Assembly (NCBI GenBank): GCA_002269645.1
Contig: NIVC01001020.1
Coordinates: 314,839 to 378,838 of the forward strand
Source: Macrostomum lignano
Taxonomy: Eukaryota
Direction of reading: 5' to 3'
Length of the DNA stretch: 64,000 nt
Positions within the stretch are counted from its first letter, which is position 1; every line of letters starts with the position of its first letter. The notes under the pieces are model-generated. The model had not been told where the DNA came from. It ran no database searches and worked only from the letters and a program-made list of their open reading frames with translations. Shown piece by piece: positions 1-64,000 of this stretch. The translations under genes and the position numbers were made by a program.

Positions 1-3000
1 CAAATGCTGCCATGAAGGCGTCAATGGCACTGACGGAGGGCACCGCTAGGAAGCTGCGTCTTAGGAAGGCTTCGAAAAGAGCATCGTAGAGAAGAGCGTA
101 CTGGCGAGCGTCGGGCAGGGCGTTTGGACGGCCCCGGCGGAGATCGCGAGCGCACTGTTAAATCGGTGAGGGAAAATAGAGGTGCAAATACTTTGTTTAG
201 TGTTTCATTTTCTGATATTTTCTTTCCTGACTGTACAGTCTCACCTTGCAGACGCTGACACTGCCGTTCTCTCGTGCCGCCTGCTGCAGCAGCCAGTCGA
301 GTCCGATAAACACGCAGGTCGCTCCGATGCCTGTTCGGCAGTGCACCAACATCGGACCGTCCTCAATTCGAGCAGCCGACCGCACAGCGATGTACATGGC
401 CACCAGACCAGGGTGTCGGCTGCTCGACAGGCCAGCTGGTAGTGGGTCACCCGCATTCCGTTGACTCTCAATCGGGTGACGGTGAACTCGTGACGTCGCT
501 GTCGAGACTCACAGCGAACGGTCACGCCGCCTATGCTTAGAGTCTGCCCAGCCGCCTCAGGCCAATATTGAAATGCCAGATGCTCCTGAAATCAGGATCG
601 AATTGGTTTATCACATGTAGTTGAATTAGGATATTTGATGTAACCTGTAGTTCTCTCTCACCTGACTTCCACCAGCTGCCACCACCTGAGCAACATTCTG
701 CTCCAGCACGGCTCTCCAGAGCAACTCTGCCGACCTGTCATCCATAGGTGACTGAGCAGCAATGTAGGCGTCCCGTCTGACATATCCCTTCATTACTGAC
801 GCATTGTAGTATGCATCTTCGTCTTCTTTGAAGGTCACTCGATTGTAGTCGTAGGGGAAACACAGCGGAGTGGCGTTCTTCGACGCGTTCTCCAACCGCC
901 TGGCGACTTCGCACGGTCTGTGCGGCTGGTGACCGCGCGGCAGCGAGTCGAATTCAGCCTGGAATGTAGCGGAGGAAGTTTCCGTTGACCGGTGAACTCA
1001 CACACCTTCAGCCAGGTGTGCATTTATTCTAGCTTTCTCATTGCCAACGGAACTCCCGTGAGTTCGCTCTCACGAGAGGGATACACTCATACTTCTAGTA
1101 TTTTTTGTCACCTGGAAGCTCAGCTGGCCATCAGATTTGGTCAGATCGGCTGTGCCGTGAGAATTATCCGGAGTAGCAGATGACGCAATCGGACCGCTTA
1201 GCACTGGTCGACGCGGCTCGATAAGGTCCGTGATCGGAGTCCAGTAGCGCGCCGACCTGGGCTCGGCCAAGCTCACCTGACCCCCCATAGTTGTCATGGC
1301 AACACCAGGCGGCGGTAGCTTTTTCTCGCTTGGAAATCGTCCGCGCAGCCGGCACCACAGCACCGCGGCAGCGATGCAGAGTGCCAGAAAGAGAACAATG
1401 CAGAGAGCCACGATGAGACCCATGCTGTCTGCTGGGCCAGGCGGAGCGGAGGTCGCTGCAGTTGTCGGTGGCGAAGTGGCTGAACTTGTTGCTGAAGTAT
1501 CCGCTACAGTGGAACTCGCTGAAATCGAGTGCATGAGTCGCAGAGTTGTACGCTAGTGTCAAAGAAAATTCATACACTGTATTGAATAAATAAACCTAGA
1601 TAACTTTTTGTCTAGCCCATTCAAAGCGTGCTCTTTTGCTTGGAAAATAAGCTCGTAAGTAAAATCTCACGAGTTTCAGAAGTTGTTGCCGCGTCTGCTG
1701 TTGTAGTCGCACCATCAGTTGACGGTTTGTCTGTAACTGTAAAGGTGCGAGATGAGTCAAGTCAAACCATGAGTTCTCGTAGATAATAACTAATCACAAT
1801 ATACTAAATCTCTAATAATAACTAACGATTGATTGCACCTGCCCTAATGGGCAGGCTGAAGGCTGCGTACGGCTGTTCAGTCCAAGGACTGGGATGTCAC
1901 AACACACACCCTCAATTACCCAGCTAATGCTGGCACCCATTTTACAGCTGGGTGAACTGAAGCAATGCAGAGTTTAGTGTCTTGCTCAAGGACACAAATT
2001 GTTTCGAGTGGGTCGAGAGTCGAACCCCCGACCTTCAAGTCGTGAGTCCGACACTCTAGCCACTAGGCTACCTCGTTGAATAGTAAACATATTTGCAAGC
2101 GATGACACAACAGTAAAAACTACGCCTAACTGAGTATTCAGATTTTGCTAAACTCCAAAAAATCAAATAATTTAACCAATTGAATTTGAACATCAGTTAT
2201 AGAGGACTCGCTGCGCAACTGTATAAATCCAATCAAGATAGAAAAACTGTGGCCTTGAATTTCTGCAGTAAATCATAATCACCCTCTTTAATTTTGTTGA
2301 ACGATTGCAACAGTAATACGAGGACAACAAAATAACAGTACAGAGCTCAGATGCGGCGTTACCTTCTCTATCTGTAGTTACTGAGGAACTGCTCAAGGTC
2401 GTGGTGAGTGCTGTTTAATCAAGAAAATATAGCACATTTCTCTTATCTTTTCTGAGGATTTTATCCTTTAGGCGAAAAAACTGAATATAAAACAGGATTA
2501 ACTGTATCGTACTTGTTGTCTGAGTAGATGTTGATGAACCTGGAGTTGTGCCTGAAATTTGGTAGACAAAAATTATCCTTCTATTTAATGGTGTCCTCTG
2601 GCCCCTCGATTTCCCAGGAAAACAAACACATGGCATTTCCACACCGCAAGCTGCCTTATCACGGGGTGTAACCAGGAATTTTGTTCTTTTAGTTGCTCAT
2701 ATTTGAATGGTCATTCAACCTCCTGCAGGGAGGTACTACATGATATCCAGAGGATAAAGGGTCGCCTTGTCCAAACCTCTGGCTACGCCCCGACTTACAG
2801 CATTCAGTTGTTGCCATTTCCAAAAATGTTTACCTGCGCAATCGACGCTGCTGGCAGCGCTGGAGTTCCCTGGCGGCGCGAATCTCTCGTAAAAGTCCAC
2901 CGATCGGTAGAATATCCGAACGCGGAACTGATGCTGCAGGGATGGATCAACGCTGCCGACATCGACCCAGGCCTGGTGGGGAGACCCGGTGACATTCGCA

Positions 3001-3460
3001 CGCTCCGTCCACAGGTCCCGACCGACCACGGCCGACTCAATCTGGTAGAAGCCGACATTTCCTACTCCAACGTCAAACGTTGAGTTGAACGGTCGGAAAG
3101 CGACGAGAAACCTGCCGCAGCCGGACTCCACAATCCAGGGCGGCGTTGTGATCTCCGGCATTCTCACATGGCAGCTGCTCTCCGCCCACCTGGGGTCGCA
3201 GCCGCTCTGGCAGTTGCCGTTCTTCCTGTCGCAAACTTCGGTGGCGTTGGCGCAGTGGCACCGCAGGGCGCAGTTGTAGGAGAACCAGTTCGGCTCACAG
3301 AGCGCGTTGCACAGCGGCAGGTTCTTCCAGCCTTTCTGACACCGCACGGTGCAGCCACCGTCTGTGGAACTGTTGCAGTTGGCTTCAAAGTCGCAGTGCT
3401 CCGTGCAGCTGAGGTTGCAGCTGGGACCGAAGCTGCCGCTGCTGCAGGCGGCGACTGCAG
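1..3460 (-). CDS. Receptor-type protein tyrosine phosphatase-like gene (EGF-like/FN3-like ectodomain, Ser/Thr-rich stalk, TM, degenerate PTP domain); multi-exon, 3' end outside window, one apparent frameshift
   Basis: Exons read by hand: 1-154 (CARDLRRGRPNALPDARQYALLYDALFEAF, PTP C-terminal Q-loop); 245-~585 (QYWPE...VTHYQL, then HCRTGIGAT); ~669-959 (EFDSL...KNATPLCFPYDYNRV...YYNAS...YIAAQSP); ~1070-1534 with TM LIVALCIVLFLALCIAAAVLW; small S/T-rich exons at ~1680-2560; ~2736-3458 with Cys-rich EGF repeats flanking an FN3-like segment. 5' start not located. Confidence 0.85.
1835..2072 (-). mobile_element. tRNA-derived SINE with CORE-like central domain
   Basis: Minus strand: A box TAGCCTAGTGG, B box GGTTCGACTC, then TGTGTCCTTGAGCAAGACACT...CAGCTGTAAAATGGG, resembling the MIR CORE. 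A second copy lies at 26012-26223. Confidence 0.85.
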
Positions 3461-4338
3461 GATTGACGCAGCGATCAAAAAGTTGCATTTGAACTCGATT
3501 GATTATGCAAAAATTTGGAATTCGGGCAATACTGTACGCAGGCACACACTCATACACTCGCTCACACAGGGTGAACAGGACTTTCTAATTGTCAGGAATG
3601 TACACTCTAATCGAACCACTGTCTTACCGTCTTGTGTCCTAATTTTTGGCAGTCAAATCGCAACGGCACAATCAATTTGAGTTCTTAATAAGACAAACTC
3701 ACAGCTTTTGGAATGAACGCCCGGAAGCAGAAACCCCAGACAGAACAGAAGACAGCAGGTGGTTGAGACGGTCAAACTTCTTGAAGAGACCACCTGCATG
3801 TTCGCCGTTTGCTTCAACAAAGCCAGTTGCTAACCGGCAACAAATTCTTTGTCTGTTGACCAGGACTTTTTGCAGCCAAGCTGACTCACTATAGCTCAGC
3901 TGGAGTTTGTGTTCTGCTTTTGGGCGGGAAAGACAGACAGTCTTATCAGCTGGCCTTATCAACACGGCGCTCGCGATTCCAAGACTCAGGTCGGAGTAAT
4001 TCTCGATGCGAAACAGCAAATCAACGCGTATCCTAGCAACGCGTGAATGCAATATCTGTCCTCAAGAAAATGACAAAATTCGGCAAAAATTCGACTTGTG
4101 AATTACTCGTATTTCACTAGCAAATTTATTTTTTGGAACATGCATCCAGCAACAAGCAAAAAAATTAGACAAAAGCACATAATTTTAAATTTGTACACGC
4201 AATCAGCAAAACATGTATCCGATGGTTAGAAAGAATTTCAACAAAGTTAGGCATGTAAATTTACAAGTTATCGTTTGGAATCTTGAGTCTATATTTCTAC
4301 GAAAATATGAATCGTAATCGATTTCCATTGCGATTGAA

Positions 4339-7330
4339 TCAGAATGCGTCAAGTTCTGGAGACATGAAGGACGTCTCACATTCGGTGTCTGAAAGGCGAA
4401 AAAGTTTCTGAAGTTTTTGGCTTCTTATCTGGCCTACATATAAATTGGCCTTAGGCTAACATTTGCCTCAAAAATTGCGCATTAAATTCTCTAGTATCCT
4501 ACTTATAGTAAGCGATATTGATTTTATTCTAATTTTTGTACACGTCGCATCGCGTCTTACACTGAACCTCCTTGCCGGGATTCACTTCGTATTTCGACGG
4601 TTTTTTAAGTCGTTCCAACAGAGTCCGGCGAATCACGGCGGCGAACACCAGCCCGACGCTGACGAGCAAAGCGCTAGTCAGAATGATGCCGATCCGAGAG
4701 AAGCTGTCGCCTTGGTAACCGGGGGTGCAATTTTGCTTTAGATGGAAGCTTTTAGTATATAGGACTAGCAATCAGCGCCCCCCGTTGGGAAGCTCACAAA
4801 TAATGGAATATTTTTTGAATAAACTACATGTAGCTTCTAACCTCTCAGCCTTGACATCTCAGCAATTCCCCCGTCAGCCTTGACATCCCAGCTATTCTAC
4901 CCAAGAATCCCATAATTATAGCAATCAATGCACACGCTCACACAGGATGCACAGCAGCCTTGACTTTCCAATCGTCAGGCATGTATCCTGAGATACTTTA
5001 CGCAGACACGCACTGGCACACTTGATCATCGAAGCTCACTGTTGTACTGAAAGCAGGAATTGTCCTCCTTGTCCATCGACTCGTCGCTCAGGTCCGGACA
5101 CTGGGCCAGGCCGTCACAGCTGGCCGGCTTCGGGATGCAGATTCGGCTGCTCCGGCATTTGAAGTCTTCGCAGAGGTGCGCTGTCAGAGAATCAGAGGTT
5201 GCAAGTTGTTCACTGCAACACAAAGAACAAGTAAAAGAACCACGTACCGCCTTCATGCCTCATTCGCTGAGTTTTGCAACAGGGCTCCTGTCTCTACTTC
5301 GAAGTGCATTTACATTAACTCTATTCATATTTTTGTCCTTGTCCGAAGTTCCAGACTTTCACAACACTAAATGCACACAATGATCTTTTCTAACTAGCTG
5401 AGAGGCACAAGTTTCCTGTGCATGAATGAATGAATGAGCCACGACCTTGGCTCAGCTCTCTCTCTCTCTCTCTCTCTCTCAGTCAAAAGGTTTTTGTTTG
5501 TTAAGCAAAATACACCATGGCAATTCGTGCTTTGAACTGAAAGAAAACACAGGTCAGTTACAGGGTAAGACTGCATCCCTGTTTACCCCACTGTCAATCC
5601 CATGTTGAGCTCACTAAGAGTGCACGGCCAGGATCGATTGCAGCTCGCTTTGATGCGAGACTGAGTCCCAATCGATTAGAGACAAAACATGCTCAGGTTT
5701 CACTGAAATCAGGCCGGAATTCTCACTAAATTGCATGTGAGTATATGGCATTAAGTGACAGTGCAAGGTCGCTGCAGGGACTCGGGTTACTGCTCCACTT
5801 TCTCTCCATGGAAACTCAAGTGCACTCGCTCTTCAAGCATGTGTTTCATTCAGTGCCTCACTGCCAAATCAGTGCCTCAGTGCCAAATCAGTGCCTCAGT
5901 GCCAAATCAGTGCCTCAGTGCCAAATCAGTGCCTCAGTGCCAAATCAGTGCCTTAGTGCCAACTCAGTGCCCCACTGCCAAATCAGTGCCTCACTGCCAA
6001 CTCAGTGCCCCACTGCCAAATCAGTGCCTCACTGTCAACTCAGTGCCTCACTGCCAAATCAGTGCCTCACTGCCAACTCAGTGCCCCACTGCCAAATCAG
6101 TGCCTCACTGTCAACTCAGTGTCTCACTGCCAAATCAGTGCCTCACTGTCAACTCAGTGCCTCAGTGCCAAATCAGTGCCTCACTGCCAAATCAGTGCCT
6201 CACTGCCAACTCAGTGCCCCACTGCCAAATCAGTGCCTCAGTGCCAAATCAGTGCCTCAGTGCCAAATCAGTGCCTCACTGCCAAATCAGTGCCTCACTG
6301 TCAACTCAGTGCCTCAGTGCCAAATCAGTGCCTCAGTGCCAAATCAGTGCCTCACTGTCAACTCAGTGCCTCAGTGCCAAATCAGTGCCTCAGTGCCAAA
6401 TCAGTGCCTCAGTGCCAAATCAGTGCCTCACTGCCAAATCAGTGCCTCAGTGCCAAATCAGTGCCTCACTGCCAAATCAGTGCCTCACTGCCAAATCAGT
6501 GCCTCACTGTCAAATCAGTGCCTCACTGTCAAATCAGTGCCTCACTGTAAAATCAGTGCCTCACTGCCAAATCAGTGCCTCACTGCCAAATCAGTGCCAC
6601 ACTGTCAACTCAGTGCCTCACTGCCAAATCAGTGCCTCACTGTCAACTCAGTGCCTCACTGCCAAATCAGTGCCTCACTGCCAAATCAGTGCCTCAGTGC
6701 CAAATCAGTGCCTCACTGCCAAATCAGTGCCTCAGTGCCAAATCAGTGCCTCACTGCCAAATCAGTGCCTCACTGCCAAATCAGTGCCTCACTGCCAAAT
6801 CAGTGCCTCACTGCCAAATCAGTGCCTCACTCCCGCACTTACGCCTGTAAAACGCGGCCGCAGTGAGCAGCAGAGGATCTGCTTTTAGCGAGTTCGAGTG
6901 CTGCTGAAATTCGGCCGGCTCAGCGCTCGGTTCCGCCTGGCTAAGCAGTCTCACGGACAGGCTGGTCTGGAATATCTCCCTCGGCCAGCTGCAGACCGAC
7001 AGCGATTTCTAAGAAATGGTTGGTGAATTCCGGAGCTACTATTTTTAAAGGCCGTCCTGAGAGAAGCTACGGTGCTTTAAAAGAAATGGCTCACATTATT
7101 AACCAGGTCGTCGATTTGGATTGACAGCCGGCACACGAGATGCCTGTTCACGATTCGGAACACGAAGTTTTCCGCGCGCTGGCCGAACTGCGGGTCCGGA
7201 GTTAGCAGCACCGAGCAAGCTGCCGCGTCAGGCTGCGGACCTGCTGACGAAGAGTTCTGCGCCAGCTCGAACGTGACTAATGAGCTTTCTACGGGTAGCC
7301 AGGTACAGTTCTGATGAGGCGTTGTCAGGA
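4339..7330 (-). CDS. Single-pass membrane protein, CUB-like + LDL-receptor class A + TM (5' end uncertain)
   Basis: LDLa exon ~5040-5185 (CEDFKCRSSRICIPKPASCDGLAQCPDLSDE); phase-compatible 44-nt exon 4944-4987; TM exon ending at 4735 (IGIILTSALLVSVGLVFAAVI); probable last exon 4339-4388; upstream exons ~6840-7020 and ~7095-7330 look CUB-like (CSVLLTP...CRLSI; LSVRLLS...LTAAAFY). Confidence 0.55.
5850..6831. repeat. 19-bp minisatellite (TCAGTGCCTCACTGCCAAA), ~52 copies, intronic
   Basis: Directly visible tandem unit with variants (CAGT/CACT, CAAA/CAAC). Confidence 0.97.
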
Positions 7331-7882
7331 ATACTGAAATTTCGGATAGAAAAGGATATATTTACGAGCGTATGTTGCAATGGGAGGGGCATGAGACTTC
7401 CTGCCTTCTCGCTGCATGTCAACGGGTCGGCAGCATCACACCTGCCGATATTATTATTCACAATCAGGATTCTTTGCTACCAGGGCGCGTCTTGAGCCCG
7501 CGCAGCAATCGGTTGCGTATGGTTTCCCCAGGACAGTACGTTCTGCTACAGTAAAGTGCATTTTCGGTTTTGAGACATGCAGTACGCTCGTTCGCGAGGA
7601 CCCATGAGCGGATCTAGTCAGCAGAGACAAGCGCGGATGCATTCGTTCTTGAGATTATTAAGACAAATCAACCACTGCATAATATGCGGACCATGCAGTC
7701 GATGCTTCATCTTTTATGAAATACAAATGCCAGCTGTGGCTGAATTTTCATCAGTCACAAAGCATCCACAGCCGGGAGCCATGAAACCTCATTCAGTTTG
7801 CTTTCGTATTTCTTCTTCTCTTCTCTTTGCTTTCAATAAACCTATAGTCTAACGTTGTGCGAAGATCTTTTCTTTATTTTTA

Positions 7883-8074
<192 letters not shown>

Positions 8075-8570
8075 AATCTGGCATACAAATTGTGTTAAAC
8101 TGTGTGCAAGGCAATTCTATCCATTTATCACAAGCAGGGAGCCTCATTCAAGTTCCTATCATGCCTCGGGACTTTTTGTCAGGCAGCCGTGCTTAGCAGA
8201 GCAGTGTCACGCATCTGCCTTCCTGCCCCGGCCAGACTGGCAATGCCACAGCAGTCCTGGGCTCAAAGGCAAACCAGAAAAAATCTCTTCATCAATGGAA
8301 AAAGAAACGAGAGAGGGATGCAGATAAGATGAGGCGCGCGGATGCTGGGAAGAGAGAGAGGGGAAGCTAATTGGGAACTGCAGAGCTGCCGGACAAAAGG
8401 CCCATCAGCTCATTACTCAACTGGCCTGTGCAGGTCACCTGCGCACTGAGCACTCAAAGGTATAACTAAAAATTAATCAATTTTCTGCGGCTGCAATGCA
8501 ATGCATGAATTCGTCCCTACGCAATGTGAAAGTTCATAAATCCATAAAAAACAACTATTTTTTTACTGTG

Positions 8571-8791
8571 ACACAGAGAGTTTCTTTAATTGAAGCTTTC
8601 TCGGCGAGACACAAATCTCGCTCACAATATATTTATAGAGGTGAAACTCCTAATTGCACGTTGCATTGCCAAATCGATACGCAATCACCTACACATTCTA
8701 GTCTGAGTACAGTATACGCCCACGCATTCAATAAGGTCAATAGTTAATTGTCAGTGGTCAGTTCATTGCGCAAGCATTGTCAATCACTACA
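8571..8791 (-). repeat. 3' LTR (last ~16 bp missing relative to 5' LTR)
   Basis: Matches 10357-10577 and is preceded on the minus strand by the polypurine tract GGAAGGGGGGAGAA. Confidence 0.93.
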
Positions 8792-10339
8792 TTCTCCCCC
8801 CTTCCGGAAGAGGATAACGCGCCGGTTGCCGTCAAGCTCGAGTTGACCTTCGAAGTTCAGGTGGAGGTGGCGGCTCGCCCGTCCGTGGGGCGGAGCCGGC
8901 GGCAGCGGCAAATCGAACCAGTCGTCCTCTTGGTCGGCCGCGCCGTTGTCAGCCGGTGGGCTGTTGCACTTAACCAGCCGACTCGCTTGCCACTTTGTAC
9001 CGTCGGACAGCACGAAGGTGTTGCGCCCTGCTCGGGAGGCGATCTTTAGCGGTTCCTTCAGTCGGGTCGCCAGCTTGTGCGCTCGGTGCGGCGTCTGTCG
9101 CCAGACCCAGTCTCCGGCCTGGAGCATAGAGTCACGAGCTCGCCTTCGCTTGTTGGTGTAGTCGGCATTCTTGGCTTGCCTCTGTGCGATGCTGTCTCGC
9201 AGGTCGCTGTCGTCCCGCTGTTGCACTGGAGTTGGCCTGAGCAGCTGCAGTCCGGACCGCAGCTTGCGCCCGATCATCAGCTCGGCTGGAGTCAGCCCGG
9301 TGAGAGCGTGCTGGCTGGTCCTGTAGGTCTTGAGCACCAGGTCGATGGCGTCCTCGAACTTCGCTCCCGCCCTCAGGTTCGCTGCCAGGCCCTCCTTCAG
9401 ACTCCGGTTGAATCGCTCGACTCCGCCGTTGCCTTGCGGGTAGTACCGGCTCACTCGGCTGTGCTGGATGCCCTCGGCTCGCAGGAACTCTTCGAACTCG
9501 TCGCTGACGAACTGGGGTCCGTTGTCGCTGATCAGCATCTTCGGGAGTCCCCACCGGCCGAATAGCTTCCGAAGCGTCTTGATGATGTTGGCAGAGGTGA
9601 CGGTTTCCATGGCTGCAATCTCCGGCCACTTGCTGTACAGGTCGTGGATCACCAGTAGAAACCGCTGGTGTCGAGGAGCCGCGGCGACCTCGCCGAAGAT
9701 GTCGATCTCGACCTTGTCCCACGGTCCATCTGGCCACTCGATTGGTGTCACGATCGTCTGTTGAGGCTTGCCGGACTTCTCCGCCAGAGTGCAGGCCGTG
9801 CAGTTCTTGACGTAGTCCTCCACCTGCCGGTCAATTCCAGGAAACCAGACCGTGTCGCGACACAGCTGCTTTGACCGAACGACGCCCGGATGCCCTTCGT
9901 GGGCCTCCTCGATGACTTGAAGTCGCAGGCTCGTCGGAATGATCGCGCGTTCACCACGACCGAGGCACTGACCGTTGTTCCAGCAGAACAGCTCGTCCCG
10001 GACGTTGAAGTACGGCTTTAGAGAGCTGTCCACCTTCGTTGGCCAGCCGCCCGAGATGTACCGCAAAACCGCCTGCAGCACTTCGTCCTCCTTGGTCGCC
10101 GTTGCCAGTGCGTCTGCCGTCAGCGTTGTCTTCGAGTCGACGACTGCGTAGACGTAGCCCTCCTCGTCGGTCTCCTCGGCTGGAACGCGCTCCGTCGTGG
10201 CCCATCTGGACAGCATGTCCGCGCACTTGTTGTCAGCGCCAGGGATGTGCTCAAACCGGACGTCGTAGCCGCGAAGTCTCTCGACCCATCGATGAATGGC
10301 ATCGATGAGGCCTGTGCCCCATCCCATCCTCGTCGCCAT
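8780..10339 (-). CDS. Gypsy integrase ORF, 519 aa from the ATG overlapping the PBS (RNase H tail + HHCC + DDE core)
   Basis: RWVERLRGYD...IPGADNKCADMLSR (RNase H end); HEGHPG...CTAC (zinc finger); EIDIF, SDNGPQF, NGGVERFNR (D,D35E). Confidence 0.93.
   Translation of the reverse strand: MATRMGWGTGLIDAIHRWVERLRGYDVRFEHIPGADNKCADMLSRWATTERVPAEETDEEGYVYAVVDSKTTLTADALATATKEDEVLQAVLRYISGGWPTKVDSSLKPYFNVRDELFCWNNGQCLGRGERAIIPTSLRLQVIEEAHEGHPGVVRSKQLCRDTVWFPGIDRQVEDYVKNCTACTLAEKSGKPQQTIVTPIEWPDGPWDKVEIDIFGEVAAAPRHQRFLLVIHDLYSKWPEIAAMETVTSANIIKTLRKLFGRWGLPKMLISDNGPQFVSDEFEEFLRAEGIQHSRVSRYYPQGNGGVERFNRSLKEGLAANLRAGAKFEDAIDLVLKTYRTSQHALTGLTPAELMIGRKLRSGLQLLRPTPVQQRDDSDLRDSIAQRQAKNADYTNKRRRARDSMLQAGDWVWRQTPHRAHKLATRLKEPLKIASRAGRNTFVLSDGTKWQASRLVKCNSPPADNGAADQEDDWFDLPLPPAPPHGRASRHLHLNFEGQLELDGNRRVILFRKGGECSD
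10321..10338 (-). promoter_or_regulatory. Primer-binding site complementary to tRNA-Ser(GCU) 3' end
   Basis: The plus strand reads ATCCCATCCTCGTCGCCA, the 3' 18 nt including CCA of eukaryotic tRNA-Ser(GCU) as I recall it. It lies 2 nt from the LTR end. Confidence 0.85.
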
Positions 10340-10340
10340 T

Positions 10341-10577
10341 TGTTGTGTTCTAATTAACACAGAGAGTTTCTTTAATTGAAGCTTTCTCGGCGAGACACAA
10401 ATCTCGCTCACAATATATTTATAGAGGTGAAACTCCTACTTGCACGTTGCATTGCCAAATCGATACGCAATCACCTACACATTCTAGTCTGAGTACAGTA
10501 TACGCCCACGCATTCAATAAGGTCAATAGTTAATTGTCAGTGGTCAGTTGATTGCGCAAGCATTGTCAATCACTACA
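10341..10577 (-). repeat. 5' LTR, 237 bp, TG...CA
   Basis: Minus strand TGTAGTG...CAACA; contains TATAAATA-like and AATTAAA motifs. Confidence 0.93.
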
Positions 10578-11049
10578 CTCACCTCGAAGCGAGCCCGAGC
10601 CAAAAACTTGCAAATGAGTGCAGAAGAATATTAACAGTGTTCCGGTTGCTAGGGCCCATAGCAACGGCATGTCTGGCTTGGAGAATGCAACTTGGGATGC
10701 TGAACTGCTGGATTTCCCTGCCCTGGGCCTGAACTACACGGGGCACAGCCGCTTAACAGGCCGCTGTTTGGCCAATGAAACCGGTCGGTATTCACTGTCC
10801 AATCAGCCTTGGGTTGCGTCTCCTTTTCAAACTGCAAAAGAAAGAAAGAACGTAAGGAAAGGAATTCATTGACTGAAGGACTGCTTGAATCAAGGGTCGG
10901 TAAATGCTTTTTTACCGTAGGGGCCAGGCAGAGAAACCAGGGAGAGAGGGGAAGAAATAGGGAAGATAGAGGAGAGATAGGAAAAAAGAAGAGTTGAGGG
11001 AATAAAGGAAAAGAGAAAAGACTAAAGGAGAGGACAGGGGAAAGAAGGG

Positions 11050-13700
11050 AAAGGGAGGAGAAGAGAAGAAGAGAGAAAGGAGCGAAGAGGAGAGGAGAGA
11101 CGAGAAGAGAGGAGAAGAGAAGAGAGGAGAAGAGAAGAGAAGAGAAGAGAGGAGAAGGGAAGAGAAGAGAAGAGAAGAGAAGAGAAGAGAGGAGAAGGGA
11201 AGAGAAGAGAAGAGAGGAGAAGGGAAGAGAAGAGAAGAGAAGAGAAGAGAGGAGAAGGGAAGAGAAGAGAAGAGAAAAGAAGAGAAGAGAAGAGAAGAGA
11301 GGAGAAGAGAAGAGAAGAGAAGAGAGGAGAAGAGAAGAGAAGAGAAGAGAAGAGAAGAGAAGAGAAGAGAAGAGAAGAGAAGAGAAGAGAAGAGAGAAGA
11401 GAAGAAGAGAGAAGAAGAGAGAAGAGAGGAGAGAAGAGAAGAGAAAAGAGAAGAGAGAAGAGAAGAGAGGAGAAGGGAAGAGAATAGAAGAGAAGAGAAG
11501 AGAAGAGAGGAGAAGGGAAGAGAAGAGAAGAGAGGAGAAGGGAAGAGAAGAGAAGAGAAGAGAAGAGAGGAGAAGGGAAGAGAAGAGAAGAGAAAAGAAG
11601 AGAAGAGAGGAGAAGGGAAGAGAAGAGAAGAGAAGAGAAGGGAAGAGAAGAGAAGAGAAAAGAAGAGAAGAGAAGAGAAGAGAGGAGAAGAGAAGGGAAG
11701 AGAAGAGAGGAGAAGGGAAGAGAATAGAAGAGAAGAGAAGAGAAGAGAGGAGAAGGGAAGAGAAGAGAAGAGAGGAGAAGGGAAGAGAAGAGAAGAGAAG
11801 AGAAGAGAGGAGAAGGGAAGAGAAGAGAAGAGAAAAGAAGAGAAGAGAAGAGAAGAGAGGAGAAGAGAAGAGAAGAGAAGAGAAGAGAGGAGAAGGGAAG
11901 AGAAGAGAAGAGAGGAGAAGGGAAGAGAAGAGAAGAGAAGAGAAGAGAGGAGAAGGGAAGAGAAGAGAAGAGAAGAGAAGAGAAGAGAAGAGAGGAGAAG
12001 AGAAGAGAAGAGAAGAGAAGAGAAGAGAAGAGAAGAGAAGAGAAGAGAGAAGAGAAGAAGAGAGAAGAAGAGAGAAGAGAAGAGAAAAGAGAAGAGAGAA
12101 GAGAAGAGAGGAGAAGGGAAGAGAAGAGAAGAGAGGAGAAGGGAAGAGAAGAGAAGAGAAGAGAAGAGAAGAGAGGAGAAGGGAAGAGAAGAGAAGAGAG
12201 GAGAAGAGAGGAGAAGGGAAGAGAAGAGAAGAGAGGAGAAGGGAAGAGAAGAGAAGAGAAGAGAAGAGAGGAGAAGGGAAGAGAAGAGAAGAGAGGAGAA
12301 GGGAAGAGAAGAGAAGAGAGGAGAAGGGAAGAGAAGAGAAGAGAAAAGAAGAGAAGAGAAGAGAAGAGAGGAGAAGAGAAGGGAAGAGAAGAGAAGAGAG
12401 GAGAAGGGAAGAGAAGAGAAGAGAAGAGAAGAGAGGAGAAGGGAAGAGAAGAGAAGAGAAAAGAAGAGAAGAGAAGAGAAGAGAGGAGAAGAGAAGAGAA
12501 GAGAAGAGAAGAGAGGAGAAGGGAAGAGAAGAGAAGAGAGGAGAAGAGAAGAGAAGAGAAGAGAAGAGAAGAGAAGAGAAGAGAGGAGAAGGGAAGAGAA
12601 GAGAAGAGAGGAGAAGGGAAGAGAAGAGAAGAGAAGAGAAGAGAGGAGAAGGGAAGAGAAGAGAAGAGAAGAGAAGAGAAGAGAAGAGAGGAGAAGGGAA
12701 GAGAAGAGAAGAGAAGAGAAGAGAGGAGAAGGGAAGAGAAGAGAAGAGAAGAGAAGAGAAGAGAAGAGAGGAGAAGGGAAGAGAAGAGAAGAGAAGAGAA
12801 GAGAAGAGAAGAGAGGAGAAGGGAAGAGAAGAGAAGAGAGGAGAAGGGAAGAGAAGAGAAGAGAAGAGAAGAGAGGAGAAGGGAAGAGAAGAGAAGAGAA
12901 GAGAAGAGAAGAGAAGAGAGGAGAAGGGAAGAGAAGAGAAGAGAAGAGAAGAGAAGAGAGGAGAAGGGAAGAGAAGAGAAGAGAAAAGAAGAGAAGAGAA
13001 GAGAAGAGAGGAGAAGGGAAGAGAAGAGAAGAGAAGAGAAGAGAGGAGAAGGGAAGAGAAGAGAAGAGAAGAGAAGAGAAGAGAGGAGAAGGGAAGAGAA
13101 GAGAAGAGAAGAGAAGAGAGGAGAAGGGAAGAGAAGAGAAGAGAAAAGAAGAGAAGAGAAGAGAAGAGAGGAGAAGAGAAGAGAAGAGAAGAGAAGAGAG
13201 GAGAAGGGAAGAGAAGAGAAGAGAGGAGAAGAGAAGAGAAGAGAAGAGAAGAGAAGAGAAGAGAAGAGAAGAGAAGAGAGGAGAAGGGAAGAGAAGAGAA
13301 GAGAAGAGAAGAGAGGAGAAGGGAAGAGAAGAGAAGAGAAAAGAAGAGAAGAGAAGAGAGGAGAAGAGAAGAGAAGAGAAGAGAAGAGAGGAGAAGGGAA
13401 GAGAAGAGAAGAGAGGAGAAGGGAAGAGAAGAGAAGAGAAGAGAAGAGAGGAGAAGGGAAGAGAAGAGAAGAGAAAAGAAGAGAAGAGAAGAGAAGAGAG
13501 GAGAAGAGAAGGGAAGAGAAGAGAAGAGAGGAGAAGGGAAGAGAAGAGAAGAGAAGAGAAGAGAGGAGAGAAAAGAAGAGAAGAGAGAAGAGAGAAGAGA
13601 AGAAAAGAGAAGAGAAGAGAAGAGAGAAGAGAGGAGAGAAAAGAAGAGAAGAGAGAAAAGAGAAGAGAAGAGAACAGAAGAGAAGAGAAAAAAAGAGAGA
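11050..13700. repeat. (GAGAA)n pentanucleotide satellite with GAGAG/GGGAA/AAGAA variants, ~2.7 kb
   Basis: The plus strand is almost purely purine and variant blocks recur. Confidence 0.99.
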
Positions 13701-14640
13701 AGAGAAGAGAAGCGAGAAAGGAGCGGAGAGGAGAGAGAGGATTTGTCAGAGAAGGAGGTGAAGACAGGAAAGAGGAGAGGAGAGAGGAGATAAATAAGAA
13801 AAGAGCAGAGCAGAGACACAAACCCCGAGTGGGCCAGATTGCTGCTCTGAAGTTTCAAAGGACCCGAGGGCCGCATAGAGAGGCTTCGCGGGCCGGAGTT
13901 TGCCGACTCCCTGACTTTAAAAAATGTTTTTTTTCCCAAAGGCTCGGCACATCTGCTGACTCCCATGGGGGGGGGGGGTTCAGCACACACCTGCGCCATA
14001 GGGATCTAGAACTAGAACCTGGAGTCCCAACTCTTATTGGCCCGGACGCTAGTAGGCTGACTGGGGAAAATTACCCCACATAGCCACATATGCTTTTGCA
14101 TTTGAACAAATCTTTGACTAAGATGCACGCTAAAAACCGAAATCGGATTTTCAAGTATGGAAACGAAACAAATATTGTTTTTTGTATTTAATAGACAATA
14201 AAAGCAGACACTGATTCATATCATTGCATTCAAAGTGTATCATCAAGGCAACAGAATTACGATTTCGGCAATAAAAATGATGGATAAATATGCGTACCTA
14301 TACTATGAGCTAGCTCGTCATTCGACATCATTCAGAATAAAAAATGTGAATTTAAACAGTATAATACGGAAATAATTAATGACTTCAAGCAATATTTAAC
14401 AAGTTATTGTTGTGACAGTGCAACGTGACTCATTCACATGACTGATTGATCGAATAGTTTTGCTCTGACTCTGACATCTAATTGATCGCACAATCAGTGT
14501 TCAGTCAATGACATCTTGATTGACTTTTGACAGTTGAAATTTTGATTCTCAATTTTAGCCAGCTATTAAGCAATGTATAACAGTAAAGAAAGCCGCAGTC
14601 AGCTTCTTGATGTTTCGTTACACAGATAATGCCGACTCCT

Positions 14641-15106
14641 TCAGTCCTTCTGATTGACCTCCCGCACCAGCATCTTCGCCATGCAGTTCAAGCAAAGCAC
14701 AGAAGCACGCCTTACGATTTCTTGCACAATGTCGAGCCCATTCGTGCAGTGTTTCCTGTAGAAATCAATTTCAGGGCTTCAGACTCGCTGTGCTTTAGAC
14801 TTAGAGTTCCAAAAACACTAGCCAGCAAGACACGAAGTTGAAAAATGTGCTCCTCATCAATTGCAGCCAGGAAGTCGAATGCACCTTCGCCTGCTGAATG
14901 TCTTTGAAGTCGAAGACTGCAACGGCAGTGTCGCAGACGAGGGAATCCTTACAGAACTCACACTTCTTCTTTGTCCGGAGTAATGAACGGGCGCAGAAGC
15001 CGCTGATGCAGTAGACGATGGCCAGGTGACTTTTGTCCGGAAAGCAATCGAATACTACTTCGCCGTGAATCTGATCTGCCAGTTGCCGCAGGTCCTCTTC
15101 ATCGAA
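14641..15106 (-). pseudogene. Decayed C-terminal fragment of a P-element/THAP9-like transposase
   Basis: Hand translation gives AIVYCISGFCARSLLRTKKKCEFCKDSL (YIxGY..CxxC motif) and, after frameshifts, HCTNGLDIVQEIVRRASVLCLNCMAK*. Confidence 0.55.
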
Positions 15107-15864
15107 CTATATTCTTATTCCGCAGCACCACTTCGATGTCAGTGACAGCAATACTGGAATACTTCAACAGAGAAACAGCTCTGATTTTCCTGTCGCTTTC
15201 AGATAGCTGGCGCATATAGATAAAAGTTTGCTGCAACTGAGCTGCCGAATCCAGTTGAAACGCGCTTCGATGCTGTCTGATTGGAATTTTCGTAACTGGA
15301 CATCGCTGCAGTCGCCAGCCTACTACGGTCCGGGTCCGAGCGCCTCCACTTAAGAGTTGGTATTCCAGCTGCTAGATCTAGATTTCCTTGCCTGCGCCCA
15401 CCCAGCCTCATCTTCAGCTTCCACTGGCTTCACTTCCTCTCTAGTCAAAGAATCTCCAGCAGTCCATCTATAAATAAAACAGAGCCTGTGATTAACTGCC
15501 AGAGAGGAACACTGCTGGTCACTCACGGCTGGTCAGTAGCAAAATGGAATTCTTTCTTAGAAACGAGTAAAAGTGCATTGCACAGAAACCCGAGCCTTCT
15601 AAACGGTACGAGCAACGGTTAATCTGGCCCTCCCAAGCTGACTGCCTACCCAATGGCCTATACCCATGGGATGGATCTGTTAGCCCACTATATCCCTTAT
15701 CGTTTGCAAAGTTCGCTCTAATCAAAATATTTGGATAGCTGAAAGCAAATTTATTGCCAGCTCGAGGCAACGCATTTGCTTTGATGCCAATGCTCTGCCA
15801 CCCCCCCCCCCACCGCCCAGTGACCGGCCTTCGGTATATTTCTAAAATTAACTCTATTAAAATT

Positions 15865-16920
15865 AAATGAGTGACCGTGGCGCTAAAGTGAGTGACTGCG
15901 ACGCTAAAATGAGTGAGTTTGGTGCTGAAATGCGTGACAGTGGCGCTAAAATGAGTGACTGTGGCGCTAAAATGAGTGAGTTTGATGCTGAAATGAGTGA
16001 CAGTGACGCTAAAATGAGTGACTGTGGCGCTAAAATGAGTGACAGTGGCGCTAAAATGAGTGACAGTGGCGCTAAAATGAGTGACAGTGGCGCTAAAATG
16101 AGTGAGTTTGATGCTGAAATGAGTGACAGTGGCGCTAAAATGAGTGAGTTTGGTGCTGAAATGAGTGACAGTGGCGCTAAAATGAGTGAGTTTGGTGCTG
16201 AAATGAGTGACAGTGGCGCTAAAATGAGTGAGTTTGGTGCTGAAATGAGTGACAGTGGCGCTAAAATGAGTGAGTTTGGTGCTGAAATGAGTGACAGTGG
16301 CGCTAAAATGAGTGAGTTTGGTGCTGAAATGAGTGACAGTGGCGCTAAAATGAGTGACAGTGGCGCTAAAATGAGTGACAGTGGCGCTAAAATGAGTGAC
16401 AGTGGCGCTAAAATAAGTGACAGTGGCGCTAAAATGAGTGACAGTGGCGCTAAAATGAGTGAGTTTGATGCTGAAATGAGTGACAGTGGCGCTAAAATGA
16501 GTGAGTTTGATGCTGAAATGAGTGACAGTGGCGCTAAAATGAGTGACAGTGGCGCTAAAATGAGTGACAGTGGCGCTAAAATGAGTGAGTTTGATGCTGA
16601 AATGAGTGACTGTGGCGCTAAAATGAGTGACAGTGGCGCTAAAATGAGTGACAGTGGCGCTAAAATGAGTGACAGTGGCGCTAAAATGAGTGACAGTGGT
16701 GCTAAAATGAGTGACAGTGGCGCTAAAATGAGTGAGTTTGGTGCTGAAATGAGTGACAGTGGCGCTAAAATGAGTGACAGTGGCGCTAAAATGAGTGACA
16801 GTGGCGCTAAAATGAGTGACAGTGGCGCTAAAATGAGTGAGTTTGATGCTGAAATGAGTGACAGTGGCGCTAAAATGAGTGAGTTTGATGCTGAAATGAG
16901 TAACTGCAGCGCAAAATGAG
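15865..16920. repeat. 21-bp minisatellite with two unit classes (AAAATGAGTGACAGTGGCGCT / AAAATGAGTGAGTTTG[G/A]TGCT), ~50 copies
   Basis: Directly visible. Confidence 0.97.
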
Positions 16921-17481
16921 TGTGAAGTCGTTGAGTGTAAAGGCATATCAGCCACAGTAACCCAGTTGCAGCCAATCCTCTGTAATTATATTTTATATAA
17001 ATAAATACGGTATATGACTTCTATTCTATCTTGAATCCCATCTCTTTCAAACTTCGCTCGTGCCTCTCCACAGTGGGAACTGGTACAACCCTACTAACCC
17101 TATATTGCGTTCACATTTCACCCACTTGTGCCGCATCCCCTTAGTAGCCTCAGCGGTGGTGCGAGAGCATTCTGTTGCAATCGAAAAGTTCACTTTGTAA
17201 CCTTCCCGGTTTATCATTCGCTTTTACGCAGAAATGCATGGCCACTTGGTTGCAGCAAAAATTATTCTCTTTCAGCGCAATGTTGAACTGCACCTGCGGA
17301 AGCACCTGCGGAATTTGCAATGCCCAGGAAATTCCTTCACGAACTATTCGACGAAAGCTTCGAATAGTGCATGGCTACATTCGGTGTGCAACGTTTTACG
17401 GCAAGTCTGTGTTATTCGGGGAGTAGAAGAAATGTTCGGGGTTGTGCGTTGCAATTTTAATTTGAGGGGATCGCAACCCTG

Positions 17482-18117
17482 AGCGCCCCCTGTCTCTTGG
17501 TTCGCGTTGGCACCCGTCTTTTTTGGTGGGCGCCCCTGTCTCTTGGTTCGCGTTGGCACCCGTCTTTTTTGGTGGGCGCCCCTGTCTCTTGAGTTGGGCG
17601 CCCCTGTCTCCTGAGTTGGGCGCCCCTGTCTCTTGAGTTGGGCGCCCCTGTCTCTTGAGTTGGGCGCCCCTGTCTCTTGAGTTGGGCCCCCCTGTCTCTT
17701 GAGTTGGGCGCCCCTGTCTCTTGAGTTGGGCGCCCCTGTCTCCTGAGTTGGGCGCCCCTGTCTCTTGAGTTGGGCGCCCCTGTCTCTTGAGTTGGGCGCC
17801 CCTGTCTCTTGAGTTGGGCGCCCCTGTCTCTTGAGTTGGGCGCCCCTGTCTCTTGAGTTGGGCGCCCCTGTCTCTTGAGTTGGGCGCCCCTGTCTCTTGA
17901 GTTGGGCGCCCCTGTCTCTTGAGTTGGGCGCCCCTGTCTCTTGAGTTGGGCGCCCCTGTCTCTTGAGTTGGGCGCCCCTGTCTCCTGAGTTGGGCGCCCC
18001 TGTCTCCTGAGTTGGGCGCCCCTGTCTCCTGAGTTGGGCGCCCCTGTCTCCTGAGTTGGGCGCCCCTGTCTCCTGAGTTGGGCGCCCCTGTCTCCTGAGT
18101 TGGGCGCCCCTGTCTCC
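17482..18117. repeat. Two 46-bp units followed by a 22-bp minisatellite (GGGCGCCCCTGTCTC[T/C]TGAGTT), ~25 copies
   Basis: Period of 46 at 17528/17574, then period of 22 to 18117. Confidence 0.96.
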
Positions 18118-18698
18118 ATGGATGCCTGTGCAGTTAAACTAAGTTTGTTTTAATATGCACTAACCACACTACTGGTTTGATAAATCTTCAGTAGCATATC
18201 ATTCATCTGAGTGTAAATAATTAATTGTATGTTTTGCATGCGAACTGCCCTATATGCTGAATTTTCACTTTGGTAACAGAAATTAATTACGGCAAAATTG
18301 TTTTGCAAAAAGTAAAAATAAAAAATATCTATCTATTTAAAAAAATAGAACAAAGCATAGTTCAGTTGCGCGTACTTTTAATCTACATTCTTGTTAAAAA
18401 AATTTCAATGAGAATATCTGTGTGCAACCAAAATACACAGGTTACGCTGCTATGCAGTATCAGGAGATCGGAGGGCTATAATTGAGCAAGCAGAAAATCC
18501 TTGTCTTACTGTGGCGGAAAGAACAGGCAATTAATTTGAAGCAGAAGAATCAAAGACAGCAAAGTAGAGGAGCCAAAAATCTTTGAGGCCCGGTTTAGAT
18601 GAACGCGTAAGTTAAAAAGCTTCAATTTGGTGAACAAATAACTTCAACCGGCCTCCGAAAACACTAAGGGGTAATATTGTCTGCTTATCTATCAAAAC

Positions 18699-19160
18699 GG
18701 CGGGATGGTGGCTCATCAAAGGAACAACTCAAAGGGACGGGATGTCGGCTCATCAAAGGATTGAACAGCTTAAGGGAACGGGATGTCGGCTCATCAAAGG
18801 ATCGAACAGCTTAAGGGAACGGGATGTCGGCTCATCAAAGGATCGAACAGCTTAAGGGAACGGGATGTCGGCTCATCAAAGGATCGAACAACTCAAAGGG
18901 ACGGGATGTCGGCTCATCAAAGGATCGAACAACTTGAGGGAACGGGATGTCGGCTCATCAAAGGATCGAACAGCTTAAGGGAACGGGATGTCGGCTCATC
19001 AAAGGAACAACTCAAAGGGACGGGATGTCGGCTCATCAAAGGATCGAACAGCTTAAGGGAACAGGATTTCGGCTCATCAAAGGATCGAACAGCTTAAGGG
19101 AACAGGATGTCGGCTCATCAAAGGAACAACTCAAAAGGATGAGATGCCGGCGCTTATCAA
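18699..19160. repeat. 41-bp minisatellite (CGGGATGTCGGCTCATCAAAGGATCGAACAGCTTAAGGGAA) with shorter variants, ~11 copies
   Basis: Directly visible; lies downstream of the STPG4-like stop codon. Confidence 0.95.
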
Positions 19161-19266
19161 AGGAATGGGCTGTCTCTTCAAAAGGAAAGGAAAGCAGAAG
19201 CAGTTATACAAGAATCGCATCAGATCACAGCTCCTAAGACGTCAGGTAGGCAGGCGGCAATCTGGA

Positions 19267-20022
19267 TCAGGGGTAGAAGGCGGTGCTGAAGAACAGTCCA
19301 TGCTGTCGGCCCATCCGCATCATTCCAGCCGACATAGGAGTCTGGTAGGACTTGTCGTAGGAGCCCGGCGCCGGGACCTTGTTGTAGGATGAGACAAACC
19401 GTGGGCAGCTGGAACGGAACGATGAGCGCACGCCCTGCTGGCTCAGCGTGCTCCGACTCGAATCGTACGCACCTGGAGGCGGTCCTTCGCGCGGCTCGAA
19501 CTCCTTGATGACGCGACGGGATCGCGACTTGAAGCAGGAGCCTCTGGCTGGCTCGGGGTCGACGCGGATGCTGTGGTAGGTCTCCACGTTGTACTGCCCG
19601 GGTGTCAGGTTCGACAGCTGTCGATCTACCAGACCTTCGGTCAGTGCGTCCAGCGAGGATTTCTTCGAGTTGCGGAAACCGTAGCTGCGAATGTCTTTGC
19701 TCATCTCGTCAGTGAAGCTGCGGTGGCTGTAGGCTCCAGGCGGCACTCCGCTGCCTCCACCGCCGCCCAGGCCCGTTGCCGCTTCAAGGTTGCGCTGCCG
19801 GCCGGAGCTCTTGAAGGTAGACGAAGGATAGTTGACTCGCTGTATGGAGCTGACCTCGCGCGGCTCGTACTGACCGACTGCCGGGTAGCGGTTGAGCTGG
19901 TCCCGCCACCACGCGCTGCGGTCGGTGGGCTTGTACCGGTCCCAGTCGTTCAGGGGCGCTGGCGGCAGTACTCTTGGCTGGTGCTGGCGTCTCTCAGTAG
20001 GCAGCGCTTCCAGCTGGCTCAT
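19267..20022 (-). CDS. STPG4: SHIPPO/PGP-repeat protein, STPG4-like, 251 aa, coding region intronless
   Basis: Colinear motifs as I recall them for vertebrate STPG4: WWR, TFKSSGR, LTPGQYNV, SCFKS, EGPPPGAY, SSFRSSCPRF, VPAPGSY, MGRQHGLFF. Confidence 0.8.
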   Translation of the reverse strand: MSQLEALPTERRQHQPRVLPPAPLNDWDRYKPTDRSAWWRDQLNRYPAVGQYEPREVSSIQRVNYPSSTFKSSGRQRNLEAATGLGGGGGSGVPPGAYSHRSFTDEMSKDIRSYGFRNSKKSSLDALTEGLVDRQLSNLTPGQYNVETYHSIRVDPEPARGSCFKSRSRRVIKEFEPREGPPPGAYDSSRSTLSQQGVRSSFRSSCPRFVSSYNKVPAPGSYDKSYQTPMSAGMMRMGRQHGLFFSTAFYP

Positions 20023-21988
20023 GGCGGCTACAGCGGCTGCTCTTTTTTCCCGTTGCAGAAGAATTTACTTTTAACGGAAAATGTACAGTCTCGATGCTGA
20101 TGCAGCTATGACAACAGGTGGGATGAACTGATTGGAAAGTTCCCCCGGTTTGCGCCTTTCCTCCCCTTTATTCAATTCTCTTTTTACCGGCTGCGCTTCC
20201 TTTTCAGCCGCTTAAAACCAGCTCAGGAGGGCCTCTGTCTGGGCGCGGGTCGATGGCGCTTGCGACAGCGGGATGCTGAGTGGGAAGAGGGAGGAGGGGA
20301 AGAGGGAGAGTCAGTGCTTGAATGAGAATAAACTGAGTATGTTTAAGAGTTTTTAAAGAGCAGTTCTGGGGGAGCGGCTGGCATAAATCATTCAGTGGTT
20401 GGGGTGGTCGTAGACTGTTTTATTCTGTCTCTACATTTCTCGCCGCATTGTCACTGAGCAGACAGCCTGTGTCCTCTCCACCCCCTGTCTCTCTGTCTTT
20501 CTCGTTCCTGAAGCAACTGCTCAAACTCAGCAACGGTATAGTGGCAGTGTCAGTTTCTACTTCATACACCGCTGCAGGAGTATCTCTCTCTCGCTCGCTC
20601 TCTTCATCCAGCTCACAGCCTCTCCTCCCTTCATCTCCGCCCTCCCAGCCAACAAGCGCACTGGATAGAGACTGCGGCACCGCGCGCCAGAACCGGTCTG
20701 GCGCCTGAGCTGGCTGGGACTGAGCTATCTATGAGCTAAGAGAATGAAAAAATATTGAAGGGAGGAGGGTGAATTTGAAGTGGCTGAGTTGATCTGTTTG
20801 AACGGCTCACAGAGAGGAGTGCAGAAGAGACAGGAGAGAGAGAGGGAGAAGGCAGTCTGCGGCGGAAGACGCCCTCCTCACCACCTGAAAATGCATCGCA
20901 CACAAGTGCAGGTGCTGCAGGCGCATCTCAGAACGGTGGCTGCGGGTGGGGTGTGAGGTTGAGCCCAGGAAAAAATATTGGCATAGCGACGAGCCTCACA
21001 TTCTCCGCTAGAGCTCATGTTCTCTGTCTGTCTATTTTTTATTCGGCTTAAGCTTTACTGTAACGTTGCACCAATGCCGTCAGCTGCTGAATGCGCAGCC
21101 AAGTTTGCCAAGCCACCAGTTCGTAAAAAAAGTTTTGTTTAATAGCGTTTTAGCGCTTTCTAACGGAAGTCCTAAAAAGGGGCGGGACTTTGTCAACTTT
21201 GTTACATGGGTAACACTGAGTAAACTTTTTTGAGTGAGTAGCTATAACCCTACATAACTGTGTTGGTAGTAAACATGCGCGATTTCTTCACCCAAAATCA
21301 AATTTTAGACATTCTTAATTTGTTTTCTGACATCAATGCAGGTCTGAGTTATCTATGTGCCAGAAAACTTCAAGATGTCAAAATAGTTCAAATGTGTACC
21401 CAAGGACAATTACATTTTTTGTCCAACACATAAAACTGGGTGTAATTCAATGTCAAAAAATGAAAATAAGCTTCAAAAGAACTCGCCTAACTACTATCAG
21501 GCCTCGAAGTCTGTGTTTTATTCAGTTTTTGTTATTTTACTACATGCCCAAATAGCACTCAACTTGTTTTTCCAACAATTCTTGGCAACGGCAATTCGAT
21601 GGAGTGAGTTGCATTCGATTCTAGAACTGAGACTAGAACTGAACTGAATCGCAAAAACTGAGAGACCTTTCTAATGGCTTATGTTTCGACTCTAAGAAAT
21701 AACCTGACCCTCGAATTTCCAGGCACAATTGATTTCCTTTTGAATTTATTATCAACTCACCTGCTTAAGACATGTTATTCAGTAAATAACAAGTAGCAAC
21801 TGAAGACGGGAAAAAGGTTGCTTGGGTAGACAGGTTCTTTCATAAATCTGCTGTCGCATCTACCTTAACAATACAATTTTACTTTGCCATGATGTCGGAA
21901 ACGGTCTGCTGAAATGTAAAATTAACAACCAGTGTGCAGAGAACTCCGGTCGAGTCTCAGGCACTTCAGCTTGAGTAAAGTCCCGTCT

Positions 21989-22796
21989 TCAGTAGAACCC
22001 AAACGCGATGAACTCGCAGATTGTCAGAGCCTGGGCGGGTCGCTGCGAGCCACAACTCGGACCCGAGAGCCGAAAGCGCCGCAGGTGAAGTTGGCCACGG
22101 AGAACGGAGCGCTGAGCCTCACCTGGTTGCACACGGACCCGTCAACCAGCAGGTCGAACTTGTTGAGCCTCTCAGCGCAGCAGTCCTGCCTGTTGTGGAT
22201 GGTGACGAAGGACACAAACAATGGAACAGCCAGGCCGGCCTCCCACCACTCGTTAGCACTGGACTTTGTGTGGGTGCACATGTCATTCGAGCTGCTGGAT
22301 CTGGCGTCGCCATCGAATGCTCGGTCGCAAAGATACCTGTCCGCATAGTAGTTGGAGCTCTGGCTGCAGTTCAAAAACTTCAGCTTTTTGATGTCTGAAA
22401 TTATGAAAGCTGTGAGAACAGATAAATGCAGAGGAATTTGTGAAGATAAGCAATAAATGTCAGAGTTGCAAAATCTCGTCTAAATTTACCCAGCACGTAG
22501 ACATCGCACGAGCCGGTGCTGACCCAGGCGCTGGCATTGAGGAACGCCTGCAGGTCGAACAGCCGACACGCTCCGAGCAGCCAGTAGAAGCCGAAGCAGC
22601 CCGGCCTGCGGCTGCACAGGAAACCACAGCTGATCTTGTTCGGTCTGGGCTGCACGAGAAACTCCGGCGGAGCGACGGCGCTGCTCTTGTTGACTCGATC
22701 GAATCGATCAGACTTGGTGAGCACTTCAGCAGAGGCAACCAGCAGAGACACTGAGCCACAGAGCGCGAGCACACAAACCGGAAAGGAAATCGGCAT
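21989..22796 (-). pseudogene. PAN-like + F-type lectin (fucolectin) gene copy 1, with 1-nt frameshift near the C-terminus
   Basis: Exon 1 is 22490-22796 (signal peptide, CGFLCSRRPGCFGFYWLLGACRL); exon 2 is 21989-22394 (CTHT...HNRQDCCAERL). It lacks one base at ~22033 relative to copy 2. Confidence 0.85.
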
Positions 22797-23681
22797 GCTT
22801 TTGAATGCAGAATCTGATGCAGTCTGTCGACCTGCTTCCAGTCTTCGATTTCCAGCTGCGAGCTATGCAGCGCTTTTAAGACTTTTCGCGTTTTTTTTTC
22901 CAACGACATTTCGTGACATTCGCTATGCATTGTGAACCCAAACTGACTGCTAAAAAAAGCGTTTGCTTAAACCTTGGTGTTCGCGTGACTTCAAGCGCGA
23001 CTCCAGCCAAACTCACACGCAGTTTCTGACTGACTGCATCAGGCGTTGGAAGCTCGTGGGCACAGGAAGAAAAGTTTTTTCTTCTCTGAAAATCATTGAT
23101 AGTAAATTTCAGAATTCTGTTTGTACTTTTGTGTCCAATATTGTTTAGTCAGTGAGAGAACAGTGGAAAATACATGTAGCAATGCAGCATCAGCGCGACT
23201 CTCAGAGCATCGAAGGCCTATTAAAACCTGATCCAACATAAATAATTAAATTAACAACAAATCAGAGATCCATAAGTATCCACAGAGATCCACAGTCCGG
23301 CTGCATGTCTGCATGGTTCCAGTTTGTCTTCCAAGTTCTTTTAGGGTAATTTAATTAGAAAATCTGGAACCTGCTTAATGTTTTCATCTGTCTTAGGACG
23401 TCGCAAATATCTTCTCAGATGATCACTCATCGAATGCCATCTCCAGAAACGAGCTTGCTGGGGGCATATATTATCAGTATTAAACCTTCTGAGCCCGTCA
23501 GACTGCAAGCACACTTCAGCAAATTCCATACTGCCTGGAAACTACAGCTGAAGTCACAGCAACAGGCAACTGAGTTGCTGAGTAGATTTTATGGCTTAAA
23601 AGTCATGTGCAGAGAGCTTTTTATCAAACGAGACCAAAGCAACTATGTTTAGTAAATGAAGCTGGGGCCGCAGGCGGGCCA

Positions 23682-24179
23682 TCACTTTCTATTCTCATTC
23701 TCCAGCTCCTTCATGTACAGCGCAAACAGCGGCGGCGACATCTGGATGTCGATGTTAGGCTGGCGCAGTCGCACCGCTCTGGGATGCTGCGGCAGCGGGT
23801 AGGGCCCGAAAATCCTCAGAGTGGTGTACTTTGAGGAGTCCTCGCCAGCCGTCCAGCCGATGTGGATGTAGTCGCCGTACAACAAGTTGTACCACCTGCT
23901 GTGCACCCTGTACGAGTTCACCAGAGTGCCCGAGATGCTGTGATCGTAGTACCACATGGTGGTCCCGGAGTCGTCCCGGTGCAGGAAGATGAAGCCGTGG
24001 TAGCGGCACACCCGCGTGTCCTCAACCAACATGAGGTCGTTCTCGCGGTCGCTGCCGATTCGGTACACGGAGTCGTAGAGCTCGAACACAAAGTCGGGGA
24101 ATATTCGAGGACAGAGATTGCGCGGCTCCAGCATGCCCCAGGGGCGCCTGACGCCGTCCTGCTGCTGCTGCTGCTGCAT
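23682..24179 (-). CDS. Stand-alone FHA-domain protein, 165 aa, with degenerate phosphothreonine-binding residues
   Basis: PWGML...YRIGSDRENDLML...VCRYHGFI...DHSISGTLVN...LLYGDYIHIG follows the FHA pattern; single exon. Confidence 0.75.
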   Translation of the reverse strand: MQQQQQQDGVRRPWGMLEPRNLCPRIFPDFVFELYDSVYRIGSDRENDLMLVEDTRVCRYHGFIFLHRDDSGTTMWYYDHSISGTLVNSYRVHSRWYNLLYGDYIHIGWTAGEDSSKYTTLRIFGPYPLPQHPRAVRLRQPNIDIQMSPPLFALYMKELENENRK

Positions 24180-24277
24180 ATCACCTTGGCATTGCTTAGT
24201 AATAGAATGATTAGTGCGCTATGCAGGACGGAAGCCACTATTATATCATTGTTGAGGTGATTTTTAAGTCCTTCAAT

Positions 24278-24469
24278 CAAGGAGTTCTATAAGTAGCAAT
24301 CTGGAGTGGAAACGAGTTTTTCAGTTTTACCTCATGAGGCCAGACTAGCATAGACAGAGTCAGACAGAGCCATAGACATTCAGTGCTGGCTCCTTATTCT
24401 TTACAATTGGCGTGGCCTCATGAGGTAAAACTCGCTTCCGCTCCAGATAGCTAATTGTAGAACTCCTTG
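24278..24469. mobile_element. MITE with CAAGG termini and 8-bp TSD (P-element-like)
   Basis: ~55-60 bp imperfect TIRs (CAAGGAGTTCTA...TTTTACCTCATGAGGCCA); TSD CCTTCAAT/CCTCCAAT. Confidence 0.85.
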
Positions 24470-25327
24470 CCTCCAATGAAGCCGGATCTTTTACACCTTG
24501 GATGTCTATGGCCAAAACACGAAAAGCAACTTAGAAGCCGAGTGTAATTCATAATACGCCTAACGCACAATATATCAATAATCTTATAATAACAATATAT
24601 GTAATTTCATACAGTACTTTAATTGACCTTTGACGCCCGCTCGATCTGAACTGCTGCTCACTTTTACTCAAAACCTTTAACAGTTCTGTACCTTTGTAGA
24701 TGTCAAAAAGAACGCCTATGAAAACAGTCCCCCTCGGAGAATACGAGCTACAGCTGTAGTTGAATATCTTGACGGCCTGGAAGGCTTCCGAAGTGATTCC
24801 AAAAACAATGACCCTTTCATTGACTCCGATTCGCAACCCCCAAGGAGTCGTCACGGGACCAAATCCGAACGGTTATGAAAAATAGTCAAAAATGCAGACA
24901 GTGAAATCGAACTCACGACCGTAGACTAGAGCAAACACGGAGTTCCGCCAGGCGGCGCCTCTGCGCAGAGTTGCCAGTGCAGGCGACTCATCGGCTTTCG
25001 CCCACAGGAAGAGCCGCAGAAGCAATCAGACCTGTACTGCACGCCGAAGCATGGCGAGCCCCTCTGAGATCAGAAGCTGCTGCAAAACTCGTGCGACATC
25101 CTGCTGCTGATCTTTTTGGAGCAGCCGAAGCAGGCGAACTGAGTGACCGCACCGCACCGGCGACTGTACGGGCAATGATAGCAGAGTTCTTGCGGGACAT
25201 TTGGTACCTTTTGCTGTTGGCGAAGGCTGCTCAGCTACCTGCTTTATACTCACCACAACTAAAGGCACATTGTTGCAGACACTTCTGGTTGTACTACTTA
25301 TAGTAGCAAACCTGAGCATAAACTATA

Positions 25328-26027
25328 GGTTGTAGCCTTAGTGCGGAGTTGTAGCCTAGTAGGGGGTTGTAGCCTAGTGGGGGTTGTAGCCTAGTGGGGG
25401 TTGTAGCCTAGTGGGGGTTGTAGCCCAGTGGGGGTTGTAGCCCAGTGGGGGTTGTAGCCTAGTGTGGGTTGTAGCCTAGTGGGGGTTGTAGCCCAGTGGG
25501 GGTTGTAGCCTAGTGGGGGTTGTAGCCCAGTGGGGGTTGTAGACTAGTGGGGGGTTGTAGCCCAGTGGGGGTTGTAGCCTAGTGAGGGGTTGTAGCCTAA
25601 TGGGGGTTGTAGCCTAGTGGGGTTGTAGCCTAGTGGGGGTTGTAGCCTAGTGTGGGTTGTAGCCTAGTGTGGGTTGTAGCCTAGTGTGGGTTGTAGCCTA
25701 GTGGGGTTGTAGCCCAGTGGGGGTTGTAGCCTAGTGTGGGTTGTAGCCTAGTGGGGGTTGTAGCCCAGTGGGGGTTGTAGCCCAGTGGGGGTTGTAGCCC
25801 AGTGGGGGTTGTAGCCTAGTGGGGGTTGTAGCCTAGTGTGGGTTGTAGCCTAGTGGGGGTTGTAGCCCAGTGGGGGTTGTAGCCTAGTGGGGGTTGTAGC
25901 CCAGTGGGGGTTGTAGACTAGTGGGGGTTGTAGCCCAGTGGGGGTTGTAGCCTAGTGGGGGTTGTAGCCTAGTGGGGGTTGTAGCCTAGTGGGGGTTGTA
26001 GCCTAGTGAGGGGTTGTAGCCTAGTGG
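25328..26027 (+). repeat. 17-bp minisatellite (GGGGGTTGTAGCCTAGT), ~40 copies, continuous with SINE 5' end
   Basis: The last unit runs straight into GGTTAGAGCGTGGGACTC of the SINE head. Confidence 0.97.
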
Positions 26028-26223
26028 TTAGAGCGTGGGACTCACGACTTGAGGGTCAGGGGGGGGGGTTAGATTCTCGAACCACTCGGAACAATATCCG
26101 TCCTTGAGCAAGACACTTAACTCTGCATTGCTTCAGCTCACGCAGCTGTAAAATGGGTGCCAGTATTGACATGTTATTTGAGGGGAGTGGCGACCCCCAG
26201 TCCTTGGACTGAACAGGCATACG
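26012..26223 (+). mobile_element. Second copy of the CORE-like tRNA-SINE (B box degraded)
   Basis: Matches the reverse complement of 1835-2072: GTCCTTGAGCAAGACACT, CAGCTGTAAAATGGGTGCCAG, CCCAGTCCTTGGACTGAACAG. Confidence 0.88.
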
Positions 26224-26504
26224 AGATTCGCCGCGAAATAGCTGCGGTTGAGCTGTCGGTTGCACATCAATAAAGAATTGAGCAGAACGATTACTGCATT
26301 TGCTCACAGTATTTGATGATATTTTTGTCACCTTTGTATTTTTATCAAGATTAGTGTTTTTCAGTTTGTTGGAATTTGTTTAGAAAAATCTTTTCAAAGA
26401 GATAGATTTGGACTCTGGTAGTGTGAATCAATCCATTCCGCTATCTTGGATGCCCTTAAGTATCTAAATATTGCAGTTTGACAATTAATCAATAGTAATT
26501 CCAG

Positions 26505-27534
26505 CGTCTTGTTACAAAACCAGCATCTCGAACTCCATCAGTGAGTATAGTAGTAGCCGAAATACAAGCTCCAAATGACACCCTGAGCATAGGGATCTCC
26601 AGTGGCCTTAGAGGCATCTCTGTAATACTCATTCGGGTGCGTGCAGTGGCAGGCGGTGAACCACCAGGCTCCGTGAAAAATCACTGCGCAGTTACAATCA
26701 GAGCAAGTGTCGTGATCGGCGTCCTTTGTGGTGAACTGCTGCCCGTTTAGAGCAGAAAAGCAGTCGCCGATGCCGGCGCTGCCGGAGAAGCCGGACACGC
26801 TCAGCCGGTAGTTGTCGGACTCGGGACCCACGGAGAAGCTGGAGTACTCAGCCCAGTGCTCAGAGCCGTTCCAGGCTTTCATGAGAAACCGCACCTTGTG
26901 ACTTCCATGCTGCGTGATTTCGTGAAGAGCGTTCAGACCTGAAGTAGCAATTGCCAAGCCATTAGCAGTAGGCATTTGAACATGCAGATATTTTAGTCTG
27001 TACAATAGCTCTAATAGGTCACAACTTTTTGGTCCTCACCGATCCAGTAGTTTCCGTCGGGTCCCTCGCCGAACTCGCTCTGGTACTGAGTCCAGTTGCG
27101 GTAAAAGTCCACTGAGCCGGACACCCTGTGCTGCACGGTGGTCCAGCAGTCACTGCCGGCTGTCTGCAAGGAGACGTCACGCATTCTAAATGAAGGCATT
27201 CGAAGAAGCAACGAAGAGCTAATTCAGTATCTTACCCATAAACCACGCGGAGCTGCCTTGTTTAAACTGCGCGGCACTTCCTGCAGTGGCTCAGGCCCAG
27301 GCGACACCTGAAGTGAGCGCACAGTCCGGAGCTGGCGTTGAACGCTGGCAGCAGCTGAGCACTCAATTCTGGACCGGACCGAGAACGATTTGACAACTTC
27401 GTAATCGGAGAGGCTCTCGTCGCTTGCCCACCAACCGACTCGGAGGAAGCTGCGTCAGACGCGCCAATGCGACCTGCGGCTAGCAGTAGAAGCATGAGAG
27501 CATTGAAGTTTTGCAACTGCATTTCTCTTTTCAT
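26505..27534 (-). pseudogene. Secreted fibrinogen-related (FReD, ficolin/FREP-like) gene with in-frame stop and terminal frameshift
   Basis: Exons 27236-27534 (signal peptide, Cys-rich, TAA at 27262), 27040-~27185 ([18 protein letters not shown]...NYWIG) and ~26505-26938 (FTTKDADHD...NCA...GAWWF). The terminal YSLMEFEMLVL lies in another frame. Confidence 0.85.
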
Positions 27535-29116
27535 TGCGCTGCCCGAATGAAAGTAAAAGCTACCTTGGCTGACACTGCTTTCTTGCTTGTTTTCATCTTT
27601 TATGGCAATTTAACACAAAGCGTGAAAGCCACTGCAAAGACACCGACTGTTGATTGACAAGTCTGTTGTTGCGGATGCAACAAGCAGGAAGTCTTATTCA
27701 TGGTTTGAGACCATTGTTTGGGCGGCTGGCCTGACTCACTCACCTAAGCTTGGCTCCGCTATATATCGCGATGGCTTCTCTGCTTCCTGCGTCTTTGCTG
27801 GAAGAAACTTTCTTGCAGTCAGGAAGGCCAGCAAACTGTGGTTGAAAGAGTCTCCGAATCAATAATAATGGCATTGTCGCTGCAATGAGCTCACCTGAAT
27901 GGTGTTCCCTGTTTAGTGGAAAAAACTCTGCAAACAGATTTTTTTCTGAATCTTTGCTTTTTAAAAGCAAGGTCGAAAGCACATCAAATGTGAGGAGTCA
28001 GTTTTAGTCAGACTCCAATGGCGAGTGGTTCCTCACTATGACGGTCTGTCCTGACTCGGCAACAGACTCAACTACCTCGGTCCTGACTCGAACTTCTCTG
28101 CGCTTCAGACTTGGCTGTCCGACAATCTCGGCCAGCTCGTATGGGAACTGAAGAATTCAGTTTGTCCGAGCTACAAAGCTCAGCCCCCTGATTTCTCTGG
28201 ACCCACGTTGCGACATCCCAGATCTTCGTTACACCACATCAACAGATTCTCGATGTTGAATCTAATAAGTACCTACTTTATATCACTTTACTACAAATGT
28301 ATTATTGAATATATTTAGAAACTTGGTAGCGCGGATTATCCCGAAGGTTTCTGCATTAATTGATCATCTGTTTTGTGAGTTGGGAGAATTAAAATCTGAC
28401 ACTACTTATACAGTAGTAACATGTGGCACAAGTATCTCCAATTGAGCATTGCATTCAATTCATTCATTCAAGGCTGCTTGCCTTCTCCTATAGTAGAATT
28501 TGATTGCCATCATGTGCGCTTCCATCTGACATTTATCCCAGCTATGTATTTGCCAAGTTTGTCAAGACTGATAGATCAGGGCGTGGGAAAGGGAGTCGAG
28601 GGTGATCAGACATTATCGCAACACTGGAATTGCTGGCCCCTTCAGTTGGGCTGAATTTCAAAAACACACCATCTCTGACAAAATATTTGACTGATTAGTC
28701 AGTTCAATTGTTTGAAAAAGAACCTACTTCACGAACACTTTTTGGCATATTGTCACAACATTTTTGACAACGTGACATTAAAAGACAGCTATAATTAGGC
28801 ACAAAATCTTTCATCTAAACTTTTTGTCTCTTAGGAAGCCAATCAAAAGACAATGGCTTGCATCTCAATCATTCATCGGTTGTCATTTGTGTTGCTGTGT
28901 GCAAATTCTTTTAGCAACAGCTCTCAAGCTTCTCAAGCAGCGAGAGTTGCTCCAGCTGGGAGGGCAGGCTGAATTTTCGCCTTCCCATTGTTGAATTGCT
29001 TGGGCTGGCGTTTCTACCCATCCAGGCCTTCAGAATCAGGAATATGAGCCTTCGCAGAAAACGCGCTTAGGATGGAATTGATTTTGAAATTCTGCAGCAA
29101 CTCCAATCTCAAAACA

Positions 29117-29714
29117 ATGCAGCCAACTGTAGCAATTTTCTTCTTAGCTGTCTTCGTCTTCGGGACGGGCGCAGCCGCAGCGGAGGCCCTCCGGCCGGTT
29201 GCGCAATTTGTTGCGACCAGAACGGGCAGCGCTGTTGCTCCGTTGGAGTTTCTGGCTCAGAACGGACCCAACTTGATCAGCTGCGGCTTCGTGTGCAGCC
29301 TGAGGTCGGGCTGCTTGGAGAGTGTCGGCTGTTCAACTTGCAGGCGTTTTCCACTACCAGCTCCTGGGTCAGCGTGGAGAAGAGCGATGTGTTTGTTCTG
29401 CGTAACTGGAACTTATTTTCGGCACGATCTTACGTCAACAATTGCGTTTCGAAACAAAAGCTACAAAAACGCACTTCATTTCAGCCGTTTCAAAGCTTTC
29501 AATCGCCAGCTGCATCCAGTCGAGCAATAAAAGCGCCAGCAGAGGCTGCGAGAAGGCTTACGACGGCAACACTCGCGCTGTAATGACGGGGGAGTCCTGC
29601 GCCAACACGCAACTCGATTCCAACTCGTGGTGGGAGGCCGTCCTGACCGCTCCGTCCGTCGCGTCTTACGTCACCATTTACAACCGGCAGGACTGCTGCC
29701 CATGGAGGTTCAAC
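29117..29714 (+). pseudogene. PAN-like + F-type lectin copy 3; 19-bp deletion, truncated lectin domain
   Basis: Signal peptide and AVAPLEFL...SCGFVC homologous to copies 1 and 2; frameshift at ~29312; exon 2 similarity ends after YNRQDCCPWRFN. Confidence 0.85.
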
Positions 29715-30094
29715 TTTTCTTTCTTGAAATTCCTTCAGAAAAAGTAGGAGAGTCAAAAGTTGTTTATTGGTAGTCGTATTGAGGAGAGTTTGACTATAGA
29801 TGTACATCCTTCATAACCCATGTCCCATTACAATATTTCTGAGTTTGAATAAATGGAACTTGATTGACCAGCCTCATAAAGCCGATGTCAAATTAAGTGG
29901 CAGAAGGGAAAAAGAAGATCGAATTCTCTGAATTTCTTCTTGATAAAACGTTTAGAAAACTTGGAAAATAGCAGCAGGTGATTATGACACAGACATTCGA
30001 ATCTAGATGTTTATCTTGTAACCCACTTGTTAATTAGTATGGTATTTCACTGGGCATTCGGTGATCCAACACTGAATTTCTCAGAATTCCTCGA

Positions 30095-30922
30095 TCAGAA
30101 GAAGCCGTAGGCCATGAACTCGCAGATTGTCAGAGCCTGTGGCGGGTCGCTGCGAGCCACAACTCGGACCCGAGAGCCGAAAGCGCCGCAGGTGAAGTTG
30201 GCCACGGAGAACGGAGCGCTGAGCCTCACCTGATTGCACACGGACCCGTCAACAAGCAGGTCGAACTTGTTGAGCCTCTCAGCGCAGCAGTCCTGCCTGT
30301 TGTGGATGGTGACGAAGGACAGAGACGGGGCGGCGAGGCCGGCCTCCCACCACTCGCTAGCATTGAACTGAGTGTGAGAGCAGGAGTCGGACCACAGAGA
30401 CTGGCTCGTGTTACCGTTGATAGCTCTGTTGCATGGGTAGAACCATGTCGGACTGGTTGAGCTCTGGCTGCAGTCCGCAACCGGCAGCTTCTTGAAATCT
30501 GATCGAGAGACAATAAATGTATCTACTCATAAGATACAATCAATGAGTTTACAGAAGCTGTTGTTATATTAACAAAAAAGAACCAAAGTGAGCGAAAGCA
30601 CCAGAAACGCACCCAGCACGAAGACGTCGCACTTGCCGGTGCTGACCCAGGCGCTGGCATCGTAAAACGCCTGCAGGTCGAACAGCCGACACGCTCCGAG
30701 CAGCCAGTAGAAGCCGAAGCAGCCCAACCTGTGGCTGCACATGAAGCCGCAGCTGCGCTCGCTGAGTCCGGGCTGCGATAGAAACTCTGGCGGAGCGACA
30801 GCGCTGCCCGTCCTGGCCGCGGTGAACCGGACAGCCGGCCTGGGCACCTCCGCAGCTGCGACAGCCAGAAGCGCTGCGAGACCGCAAAGGAAACTTATCC
30901 AGATGATGATGTTTGACTGCAT
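30095..30922 (-). CDS. PAN-like + F-type lectin copy 2, intact two-exon gene
   Basis: Exon 1 is 30613-30922 and exon 2 is 30095-30498 (phase 1). Protein ...CSHT...WWEAG...HNRQDCCAERL...LTICEFMAYGFF*, with the fucose-binding His and R-x-D-xxxx-R motif intact. Confidence 0.9.
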
Positions 30923-31782
30923 CCTTGAAGTGCTTTGTAGCGTTTCAGTTGCCCAGTTGATTTTTCAGGCAAAGTAATCTAATGTGCGGCAATCCAGTCT
31001 CAACTGCAGCAGGTGAAATTCGGATCATTCCACTTGTAAAACGTCTCTTTAAATACCATGTCAGTAGAGTTTCTGATTAAAGTGATGGTGAGTCACTAAC
31101 GCAAGCTAATGGCTTGCTAAACACATCAGGAGTTGACAGTTTTGGTAGTGTGAGCTAGCAGCGTCGGTCGGCTTCAATGTTGGACTGGCAAACTAAAAGT
31201 TATAAGCTTCATTTCTCTGCAATTTGCTTTTAGTCGATGCGGACACGAGACAGCTGGTTCTCACTGTGCAGCTGTAAATCAGGCCTTTCCTTCCACATGC
31301 TTTCAGCTAGCAATGCAATTATTATTTTTCTAACAGGCAGGGGGGTTGTGTGCACCCCCTGCCTCTAATGGCTACGGCCCCCCCCTCTAGCAATGCAATT
31401 ATAGGGAGTAGTTTAATTCCCTAAGCGATTTTGCGTGACTGACACATTTCCAGCAACCGAGATTGTCAAAGTTTGCCACAGACTGGGAGTACTATTGCAT
31501 CGCATAGCTTTTTATCAGAGACAACTAATGTATAGGTACTTTATGCAGATCGAGGTACCGCTTATTGAGGATGCTTGTCCAGCGTGGAGACAGCATTTAT
31601 TGCATATGGTACTGCTGCTTCTGAATTACTTCTGAGGTGAAGCACACGATGCATTTTTAGTAGCCGCAGAATGCCTGCAGTAGTATAATACGCGTACATG
31701 TGTACAATTTACATGCACCCAGCAGAGATCTTATATCTTATTTAGCAAGCGGAAAAAAAGAAAGCGAAACAGCACAACAGCA

Positions 31783-32249
<467 letters not shown>

Positions 32250-33365
32250 TAAGGCGCGGACGCCCATTCCGCTAATCCTTGAACGGCAGGTAGGGATTTA
32301 GAAAATTTTGAACGGGGGGCGCAGATACTAAGGTACATGCATATGCAGAACACGATAATGTGTATATTTTTTCCATGTAAAAAATTAAAAAATTCTAACT
32401 CGACGGGGGGCGTGCCCTATGCGCCTTCCCCCCTAAGTCCGCCACTGCTAAACGGACTACTACGAGTACTACGCACTCGTGCCTACGTACAATTGCAAGC
32501 TCAATTAATTTAATATACATGTACATGTATGTAGACATCGACGACATGGGTCGAGCATTATTGCTGTACTGTAGCTGCTACTACCTGCATTTTTTCATAG
32601 CGAACGCAGACTAGCTGCCGACTTCAATTCTAATGTCAATTTGAACCAATAAATCGGCAACCACTTGTACAGGTACGCCGCTCAGTTTACGTACGCTCGC
32701 TGTGACGCTTCCCTTTTAGCGCTTTCGTGCGTAAAATTCGTTTTCTCTTGTGTTAACACAGTTAAGCAAAACTTAAGTACAATTCTCTTTTGAAACGTAT
32801 GTTGTAAAAAATAACTTGATAAATGCATTTTTATATTATTTCTGAAACAAAAAATTTATTGAAATTCTAGTTGCAGAAGCTGGAAACAAATAACACCGTG
32901 ACTGCCTGACTGACCCGGGCGGTAGTAGGCCAAAAATAAATTTATACCTAGTTACCGTCAGGCGCCATTTCTATATAGCACATCACTCTACCTAAGTGGG
33001 TTTCACTTCACTTCACGTCAGCTATGAGCTATTCCATGGATGTGATTATGGATTGTTGCTTGATGTTTTTTAGCAAAGTGCCGATGTAGTGTTCGGCGTT
33101 CGCCAGTAAATATCAGGATTCAGGGTGCGCCATCGCCAGTATTATGTCAGAACATAGCTTTGAGTCCTGAGATAAATTTTGTATGCCTGCAGGTCATGTC
33201 ATGCACTATGCTATGGCCAATACTGGGCAATGGGTCATCATAGCCTAGTGATTCTTCTAGGGGCCTATCCAAGTCATAGGGCCTAATCCCTTGGCTTTAA
33301 TTATATATAGGGCCTATATATATTAAGACGCAGAGGGGAGGCCCCTTGCGCGCAGGCGTTCACAG

Positions 33366-33674
33366 AAGGCAATGGCTAGAGTTCCGGCACTGGAACCCAT
33401 TTTCTAATGTCTACAGATCCGGCAATGCCATTATAGGGCCTAATATAGATAGAACATTATATTTTTCTTTCTATAGTATAGGTGGCTGATATTGAGATTT
33501 TGTTCTAGATTAAAATTTAAGATGATATGATAAGATTCGGGATAAGATGCTTCTAATATTCAGACTTCTTAAGATATGTTCTTCTTAGCAGTCTTTATAT
33601 GCTTCTATACAGCACTGCCGGATCCCTAGCTGTTAGAAAACGGGTTCCGGTGCCAGAATTCTAGCCATTACCTT
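33366..33674. mobile_element. MITE-like element with ~62-bp imperfect TIRs
   Basis: GGCAATGGCTAGAGTTCCGGCACTGGAACCC... versus reverse complement GGTAATGGCTAGAATTCTGGCACCGGAACCC...; no clear TSD. Confidence 0.7.
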
Positions 33675-34529
33675 TGCAGAACAGGCGGGAGGGCAGGCAG
33701 CAGCAGCCTGAGGCGAGGGGTTTTGGCTTTAATGCCAAACCACAAAGCTATTTTGAATATCTAACCTAGGCCCAACCTAGCCAATTTTAGGGGCGCATGA
33801 CCAAGACCGCCACACACCAAGACCGCCACAGCTCTTACTGGCTACTGGAATTGAGGGGGAGCTACCAATCTTCCAGCATTGCTATTGGTTGTGATGGGTT
33901 GTGGAGTTAGATGAGGAAGAAGCGTCCCAAGATTGGTCAGGAATAAGATGAATAATTAAGTGGCCCAAAACGATTGCAAGTCAACAAGGGCAATTTTAAA
34001 AATATCTTTAACAAAAGCACAATTTGTTACTTTTAGCAGTGGATGAGCATGAATAATGCTTTTGAGAGCAAAAGCTTGAGTAATTAATTTTAACTTCACT
34101 TTCAAAAAGCCTCTCAAAAGTTCAATTGCAAGTTGCTGTAATTTGAAAAGTTTTTTTACGAGCTCGCACGATTATTTGAGTGTATATTCGGCGTCTGGGT
34201 GCGTCTAGTGCATTATTACGGACAAACAAATCTAGCGGCTTGATATTGTGCTATGGTACGTGGATTTAGAGGTGCCATTCATTTTGACGAAGGTTTACAT
34301 GTACTTTGACGAAAGCAAGTTAACCACTATCGTTCACTCACATAACAGAAAAAGCGCATCTTAGGCCCAATGCCTATGAGAATGTCTGTGTAAATGTACG
34401 AGCATTATTGTGTGTATTTTATTGTGTACTCAAAGCCGAGAATTTTGGTGAAAGCAAAGGGAGGGGATGAGAGTAAATGTACATGCACATGTAATTTGAG
34501 AGAATATATGGATCCGGGGGTTAGGAGAT

Positions 34530-34544
34530 CTCTCACTCTCTCAC

Positions 34545-34586
<42 letters not shown>

Positions 34587-35090
34587 TCTTTAACTCACTC
34601 TCTCACTCACTCACTCACTCACTCTCTCTCTTTCTCTCTCTCTCACTCACTCACTCTCTCACCCTCACTCCTATATTCTCGCTTTCTCTCTCACTACTCT
34701 CTCTCACTCACTCACTTACTCACTCACTCACTCACTCACTCACTCTCTCACTCACTCACTCACTCACTCTCTCTCTTTCTCTCTCTCTCACTCACTCACT
34801 CTCTCACCCTCACTCCTATATTCTCGCTTTCTCTCTCACTCACTCTCTCTCACTCACTCACTTACTCACTCACTCACTCACTCACTCACTCTCTCACTCA
34901 CTCACTCACTCACTCTCTCACTCACTCACTCACTCACTCACTCACTCTCTCACCCTCACTCCTATATTCTCGCTTTCTCTCTCTCTCACTCTCTCTCACT
35001 CACTCACTCACTCACTCACTCTCTCACTCACTCACTCACTCTCTCACCCTCACTCCTATATTCTCGCTTTCTCTCTCACTTTTAATGCTA
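34530..35090. repeat. Compound (CT)n/(CTCA)n microsatellite with a recurring ~35-bp spacer
   Basis: CTCTCACCCTCACTCCTATATTCTCGCTTTCTCTC recurs four times. Confidence 0.95.
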
Positions 35091-35318
35091 TATTTCTTGA
35101 TCAAAAACTATTTAAGCTCCGATATCAGAAAACCAGTTTTTATTATATAGATATGCTAATCTAATACAGTTATACATAAACAGAAAATTCAAAATTCGGG
35201 GCCCGTATCAGTGGGGGGGGGATAACTGCTATTTGATGAGCGCCCAGCCAATGAGAGTTCTGGAATTTTTGGAAGAGCGATCAATCCACTGCCAAAAATA
35301 AATTTTATGGTAAAAAAT

Positions 35319-35805
35319 CACTGTTTCTTACCCACTGTTTCACCCAATGTTTCACCCACTGTTTCACCCACTGTTTCACCCACTGTTTCACCCACTGTTT
35401 CACCCACTGTTTCACCCACTGTTTCACCCACTGTTTCACCCACTGTTTCACCCACTGTTTCACCCACTGTTTCACCCACTGTTTCACCCACTGTTTCACC
35501 CACTGTTTCACCCACTGTTTCACCCACTGTTTCACCCACTGTTTCACCCACTGCTTCACCCACTGTTTCACCCACTGTTTCACCCACTGCTTCACCCACT
35601 GTTTCACCCACTGCTTCACCCAATGTTTCACCCACTGTTTCACCCACTGTTTCACCCAATGTTTCACCCACTGTTTCACCCACTGTTTCACCCACTGCTT
35701 CACCCAATGTTTCACCCACTGTTTCACCCACTGTTTCACCCACTGCTTCACCCACTGTTTCACCCACTGTTTCACCCAATGTTTCACCCACTGTTTCTCA
35801 CCCAT
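35319..35805. repeat. 12-bp minisatellite (CACCCACTGTTT), ~40 copies
   Basis: Directly visible. Confidence 0.97.
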
Positions 35806-35814
35806 TGTTTCTCG

Positions 35815-36375
35815 GAGAGTGGAGAGAGGGTGAGAGTGGAGAGAGGGTGAGAGTGGAGAGAGGGTGAGAGTGGAGAGAGGGTGAGAGTGGAGAGAGGGTG
35901 AGAGTTGAAAGAGACTGAGAGTAGAGGGTGAGAGTAAAGAGAGGCTGAGAGTTGAAAGAGACTGAGTGAAGAGAGGATGAGAGTGGAGAGAGGGTGAGAG
36001 TTGAAAGAGACTGAGAGTAGAGGCTGAGAGTAAAGAGAGGCTGAGAGTTGAAAGAGACTGAGAGTAGAGGGTGAGAGTGGAGAGAGGGTGAGAGTTGAAA
36101 GAGACTGAGAGTGAAGAGAGGCCGAAAATGGAGAGAGGTTGAGAGTAGCCGTAGAGGGTAAGAGTGGACAGATGCTGAGAGTTGAAAGAGACTGAGTGAA
36201 GAGAGGATGAGAGTGGAGAGAGGGTGAGAGTTGAAAGAGACTGAGAGTAGAGGGTGAGAGTAAAGAGAGGCTGAAAGTGGAGAGAGGCTGAAAGTAAAGA
36301 GAGACTGAAAGTGGAGAGAGGCTGAGAGTGGAGAGAGGGTGAGAGTGGAGGGAGGGTGAGAGAGGAGACAGTGTG
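35815..36375. repeat. Diverged 17-bp purine-rich minisatellite (GAGAGTGGAGAGAGGGT)
   Basis: Directly visible; abuts the 12-bp array. Confidence 0.9.
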
Positions 36376-38966
36376 AGATAATTAAAGAGAGACATCGAGA
36401 GATTATTTCCTAATCCAATTTAGCTGTACAGAGCATGGATATACATGTACCTGTATCTATCACACAATGCGCATATTGTATACCAGGTCAATCATTGCCA
36501 ATTGATTGCATGGTAAATTAAAAGCAAGTAGTGTAGCGACATACTGTCCGGCTGTTGTATGGTCAGAACGGCGTACAAGCACGAGTATACTACATGGTAC
36601 CCAATGTGATGTACAAATGTACATTTATAGCTATTATACGTTCAAATAGTTTTAGAACGTATTTTTTAATGAACAGGGAGAACATCCGAAATCAAAGTAA
36701 ACGATTACATGTACATGTGATGTACATGCATTTTCGTGCCATACATTTTGATTGTATTAAGAGCGATCACAGTAACTTTTGAGTGAGTGATCATGTGTGC
36801 GAGTGAGTGAGCGAGTGAGCTAAATGAGAGGGTGAGAGAGTGAGTGAGTTATATAGTGATTGAGTGATTCAAAAGTGAGTATATGAAAGCTGCTTACCAG
36901 GCCTCGGTACAACTCGATCGAGGCCCAGCTAGTACAAATCACGGACTACTTGAGTGTCGTTTTATAGGAAGCCTGTACATGTACACGTACTCGTAATAAA
37001 AACGGTATGGCTGCACGACTCACCAATGGCACATTGGCAATCGAACATGCTCGAATCACTCATGAAAACTAACATTATAACAAATTATAACAATGACAAC
37101 CAACTCAAGGACCACATTCAAAACTGCGAATTAAGAATGTAGTTAAGTCAAGAGCCTTTTTTCACAGCTTTCTACTAAAAGTAGCTGTTTATTTAGGATT
37201 GATAGTTCCTTTACAATTCAAATTGAATGAAAAAAACGAGGGCTCACTCACGGTCTCGCACCCACCCGGCCCGCTCACTCACCGGTTCCTCTCTCGCGGC
37301 CTTGTCGTCCCCATCTCACCCCTCCCCAGCACCATCCAATAACATGACGAGCCAAATTCCTCCCCCCTAGCTCCCCCAAGTGTGGCGGTCTTGGTGTGTG
37401 GCGGTCTTGGTCCTACACCAGCTACGGCGGCTACCATGACAAGAACCACTAGAAGTTACTATTGTATTTATTAATAAAATATTTCTTTATTTTTTTTAAT
37501 TTAACCATCATAGTATTTGCACAGCAAGTTTGTCACTTCATTTAGATGGTATTTGTTTTAAGTGTAAAACTGTAAAAATAACTGTCTCACTATTTATAGA
37601 GTCACCATAACATAACAATAACAACTGCCTCACAAAAACTAGGCCTACTTCTTATTCCAATTTGCCTTTTGTATGCATATTAGGTCACGGGACCAGGACG
37701 CTCGGCCTCAATGACTGAATTCATTGTAGGCCTACTAATGCAATGGCTACCCACTAAATTTAATGCTTAGGATAAGCCATATGTTTTGCCTTTGGCTTTG
37801 AAGTAGGCCCTAGGGAGGGCGGCTAGGGCCTACCCAGTGTTCCTCATGCCGGAATTATTCCGGAATTTAAAGCCGGAATAATTCCGGCATAAATGTCTGG
37901 CTACTATTCCGGAATAATTCCGGCATGAAAATTCCGCCTACATTCCAGAATTATGCCGAAAATATTCCGTTAGTTCATGTTTTTTAATTGCATGGCTGGC
38001 CACCTAATTGGCCTAGTTTTCATGTTAAGCCTTTTTTATAATAGGAGAGCTTTGATAATTTTGGCTAAATATCCTTTCAAGGGTAGTTCTAGTTCATGCG
38101 CTTTTCTGTCATGCTTGTTTGAAGCTCGTAGCTCGTAACTGTAGAGAAAGTGCTTTTCTCATAAAAGAAGTTTTCCAAAACATTTTAACCCAGCTTAAGA
38201 CAAACAATTGCATGAATTCAATAGTCGCAGCTGACATTAAGTTATTAACAACAATAAACGCAAAACGATATTGCGATGTGACAAAAATTATAGCTACATG
38301 GTTAAAAAGAGACAACCAGAATGGATGAGACCACTTTATTTTGACAAAGAGAAAATGTGTTTTGTGTTTTTACAGTTACATAATTAATGATAAGCGCAAT
38401 ATGTGCGCAAGTACGTAGACATGGGTTTGTAAAAAGCAGCTGGCGCAAATACGTAGTAGAAAACTAAATACAAAAGGTGGATAGTGCAACAAATAACAGA
38501 TCTGCGATTAATATTGCATAAAGAAAATTAAGTAACAAAACGTAAGTAAGTATATTGGATACACGAAATTCGGTTAAATAACTTCAAATAAAAATTTGAT
38601 AAAATTTAGGACAAAAACGACGTGCATTTAAATATGATGGAGTGTAAAGTCTGCATTAGAGTCAGAAGTCATGCGCAACTCACATACATGTGTACATTAA
38701 ATTGCATTATGCTACATTGGTGCAAAGTGACGCAATAAGTATGCACACAAATAAAAACGAAATATAGCAAAAAACTAAATAACAAAACAAAAGCAAAATA
38801 CTAGGCACAAAGCAGATATAAATTATGAAATTATATAATTATGAAATTATATAAATTATCGGTGGAGAAATCCAACCGGGGGCGCTGATGATTGCTAGAC
38901 CCCTAAAAACTTGTTGAAACGGGAATGCTTAGAAAAGCACATCAATAAAGAAACAAACTGGGGACT

Positions 38967-40925
38967 TCAGGGACTGGTATTAGAGGCATAGGGTATAATA
39001 ACGAACCCATTTTCGGTTGGAATACAAATGGCCTTGCCAGTTGGATGCACAGTAACAGACGTAGCATGACACCTCACGATATAGTAGCCAATTCCTAGGG
39101 TGGAACTGGGGTAAGGATACTTGTACAAATCTCGCGAAAACTTAAGACTATGACCTGTGACAGAGCCATCATCGTGCGTTGAAGTTATTAGTAGTACCCT
39201 TGTACCAACCATAGCACAGTTGTTAGGAGCCGTGGACCTAAAAGCAAGGTCAGCGCAACTGGGGCTGGAAAGAGTTTGCATAAACTGCAATTGTGATAAC
39301 GCGTGTTCAAAAAAAAACCTTGTTTTTTTGGTTCGACTCTTAAGCACGTTAAGATAGGCTTCAAACGGAAAGGTTGAAAAATTGTCTAGCTCTCCAAACT
39401 GCTTGACGCACTCTGCTAAATGCAGAATCGCATGAAAATTGTACGACACGGCATGTTCACCATACAGTACAGGAACTTGGCTAACAAAGGTTTGGATACA
39501 ATGAGCAGCGTGGTCTCTCAAATGCCTGAACCGCGGAGAGCAAAAGACATAAATTGAAAAATGCAGTAGCATGAAATGATCATAGTAAAGGCCAGACAGA
39601 ATGTCTTTAAAAAGAAACGGACCAAGGTACAACAAATGAAGACGATACTCAGTGGCTTTAAAATTGACTAATTCAGTATCGAATCGTCGTGGGCGTCGTT
39701 GAAATTCAGAGGGGATATACTTGGCTAGGCTATGGGAGAGATCTGAAAGCCTTGTCAGCTGATCAGCAGTAACACGACCACGAATCCGAAAACCTTTTAC
39801 TAAACTAAACATCCAGGAAAAAATACGGCGAGTAATGCCAAGAATGGCAGCATGCTGATAGTCTAGAGGAAAACCAGTTAGCAACCCTGTGATTTCATGC
39901 AGAGGGGACAGAGACGATTGATTATTCTCTCTCAAAGCACTGTAATCCTCATCAGTACGAGGCTCTCCAGGAACAGTGGAGTACACAACTCGACTTAACA
40001 GCGTTCGACCAACTGAGCGGCAGAAACCACATCCTCGATGGGCTGTATGCGATGCAATGCATTGGAAGTAAGCACGAGCAACTGCATCACAGATGAATGC
40101 CACATTGCCGAGCTTTACTCTTCCATTCTGCACCATCATTCCAACTGACTTCAAAACCTTGATCTCGTTAATGAGCTTACGGAGGAAAGGCTCAATTGGT
40201 GGCTTTCCAACTCCACAGTATAGCCCTACTGGATAGACTCGACTGACAGGCCTTCCGACACTAGAGAACTGAATCAAAATTGGCCAAAATTCTGTCTTTG
40301 AACTCTTCCAAAGTGGCAAGCCATCGATGTTGACTTTAAGGTCCAGAAAATTGTCTGTTTCGCTACGTAACTTGACACTCATCAACTTCAAGGCTATTGG
40401 AATACTTTTGCTTATCGAGAGATAGGCAAAGTTCCCTCCTGGCATGGCTTCCTTGCCAACAGTTGAGTGGGACATGTTGCTCTTCTTAAGTTGCTTAAAA
40501 TTAGCAGGAACGTCGTGGCCCAGTCGGAGGAGCAGCTGAAGTATCATGGTCACAGCTCGCTGGGGGAGACAAAACAAAAGATAGATCTTCCACAATTCGC
40601 TAATCACAGAGCAACCTTGGCCAACTCCAGTTCCATCTCCATTATCAGTGCCAGCTTCATCTGCGCCATCGACAGCCTCGCAGTCATCATCATCGGAATC
40701 GTCATATGACTCACCAAACAGTTGGTCATGGACAAAATCCTCATCAACCAACAGTTTATACAAGCCATCGTTGTTGACAACGGACTCAATTAAGTGATCC
40801 ATGCCCACAAACTCACCACAAGAACAATCAGTACTCGCGTCCTCCCCGAGATCCATGGCTACCTCACCAGTTGCAGCATCAGAAGAATCCAAACCAAAGT
40901 CTATCCCTGCTAGGTACTTATCCAC
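38967..40925 (-). CDS. EnSpm-family DDE transposase (652-aa open frame; true start probably on an upstream exon)
   Basis: NIDGLPLWKSS...FWPIL, FICDAVARA...HRGCGFC, DYQH, FKATEYRL.LLY.GP, SYNFH..LHL, FPFEAY. Confidence 0.92.
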   Translation of the reverse strand: MDKYLAGIDFGLDSSDAATGEVAMDLGEDASTDCSCGEFVGMDHLIESVVNNDGLYKLLVDEDFVHDQLFGESYDDSDDDDCEAVDGADEAGTDNGDGTGVGQGCSVISELWKIYLLFCLPQRAVTMILQLLLRLGHDVPANFKQLKKSNMSHSTVGKEAMPGGNFAYLSISKSIPIALKLMSVKLRSETDNFLDLKVNIDGLPLWKSSKTEFWPILIQFSSVGRPVSRVYPVGLYCGVGKPPIEPFLRKLINEIKVLKSVGMMVQNGRVKLGNVAFICDAVARAYFQCIASHTAHRGCGFCRSVGRTLLSRVVYSTVPGEPRTDEDYSALRENNQSSLSPLHEITGLLTGFPLDYQHAAILGITRRIFSWMFSLVKGFRIRGRVTADQLTRLSDLSHSLAKYIPSEFQRRPRRFDTELVNFKATEYRLHLLYLGPFLFKDILSGLYYDHFMLLHFSIYVFCSPRFRHLRDHAAHCIQTFVSQVPVLYGEHAVSYNFHAILHLAECVKQFGELDNFSTFPFEAYLNVLKSRTKKTRFFFEHALSQLQFMQTLSSPSCADLAFRSTAPNNCAMVGTRVLLITSTHDDGSVTGHSLKFSRDLYKYPYPSSTLGIGYYIVRCHATSVTVHPTGKAICIPTENGFVIIPYASNTSP

Positions 40926-41391
40926 CTCGCGAAGAACCTTACGTCGAGAAGCCTTAAAAAATCGGGGGTTGATATCTGGTTTAGAAAACTACTAACTGAT
41001 CCTTAAGCATTTAGTCTATTTTTACACTATAGGAAACCAACTATTGTGACAGACTACACATACAAAAAAATGAAACCGATAAAGCTGACACTGACACTGA
41101 AAACACTGACAAAATGGAAAAATAATTGTCAATTAGCTAGTAACAAAAATGAGCGCAATTGACAGTTGTGCCACAGCTTTACAACTGTTCCACAACTGTC
41201 ATTTATTCTGTTCGGCAAAGTAATATATACTCATTAGCATAATTTTGTCACAATTGTGGCAAAGGGCAGTTGAATACAATCATAGATGTGTAAAAGGGCA
41301 TAGTTGTAGCCAGTTGGAAGAATCGCAGCTTTTTCTAGGACAATTATTTCCTACCGGGGTCACCATTTTTATTGAGTGCAACACTATTCAG

Positions 41392-42840
41392 TCAATTTCT
41401 ACTGTCTTCCGAAACGTCAGCTTCATCATCGGAGCTCTGCTGTTCCTGGAACTCTGGGGCAAAAACTCTCGATCGCTTTGCATTGGGGTCTGACTGTGGG
41501 GGCTTCCTTGTCCTTGCTTGTGCCACTTTTAGAGCCGCCACAATCGCCTCTTCAACAAGCTTGGCATTCAGGCTGGTGTCGATGTTGCACACATACTCCT
41601 TGATGAAGTCCTCCAGCTTGCCTTTGATCTTGATCTTCCCATCTGTACCATGCCTGTTACACCTTGCCAGAACTTCGTCCGTAAACAATGCACGCAATGT
41701 GCGACGTACCAGTTCTTTGCCCGAGCCTCCAGCAAAGCGATTCAGATACTGCCCGATGTTACGCTTCTTGTCAGGTTGATCAAGCGAAGAAATTAATTCC
41801 TCAACACCCGCCATCGATGAGACCTGATTCATTGAAGCTTTAGGAAACGAGACACCTGCAGACTGTTCAGACGGCAGAACACTCATCCTATCATTGAATG
41901 ATTTGAGTTGACTCTCCAGAGTGAGAACCTTTTTGAGAATGACAGAGCACAGAAAATTAGCTGACTCAATCGTGTTCGGTCTGATTTTATGTCGCTCCAG
42001 TAGCCTGTCAACGCTGTCAGTTGAAAAGCTCCCAGCAAATGAGACACTCTTGCTAGCATCAGAGCGCTTAGAATTGGGATCGAAATTTGCTCCATCCCTA
42101 TGACTACACTGTGGCATGGGTGATGACAGTATTGGTGTTGGATGCTGGCTGCTTTCTGGCATGGAGTATGACGAAGGTGGCTCTTGATGGCTTGTTACCA
42201 CAGCTGCTGACATCGGTTGCAGGTTTCCTCTTGGCGTGTGTGGCGACAGTGAAGGTGGCGGTGCAGACAGTGGTGGCATTTGTGGCATGGAAACAGGACT
42301 AAATCTTGAAACAGGAGAAGCAACTAGTGACAACCTGGCAGAATTCCCAACAGTTTCTGAATGCCTTTTGGTTGAAGCAGACCTTTTGGAGTTTTCACTC
42401 AATGGCTGGGAACTACTGTTAATATGCTGCAAGTTGCTCTCTCCTGTTGCAAGTCTTTCCAAATCTGTGGCACTGTCAGACAAATCAGTATCAAAGCAGT
42501 TTAATGGCTTCCAGACAAACCGCTTTGATGGATCAGACACACGGCTAACATAATCTAGATCACGTAACATTCGCTCAATTGGCCACTTTTTGTATGTCTT
42601 ATGTTCGGTGACATGATTCAAAACAGGCTGAAGAGATGATTTTGCATGACTAGCTTGTACAACTATTGCTGAATGGGGCTTACCATCATACTGTGCAGAG
42701 ACAATCACAACTTCTGATGGAGCCTTAACAAGTGCCTCAAAGTGACTTAGGCTAAAGTCAGTCTGGTTGCTATGAAGAATCTCAAAAGTTTTGTCACTTG
42801 GAAAATATAGTAAGAGGTGTGTAATATCTTGGAAAGCCAA
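41392..42840 (-). CDS. EnSpm accessory ORF with C-terminal DUF4806/BEN-like domain (482-aa open frame)
   Basis: C-terminal GGSGKELVRRTLRALFTDEVLARCNRHGTDGK; Ser/Pro-rich middle; lies inside the TIRs and co-oriented with the transposase. Confidence 0.7.
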   Translation of the reverse strand: MAFQDITHLLLYFPSDKTFEILHSNQTDFSLSHFEALVKAPSEVVIVSAQYDGKPHSAIVVQASHAKSSLQPVLNHVTEHKTYKKWPIERMLRDLDYVSRVSDPSKRFVWKPLNCFDTDLSDSATDLERLATGESNLQHINSSSQPLSENSKRSASTKRHSETVGNSARLSLVASPVSRFSPVSMPQMPPLSAPPPSLSPHTPRGNLQPMSAAVVTSHQEPPSSYSMPESSQHPTPILSSPMPQCSHRDGANFDPNSKRSDASKSVSFAGSFSTDSVDRLLERHKIRPNTIESANFLCSVILKKVLTLESQLKSFNDRMSVLPSEQSAGVSFPKASMNQVSSMAGVEELISSLDQPDKKRNIGQYLNRFAGGSGKELVRRTLRALFTDEVLARCNRHGTDGKIKIKGKLEDFIKEYVCNIDTSLNAKLVEEAIVAALKVAQARTRKPPQSDPNAKRSRVFAPEFQEQQSSDDEADVSEDSRN

Positions 42841-44647
42841 TCTCGAAGCCTGGAAAGGTAAATGTAGAACAATTATGCTTAAATTAAAAAAATAAAACCT
42901 TTTTTAATGCAGAATTAGTACATTAACAAATAAATTTTAGAATGTAGTAATAAATTAAAAAAAATTTGATACCTAGACTAGATGATACCCAACATATCTA
43001 TAAAGATTAGATAATATTTAGTATAAGTGGATTTTAATATATAAAATAGCCTAAAGCCTACTCTGGAAAAATTTCTGTTTTTCCATATAAGTTTTGATGC
43101 TGACTTGTCAGAATTGTAGGAGTTCAATTGCAACAAACATACAGACAGACAAACATTGTGTCAGTTTTAATATTAGGAGAGGATAGCATATAGCAGGTCT
43201 TAGAAAAGGTATTTTTAAAATTACATATTTATATAAGTGTCTATATTAAGAATATTTGTATTTTATTTGAGGCTATTTATTTTAATTTACTTTATATCCA
43301 AGATTCTTAGCAAATTCAATCAATATTTGATTAAGAAAAAAATCAAAATCTTGACTTGATTAAGATTGAAATCTTGTTTCACTTTACTTTAAACTGCTTA
43401 CTAAGAAGATTAAAAAATAAAAGCTAAAGTTAGCATATTAAAAGTTAAAACTAACTTAAAAAGTAAAAAAATATATAGGCCCTTAATTCAATATTGTTAG
43501 GCCTACTATATTATAAAAAGTACTTCTTTGTTGTATATCTTAGGCAGGCTAGGCCTAGACCTTAAGCTTTGCAATAGTATAGTGTAGCACCAAAATTTAA
43601 CAATTTATGCAGTAATAGTAGACATAAGACAATCATATACCATGTGTAATTTTTTTCAAAGGCCATCCATCTTTTAGTTTAAAAAGGTAAATATAGAAAA
43701 ATTATCCTTTTTATACACTTTGCCTAGGCCTAAAAGCCTTTACAAAGAGTCAAAATTTAAAATTCAATATTTTAGGTCTCAGCTAAGCCTAAGGGTCTAA
43801 TCTACTAGATTAGTTAGTTCAATCAAAAGCATTTTTAGCTTAAAACTTTTTCAACTTAGCCTTAGGCAAAATTAATATTAGAGAGTTGTTATTGTTAGTG
43901 ATTATATAAACAGCGAGATAGTTATTTTTACATTCAAAACAAATACTATCTAAAAGTAATAAACTTGCTATACAAATACTAAGACGATTAAGTTTAAAAA
44001 ATAAAGAAACCTCTTACTAATAAATATTTTAGTAACTTTAGTGGTTCTTGTCGCGGTAGCTTTGTTTTAGGTAATTGATAACTATTAATTTATAATTTAA
44101 CTAAACTTTTTTTCCACATGACCATAAAAATAGCCATTTTGCTTTCTATCTACAGTGACAACAAAAATACCCATTTCTATTTTTATGGTTACATTAAATT
44201 AAGACCCTAGGCCTAGATAGCGTCTTATGTGTTAACTGTAAAAATAACCATTTTAGGGGCCTATTATTTATATGGTCAATGTAATAATAATAACTGGATT
44301 AATATCAAGCCCTAAATATTAGGCTTATAATAGTTATATCTTTAAGGTTTAGAATAGTTTTTAATAAGTTAGGCCTAGCTTAAAACTTTTTAATTAGGGG
44401 CCTATTCTATTAATTAGTATAATTATAAAATTATTTAAAATGATGTCTACTAGATTCTTTGCCTTGTTTGATTAGGGTAAGGCTAGGCCCCTATAAAATG
44501 TCATGGTCTATCCAACCCAAGCATCCACAGGACCATAAGCATATAAATAATTTTAATTCTTAGCAAATATTTTTTTTAATTTTTTCACCTTGGCCTGATT
44601 CATTATGCTTTAAAACTTATAGGCTAAATTGTTTATTAGTCTACTAG

Positions 44648-45138
44648 CCTGGATGGAATTCTTGCAGAAAAATCACAACATGTTATGCGATTGCATGAAA
44701 AAAATGCGATTTTGCATCAAAAAATCTGGAAAAAATGCGTCGCAGAATTTCAGACAAAATTGCTAATTCTTAATATATGCAAAAGTGCGCTTGAGATATT
44801 GGATTTTGCAAAAGATAATCCTACTTGCTAAGATCACGAAGAAAAAAAGAATAAAAAGTAAAAACTAAATAAGGCACAAAAGTAAAAATTCAAAAAAAAT
44901 CTATAAAAAGTAGAAACTTGTAACATTCTCTAACATACGTATTTGGACGAAAATTCAAATCACTACATTTTCTTAGAATGCATTTTTTGTTATTGTCTTT
45001 TGTTATTTTGTTATTTCATTATTTTGCGACGTGCTAAGTACCAAAATAAAAAATGCGACCAATAAAAAAATATTTTGCGCGCCATAAAAAAATCGCATAA
45101 TTCCGTTTGACTTAAGAAATACAAGAATTCCATCCTGG
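44648..45138. mobile_element. MITE nested in the EnSpm element, 8-bp TSD
   Basis: TIR CC[T/A]GGATGGAATTCTTG; TSD TCTACTAG/TCTACTAA. Confidence 0.8.
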
Positions 45139-47594
45139 TCTACTAAGAACTTTTTCACAAAATCTTGTCTAGCTAGATCATAGATGACTTTGCATGGGTC
45201 CTATGCTATCTATATAGACATTTGTATAGGCCTACACCTTGGTCCTTGCATTCGCCATTCTTAAATCTATTTAAAAACTAGTAATGTAAAGGTACCTTAG
45301 CTATAGTATGGTTATGGTAGTAGGCCTACCTAGCTATTATGCAAGGCTAGGTGGTCCTATTTCCTATTTTAAACTTTTACACATATGCTTTGAAAAGCCA
45401 AAAAGTGAGAAATGGACCAGGCCTACAGCCAAGGTCCAAGGAGAGAATAAAAAATAAAAATCAATGAATGATTTAATTAAAAAAGTTTACTGGCACCAAA
45501 ACCCATTCATTAGACTATTTAGCGGGCTCGTTTCAATTTCATAAACATGTTATTTCCACGATTTCACAACAAAAGCAAGAGATTCTAACAATGTTTTTGC
45601 TTAATAAAGTATGAAAGGTGCAGGTAACGTTCTAAGAAAGTGCTCCATATAGTCAGCCATATTGAATATGTCATTTAAAACAAAGCCTAGCTAAAATAAC
45701 TTTTATACTGTATGAAATCGCTTTGAATCAGCTAATTTTATTATTTAAACGATTATTGTCTCTTATTTGAGTTGTTACATACAGAATAAAATCTATCTAA
45801 AAATACACAGCAATGTTTTCAAATTCACCTGGAACGAGAGTGGTAATATTTCGATCGGAATAATTCTGTAAACAATATTCCAAAAATATTCCAGAAAAAA
45901 ACTGACTTAACTGAAGTATATTAGGGTTTCTTATTGCCATCAGTTAATGTTTCTGTTAGTTTCTCTTAAAAATAAACTAATTTTTGCTATATTCCGAAAA
46001 TATTCCATGTGCCAGAATTATTCCGGAATAATTCCGGCATTGGGAACACTGGGTAGCCCTTTTTGCTTACTTTTTGACATATCTAGGAAAAAACAAGCAA
46101 TAAAGTTTTGTCATTGTCTCACGTAATGCGATCTGAATGTAGGAAAGAGGTTTCTAAGCAAAAAAGTTGGCCGCTGCCTGCTTAGAAAGACCCATTACTG
46201 GAGCACGCATATGCCTATCACGTGTCGTGTGATATGGCGCGACAAGATTTTAAATGAAGTTAAAAGGCATTATCTGCACAAAGCTTCAAAAAACGCGAAT
46301 TAGCTAGCTTTGTTTTTTAGCTTTTTTCTAACTTTTTATTCGCCTTTAAATCGGTCACTCTGCACTTTAATTTTTACAGTTTTATTTAAGTTTTGTTTTA
46401 AGCTAATTAATTGTAGCGAACGCGAACTTAAATGAATCAGGCTTGAAGGCAAGAACTAGCTTTGCAAGCGGTGGCACTTTTGTTTTGTCTTTGATCACTA
46501 GTTTTCCATGTGGAAAAGATAGGCTCGAGTATACGGAGTGTCGGGTGCTTTTAGTTAATCATTTATAGACAATGATTACGGTGGGTTCTCTACACTCTTC
46601 CGTTGCACCGTGTGTGTACATGTTCGTGGTACATGCATGTACGCCGTGGTATATGTACGACTTCTGTACATGGAGCCAAACATATAGCTTCTTATGTAGC
46701 TACGTATGTACCTACGATGAGAGGATATTGGTAAAGTTCCGCTTCGAACTGTGTTCCGCGATTGGGATGACCACTACATGTAGTAGCTAGGCTCTTAATT
46801 ATATTGGCATTCTTCATATCGATCGATGGCCCGTACACGTACATGTACATGTACTCCTCCAAATCATGAGATTCATGTGGCTGTAGTGTGTAGAGTTGTG
46901 CATGTGCACTTTCCAGTTTGTTTTAGCTCGGCGTTTGGGCCGGCCAACTCCCAGTGTACTGCCCTTCTCTGATCGAGAAGCTGGCTTTACTATTGTCAGC
47001 TCTGCCCTTCCGGGTTCGGGCCACGCTGATTGACTGCACCCTTTGCCTGGTTTCGCTCTCGATCTAGATCTGTTCCCCTTTTTGCGTGTTAGGGTCGGTT
47101 TTGGGTATTACATGTATTGGCCGGAGGTTGAGTACATGTACTCTTGCTCCGCCCGGTTTTGACACCAAATTGAGGGTTAAAAGCTAGTTCAAATAGAGAC
47201 CCCCAAAAGCGAAGAGACTACACAGACTACACAGACTAGCCTTCCTACGTGCAACAATTCAGTGCGCACAACCTACGTATTTTAAAGTTCATCGACGTGT
47301 CACTATTTCACAATTATGGTCAACTGAAAAGACCAAAAAATAAAGGCGTGATGATTGAATTGTCTTTGGACTGTCGTCCTCCGCATTTGAAATTTGATGA
47401 TGCACCAGATCCTGTTTACTACATTTCGTGGTGCCATGCAAGTAGCAAGTGAAGCTCTGAATGTGCCGTACTGGGTAGCTACCAGTACATGTAAATTTAT
47501 CTAATTTCGTGACTTGTTAAGGGCACGGTTTAGTCAGTGCACATAGTCGTCGCTACTACTCGTACTACGTATATATGTACTACTATGAGTGCCT

Positions 47595-48010
47595 CGTCCG
47601 ACTTCTTAACCATGTGTGGAGTGGTGATGCCTGAGAGCTCTTAGATGGCCGAATATAGTCGGTGTCGATTAGCTGTTGAAATTCTTCTCAGGCCACGCGG
47701 CCAACTTCTCCACGTGCAGCTGACGGGCTCTGGAGTGTACCGGGTATTGGTTGCTGGTGTCGATTCGATGCACTGTGTCGTGCTGAACCACATCAAACTC
47801 CTTTCGTAGCTGGGCGAATTTTTCCTGGAAGCGGTCGATCAACTGCGCTTGATCCGTGCGTTGCAGCCTACCGGATAGGCTGGTGTGACGGTAAAAGCTG
47901 GGATGCTGAGGGTGGTAATGGAATTCTGGCGTATGAAGTCACGTCGTGGGATCTACCAGAAGTCGTGCCTTGCAGTCAGAAATTCGGTAGGAAATCGTAG
48001 CCTAGTATTG
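47595..48010 (-). pseudogene. Decayed Gypsy pol fragment (protease end to RT start)
   Basis: Hand translation with frameshifts: ILGYDFL; VVQHDTVHRIDT..PVHSRARQL; EFQQLIDTDYIRPSKSSQASPLH; MVKK. Confidence 0.7.
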
Positions 48011-48931
48011 AAAGACAAAGGCCACGAGGTAGGTTCAACGGAAGGAACGCTGCAGGCCTCGAATCGCTACCTCGAGTGGAATTTCACCTGCGACGGCAAT
48101 CATACCTTTGGCGGTACATGGTTTGGTGGTATCTCATTGCGTCTCATGTACGTTTCAGCTTAGATAAATGTACTGCGGAGGGATGATGGAAACTGCTGCT
48201 CCAGTGTCTGTTGTGTAGCCGAGACTTGAGGTTTCCAGTTGTAGTTGAAAGCTAGGTGCGCACAGTTGCTTTATTTATATATTGTTATTTAAGAAAAACT
48301 GCACGATCGATAAATTAAAGACCCAGAAATGTCACGTGATTAATAATACATTATACAAATTATTTATGAACTATTCTACTTAAAGTGGCAGTATACGTAA
48401 AAGACAACAATAATAATAATAGTTAAATGCTAATAGTTAGCATTTACGTTATAGTAGAAATTAGCGTAACAATATATCTATCATTAAGTTGGTCTGTCAG
48501 GTTACACGACACAACAGTGTTGACTAGGAATGACAAACGAGGTACATGTAGGACTAATTGTGCGCCACTAGATTGGTGGCACTGCTCACTGCAGTGCCAT
48601 GGTCGGGCGGGACCAGGTCTCTCATGCAGGCCACACTGTTCCAAATCGGCGGTCAAGCGCTTGACCAACACGGACGGTTTGTCCCCGACAAGGTCCAAGG
48701 TGTTCAGCACTTAAGGGTATATAGCAGAAGATTCATGGAACGATCACCCAAGAATTAAAGTATTAAGTCTACGACAAATTTTGTAATGCAATTGCAATTT
48801 TATTACTATAGCAATTTGATGCAGTGATTTTCGCCAGTCTCATAAAAGTTTTAAGGTTTTCACTTCAACGATCAAAGGTTTCAGCAACCATGATGAGTCT
48901 TTCTTTTGAATCAGGCACGAACGGAGATTCT

Positions 48932-49775
48932 TCACAAGCGAACGGCGAAATCTCCAGCCACGGCCCTCAGCTCGTGCGGCACAGCGGCGAATCTCAGCAG
49001 GTAGCAGGCGTTCAGGTGGAACAGCACGGCCTGGCAGTCGGCATGGCAGCAAATCAGACACAAATTCAGGCTCATCACGGGCTGCACGGTGCGGTAGAAG
49101 GGCCCGCTGGAGGAGGTCATGTTCAGGTAGACTCGATCAGCAAAAGTGAAGTATCCGCTGACTGTTAGGGACAGAGAGAGTTCACAGCAATTCCGGTGAT
49201 ACTGACCCAATGAGCCATCAGAATTCAGTTAGCATTGCACTGTGTGTCGTGACGTGTGACGTGTACGAGCGTATCAAAGTTTAAATCGGCTTTGACGCTA
49301 GCTTGCTCATACTCTGAGTTTACTTTCTCATGACAAATCAATAAATACTGTTAGAACAATTGAACTCACCTGGACGAAGGTAGACCTGCCGGTACACGGA
49401 GTTTCTCCAAGCTGATCCGCAGATTTGGGCAGAGTTGCCGGCGCAGTTCATGTTGCAGTCGCTGTTGGCAGCCTGGCCGTGGATGCCATAGGAGTTTCCG
49501 CAGCGGCATTCGCTTGCATACTGCGCGCCAAAGTACTCAAAGTTTCCATAGGCGCAAATCTCGCTGCACAGTTCCAGAGTCATCTCGCTGAGGTCGACAA
49601 ATGAACCTTTCAGGTGAGACACCGAGTACGGCCCGATGGTGGACCTGCCTTCGAGTCCGCCGAGGTCTCGAGTTTCGGTGTCCACGAAGCAGCCCACCAG
49701 GCCGAATTCGGCGCCCAGCGAGCAGCCGAAAGCGACGCAGCAGCAGAGAAGCGACAGAATTGATGAGGCCTGCAT
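48932..49775 (-). CDS. Secreted WSC-domain + PAN-like protein, intact two-exon gene
   Basis: Exon 1 is 49370-49775 (signal peptide; GCFVD...MTLELCSEIC...FGAQYASECRCG...CNMNCAGN...CG...RNSVY); exon 2 is 48932-49161 (CLICCHADCQAVLFHLNACYLL); phase-1 splice is in frame. Confidence 0.9.
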
Positions 49776-51617
49776 TGTCAGCGGCTGTGCAGATTTAGAA
49801 ACGAGTAGGCTTGTTGCTTCTGTCTCTTGCTACCTGCTTGGGCTGTCGTCTTTTTTGAATTTTCTCTAAATCAACGGTTGGGATGGCAGGCGCGGCAATG
49901 GGGATGCTCAATTGTTTGATTCGGCATTTTTCGCTACTTTGTTGCCAAAGCGACACTGCAAACTGTTTACTGGGAGCGGCTTGCAGACTCCGCGCTGTAT
50001 CACTGCTCCCCAGCGCCTGCTTTTTCACATCATGCGAGGCATCGCAGTGTGGCGTTCGGCAGTTTTTATGAATTCTCCTTCCTTTCGGCCTAAAAGCCTT
50101 GTGTTGTTTGTTTCAACGCGTCTCAAATATCTGCTTTTACTTCTGCTTTCTGTAAGTACACGCATTGCTCGTTTTCAATTCTCAACTAATTATTCTGTCG
50201 TGATTCAATTCGTCACCCAGTGGTACTTCATTGAAAGTACGAGTAATTCAGTAGAATGGGATAGTAGATTTCTCTATGGACTAATGGAATTCCCTATCAC
50301 ATACATTATATCTTATATTCTTTCAGTCAGTCAGTCAGGTGAGACACCGGTAGTGAGAAATCGGGTGAGTCAATTGCCCAAAAAACCATTAAAATGGCAC
50401 GGCACAGCTCATTGGTTTTATGAATCTATTTTGTTATTCTTAGCTATCTGGGTAACAATATGTGTAACGGAGATGATAAGATAGATTCATAAAACCATAA
50501 TTTTTATGATTTTTAGTTGCAGAAAATGTACGTAGAATAAAGGATTAACATGAATCCTATTTTTTGAACCAAAAGCTTTATATATGAATGGAGCTATAAG
50601 AAAGGCACAACATTTCAGAATATTAAAGTTGGATCTGCCTCCTATCGAATGCAATAACAATTTTTTGCTTAAAAATGAAAATTTCCCATCTCCGTAGTGT
50701 ATTTTTCGGCAAAAAGTGGCCTTCAAAACATTTTCGATAAATTTCGAGTGTTGCGTCCTTCTACGAGTACTTTAGTAGTCCTTGACAGTCAGCTTTATTT
50801 GAAACATTCAATATCGCGACCGCCCTACTATATAATTTTTGGATTTTTCATGTCCAGCCAATACTACGAACCTACATGGAGGACGTTAAAACGTAGTATA
50901 ATAAAACAAAGAGCGGTTACACGTAAGGATATGCATCTAATCCGGATAAGGGATATCAAATCAAAACGCACTTTTCAAAAAAATTAATACATGCAATTGC
51001 AGGTTTTGTACAGCATATTTGTACTTTACAATATACATGATTAGAGAACCGTATGCGCTGGACAGAAGCTCGTACCAAAATTGAGGCACATGAGAAAAAC
51101 AGTTTTAAGACAAAAACGATTGCATATAATTGTCATTCGAATAAACTATATAACTACAGCGCTATTATTTCTTTTCAGTCAAAAAAGGAATAAACTTATT
51201 GTAGGAGCCTAGAAAGACATGCCTTCGGTTGACTTCCTTTTTATATTTTTTATAATTTAGCTTTGGTCAAGATTTAATCAATCAGACTTGAATGTGCGAT
51301 AATGTCCAGCAATTATGCAACTCACATTAACATTTTCTCCTTATTTGAAATCGATCACATAAAGTCACAGTTTTCTTTCTAGTGTTGATAAGGATTATTA
51401 GAACAGTTTATACGAGCTAAAATAAAGCTTTTGTATTCTATTGATATCGCCCTTCCTGCCTTAAATTTTTGCCTTGCACCTGTAATAATGATGAACCCAG
51501 GGTGACTTGTACAATAAAGCCTAATAGTCTTTCCTAAGGTTATTTCTAAATCATGTAAAAAAAATCCCAACTGAATGCTATCCAATATCAGACTTATTGT
51601 TTGTTAAATATTCGAAT

Positions 51618-53491
51618 CTACTTATTGAGTGACAGCTTGTCAAGGACGAGTCGAAGTTCGTCGCCATCCAGGGTAACGCGTTTCTCAGAGATTATGGTCT
51701 CGATTTGGTGCCTGCAGAATTCCCTGTGTTCCAACGACTGGCTGTAGTGGGCCAGGGTAAGAAGCTCCTCTAAATCCGGGTCTTCTTGCAGTTCAACACG
51801 CCACTCATCAAAAATGTCGATTGGAAGATCTCGTAGAAGCTCAGCTTGGAGACTCCAGCTGAGGCAGCGAAAATTCACGTACAGGTGGGCGGAGCCAGGC
51901 TGCGACAGTCTGGCTTTCAACAGAGTCTGAGTGAACTCAGGGAGGAACGGCAGTCGAGGCGGACTGTCGCAGGGGAGGCAAAACCTCCACGCCCAGTCTT
52001 CCTCAATATCGAAAAAGTCTTTACTCAGAAGGTTTTCAGGCTTCCAACCTCTCTGCACTTGATGCGATTGCAGCTTCTTCAGGAGGATGTCAGCCTGTGC
52101 AGAATCCTTGGATTTCACATACGCCATGACTTTCATGCACAAGACTGCGCATTTACACCACTGAAGCTGATCCAGGATATTAAGCTGTTCCATTAGCTCG
52201 TCCTTGTCAGTTGCTTCTGACTGCAGATCAACCATGCATTGGTTCACCATGCAGTAGACCGCAATGGATGAATCTGCAGGTTGTGTGGCTTGAAAAGGTT
52301 TTTCTACTTTTCTGGTTAGAGGTAGCAAAGTGAACGGGTGAAAGTAGAAGTCCTCCGACTGTAGAGACATCATCTGTTCTTTCATTGCCTCATACACCTG
52401 TCTTATATTGCTTCTAATCTCTCTGAATTGGTCCGAAACTTTTGTCCTTGCGTTGACTAAGTCACCTCCGACTCCAGCATTTTTGAAGTACAACGGAGCG
52501 TCAAGCATGAAGAAGTGCGGCATGCAGACATCAGGCGAGCTGCCGGAAGCAACGAAGCTTAGCATCGTGTCGAGCGATTCATTTAGCAGATCGACCAAGT
52601 TCTCCACCGAATGCCAAACGCTGCTATCTTTGCCTTGCTTCTCCAGCATGAACAGGAGCAAAGTCTTGGCGTGGTAGGTCTTGAGACCTGGTGTTTGCAA
52701 ATTGATGGGCATGTATATCTTAAATATGTATTTCAAGATGACGAAAAGTTGGCCTTGTACTTCGCTTACGCTCTCCAAGATTTCTTTTTCATGGAAGCTG
52801 AAACTCACTCTGAGTTCGTTCGGCGAGTTGGGTCGAGTCGCTCTAACGAGGTGCACTGGGGGCAGATCTCGGTTAGGAAGAAGCTTTGCAATTCGGTCCT
52901 GACAGAAGTCGCTGCAACATTGGATAGCTTCGCAGATGTCTTCTGTGGGTCGAACACCGCTCGCTGGGGTCGTCATCGCCGGCTGGCTGCCTGAAAAGAG
53001 ACAACAACAGTTTATACCTTAGTCGAATTGTTGCCAGGGCTCAGTTAGTACTTTAAATCAGTCTTTGATCTTCGTTGCGGCTTGACTATTAAAGTTGTAA
53101 GGTTTAACAGAGCACAAGCAAGCGTTACTGATAAGCTGGGCAAAACTTACCCGATCCAGCTTGCACCTGAGCGTGGCCTTCTCTAACCTGAAGCAGTGGA
53201 GAATTTTTGCAATTTTCAGACCTTTGGCAGCCTCCTTTCAGGTGAGTTACTTGTCTAGAGTCCATCGTAGTCCAGTCGATGTCGGATTGAGCCCCTACTC
53301 TGCCGTTCACCTGCACGAGACTGTTCCCCCAGCCTTCTCGGTAGCTGCCAGTCATCTGCCTCTGACCATCTGAAGAGCTTTGAACCAGCGTTTGCAGAGT
53401 GCGACCCAGTACTTGCTGACACTTTGCCCTGCGCAGACTGAATCCTGCCTGGGTAAGCTGCTGGTGCCAACTCCGACTTAGCTCTCTGTTT
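51618..53491 (-). CDS. cGAS-like receptor (cGLR/Mab-21 family nucleotidyltransferase), >=570 aa; first exon not located
   Basis: Exon 53151-53491 encodes MTGSYREG-x-SDIDW and splices in frame (phase 1) to exon 51618-52990: EDICEAIQC, HLV...ELRVSFSFHEKEIL, LKYIFK, LKTYHAKTLLL, W, MPHFF (Mab-21 C-lobe). Confidence 0.88.
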
Positions 53492-53971
53492 CTAAATTTG
53501 TTAAAGCTAAATATTCAGTAACACATACGATCGTATTTAAAAAAACAGAAGCAAAATTTTCTTAGAAACATGCTCTCAATAGTAGATTGTGTCTATGGTT
53601 TTGGCACCAGGACAATGCATTTAGACAACCTCCGAATCGCTTACCGAGTTTGTTGACGCAAAAATCCATTGTCGTGTTTTCCGAAGTTCTAAAAGCACAA
53701 AATTAATTTTAAAACACTTAAATTCGTTTTTGTACATGGAAGACATTGTAAGAAGGAGGATGAGTGAAACTCAAAAAATTTCCTGAATTTCATTGGGGCC
53801 AATTTTCGTTGCAAGCATGTTAGCTATGGTTGCTTGTCTAAACGGATTTCGCAAGGATTTTGCTCTTGCATTGCATACATTAAATAGAGCTTTACCATAG
53901 ACAAACTTGGTCGAGAGAAACAACATTACCAGAACAAAACCGGCCTCCAGTGAAATTTTCACGACTTGTTA

Positions 53972-54895
53972 CATCTTTTTGCATTCAATTTCAACCAAAG
54001 TCGCATTCAATTTCAGCAAGCTGGCATTCAAAATCGGCAATCTAAATTAGCCATCTAAATCTTCATTCAATTTAAGCATGCTCGCATTCCATATCAGCGA
54101 ACCACATTCAGCGAACTGCATTCAATTCAATTTTGCCTCAAACTTGTCTGCTCGTCTATGGGTAAACTTTATTGACGCGTGCAGATTTTGCGCTCAATTT
54201 CGGCAATCTGCATTCAAATTCAGCAAAATTTTATTAACTTAACGTAAAACAAAACGAACGTCGTCCAATACATGTACAGTGTCATAGGGAACAAAAACAG
54301 AAAATCGAAGTCACGTCAAGTGTGCTTCAGTCCCCATTGGTGTTCATGAGCTCTGCAAGTTGTAAATAGTCCTGCCCTGTCTCGTGGGCATCGATAAGGC
54401 GGGCTCTATCTCCGTCAGAAACTCGTGCGTATGGTCCTCGACCTCTTCTTCTTCTCACTCAATTTCTTCGACAGCTTGTTCTTTGATGATCTCATTGTCA
54501 CTCATATCTATGTCGATATCTACACTTGCAGTAAAAAAAACAGAAAGCTGGGGTGAAGTGAAATGAAAGGATCGACAAGCCTCTTTGGATGTAAACTGTA
54601 CATGGAATTGAACATTCGTCTGTGGTTGAAATCGAATGTGTTTTGCTGAATTGAATGCAGATTGCCGAAATTGAGCGCAAAATCTGCACGCGTCAATAAA
54701 GTTTACCCATAGACGAGCAGACAAGTTTGAGAAAAAATTGAATTGAATGCAGTTCGCTGAATGTGGTTCGCTGATATGGAATGCGAGCATGCTTAAATTG
54801 AATGAAGATTTAGATGGCTAATTTAGATTGCCGATTTTGAATGCCAGCTTGATGAAATTGAATGCGACTTTGGTTGAAATTGAATGAAAAAGGTG
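53972..54895. mobile_element. Non-autonomous Tc1/mariner-IS630-type element, ~256-bp TIRs, TA TSD
   Basis: Near-identical inverted arms 53972-54228 and 54641-54895, flanked by TA. The interior keeps RGRGPYARVSDGDRARLIDAHETGQDYLQLAELMN (54342-54452, minus), resembling a transposase N-terminal HTH. Confidence 0.85.
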
Positions 54896-54957
54896 TAGTG
54901 TCCTTTCGTAGTCTCTGAATTTGCATTGATATTCAGAAAAAAAGAAATTTATATTGA

Positions 54958-56834
54958 TTAAAAGACGCACCCATTTTGCAGCACCGGAAGCACTTGGTAG
55001 TTATGATATTGATTAGCCAGCTGCTCGCATGTCATGCCTTGGTGATCTTGATGACTTGGGTCTGCTCCTTCGTTTATCAGAACCTTGGCAGATAAAACAT
55101 GGCCCGCTATGCACGCTCGAGACAGAGCCGTCCGACCTTGGCCATCTACAGCCCTCACAGACGCACCGTGAAGCAGCAATTCATTGATGACGTCGTGCTG
55201 ACCCGCATCTGCTGCCAGCATTAAAGCGGTTGCTCCTGTGCTATTCTGCTGATCGACATGCGTGTCGCTATAGTATTGGCTTCTGATTATCGTGAGTGCC
55301 AGTGCGACAAGACTGTGCGTGATGGACAGGCAGAGCAGTTGAGCGATGCGAACGGCATGCATTTTAGACAGCGTATATCGTAAAACTGAATCGTCACCAG
55401 GAATCTCCAGGTGCTGAGAGAGCAGCTTCAGCAGTGGAGAGTTGCGGAGCAGCCAGTCAGCTGGAATGGCTGCCACCGCTTTTCCGTCCGAGCTTGAGGA
55501 ATAAAATCGGAACTGACCCCGACTCCGGCTTTTGAAGCAGTGGACACAAGAAACTCGTTGAGTCTGCGGATATCCATCTTTTCTGCAACAGTCTCCGTCG
55601 CGGACCTCCAGTACTCGTCTTTCAGCAACATGCTGGAAGGAATATACTTGCCGACAGTCGCGACAACATCCCAGTTTTTCGTATCTGCTGCAGCCCCTGC
55701 AGTTATCATGCAGCTACTTTCGAGAATGCTTTGATCGTCAATGATCTCAATGAAAGTTTTCACTTCATTCCATTCGTTTCTGTCTGCAAGGATTTCTACT
55801 GCTTTCAGGCAGCACTGATCCCTCATGTTTTTGTCTTCAATGGTTAGAGCCAGAAAAACCAGATCTTCGCACTGAGCAGATGAATGTGCTAAGTCTGCAA
55901 GCTTCATGCAGCACAGATACCTGCGACTGGGGTCAGCGATCAGCTCAACTAGAGACTTCGCGATATCCCAACTGCCAGATAATACAAAGGATTCAGCAAA
56001 ATCGATGCATTTTTTATCTCTAAGTGCTGGATTAGAAATATTTCTTAAAAGCGAAGTAGCTGCTTCCAAGCAATTGGATGCAGCAGATTGCTCTGCATAG
56101 GAGATGCAGAAAGAATCCCGGCCGTCCGAATCAGAAATCATCTGCCCAAGAGAGGCCACACAGTTCATATTGCCATGGCTGGACGCAGATTCTGCAGCGT
56201 CTATGCAGTATTGATCTTTGAGTTGCCTATCGCGAATTGTACCTGCTAGAAAAATAATGAGTTCATCGTTAAAAAGATCGTTATTTGCAAGTGCAGGAGC
56301 GTCTTCAAAAGTTTCGTCTGTTGTGCCAGCGTTTTCCGAAACGGCCTTTATGTAAGATGAACAGAAGTCATCTCGCAGTTGTTCGTCAGAGATGCTTTGC
56401 ACCAAAAAAGTCACAACATTCCAGTGCTGATTTCCTGCAGCGATCCAGGCTGCTTCCGCACAACAACTATCTTTACTGCTTTTGTCGAAAAAGAATTCCA
56501 TCAGAGCAGCGACAACTTCTCCGTGGCCATTGGCTGCTGCAGCTTTTGTCGCCTCCGTGCAACACTTGTCCGAGCTGTCTCTGTCCGAAATCTTTTGCAA
56601 ATATTTTTCCAGATCTTCTCTTGTACCACTGGCGGCGGCTTTGACTGCATTTTCTGCTGCATTCTTCTCCAAAATATCTTCTATTTTGCTTTCCAGGAAG
56701 TTTCGAGCACGATTGAACATAATTATATGCGTGAAAAACTCACTTGACGCAGTTTTCTTAATTGGCAAGGTATTTCGTTGAAACCATTTATTTGCTGTGA
56801 ATTCGAAGATTATCGTTTGTAATGCTTTAAACAC
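54958..56834 (-). CDS. Ankyrin-like repeat protein: ~9 atypical 33-aa repeats, then 3 canonical ankyrin repeats; the two halves are in different frames
   Basis: ORF 55428-56834 has a 33-aa period (DxCCxxAAxxAAxxGxWxVVxxL); ORF 54958-55476 has GATALMLAA, GRTALSRAC and GMTCEQLA. They overlap at ~55430-55480. Confidence 0.75.
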
Positions 56835-57451
56835 TTACAGACTCGCTGTGCTTCGAGGGGGGTTGACAGAATTGATAAGTTAAGGCTTAGGGCATAAAAT
56901 CCAGACCAGCTAGCTATCGGAAACAAAATTCCAGCAGTCTTAGTTAAAATAATAGTTATATATATCGGCCAATCTTTTGCCCCTCCCCTCTCTCCACCAG
57001 TCTGCCACATGTAGTTAACTGGTGAGAGTTAGTGGAACCCGACTGCAGGAAATTCCGTGGAAATTCCATGGCTAGTTCAACTACTGGAGAGATCGGTGGC
57101 TATGTTAAAGATAGTAGTGCCAGGGGTGATCAGGTGTCGCCTACTGAGAAAAAGAGAGATAAAGTTTGGGGCACGGACGGACAGGTAGAGGGGTGCACAG
57201 GTGGCAGTCCCAATTGCCTAACATTTACAAGCCTAGCCTCCACTTGAGCACTCATATATGAGGGAAACTATAGGTTTATGCAACTATAGGTTTATGCAAA
57301 TACGTACTTGGAAGGTAGAAATCGATCGATCAGCGCATAGAACGAATAAAATAGTGGTGCTGCGGGTCCCTAAGTTAGACACAATCTGCTGCGTGGCACT
57401 GCAGGAAAAAAGCATTGCGGGTGTTGTGTCGTGACAAGGGAGCCCTTGAAA

Positions 57452-57773
57452 GGGGGCATCACAAATCCGAAAAATCACAACTCCGAAAAGCGCTTTCCAT
57501 CACAAGCCCGAAATATCATACGAGCGTAACTCCGAAATTGCTAGCAACGCACATCATATACCCGAAAAATCATAACTCTGAAATTTCTAGCAATGTCCAA
57601 CACTATTTTGGTTTTCGGAGTTATGATATTTCGGGTTTGTGATATTTCGGGTTTGTGATATTTCGGGTTTTGTGATATTTCGGGTTTATGATATTTCGGG
57701 TTTATGATATTTCGGATTTATGATGGGAAGTGCATTCGGAGTTGTGATTTTTCGGGTTTATGATGGCGACCCC
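57452..57773. mobile_element. MITE with subterminal ATCA[T/C]AAACCCGAAA[A/T] repeats
   Basis: Inverted arms; right end GACCCC|TTAA; left end decayed. Confidence 0.75.
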
Positions 57774-59227
57774 TTAAAACGACCGTTTTACTAAATATCA
57801 AGCTTAGTTTGAATAGGGTTATTTTTCTTACTACTCTACTGTAAGTAGGCGTCAACGTAAATGTTATGCAAATAATTAGTATTTTTTGCGTTGCCGAAAT
57901 TATCGATCTTATAATAACTCATGCTTGAATGCAAATATAAGCGCAGCTTACTCGTCTTCCTAAGTGGAGCGCACCTTCCTCGAATTCTTGTTTGGCTAAT
58001 TAATCGCGGCTTTCTGTGTTAGTCTATTGAGACACGACACCACAGCGGGCAGATGGTATAACTCGAGCCCGAAGCGACCGAAAATCACAGTTGATGATGA
58101 GTTCGTTTGCGGTGAATCGAGAACCTTCGATGCAGCGACTCCCAAACCAGTCTGAGGCTGCTTTAGTAACCGAAGTGAACTCGATTTCTTATTTTCCCTT
58201 TCTATGTACTGGTGAGATCGCAGTGTTATTTTGACTGGTGTGGACATCCGGTTACAATACGAGTAATATTAGAACCATATGTTGGTAGGTGAAGCATCCA
58301 TACGGATATTGGAGTAGAAAAAGAACCTGCTCTGAGGTGAAATACTTGCAAGCGTTGTATGTACGTATCCAAATATTTATTGACTAATGACTGTAGGAAC
58401 TGCTTTAAAATAGTGTGTTGCCAAAGAAGATATACATGTAGGTTAATTTTAAGTTTTACTTTTCACCCAATTTAATTGCTTAACCTAATAAACTTCCTTA
58501 ACGCTTTTAAATCTTACTCAGTGTTCTTTTAACCTTTGCATGCAACCTATAACCTATGCATGTAATGTCACATGAAGACAAACTTTCGTTCAACTTTCAA
58601 GTTCAAGTTCAACTTCGAAACTTCTAGCTCTGTACATGTAAATCGACAATCATTTTAGACAAACTCCTTTTAAATATCGACAGACCAGCACAGATTTGCA
58701 TGAAGAAGAAAGCCTATATTTTTTTGGCATTGACAAAACTTCATTTTAGTTTTGTCAGACTCCAACTCATATCGACAATCTGCTGACGCAACTTCTATAA
58801 ACTCGGATTCACTTTCGTCAAAACATTGATTCGTCTAAAATCGTCAATTTACGCTCACTTTAGCCAGGAGAACCTACGAAATGTGCTGGGACCCAAGCAC
58901 AGCTGGAATAAAATAAAATAAAGTTACAAAAAACAAGAAATTCTACTGTTGAGTAAATAAATACTGTGGTAATCTTTTTTTTCAACACCTAAAAACTTAC
59001 ATTAAAAGTTTGAAGTTAAACAATTTTCACAATATTAGATTTAAAATCAAAATATTAATAAATACCGTAATCAGCAAGAGTAATAAGCGAGAAATAGTAG
59101 AAGAATATATATCAGATAATCTCAGCTTTTTACAAATATATTACCATCCTTAAAGTTAGTTTTGACCCAGCAATTTATTGCCAAGGTTCGTCACAGTAGT
59201 GAAGTAGCAATAATAATGAGTCGTAAT

Positions 59228-60887
59228 TTACAGAACTTGACATTCTCTCTTCTTCTTGGTCCTTTTGAGATACTGTTCCTGGAGAGCGCTGACAAGTTCC
59301 GTAGGGAGAGATGCCAGATTTTCCTGCAATTTGAATTTAATTGCTGATTATTACAGCAATGTTGCAACAGTTTCAACCTGTCTAGATTAGTTTGGATTTA
59401 ATTAATTCTTGGAATTAAGCAGTCAACCTTCTATCTACGACCTCTAGGAGCACCAGAGGCGCCAGCACCAGAGGCGCCAGCACCAGAGGCGCCAGCACCA
59501 GAGGCGCCAGCACCAGAGGCGCCAGCACCAGAGGCGCCAGCACCAGAGGCGCCAGCACCAGAGGCGCCAGCACCAGAGGCGCCAGCACCAGAGGCGCCAG
59601 CACCAGAGGCGCCAGCACCAGAGGCGCCAGCACCAGAGGCGCCAGCACCAGAGGCGCCAGCACCAGAGGCGCCAGCACCAGAGGCGCCAGCACCAGAGGC
59701 GCCAGCACCAGAGGCGCCAGCACCAGAGGCGCCAGCACCAGAGGCGCCAGCACCAGAGGCGCCAGCACCAGAGGCGCCAGCACCAGAGGCGCCAGCACCA
59801 GAGGCGCCAGCACCAGAGGCGCCAGCACCAGAGGCGCCAGCACCAGAGGCGCCAGCACCAGAGGCGCCAGCACCAGAGGCGCCAGCACCAGAGGCGCCAG
59901 CACCAGAGGCGCCAGCACCAGAGGCGCCAGCACCAGAGGCGCCAGCACCAGAGGCGCCAGCACCAGAGGCGCCAGCACCAGAGGCGCCAGCACCAGAGGC
60001 GCCAGCACCAGAGGCGCCAGCACCAGAGGCGCCAGCACCAGAGGCGCCAGCACCAGAGGCGCCAGCACCAGAGGCGCCAGCACCAGAGGCGCCAGCACCA
60101 GAGGCGCCAGCACCAGAGGCGCCAGCACCAGAGGCGCCAGCACCTGCAGAATATTTAGAGAATGGCACTCACGTGTGTCAGCGCACTGCATTCAATGTAC
60201 TTGAGAGCTTTAGTCTTCTTAGCCAACTTTTTTCCCTGCTTGAAGGTGACCGGCGCCCTTCCATTCTTTGCCAGTTTCTCAACCACATCCGGGTCTGTCC
60301 TCAAATCTGCCTTGGTGCCAATCAGGACGAATGGAGTACTGCTATTGTAGATGTAACTCGGAGCCTCTCGCAACCACTTGGTTTCCACATTTTCAAATGA
60401 CGCCGGGTCGATCACCGAGAAGCAGATCAGGTAGCCGTCGTAGCTGGGATACGCGGGAGGACGCAATCTGAAGTGGAAAGTAGAAAGTATGCAAAGCAAG
60501 ATGAATTATCATGCAGTGTACAGTCTGATGTACAGCCAAAGACATCGATGAGTGTTGCTGAACTGGCAGCTAACTTATAGTCTATGGCCAGCCCTGCGGA
60601 CCGCTATAAGTGGATTTCTTTCAGGCTTTTAATAATAAGAGGTTTTAAAGTTATATTTTAGCTGATCAGTTGCACTCGATTTACCTGTCGTATTCCAGTG
60701 GCACCGGCAAGTCAATTAATTGCAGAATGAAGTCCTCTGTACCAATTTTTCCTGTGATTTCCTTGGGGTCGCACGTATTCGGCACGTACTCCGATGGAAA
60801 CTGGCTGGTTGCAGAAGTTATGATCAGACTGGTTTTTCCAACGCCCTTGTCGCCGACCACAGAGCATTTACACGTAAAACATTGCAT
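59228..60887 (-). CDS. Atypical Rho-family (Rac/Cdc42-like) small GTPase, 197 aa, three exons, CAAX = CQVL
   Basis: Exons 60685-60887, 60173-60467 and 59228-59323 total 594 nt in frame. GDKGVGKT, TKADLR, Rho insert, CSAL and polybasic KRTKKKRECQVL* are present. Confidence 0.9.
59449..60144. repeat. Perfect 15-bp minisatellite (GGCGCCAGCACCAGA), ~46 copies, in the last Rho intron
   Basis: Directly visible; I saw no variant units. Confidence 0.99.
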
Positions 60888-61028
60888 GTTGGCCTAAAAT
60901 ATTATTGAATTGATTTGTTTGGTCATTTCATGTTTCATTTTTAGTACAATTTGAGTCAGAAAATGCTAAGGGGCCAACGTATCCTGAATAAATTTGATTC
61001 CTGTGCTCCACTTTGGGATACTTAACAG

Positions 61029-62570
61029 CAGAAAGACCACGCTATTTTTCCCCATGGGTAAAGACCACGGGGGTGTATTACAAATACACACGACCCATTT
61101 CACGATATCTCGCAAACAGAATTTTCCAATTTTCGTAAAAGTCCACCATATGGATTAAAATTTTCCGCCCTTTCCGACGAACTAACTTTCAAAGTCATCC
61201 GACGTCAGCATCGTCGAGATATTCAACGATTCTTGTCGAAGACACTGGTGGCAACACTACACTGTATAAACCTTTATGGTGAATCCATATTGGCTCAATA
61301 ATCTGGGTCCATCAGTCGTAGAAGCCTTTGTTCTCAGCATCCTAGACACCAGGGTCTCCTTCATCTCCGTCTGGAGCATCGGCGGCGACCGTCGGGACCT
61401 TCAACGAAAGCACCCGATCGGTACTCAGAGACGGCTGCGTTCCCAAAACTGAAGTGGAAGAATCCTCTTCTGCATGCAGCATTCAGTCAGTAGACACAAT
61501 CGGTGAATGAAATGGACGATGGCGACCCTCTAGGCTGACCTGTAGACATACAGGCGACCTTCGGGACCTTCAACGGAGTGCCACCACGCGGCCCCGACGA
61601 GCTGGAACCGCTAACATCGTGATTTTTCTATCAAAGCACCAAACCAGGCTTGTCTGCATATTATACAATGGTTCTGCACCATGTTAAATCGGAGAGTTAC
61701 CGATTTCATTGGCGACAGAAAAATATAAAACCGCTTTCTCTTTGTCTATGGCCAAGAGGTGCCAAGCAGTTGCTCAGAATGAGGAGCAAATGCTCCGCAT
61801 TTGAGAAATTTCTTTATTCATATGAACATTGAGCAACTGCTCCAGATCAGAGCAGTTGCTCGAGTTTAAGCTCTTGCTCAATCTCAGAGTTTGAGGTGAA
61901 ACTCGCCAGTTATTGCTCACTTTATTCAAATGGCCAATAGACACAAAAGCGGAGTCAATTGTCACTATTTAATTTGGTGTACAACGTGCGCAGTACTGGT
62001 GGGGGTGCCAGCTCGTCGGGGCGCGTGTGGACTCCGTTGAAGGTCCCGAAGGTCGCCTGTATGTCTACAGGTCAGCCTAGAGGGTCGCCGTCGTCCATTT
62101 CATTCACCGATTATGTCTAATGTTTGAATGCTGCATGCAGAAGAGGATTCTTCCATTTCAGTTTTGGGAACGCAGCCGTCTCTTAGACACCGATCGGGTG
62201 CTTTCGTTGAAGGTCCCGACGGTCGCCGCCGATGCTACAGACGGAGATGAAGGAGACCCTGGTGTCTAGGATGCTGAGAACAAAGGCTTCTACGACTGAT
62301 ATGCATAGTTTGTCGAGCCGACGTGGTTTCATGATGAGATTTTTTGAACAGAAAAATTTTGCCAATGTTGGTGGTTTTTGCCACCTGACACCCGAGGAGA
62401 ATCGTTGAATATCTCGACGATGCCGATTTTTTGTGATTCTCGAAGTTGCTCCATCGAATAGAGTGGAAAATTTTTGCCCGTGTTCGGGATTTTCATGGCA
62501 ATTGGTTGAATATTTTCGGAGATACAGACAAAGGAAAATGTGTGTATTTGAAATACACCCCATGGTCTTT
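61029..62570. mobile_element. Foldback element with nested inverted repeats, ~1.5 kb
   Basis: Arms 61311-61609 and 62004-62300 (~300 bp, highly similar); outer matches AAAGACCA[C/T]GGGGTGTATT and CGTCGAGATATTCAACGATTC; inner inverted pair at ~61731/61950. Confidence 0.8.
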
Positions 62571-63772
62571 CTATCTGGGGAGACAACAAAGATGGGAGTA
62601 AAAATTAGTACAGTAAGGAATCGATAATCTAATGGAATATTTTGTATTTCATGGAACTTACAGAAGGCTGCAGTGTGGCTGAATCTAGCCAACCGAGACG
62701 CGAGTGGACGAAGTGATTCTGCTGAGAACTTGTCAACTGACGTTGATATACAGCTCATGTATGCTATATTTATATATTCCTTCCATCATTCTACGCAATT
62801 TAAAAATAGAAAACTGATATTTTATCACCGCGCTATTTTTAGAAACACAGCAAACTGAAACTGAGCCAGATGTACGCACAGAATTCACACAGAATGCAGA
62901 ATCGAGCAATTTTTTAAAGTCGAATTAAAACTCGTGCGCACTACTTTTTTGTGGAACTATGGCCGGTAGTATCAACTAACACCACGTCAATAAGATACCA
63001 ATAGCAGTTGCGAATACTAACGTTAGATCGTGTCTCTAAGCACAAAAATTGGTCAATCAAGATGAGTCTGTTCTTATAAAAAGTCAAAACGTGAATCTTA
63101 TATACGCTCGTAACACCGAAACAGCGTCTATTCGCATCATCAAACACTGGGTTGAGGATCTTGCTGTCATCTCAATGTAACTTATGCCCAAAGAATGCGC
63201 GCTCTCTGACTCTCCCCCGCGTTGGCCATGGCGTTGTCAAACAGCCGGTGGGGGGCCTCCTACTGAACTGGGCTGTCTGGGTCTCTCAAACTGCGCTAAA
63301 AGTTGTCGTTCTATCAAGACGAACACTTGAGTCGCGTTCGATAGATAATTTATTTTAAGGCCCGATTTAGAGAGATAGAAAGTCTAAATTTTACCGTGCG
63401 TACGTACGAAGTGCAGATTTCAGTAGTTAATCCACTTTAAATTCAGGAAAATGCCACTGAAGACTCGTTGGTTCGAACTGGGAAAATTTTGAAGCAAATT
63501 TTTCGCTCGTTTATCCAGTTTCAGCCTAATTCGTTTCCGAAAGACACCTGCATTTCGATGATCCAGATTAGTGCAAGAAGTTCAAGAATCGGCCAAAAGT
63601 TTTGAGATGCAACATTTGAATATTTATTTGCCACTGCCAACAGTGTGGACTATCTACAGGGCAGAAATCGGAGCAGCGAATTTCGATCTTCTGGTTACTC
63701 GATTGGTAAGTTAATTGTATCTCACTCAACTGCGTTCGAGGTTTGATAATGTCTTCAATTAATCATATATAC

Positions 63773-64000
63773 TCAAGGTGTATCCTCGACCAGGCACTCG
63801 ACAGTTTGCATGGAGTAGTCCATGTCGAGCGGCGGTCGTGGAGCCGTCGTAGAAATAGTACAGAGGTGAGTAGCTGGAGTCGAAGCCCGGCGGAAACGGA
63901 GGCGCATAGTAGATTCCGTTGCGGGTTGAAGAGTTGCAGTAGCCGTACCACCAGCCAGCGAGCGCAGGGAGGCGCAGTTCACTGCAGCCACGTCATTGTC
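63773..64000 (-). pseudogene. 3' end of a second fibrinogen-related (FReD) gene, frameshifted; 5' part outside window
   Basis: DNDVAAVNCA, then GWWYGYCNSSTRNGIYY in a second frame, then DYSMQTVECLVE* back in the first frame. Confidence 0.75.

Follow-up and report, generated by a model that had tools for sequence, protein, structure and literature searches.

The 64-kb window analysed here (bases 314,839-378,838, the end of contig NIVC01001020.1 from Macrostomum lignano) contains on its minus strand a multi-exon gene, located at ~366.4-371.6 kb of the contig. Its product is composed, in this order, of ankyrin-like repeats, 2-3 canonical ankyrin (ANK) repeats, a Mab-21/cGAS core and a C-terminal domain that is acidic and helical. 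The core, made up of an N-lobe with G48-S49, D70-x-D72 and D131 and of a helical C-lobe, is encoded by an intron-split pair of exons, 53491-53151 and 52990-51618, which are spliced with the frame kept. A preliminary description made from the sequence alone had placed a cGAS-like receptor (cGLR) at 51618-53491. This span comprises exactly two exons and the description of a two-exon core stands, but the gene runs upstream to ~56720, and neither the ankyrin exons there nor the helical domain at the C terminus had been noticed. The features are listed below in window coordinates, with residue numbers relative to the 570-aa spliced product of the two core exons.

55546..56720, minus strand: N-terminal exon of ~392 codons, opening at ATG 56720 (468-aa ORF)
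55493..55545, minus strand: frame-change zone of 53 nt, GTCCAC...TTATTCCTCAAG, with a weak donor; exons 1 and 2 are in different frames
54971..55492, minus strand: ankyrin-repeat exon with 2-3 canonical ANK repeats (Pfam Ank_2 2.6e-13, Ank 2.6e-12)
53492..54970, minus strand: intron 2, 1479 nt, GTGCGT...AATTTAG, phases compatible
53151..53491, minus strand: exon for the N-terminal spine helices and for the GS and DxD motifs (tblastn with paralog P0001, E 7e-32)
53355-53344, minus strand: codons of M46-T47-G48-S49
53283-53272, minus strand: codons of D70-I71-D72-W73
52991..53150, minus strand: intron 3, 160 nt, phase 1, GTAAGT...TCTCTTTTCAG, with GT..AG ends
51618..52990, minus strand: last exon, stop codon included (ORF; tblastn with P0001, E 1e-165)
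52943-52935, minus strand: codons of E130-D131-I132, in the strand of the third Asp (D131 codon 52940-52938, by codon mapping)
52739-52506, minus strand: Mab-21 C-lobe in the last exon (Pfam PF20266, E 1.4e-5)
Last exon, minus strand: acidic helical C-terminal domain of ~225 aa (AF2 helices, residues 351-568)

The upstream frame of the core is open from 53491 to the GTAAGT donor after 53151, and the spliced product has 570 codons. The 452-aa ORF at 51618..52976 starts inside this longer reading frame and, as had been pointed out, lacks the catalytic N-lobe motifs, with neither GS nor DxD encoded in it. The GC content of intron 3 is 39%, compared with 49-54% in the adjoining exons. Searches with the spliced protein returned 29 matches (E 1e-15 to 1e-202), all from M. 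lignano except one metagenome protein, and when these homologs were placed on the DNA with tblastn both exons were matched in colinear order; residues 176-290 of P0001 correspond to 53490-53149 and residues 289-744 to 52994-51666. All homologs are continuous over the junction (...EGHAQVxxGAG/SQPAVTA...) and read AGAG/SQPA where the window gene reads AGSG/SQPA. The genomic locus of P0001 carries a GT..AG intron of 571 nt at the identical codon and phase, and an intron at the codon of intron 3 is found in four paralogs (P0001, P0005, P0008 and P0010). We regard the 53151/52990 splice as established by homology and by the conserved intron position, in line with the earlier proposal of a cGLR split by an in-frame GT..AG intron.

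Further upstream, the ankyrin exon aligns with residues 1-144 of P0001 (tblastn E 2e-39). It ends ...AAT GG and is followed across intron 2 by the exon at 53491, which opens with a single base A; the intron itself contains a foldback element of 915 bp (53977-54891) with 241-nt inverted terminal repeats. The helical repeats encoded by the N-terminal exon are ankyrin-like but degenerate and contain Cys-Cys pairs; for them Pfam Ank_2 scores below threshold (1.8e-4), and they match the N-terminal repeats of P0002, P0019, P0021 and P0029 with tblastn E-values down to 1e-36. Joined together, the four exons give a model of 1136 codons (~1136 aa) free of stop codons, with three canonical splice junctions, two of them in the phase found in paralogs.

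The junction between the two ankyrin exons is the exception. Taking out 53 nt (55545-55493) restores collinearity with P0002, P0005 and P0008, and a 53-nt intron was accordingly considered as the sole model of the frame change; it was rejected, having no support from the gene structures of paralogs. Since P0005 and P0008 have a single uninterrupted exon at this place, the frame change may have arisen by gain of an intron or by a genuine frameshifting insertion, or it may be an indel of the assembly. Within the ankyrin exon, the internal ATG at position 55362 is a possible start for a shorter ANK+cGLR product resembling P0001. Because this product would be equivalent to the annotated P0001, the catalytic part is independent of the 5' junction.

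We next compared the locus with existing annotation. The preliminary description had left open whether the host is a flatworm. Two neighbouring single-exon genes on record in GCA_002269645.1, a SHIPPO-repeat ORF (19267-20022) and an FHA ORF (23682-24179), have loci on NIVC01001020.1 with 100% DNA identity to the window, confirming M. lignano as the host and ruling out another Macrostomum species, which the mere 57% identity of the best hits had suggested. Two further contigs bear copies at 97.6-98% identity; the contigs named for these homeologous copies are NIVC01000616.1 and NIVC01002108.1. One paralog of the cGLR gene, P0010, is also located on NIVC01001020.1, ~195 kb away. In a collection of 5.8 billion proteins that includes the GenBank and UniProt M. 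lignano sets, no protein identical or near-identical to the window protein was found, the best match having 59% identity, and look-ups of the exact products of the 452-aa ORF, a WSC ORF and a 482-aa ORF found nothing on record. The cGLR gene therefore appears unannotated, and the locus appears to be a new paralog of the known M. lignano ANK-cGLR family. An immune-type gene of 1136 codons is thus apparently absent from the M. lignano protein sets, and its ORF alone hides the catalytic N-lobe.

Li et al. (2023) recognised cGLRs by an active-site motif, by homology over both lobes and by structural similarity of AlphaFold models (PMC9980059). Direct searches with the window sequence give a partial view of the second of these. 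Pfam Mab-21_C (PF20266) scores 25.6 bits on the 570-aa spliced protein (cutoff 24.1), and the Mab-21 N-lobe model PF03281 has no direct match to it; a Pfam scan of the C-terminal 349 aa by itself found nothing. A single-sequence phmmer search against all PDB chains, including MAB21L1 (5eog), gave no match at E <= 10. A family profile built from 11 sequences reached further. Searched against the PDB, this profile retrieves cGLR1 (8gjy, 2e-5), many cGAS entries (7e-5 to 6e-4) and MAB21L1 (6e-3). An exhaustive profile search of 1.84 billion representatives identified 872 relatives, of which 81 reach E <= 1e-30. The close clusters sampled are from M. lignano (10/10), and more distant relatives carry Pfam PF03281 and PF20266, some together with TPR repeats; the annelid Lamellibrachia satsuma is the only named non-flatworm organism among the distant clusters sampled. 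Aligned by hhalign with 16 PF03281+PF20266 proteins, the family profile pairs over 263 columns (residues 2-280) with a probability of 99.75% and an E-value of 2.6e-27. This alignment covers both lobes, the homology that Li et al. look for, where the direct Pfam scan matches the C-lobe alone.

The active-site motif given by the same authors is h[QT]GS-X8-20-[DE]h[DE]h-X50-90-h[DE]h (PMC9980059). In the window protein we find M-T-G-S, 20 residues, D-I-D-W, 56 residues and E-D-I, essentially the spacing first described. There is one deviation: the residue preceding D131 is Glu, where the published motif is hydrophobic. Gln takes this position in the M. lignano proteins that Li et al. accepted, and more divergent M. 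lignano members in their Table S3 have a classical strand, for example TDLIPAF in PAA86972.1 (PMC9980059). In the hhalign alignment, TGS pairs with GS, SDID with SDxD, and QPAvt...RPaqDtcxAxxCC with HGPAxt...DxVxAxrC of the canonical proteins. This residue-for-residue pairing identifies D131, previously a candidate for the third acidic residue, as the homolog of the third catalytic Asp of canonical Mab-21/cGLR proteins. The earlier match to an hTGS-x(8-20)-[DE]h[DE]h-x(50-90)-[DE] signature consequently holds, with GS, DxD and a homologous third Asp all present.

To evaluate conservation, we used 99 family representatives, among which paralogs have as little as 25-30% identity with the window protein. 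G48 and S49 are each kept in 98 of them, D70 in 97, D72 in 94 and D131 in 85, and the family-invariant residues are all intact in the window protein. A separate set of positions, H83, C88 and H106 (encoded by the exon at 53151..53491) together with C139, is kept in 86-92 of the 99 members; these residues lie in the N-lobe, where they could make up a zinc site.

Structure prediction (AF2) gives a pTM of 0.76 for the 345-aa core and 0.80 for the 570 aa. In the models, GS lies where a strand turns into a helix, and a beta strand starts at each of D72 and D131. The pLDDT falls below 50 in two loops (residues 58-68 and 109-129) that adjoin the active site. The core is mildly basic, with a pI of 8.4. 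Residues 351-568 are helical with pLDDT 80-94, and Foldseek retrieves weak TPR-like matches only for this region. Against the PDB, the best Foldseek matches are all cGAS or MB21D2 with probability 1.0, followed by GLD-2 and CD-NTases. The similarity to cGAS and MB21D2 that Li et al. require at the structural level is thus present at E ~1e-3, with TM-scores to cGAS of 0.43-0.46. Profile, hhalign and structure matches agree in supporting the Mab-21/cGAS-like nucleotidyltransferase identity proposed at the outset, and we consider it almost certain that the window protein belongs to the M. lignano ankyrin-repeat cGLR family.

Members of this family listed by Li et al. (for example PAA68676.1 and PAA93208.1) share with the window protein the species, the order of ANK repeats, core and helical C-terminal part, the TGS, SDIDW and RPxxDxxxAxxCC motifs, the H/C positions and an intron at the codon before SQPA. 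They differ from it in sequence, with 52-59% identity, and in being present in annotated sets. The window paralog further stands apart by a long N-terminal repeat exon with an uncertain frame junction and by a shorter linker between ANK repeats and core.

Human and mouse cGAS and Drosophila-type cGLR1 (PDB 4k9b, 7uyq, 8gjy) have the same bilobed Mab-21 nucleotidyltransferase fold, in which the strand after the GS motif bears DxD and a neighbouring one the third Asp. Both the sequence-profile and the Foldseek searches have them as best matches, at 14-19% identity in structural alignments. Unlike them, the window protein has a shorter segment between DxD and the third Asp, the H83/C88/H106/C139 set, and ANK and C-terminal helical domains appended to the core. 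The nearest canonical relatives are Mab-21 proteins with PF03281 and PF20266 (~22% identity), such as P0113 from Lamellibrachia satsuma. These have matching catalytic positions and a helical extension C-terminal to the core, but their DxD and third Asp are ~100 aa apart instead of 56, they have HGPA in place of SQPA and, in the sampled set, they lack N-terminal ANK repeats.

MAB21L1/MAB21L2 and MB21D2 (PDB 5eog, 7lt1) share the fold, and MB21D2 is among the top Foldseek matches. The window protein is nonetheless not an ortholog of any of the three. Assignment to the developmental MAB21L1/L2 subfamily was rejected, phmmer giving no match at E <= 10 and the profile ranking MAB21L1 (6e-3) below cGLR1 and cGAS. 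The CD-NTases of bacterial CBASS (DncV, CdnE, CdnG, CdnB) belong to the same superfamily and share the logic of a sensor enzyme producing a nucleotide signal. They are far more distant, with weak Foldseek matches (E 0.05-1), whereas the window gene is an animal gene, interrupted by introns and encoding repeat domains of animal type.

The preliminary description had described surveys as reporting few or no active cGLRs in flatworms and had suggested an unrecognised second-messenger pathway. For most flatworms the first point is broadly correct: apart from M. lignano, loss of cGLRs is reported for the phylum (PMC9980059), and in the planarian Schmidtea neither cGAS nor STING was detected in a study from 2026 (PMC13563047). 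M. lignano is already listed as the exception. Table S2 of Li et al. gives ANK domains for the M. lignano proteins PAA67649.1, PAA58690.1, PAA68676.1, PAA86972.1 and PAA45980.1, an architecture that, like TPR fusion, is in the minority among cGLRs (PMC9980059). The authors counted the family as cGLRs whose active sites are predicted to be complete, and according to Table S3 five M. lignano proteins, including PAA68676.1 and PAA93208.1, were cloned for a screen of 140 enzymes (PMC9980059). PAA68676.1 is BOX15_Mlig016402g1, our P0002, and is 56% identical to the window gene; PAA93208.1 is nearly identical to P0006. With the ANK-cGLRs of M. lignano listed and screened in 2023, the window gene is a new copy of a known family and not the sign of a new pathway. 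Beyond Li et al., we found nothing specific in the literature on Macrostomum with cGAS-like or STING proteins. A search with the ligand-binding domain of human STING gave 156 matches, and the named ones listed are all deuterostome, so that it is uninformative for flatworms.

Within this family, we incline, with some reserve, to the reading that the window protein is a putative nucleotidyltransferase that uses its catalytic triad to make a nucleotide signal, like characterised cGLRs. In this scheme D70, D72 and D131 would coordinate a pair of metal ions for the binding of two NTPs by the core, and activation by a ligand would lead to a nucleotide signal, either cyclic or linear. Recognition of ligands or partners would fall to the ANK and C-terminal repeats. 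Status as an "active" cGLR is something we infer from motif conservation only. Speaking against an enzyme, five M. lignano relatives were screened, the 56% identical P0002 among them, and the 15 active enzymes are described as coming from other phyla, not flatworms (PMC9980059). As negative evidence this outcome carries little weight, given that no activity was reported for most of the 140 enzymes. Also speaking against the enzyme reading are the lack of a near-identical protein on record, the weak 5' junction, the missing direct match to PF03281, the poorly modelled loops and low TM-scores, the short segment before the third Asp, the Glu preceding D131 and the fact that flatworms have so far yielded no STING.

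The absence of flatworm enzymes from the active set despite five cloned candidates can also be read in favour of a non-catalytic Mab-21-type scaffold or sensor, which would signal not by a diffusible nucleotide but through protein-protein contacts of its ANK repeats and C-terminal helical domain, and keep its fold and acidic residues for nucleotide or metal binding or for stability. Likewise in its favour, Li et al. ascribe complete putative active sites to human MAB21L1/2 and yet call it not understood whether these proteins make nucleotide signals (PMC9980059). Large repeat domains flank the core on both sides, and the fusion of some paralogs to ANK and caspase domains suggests direct signalling at the protein level. 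We nevertheless think a scaffold rather unlikely: the screen says little for the reason given above, and retention of G-S, D-x-D and D in 85-98 of 99 paralogs is the pattern expected for catalytic residues. Alternatively, this paralog could be silent or have been disabled only recently, as a young pseudogene of a family that is very large and evolves fast. Consistent with this, no entry in the protein sets exceeds 59% identity even though the contig neighbours are on record, the frame changes where P0005 and P0008 have an unbroken exon, and a foldback transposon occupies intron 2. Conversely, all 1136 codons of the four exons are open, every family-invariant residue is intact, and the splice junctions are canonical, two with paralog phase. 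The frame change, moreover, could be an assembly indel, and even if real would leave ATG 55362 to start a product like P0001, which is annotated. Silence or decay of the gene is in our view unlikely.

Finally, an active nucleotidyltransferase could perform another chemistry, such as the synthesis of OAS-like linear 2'-5' oligonucleotides or template-independent tailing. The same pol-beta-type triad is present in OAS, GLD-2/TENT and TUTases, and Foldseek lists GLD-2 (4zrl), TUT7 and OAS1 (4ig8) at lower ranks. The top structural matches, however, are cGAS and MB21D2, and sequence profiles tie the protein specifically to Mab-21/cGLR over both lobes, making this very unlikely and, to us, the least probable of the readings.

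Returning to the family as a whole, the putative cGLR enzyme described here adds one paralog to a striking lineage-specific expansion of cGLRs in M. lignano. The species is a transgenic, RNAi-tractable model, making the family experimentally approachable. The expansion of ANK-cGLRs (at least 81 clusters at 50% identity) might constitute a STING-independent immune or cell-death sensor system in which stand-alone ANK-cGLRs act on ANK-caspases, a wider reading that we hold to be quite improbable. Under it, the link from stand-alone ANK-cGLRs to the flatworm-specific ANK-caspases would be made either by ANK contacts or by a nucleotide product that a new receptor reads. If true, this would explain the apparent inactivity of the family under standard dsDNA/dsRNA conditions. 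As leads rather than findings, the caspase fusions and the putative zinc site may matter more than the single paralog. Caspases with an ANK prodomain are a flatworm speciality (PMC11463336). In M. lignano, three annotated proteins (P0035, P0177 and P0038) join a cGLR core, ANK repeats and a caspase domain.

Four histidine and cysteine residues in the N-lobe of the ankyrin-repeat cGAS-like receptor (cGLR), numbered along the 570-residue spliced product of its last two exons, are kept in 86-92 of the 99 family representatives. Their codons lie on the minus strand of the window:

53244-53242, minus strand, H83
53229-53227, minus strand, C88
53175-53173, minus strand, H106
52916-52914, minus strand, C139

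These residues may bind a structural zinc ion in those parts of the N-lobe that surround the third catalytic Asp (D131).

Three M. lignano members of the ankyrin-cGLR family, P0035 (PAA59752.1), P0038 (PAA93319.1) and P0177 (PAA80948.1), extend beyond this core. In their annotated gene models, the cGLR core is followed by ANK repeats and then by a C-terminal caspase domain (Peptidase_C14). ANK-caspases specific to flatworms have been reported, their activator being unknown (PMC11463336).

Another paralog, P0010 (52% identical), is encoded on the same contig at NIVC01001020.1:168,336-171,562, about 195 kb from the cGLR gene; the family is therefore scattered along the chromosome and not found only in tandem. 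The window itself is the 3' end of NIVC01001020.1 (bases 314,839-378,838; assembly GCA_002269645.1). Copies of its sequence, 97.6-98% identical, are present on NIVC01000616.1 and NIVC01002108.1, consistent with the duplicated M. lignano genome.

Toward the 5' end of the cGLR gene, the reading frame shifts at 55493-55545, where the N-terminal repeat ORF gives way to the ANK ORF. In the paralogs P0005 and P0008, one exon runs through the matching spot without a break. The change of frame could reflect a gained intron of 53 nt, a frameshifting insertion or an indel in the assembly. Further downstream, most of the length of intron 2 is accounted for by a foldback element of 915 bp (53977-54891), whose terminal inverted repeats of 241 nt are 98% complementary and whose interior holds a short minus-strand ORF (54327-54458) containing ...DRARLIDAHETGQDYLQLAELM....

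Four other ORFs were noted in the window:

49338-49775, minus strand, WSC domain (Pfam 1.2e-16), directly downstream of the cGLR gene
26538-27005, minus strand, fibrinogen C-terminal domain (1.7e-26), 25 kb from the cGLR gene
8780-10411, minus strand, retrotransposon integrase (Integrase_H2C2 and rve)
38967-40925, minus strand, 652 residues, without a Pfam match

WSC and fibrinogen C-terminal domains typically occur in proteins that bind carbohydrates or serve in recognition; no complete protein on record was found for the product of either ORF. The last two ORFs are probably remains of mobile elements.

Long spurious ORFs on both strands arise from the many tandem or low-complexity arrays of the window:

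5745-6888, array
7857-8100, array
10649-13999, array
15519-16975, array
17457-18119, array
31826-32353, array
34394-36395, array
59415-60191, array

The block at 10.6-14.0 kb (3.3 kb) displays extreme strand asymmetry, with GC skew of up to 0.87 and AT skew of up to 0.92.

Follow-up and report, generated by a model that had tools for sequence, protein, structure and literature searches.

A Rho-family gene lies within a 64,000-nucleotide stretch of the Macrostomum lignano genome (assembly GCA_002269645.1, contig NIVC01001020.1, positions 314,839 to 378,838), and the whole of this stretch is referred to here as the window. Its product departs from the family at several residues of the GTPase cycle. 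The locus raises the questions of where such a gene came from, whether it is a working gene or a duplicate on its way to becoming a pseudogene, and what a G domain of this kind could still do in the cell.

Gene structure and Cdc42 origin

The gene is on the minus strand and consists of three exons separated by GT-AG introns. Its coding sequence of 594 nt comprises 197 codons and a stop codon, contains no internal stops, and matches the window DNA with 100% identity over the exons by tblastn. The rebuilt gene model agrees exactly with the three-exon coordinates and the clean ORF proposed in a first-pass annotation of this DNA. The features are listed below in window coordinates, in the direction of transcription; a slash marks a splice junction, and motif contents of exon 1 are based on alignment to Cdc42.

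60894..60899, minus strand: TTTTAG, which resembles a splice acceptor and ends 6 nt ahead of the ATG
60685..60887, minus strand: coding exon 1, 203 nt, residues 1-68, with the ATG at 60887 and the donor AG/GTAAAT; encodes the P-loop GDKGVGKT, a degenerate switch I (YVPNTCDPK), DLPVP replacing DTAGQ, and EYDR
60468..60684, minus strand: intron 1, 217 nt, phase 2, GT-AG
60173..60467, minus strand: coding exon 2, 295 nt, residues 68-166, with the acceptor TTCAG/ and the donor CAC/GTGAGT; encodes LRPPAYP, TKAD (G4 motif), the Rho insert and CSAL (G5 motif)
59324..60172, minus strand: intron 2, 849 nt, phase 0, GT-AG, placed after SALTQ or SALTH
59449..60144, no strand: perfect tandem repeat AGCACCAGAGGCGCC, 15 bp x 46.4, 100% matches, non-coding, making up most of intron 2
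59228..59323, minus strand: coding exon 3, 96 nt including the TAA, with the acceptor TTGCAG/; encodes the C-terminal helix, the polybasic KRTKKKRE and the CaaX box CQVL
59174..59179, minus strand: AATAAA, a polyadenylation-signal-like hexamer starting 49 nt past the stop codon

The repeat in intron 2 was considered as a coding exon and rejected. The ORFs that cross it do not share the frame of exon 2, which itself (ORF 60155-60499) meets a stop 18 nt beyond the donor; the UniProt models of the paralogues also skip it. At the 5′ side, the TAG within TTTTAG is an in-frame stop and delimits the ORF, and the UniProt paralogue models begin with 'ANMQC', precisely at this junction. The M. lignano SL ends in ATG (PMC8629364). 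TTTTAG could be an acceptor for SL trans-splicing, in which case the ATG of the SL would be in frame, or a 5′-UTR acceptor. Rfam and SL-RNA searches of the window gave no matches.

The membership of the encoded protein in the Rho family is far beyond chance. It matches Pfam PF00071 Ras over residues 7-180 (E=1.2e-29) and human Cdc42 with E=3e-52, and the AF2 model has a G-domain fold (pTM 0.73) with TM scores of 0.73-0.81 to Cdc42/Rac structures. The first-pass annotation had assumed a Rac parent. Cdc42 is found instead, with 180 versus 157 bits, and PSEYVP and EKLAKN are of the Cdc42 type. Human Cdc42 is the best solved match at about 49-50% identity; canonical M. lignano Cdc42, by comparison, shares 83% identity with the human protein. 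Canonical Cdc42 (human CDC42; M. lignano BOX15_Mlig011286g1) is the best match in both sequence and fold, and has PSEYVP, EKLAKN, the Rho insert, the polybasic tail and a CaaX box ending in Leu in common with the candidate, whereas the candidate lacks G12, T35, T58, A59, G60, Q61, F37, Y40, F56 and H103/H104. Both introns match those of the canonical M. lignano cdc42 gene (NIVC01002161.1) in position and phase. Because both were retained, the gene probably arose at the DNA level: a cdc42 gene of M. lignano or of a very close relative would have been duplicated and would then have diverged to about 50% identity. Canonical Cdc42 genes are present separately in M. lignano, and the gene is, as judged from its sequence, a derived cdc42 paralogue and not a Cdc42 orthologue. 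Non-consensus residues gave no signal for the timing of the duplication, as 4 of them are common with M. lignano Cdc42 and up to 7 with the Cdc42 of other species.

Motifs kept and lost

Motif positions are given in Rac/Cdc42 numbering and were assigned by alignment to human and M. lignano Cdc42. The replacements reported earlier are borne out by this alignment: Gly12 is Lys (GDKGVGKT), Thr35 is Asn (YVPN), and DTAGQ is DLPVP, that is, T58L, A59P, G60V and Q61P. GxxxxGKT, TKxD, SAL, the Rho insert, the polybasic tail and the CaaX box are likewise retained as had been claimed, and so are K16 and T17 of the P-loop, F28 and D57. The five G motifs are thus not all intact: G1 (GDKGVGKT), G4 (TKAD) and G5 (SAL) are present, the Thr of G2 is replaced by Asn, and G3 is DLPV without its Gly. 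The claim that every hydrolysis and switch residue has been replaced was nevertheless too strong: Y32, P34, D38, D57 and the run Y64-D65-R66-L67-R68-P69 are kept. The Rho insert, DLRTDPDVVEKLAKNG, aligns without gaps to that of Cdc42 and keeps all three of its near-invariant columns, and AF2 places helices at 121-125 and 127-135 in this region. The C-terminus, KRTKKKRE-CQVL, has the polybasic region and the CaaX box expected of the Rho family. A CaaX box with Leu at the X position is geranylgeranylated by GGTase-I, and CQVL predicts this modification here. Low AF2 confidence was also tried as a probe of switch integrity and was set aside as not diagnostic: pLDDT is <50 in switch I and low in switch II of the candidate, and the model built for canonical M. 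lignano Cdc42 from the same alignment behaves alike.

The first-pass annotation had further implied that catalytic residues were selectively lost while the rest of the protein was kept, which does not agree with its low identity to Cdc42. Near-invariant columns were defined as those at least 90% conserved among 66 Cdc42s (n=124), and the candidate is changed at 51 of these (41%), all along the chain. Changes fall at 7 of the 15 conserved columns of switch I and at 10 of the 20 over residues 57-76, and their enrichment in the switches of this column set is not significant (Fisher p=0.22). A picture of catalytic residues selectively lost from an otherwise conserved chassis was rejected on this value. 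Residues of the Cdc42 effector loop (T35N, V36T, F37C, Y40K) and F56 (F56I) are not conserved; outside the switches, H103 and H104 are altered too, and F169P introduces a proline into the C-terminal helix.

Distribution and comparison with other degenerate GTPases

Three M. lignano entries in UniProt (A0A1I8G5Q0, A0A1I8H664 and A0A1I8J975) are 97-98% identical, have intact ORFs, and all carry K12, N35 and DLPVP. No further close relative was found among about 15 billion proteins. Above about 52% identity, a word-indexed search of 5.8 billion proteins and an exhaustive HMMER search of 1.84 billion representatives returned the M. lignano cluster only, and neither protein library yielded an orthologue outside M. 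lignano. The sequence is already in UniProt under the automatic name 'Rac1'. The gene is missing from the NCBI (BOX15) annotation of GCA_002269645.1, where canonical cdc42 genes are annotated, and neither this gene nor any degenerate Cdc42 paralogue of Macrostomum turned up in a literature search. Neighbouring ORFs in the window are Mab-21-like, WSC and ANK. A homologue search with the ANK neighbour gave no matches. The Mab-21-like neighbour is just 58% identical to annotated M. lignano proteins, and the loci of three of these proteins contain neither a copy of the gene nor DNA similar to the window.

G12, T35, G60 and Q61 are all replaced in 12 of the 251 Rho-like alignments examined. Proteins from the spider Araneus ventricosus (GBM15138.1) and the amoeboid protist Anaeramoeba ignava (KAJ5069578.1) resemble the candidate in having about 200 aa, in keeping the P-loop and CaaX box and in lacking all four residues, but they are only 38-39% identical to it, carry other replacement residues and come from unrelated lineages. 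The same four-residue loss is also found in a slime mould. Going by these sequences, degenerate Rho paralogues are sporadic in other eukaryotes; they are independent events and not orthologues of the flatworm gene, and none has been characterised.

In Rnd and RhoH, substitutions are confined to positions 12/59/61, and Thr35 and the DxxG glycine are still present, so that the GTP-bound conformation is active-like and binds effectors. Both sensors are missing from the flatworm protein, for which a state-1-like conformation uncoupled from the nucleotide is predicted, not a 'constitutively active' one. Its best matches are Cdc42 and Rac, and with Thr35 and Gly60 both replaced it was not assigned to the Rnd/RhoH type; it is a separate, Cdc42-derived lineage that is not orthologous to these proteins. 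The likeness lies elsewhere: Rnd1-3 and RhoH are class ii pseudoGTPases of the Rho family that are prenylated and non-cycling through substitutions at the positions equivalent to G12 and Q61, those at G12 making both Rnd and RhoH non-cycling (PMC13236570), and expression and turnover, not GEFs and GAPs, are considered to determine their output (PMC13236570, PMC5593906). The RGK proteins (Gem, Rad and Rem1/2; class iii) belong to the Ras branch and not to the Rho branch. They lack both a Rho insert and CaaX prenylation, and each of their termini bears a long extension. They resemble the candidate in that G2 is unconserved and G3 deviates (DXWE) while G1, G4 and G5 are kept, and in departing from canonical switching (PMC4081519, PMC5593906), and they have been reported to retain hydrolysis (PMC5593906). 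Membership in this group was also rejected, since the G3 of the candidate is DLPVP in place of the RGK signature DXWE (PMC4081519) and both a Rho insert and a CaaX box are present.

Possible function

The pseudoGTPase definition of Stiegler & Boggon (PMC5593906) covers the candidate, which has a G-domain fold with degraded G2 and G3 motifs. The earlier proposal of a candidate pseudo-GTPase is supported at the sequence level, by the loss of G2 (Thr35), G3 (the DxxG Gly60) and Gln61 with G1, G4 and G5 intact. We consider it somewhat more probable than all other readings together that the gene is a functional, lineage-restricted cdc42 paralogue, expressed and under selection, and that it encodes a class ii-type pseudoGTPase, prenylated and able to bind nucleotide but not to switch; this class binds nucleotide without catalysis (PMC5593906). 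The product would be a geranylgeranylated G domain with a polybasic tail, targeted to membranes, and it is reasonable to infer that it is both membrane-anchored and non-cycling. Guanine nucleotide would most likely still be bound, because the P-loop with K16/T17, F28, D57, TKxD and SAL are all intact. Since both γ-phosphate sensors (Thr35 and Gly60), the catalytic Gln61 and the permissive Gly12 are missing, neither a canonical 'loaded-spring' switch nor canonical GAP-assisted hydrolysis would be expected. In that case the nucleotide would be a structural cofactor, with expression level and localisation, not GEFs and GAPs, determining the output.

The same gene could instead be a redundant cdc42 copy drifting under relaxed selection in a recently polyploid genome, perhaps transcribed, without a function of its own and becoming a pseudogene, which we regard as unlikely. 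M. lignano is indeed a hidden polyploid, and many of its scaffolds are duplicated (PMC8629364, PMC10468722). The protein-wide pattern of change, with no significant concentration in the switches, and F169P would also fit relaxed constraint, and the restriction of the gene to M. lignano in both protein libraries and its absence from the NCBI annotation are in line with this. However, the start, the four splice sites, the stop and the ORF are intact in the window, as are the ORFs of the three other copies. When a cdc42 CDS was mutated neutrally to 50% amino acid identity, the frame stayed open in 88 of 20000 runs (0.44%), in simulations that were substitution-only and left indels and splice sites uncounted. 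GC3 of the CDS is 0.58, well above the GC of its own introns (0.35-0.40), and dN/dS against canonical cdc42 is below 1 overall (0.17-0.29; dN=0.43), with a dS of 1.5-2.6 that is saturated. The CaaX box and every guanine- and phosphate-binding motif have survived despite the change of 41% of the conserved columns. Long neutral decay appears unlikely in view of the rarity of open frames in the simulations, the high GC3 and the survival of the guanine-binding motifs.

If the protein is functional, it might still be a working GTPase of class iii that resembles RGK proteins or HAS-GTPases, hydrolysing GTP by means of Lys12 or a residue supplied by a partner and remaining a regulated switch. HAS-GTPases, with a hydrophobic residue in place of Gln61, can still hydrolyse GTP. 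G1, G4, G5, T17 and D57 are intact, the basic Lys12 would adjoin the γ-phosphate site, and RGK proteins are classed as catalytic even though they diverge at G2 and G3 with DXWE for DXXG (PMC5593906, PMC4081519). This seems quite unlikely for the flatworm protein, in which both the T35 and G60 sensors are gone, position 60 is flanked by two prolines (DLPVP) and an alternative catalytic residue is not identifiable from the sequence; in H-Ras, either T35S or G60A alone produces the effector-incompetent state 1 and drastically impairs the GTPase (PMC4867591). The first-pass annotation had also suggested a decoy, that is, a protein that acts as an endogenous dominant negative by sequestering GEFs or RhoGDI, or that soaks up Rho-modifying bacterial toxins. 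Dominant-negative G60A Ras acts by GEF sequestration, the dominant-negative effect itself having reportedly been described by Ford et al. in 2005, and the switch II run from Y64 to P69 and the geranylgeranyl CaaX box that GDI binding needs are retained. A decoy would need a partner-binding surface, though, and the switch columns are so widely changed that this idea finds no support: the residues read by DH-GEFs, CRIB effectors and GDI are altered at T35, V36, F37, N39, Y40, F56, Q61, H103 and H104 (among them F37C, Y40K and F56I). Lacking T35 and Q61, the protein cannot serve as a substrate for enzymes that target these two residues, the genomic context has no link to immunity, and the host is a free-living marine flatworm. 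We therefore hold a decoy or sink to be very improbable.

A regulatory role is a related, speculative idea to which we give little weight. As a prenylated, nucleotide-loaded and switch-less Cdc42 duplicate, the protein might act as an endogenous regulator of the Cdc42 module, either by competing for RhoGDI or membrane sites through its lipid tail and Y64-P69, or as a scaffold for a lineage-specific partner. If so, natural evolution would have produced a 'dominant-negative-like' Rho protein without either γ-phosphate sensor, going beyond Rnd and RhoH.

For the pseudoGTPase that we favour, the comparison with Rnd and RhoH is instructive: these proteins lose hydrolysis residues and keep the γ-phosphate sensors, whereas in the flatworm protein both sets are gone but nucleotide pocket and lipid anchor persist. 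Should expression and selection be demonstrated, the protein would offer a natural test of what a Rho G domain can achieve in the absence of any switch, and follow-up is feasible in M. lignano, which is amenable to RNAi and transgenesis. On present evidence, the gene is a single, lineage-restricted and uncharacterised paralogue. A spider, Anaeramoeba and a slime mould show the same pattern through independent events, so prenylated Rho paralogues of this 'switch-less' kind may constitute a recurrent, undescribed class.

Gene model, origin and surroundings

The candidate, a minus-strand Rho-family gene, is made up of three coding exons (assembled from the minus strand, 58800-61300 read), in exact agreement with the gene coordinates of the first-pass annotation.

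Exons of the candidate and the tandem array in its second intron (window positions)
60887-60685, minus strand: exon 1, 203 nt, donor AG/GTAAAT
60467-60173, minus strand: exon 2, 295 nt, acceptor TTCAG/, donor CAC/GTGAGT
59323-59228, minus strand: exon 3, 96 nt, acceptor TTGCAG/, stop TAA
59449-60144: tandem array in intron 2, 15 bp x 46.4, 100% matches, unit AGCACCAGAGGCGCC

The joined CDS (203 + 295 + 96 = 594 nt) encodes 197 aa with no internal stop, and AATAAA lies 49 nt downstream of the stop codon. An acceptor-like TTTTAG site (60888-60899, minus strand; TTTTAG/GCCAAC-ATG) ends 6 nt 5′ of the ATG. The M. lignano models in UniProt start with ANMQC, coinciding exactly with this junction, which is consistent with, but no proof of, a transcript-derived and possibly trans-spliced model. 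The spliced leader of M. lignano is 35 nt long and its 3′ end is ATG (PMC8629364); trans-splicing at TTTTAG would place this ATG in frame and yield a protein M-A-N-M-Q-C..., 3 residues longer than the genomic ORF. The array occupies most of intron 2, and the lack of any mismatch in it implies that it expanded or was homogenised very recently. It can be read through on the minus strand in two frames, (GAGAS)n and (LAPLV)n; a coding role was rejected because the frame differs from that of exon 2 and the UniProt gene models leave the array out.

Canonical M. lignano cdc42 (BOX15_Mlig011286g1 on NIVC01002161.1) has 3 coding exons, split by a phase 2 intron after ...YD(R) and a phase 0 intron after SALTQ, and both introns of the candidate lie at the homologous codons in the same phases. 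Judged from these introns, the candidate is a DNA-level duplicate of cdc42, a retrocopy origin being ruled out. As for the timing of the duplication, shared non-consensus residues do not point to M. lignano Cdc42 in particular. Close relatives are limited to three M. lignano UniProt entries of 199 aa (A0A1I8G5Q0, A0A1I8H664 and A0A1I8J975; 97-98% identical), which bear the automatic name 'Ras-related C3 botulinum toxin substrate 1'. K12, N35 and DLPVP are present in all three, and the window copy differs from them at five positions only (22, 55, 138, 147, 148), with the G motifs untouched. The several copies are attributable to the hidden polyploidy of M. lignano, with its many near-identical duplicated regions (PMC8629364; PMC10468722). 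The exact candidate protein is not on record in the searched protein collection, and exhaustively scanning 1.84 billion representatives with HMMER gave no other relative above about 52% identity, the matches ranking next being ordinary Cdc42s. Since the candidate has its best matches in M. lignano, and the neighbouring genes theirs there only, the window comes from M. lignano itself or from a very near relative.

Other features of the window
11058-13712: tandem array (GAGAA) x 531, the largest in the window
5850-6831, 15865-16922, 17527-18116, 25328-26027, 31783-32249, 34532-36368: further long tandem arrays
49338-49775, minus strand: WSC-domain ORF, 145 aa, signal-peptide-like N terminus
51618-52976 and 54958-56834, minus strand: Mab-21 HhH/H2TH-like ORF and ANK-repeat ORFs
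61280-61579 and 62031-62331: inverted repeat, arms of ~300 nt, ~450 nt apart

The window is rich in long tandem arrays (periods 3-47 bp, 25-156 copies each), and the (GAGAA) x 531 array accounts for the extreme skew in GC and AT that marks 10-14 kb. The inverted repeat, two segments of which are 91% and 96% complementary, starts ~400 bp upstream of the candidate ATG and could represent a foldback element; the peptide VVEAFVLSILDTRVSFISV.SIGGDRRDLQRKHPIG recurs in ORFs of the two arms, and a Pfam search gave no match. The Mab-21 ORF (452 aa, uninterrupted, unannotated), with ANK-repeat ORFs just upstream on the same strand, shares no more than 58% identity with its best match among annotated M. 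lignano proteins. Apart from one metagenome protein, its significant matches are all Mab-21/ANK proteins (550-770 aa) from M. lignano, and this looks like a lineage-specific expansion of the Mab-21/ANK family. The 145-aa ORF carries a WSC carbohydrate-binding domain (Pfam E=1.2e-16), and its exact protein is not on record in the searched collection.

Motif state and predicted structure

The candidate protein matches Pfam Ras (E=1.2e-29), and its residues 5-195 match human Cdc42 structures (E=3e-52), so that the original observation is real, far beyond chance. Alignments bear out the substitutions G12K, T35N and DTAGQ(57-61) to DLPVP (Rac/Cdc42 numbering), as well as the retention of GxxxxGKT (with K16 and T17), F28, D57, TKAD (G4), SAL (G5), the Rho insert, and a polybasic KRTKKKRE followed by the CaaX box CQVL. 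It was too strong to call every switch residue replaced and everything else kept: Y32, P34, D38, D57 and YDRLRP (Y64-P69 of switch II) are still there, and identity is 48.7% to M. lignano Cdc42 and 49.7% to human Cdc42, the latter two being 83% identical. The parent is Cdc42 rather than Rac: Cdc42 chains score 180 bits vs at most 157 for Rac chains. Across 124 alignment columns at least 90% conserved among 66 Cdc42 sequences, 73 are retained in the candidate and 51 are altered, with changes in 2 of 8 P-loop columns, 7/15 in switch I, 4/5 in DTAGQ, 6/15 in the rest of switch II and 31/72 elsewhere. The changes are spread along the whole chain, and their enrichment in switch I plus G3 over the 124 columns is not significant (Fisher p=0.22).

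AF2, given a 70-sequence alignment, modelled the candidate as a G-domain (mean pLDDT 73, pTM 0.73), confident in the C-terminal half, insert helices included, and with pLDDT <50 at residues 25-39; Foldseek placed the model on Cdc42/Rac structures with TM 0.73-0.81. Canonical M. lignano Cdc42, modelled with the same alignment as a control, showed equally low confidence in both switches. Therefore, low switch confidence is not specific to the candidate and was discarded as a signal.

Retention of the gene and predicted mechanism

Indirect evidence favours a live gene over a pseudogene. The ORF with its ATG and stop is intact, as are all four splice sites, and three further copies also have an intact ORF. 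When the canonical cdc42 CDS was mutated randomly (kappa=2) to 50% amino acid identity (~209 substitutions), an open frame with ATG was left in 0.44% of the runs (88 of 20000), a figure that takes no account of indels or of lost splice sites. GC3 is 0.58 in the candidate CDS and 0.71 in parental cdc42, and the candidate introns stand at 0.40 and 0.35. Against cdc42, dN is 0.43 and dS is saturated (1.5-2.6), giving an overall ratio of 0.17-0.29; because nearly all dN must fall on the candidate branch, the ratio there is probably, as a rough figure, ~0.3-0.5, relaxed but not neutral. Motifs touching the guanine base or the alpha/beta-phosphates, and the CaaX box, all survive despite changes in 41% of the conserved columns, and the AATAAA and the TTTTAG junction count on the same side. 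Against this, the NCBI annotation of GCA_002269645.1 lacks the gene, and no orthologue from another species was obtained from the 1.84 billion representatives. A drifting cdc42 duplicate without function is unlikely.

PseudoGTPases are divided into those binding no nucleotide (class i), those binding it without catalysis (class ii, Rnd) and those keeping catalysis with divergent motifs (class iii, RGK), and the earlier pseudo-GTPase label stands, the sequence agreeing with the published definition (PMC5593906). A class ii-type reading is somewhat favoured. From the intact G1, G4 and G5 with F28, T17 and D57, guanine-nucleotide binding is predicted; from the loss of Thr35, Gly60, Gln61 and Gly12, the absence of both canonical switching and canonical hydrolysis is predicted. 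A non-canonical but working GTPase seems improbable. Gln61 is the catalytic residue and Gly12 the permissive one. Thr35 and Gly60 are the 'loaded spring' sensors of the gamma-phosphate (PMC2651530), and replacement of Gly12 keeps Rnd and RhoH from cycling (PMC13236570). Either T35S or G60A by itself moves GTP-bound H-Ras into state 1, in which effector affinity and GTPase activity are both drastically impaired (PMC4867591); in view of this shift, the picture of a nucleotide-loaded yet uncoupled protein would suit the candidate better than the 'constitutively active' one of Rnd. With CQVL and the polybasic tail, the protein is predicted to be geranylgeranylated and membrane-associated. The decoy and toxin ideas of the first-pass annotation did not hold up, because the surfaces recognised by GEFs, CRIB effectors and GDI have for the most part been altered (T35, V36, F37, N39, Y40, F56, Q61, H103, H104) and, without T35 and Q61, the candidate is no possible substrate for enzymes targeting these residues; a decoy for GEF, GDI or toxin is very improbable.

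Degenerate Rho proteins in other lineages

The candidate belongs with the atypical Rho proteins or pseudoGTPases and is more degenerate than Rnd or RhoH. In 251 Rho-like alignments drawn from two protein searches, G12, T35, G60 and Q61 are all kept in 185 and all changed in 12, three of which are the M. lignano cluster. The others come from unrelated lineages, including Araneus ventricosus ('Cdc42' GBM15138.1: DTVTF, switch I rebuilt, CaaX retained), Anaeramoeba ignava (KAJ5069578.1: E12, K35, DTISN), Heterostelium and Mycena; they differ from the candidate in that identity is only 38-39% and the replacement residues are other ones, the CaaX often being kept. An Astyanax mexicanus 'RhoG' (A0A8B9LBT8) has K12 and N35 as in the candidate and retains DTAGQ. 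The degenerate proteins of Astyanax, Araneus and Anaeramoeba are independent of the candidate. Since all four residues are changed in unrelated lineages, degenerate prenylated Rho paralogues, uncharacterised so far, arise repeatedly. This repeated origin makes the single candidate less novel and hints at an overlooked, recurrent class.
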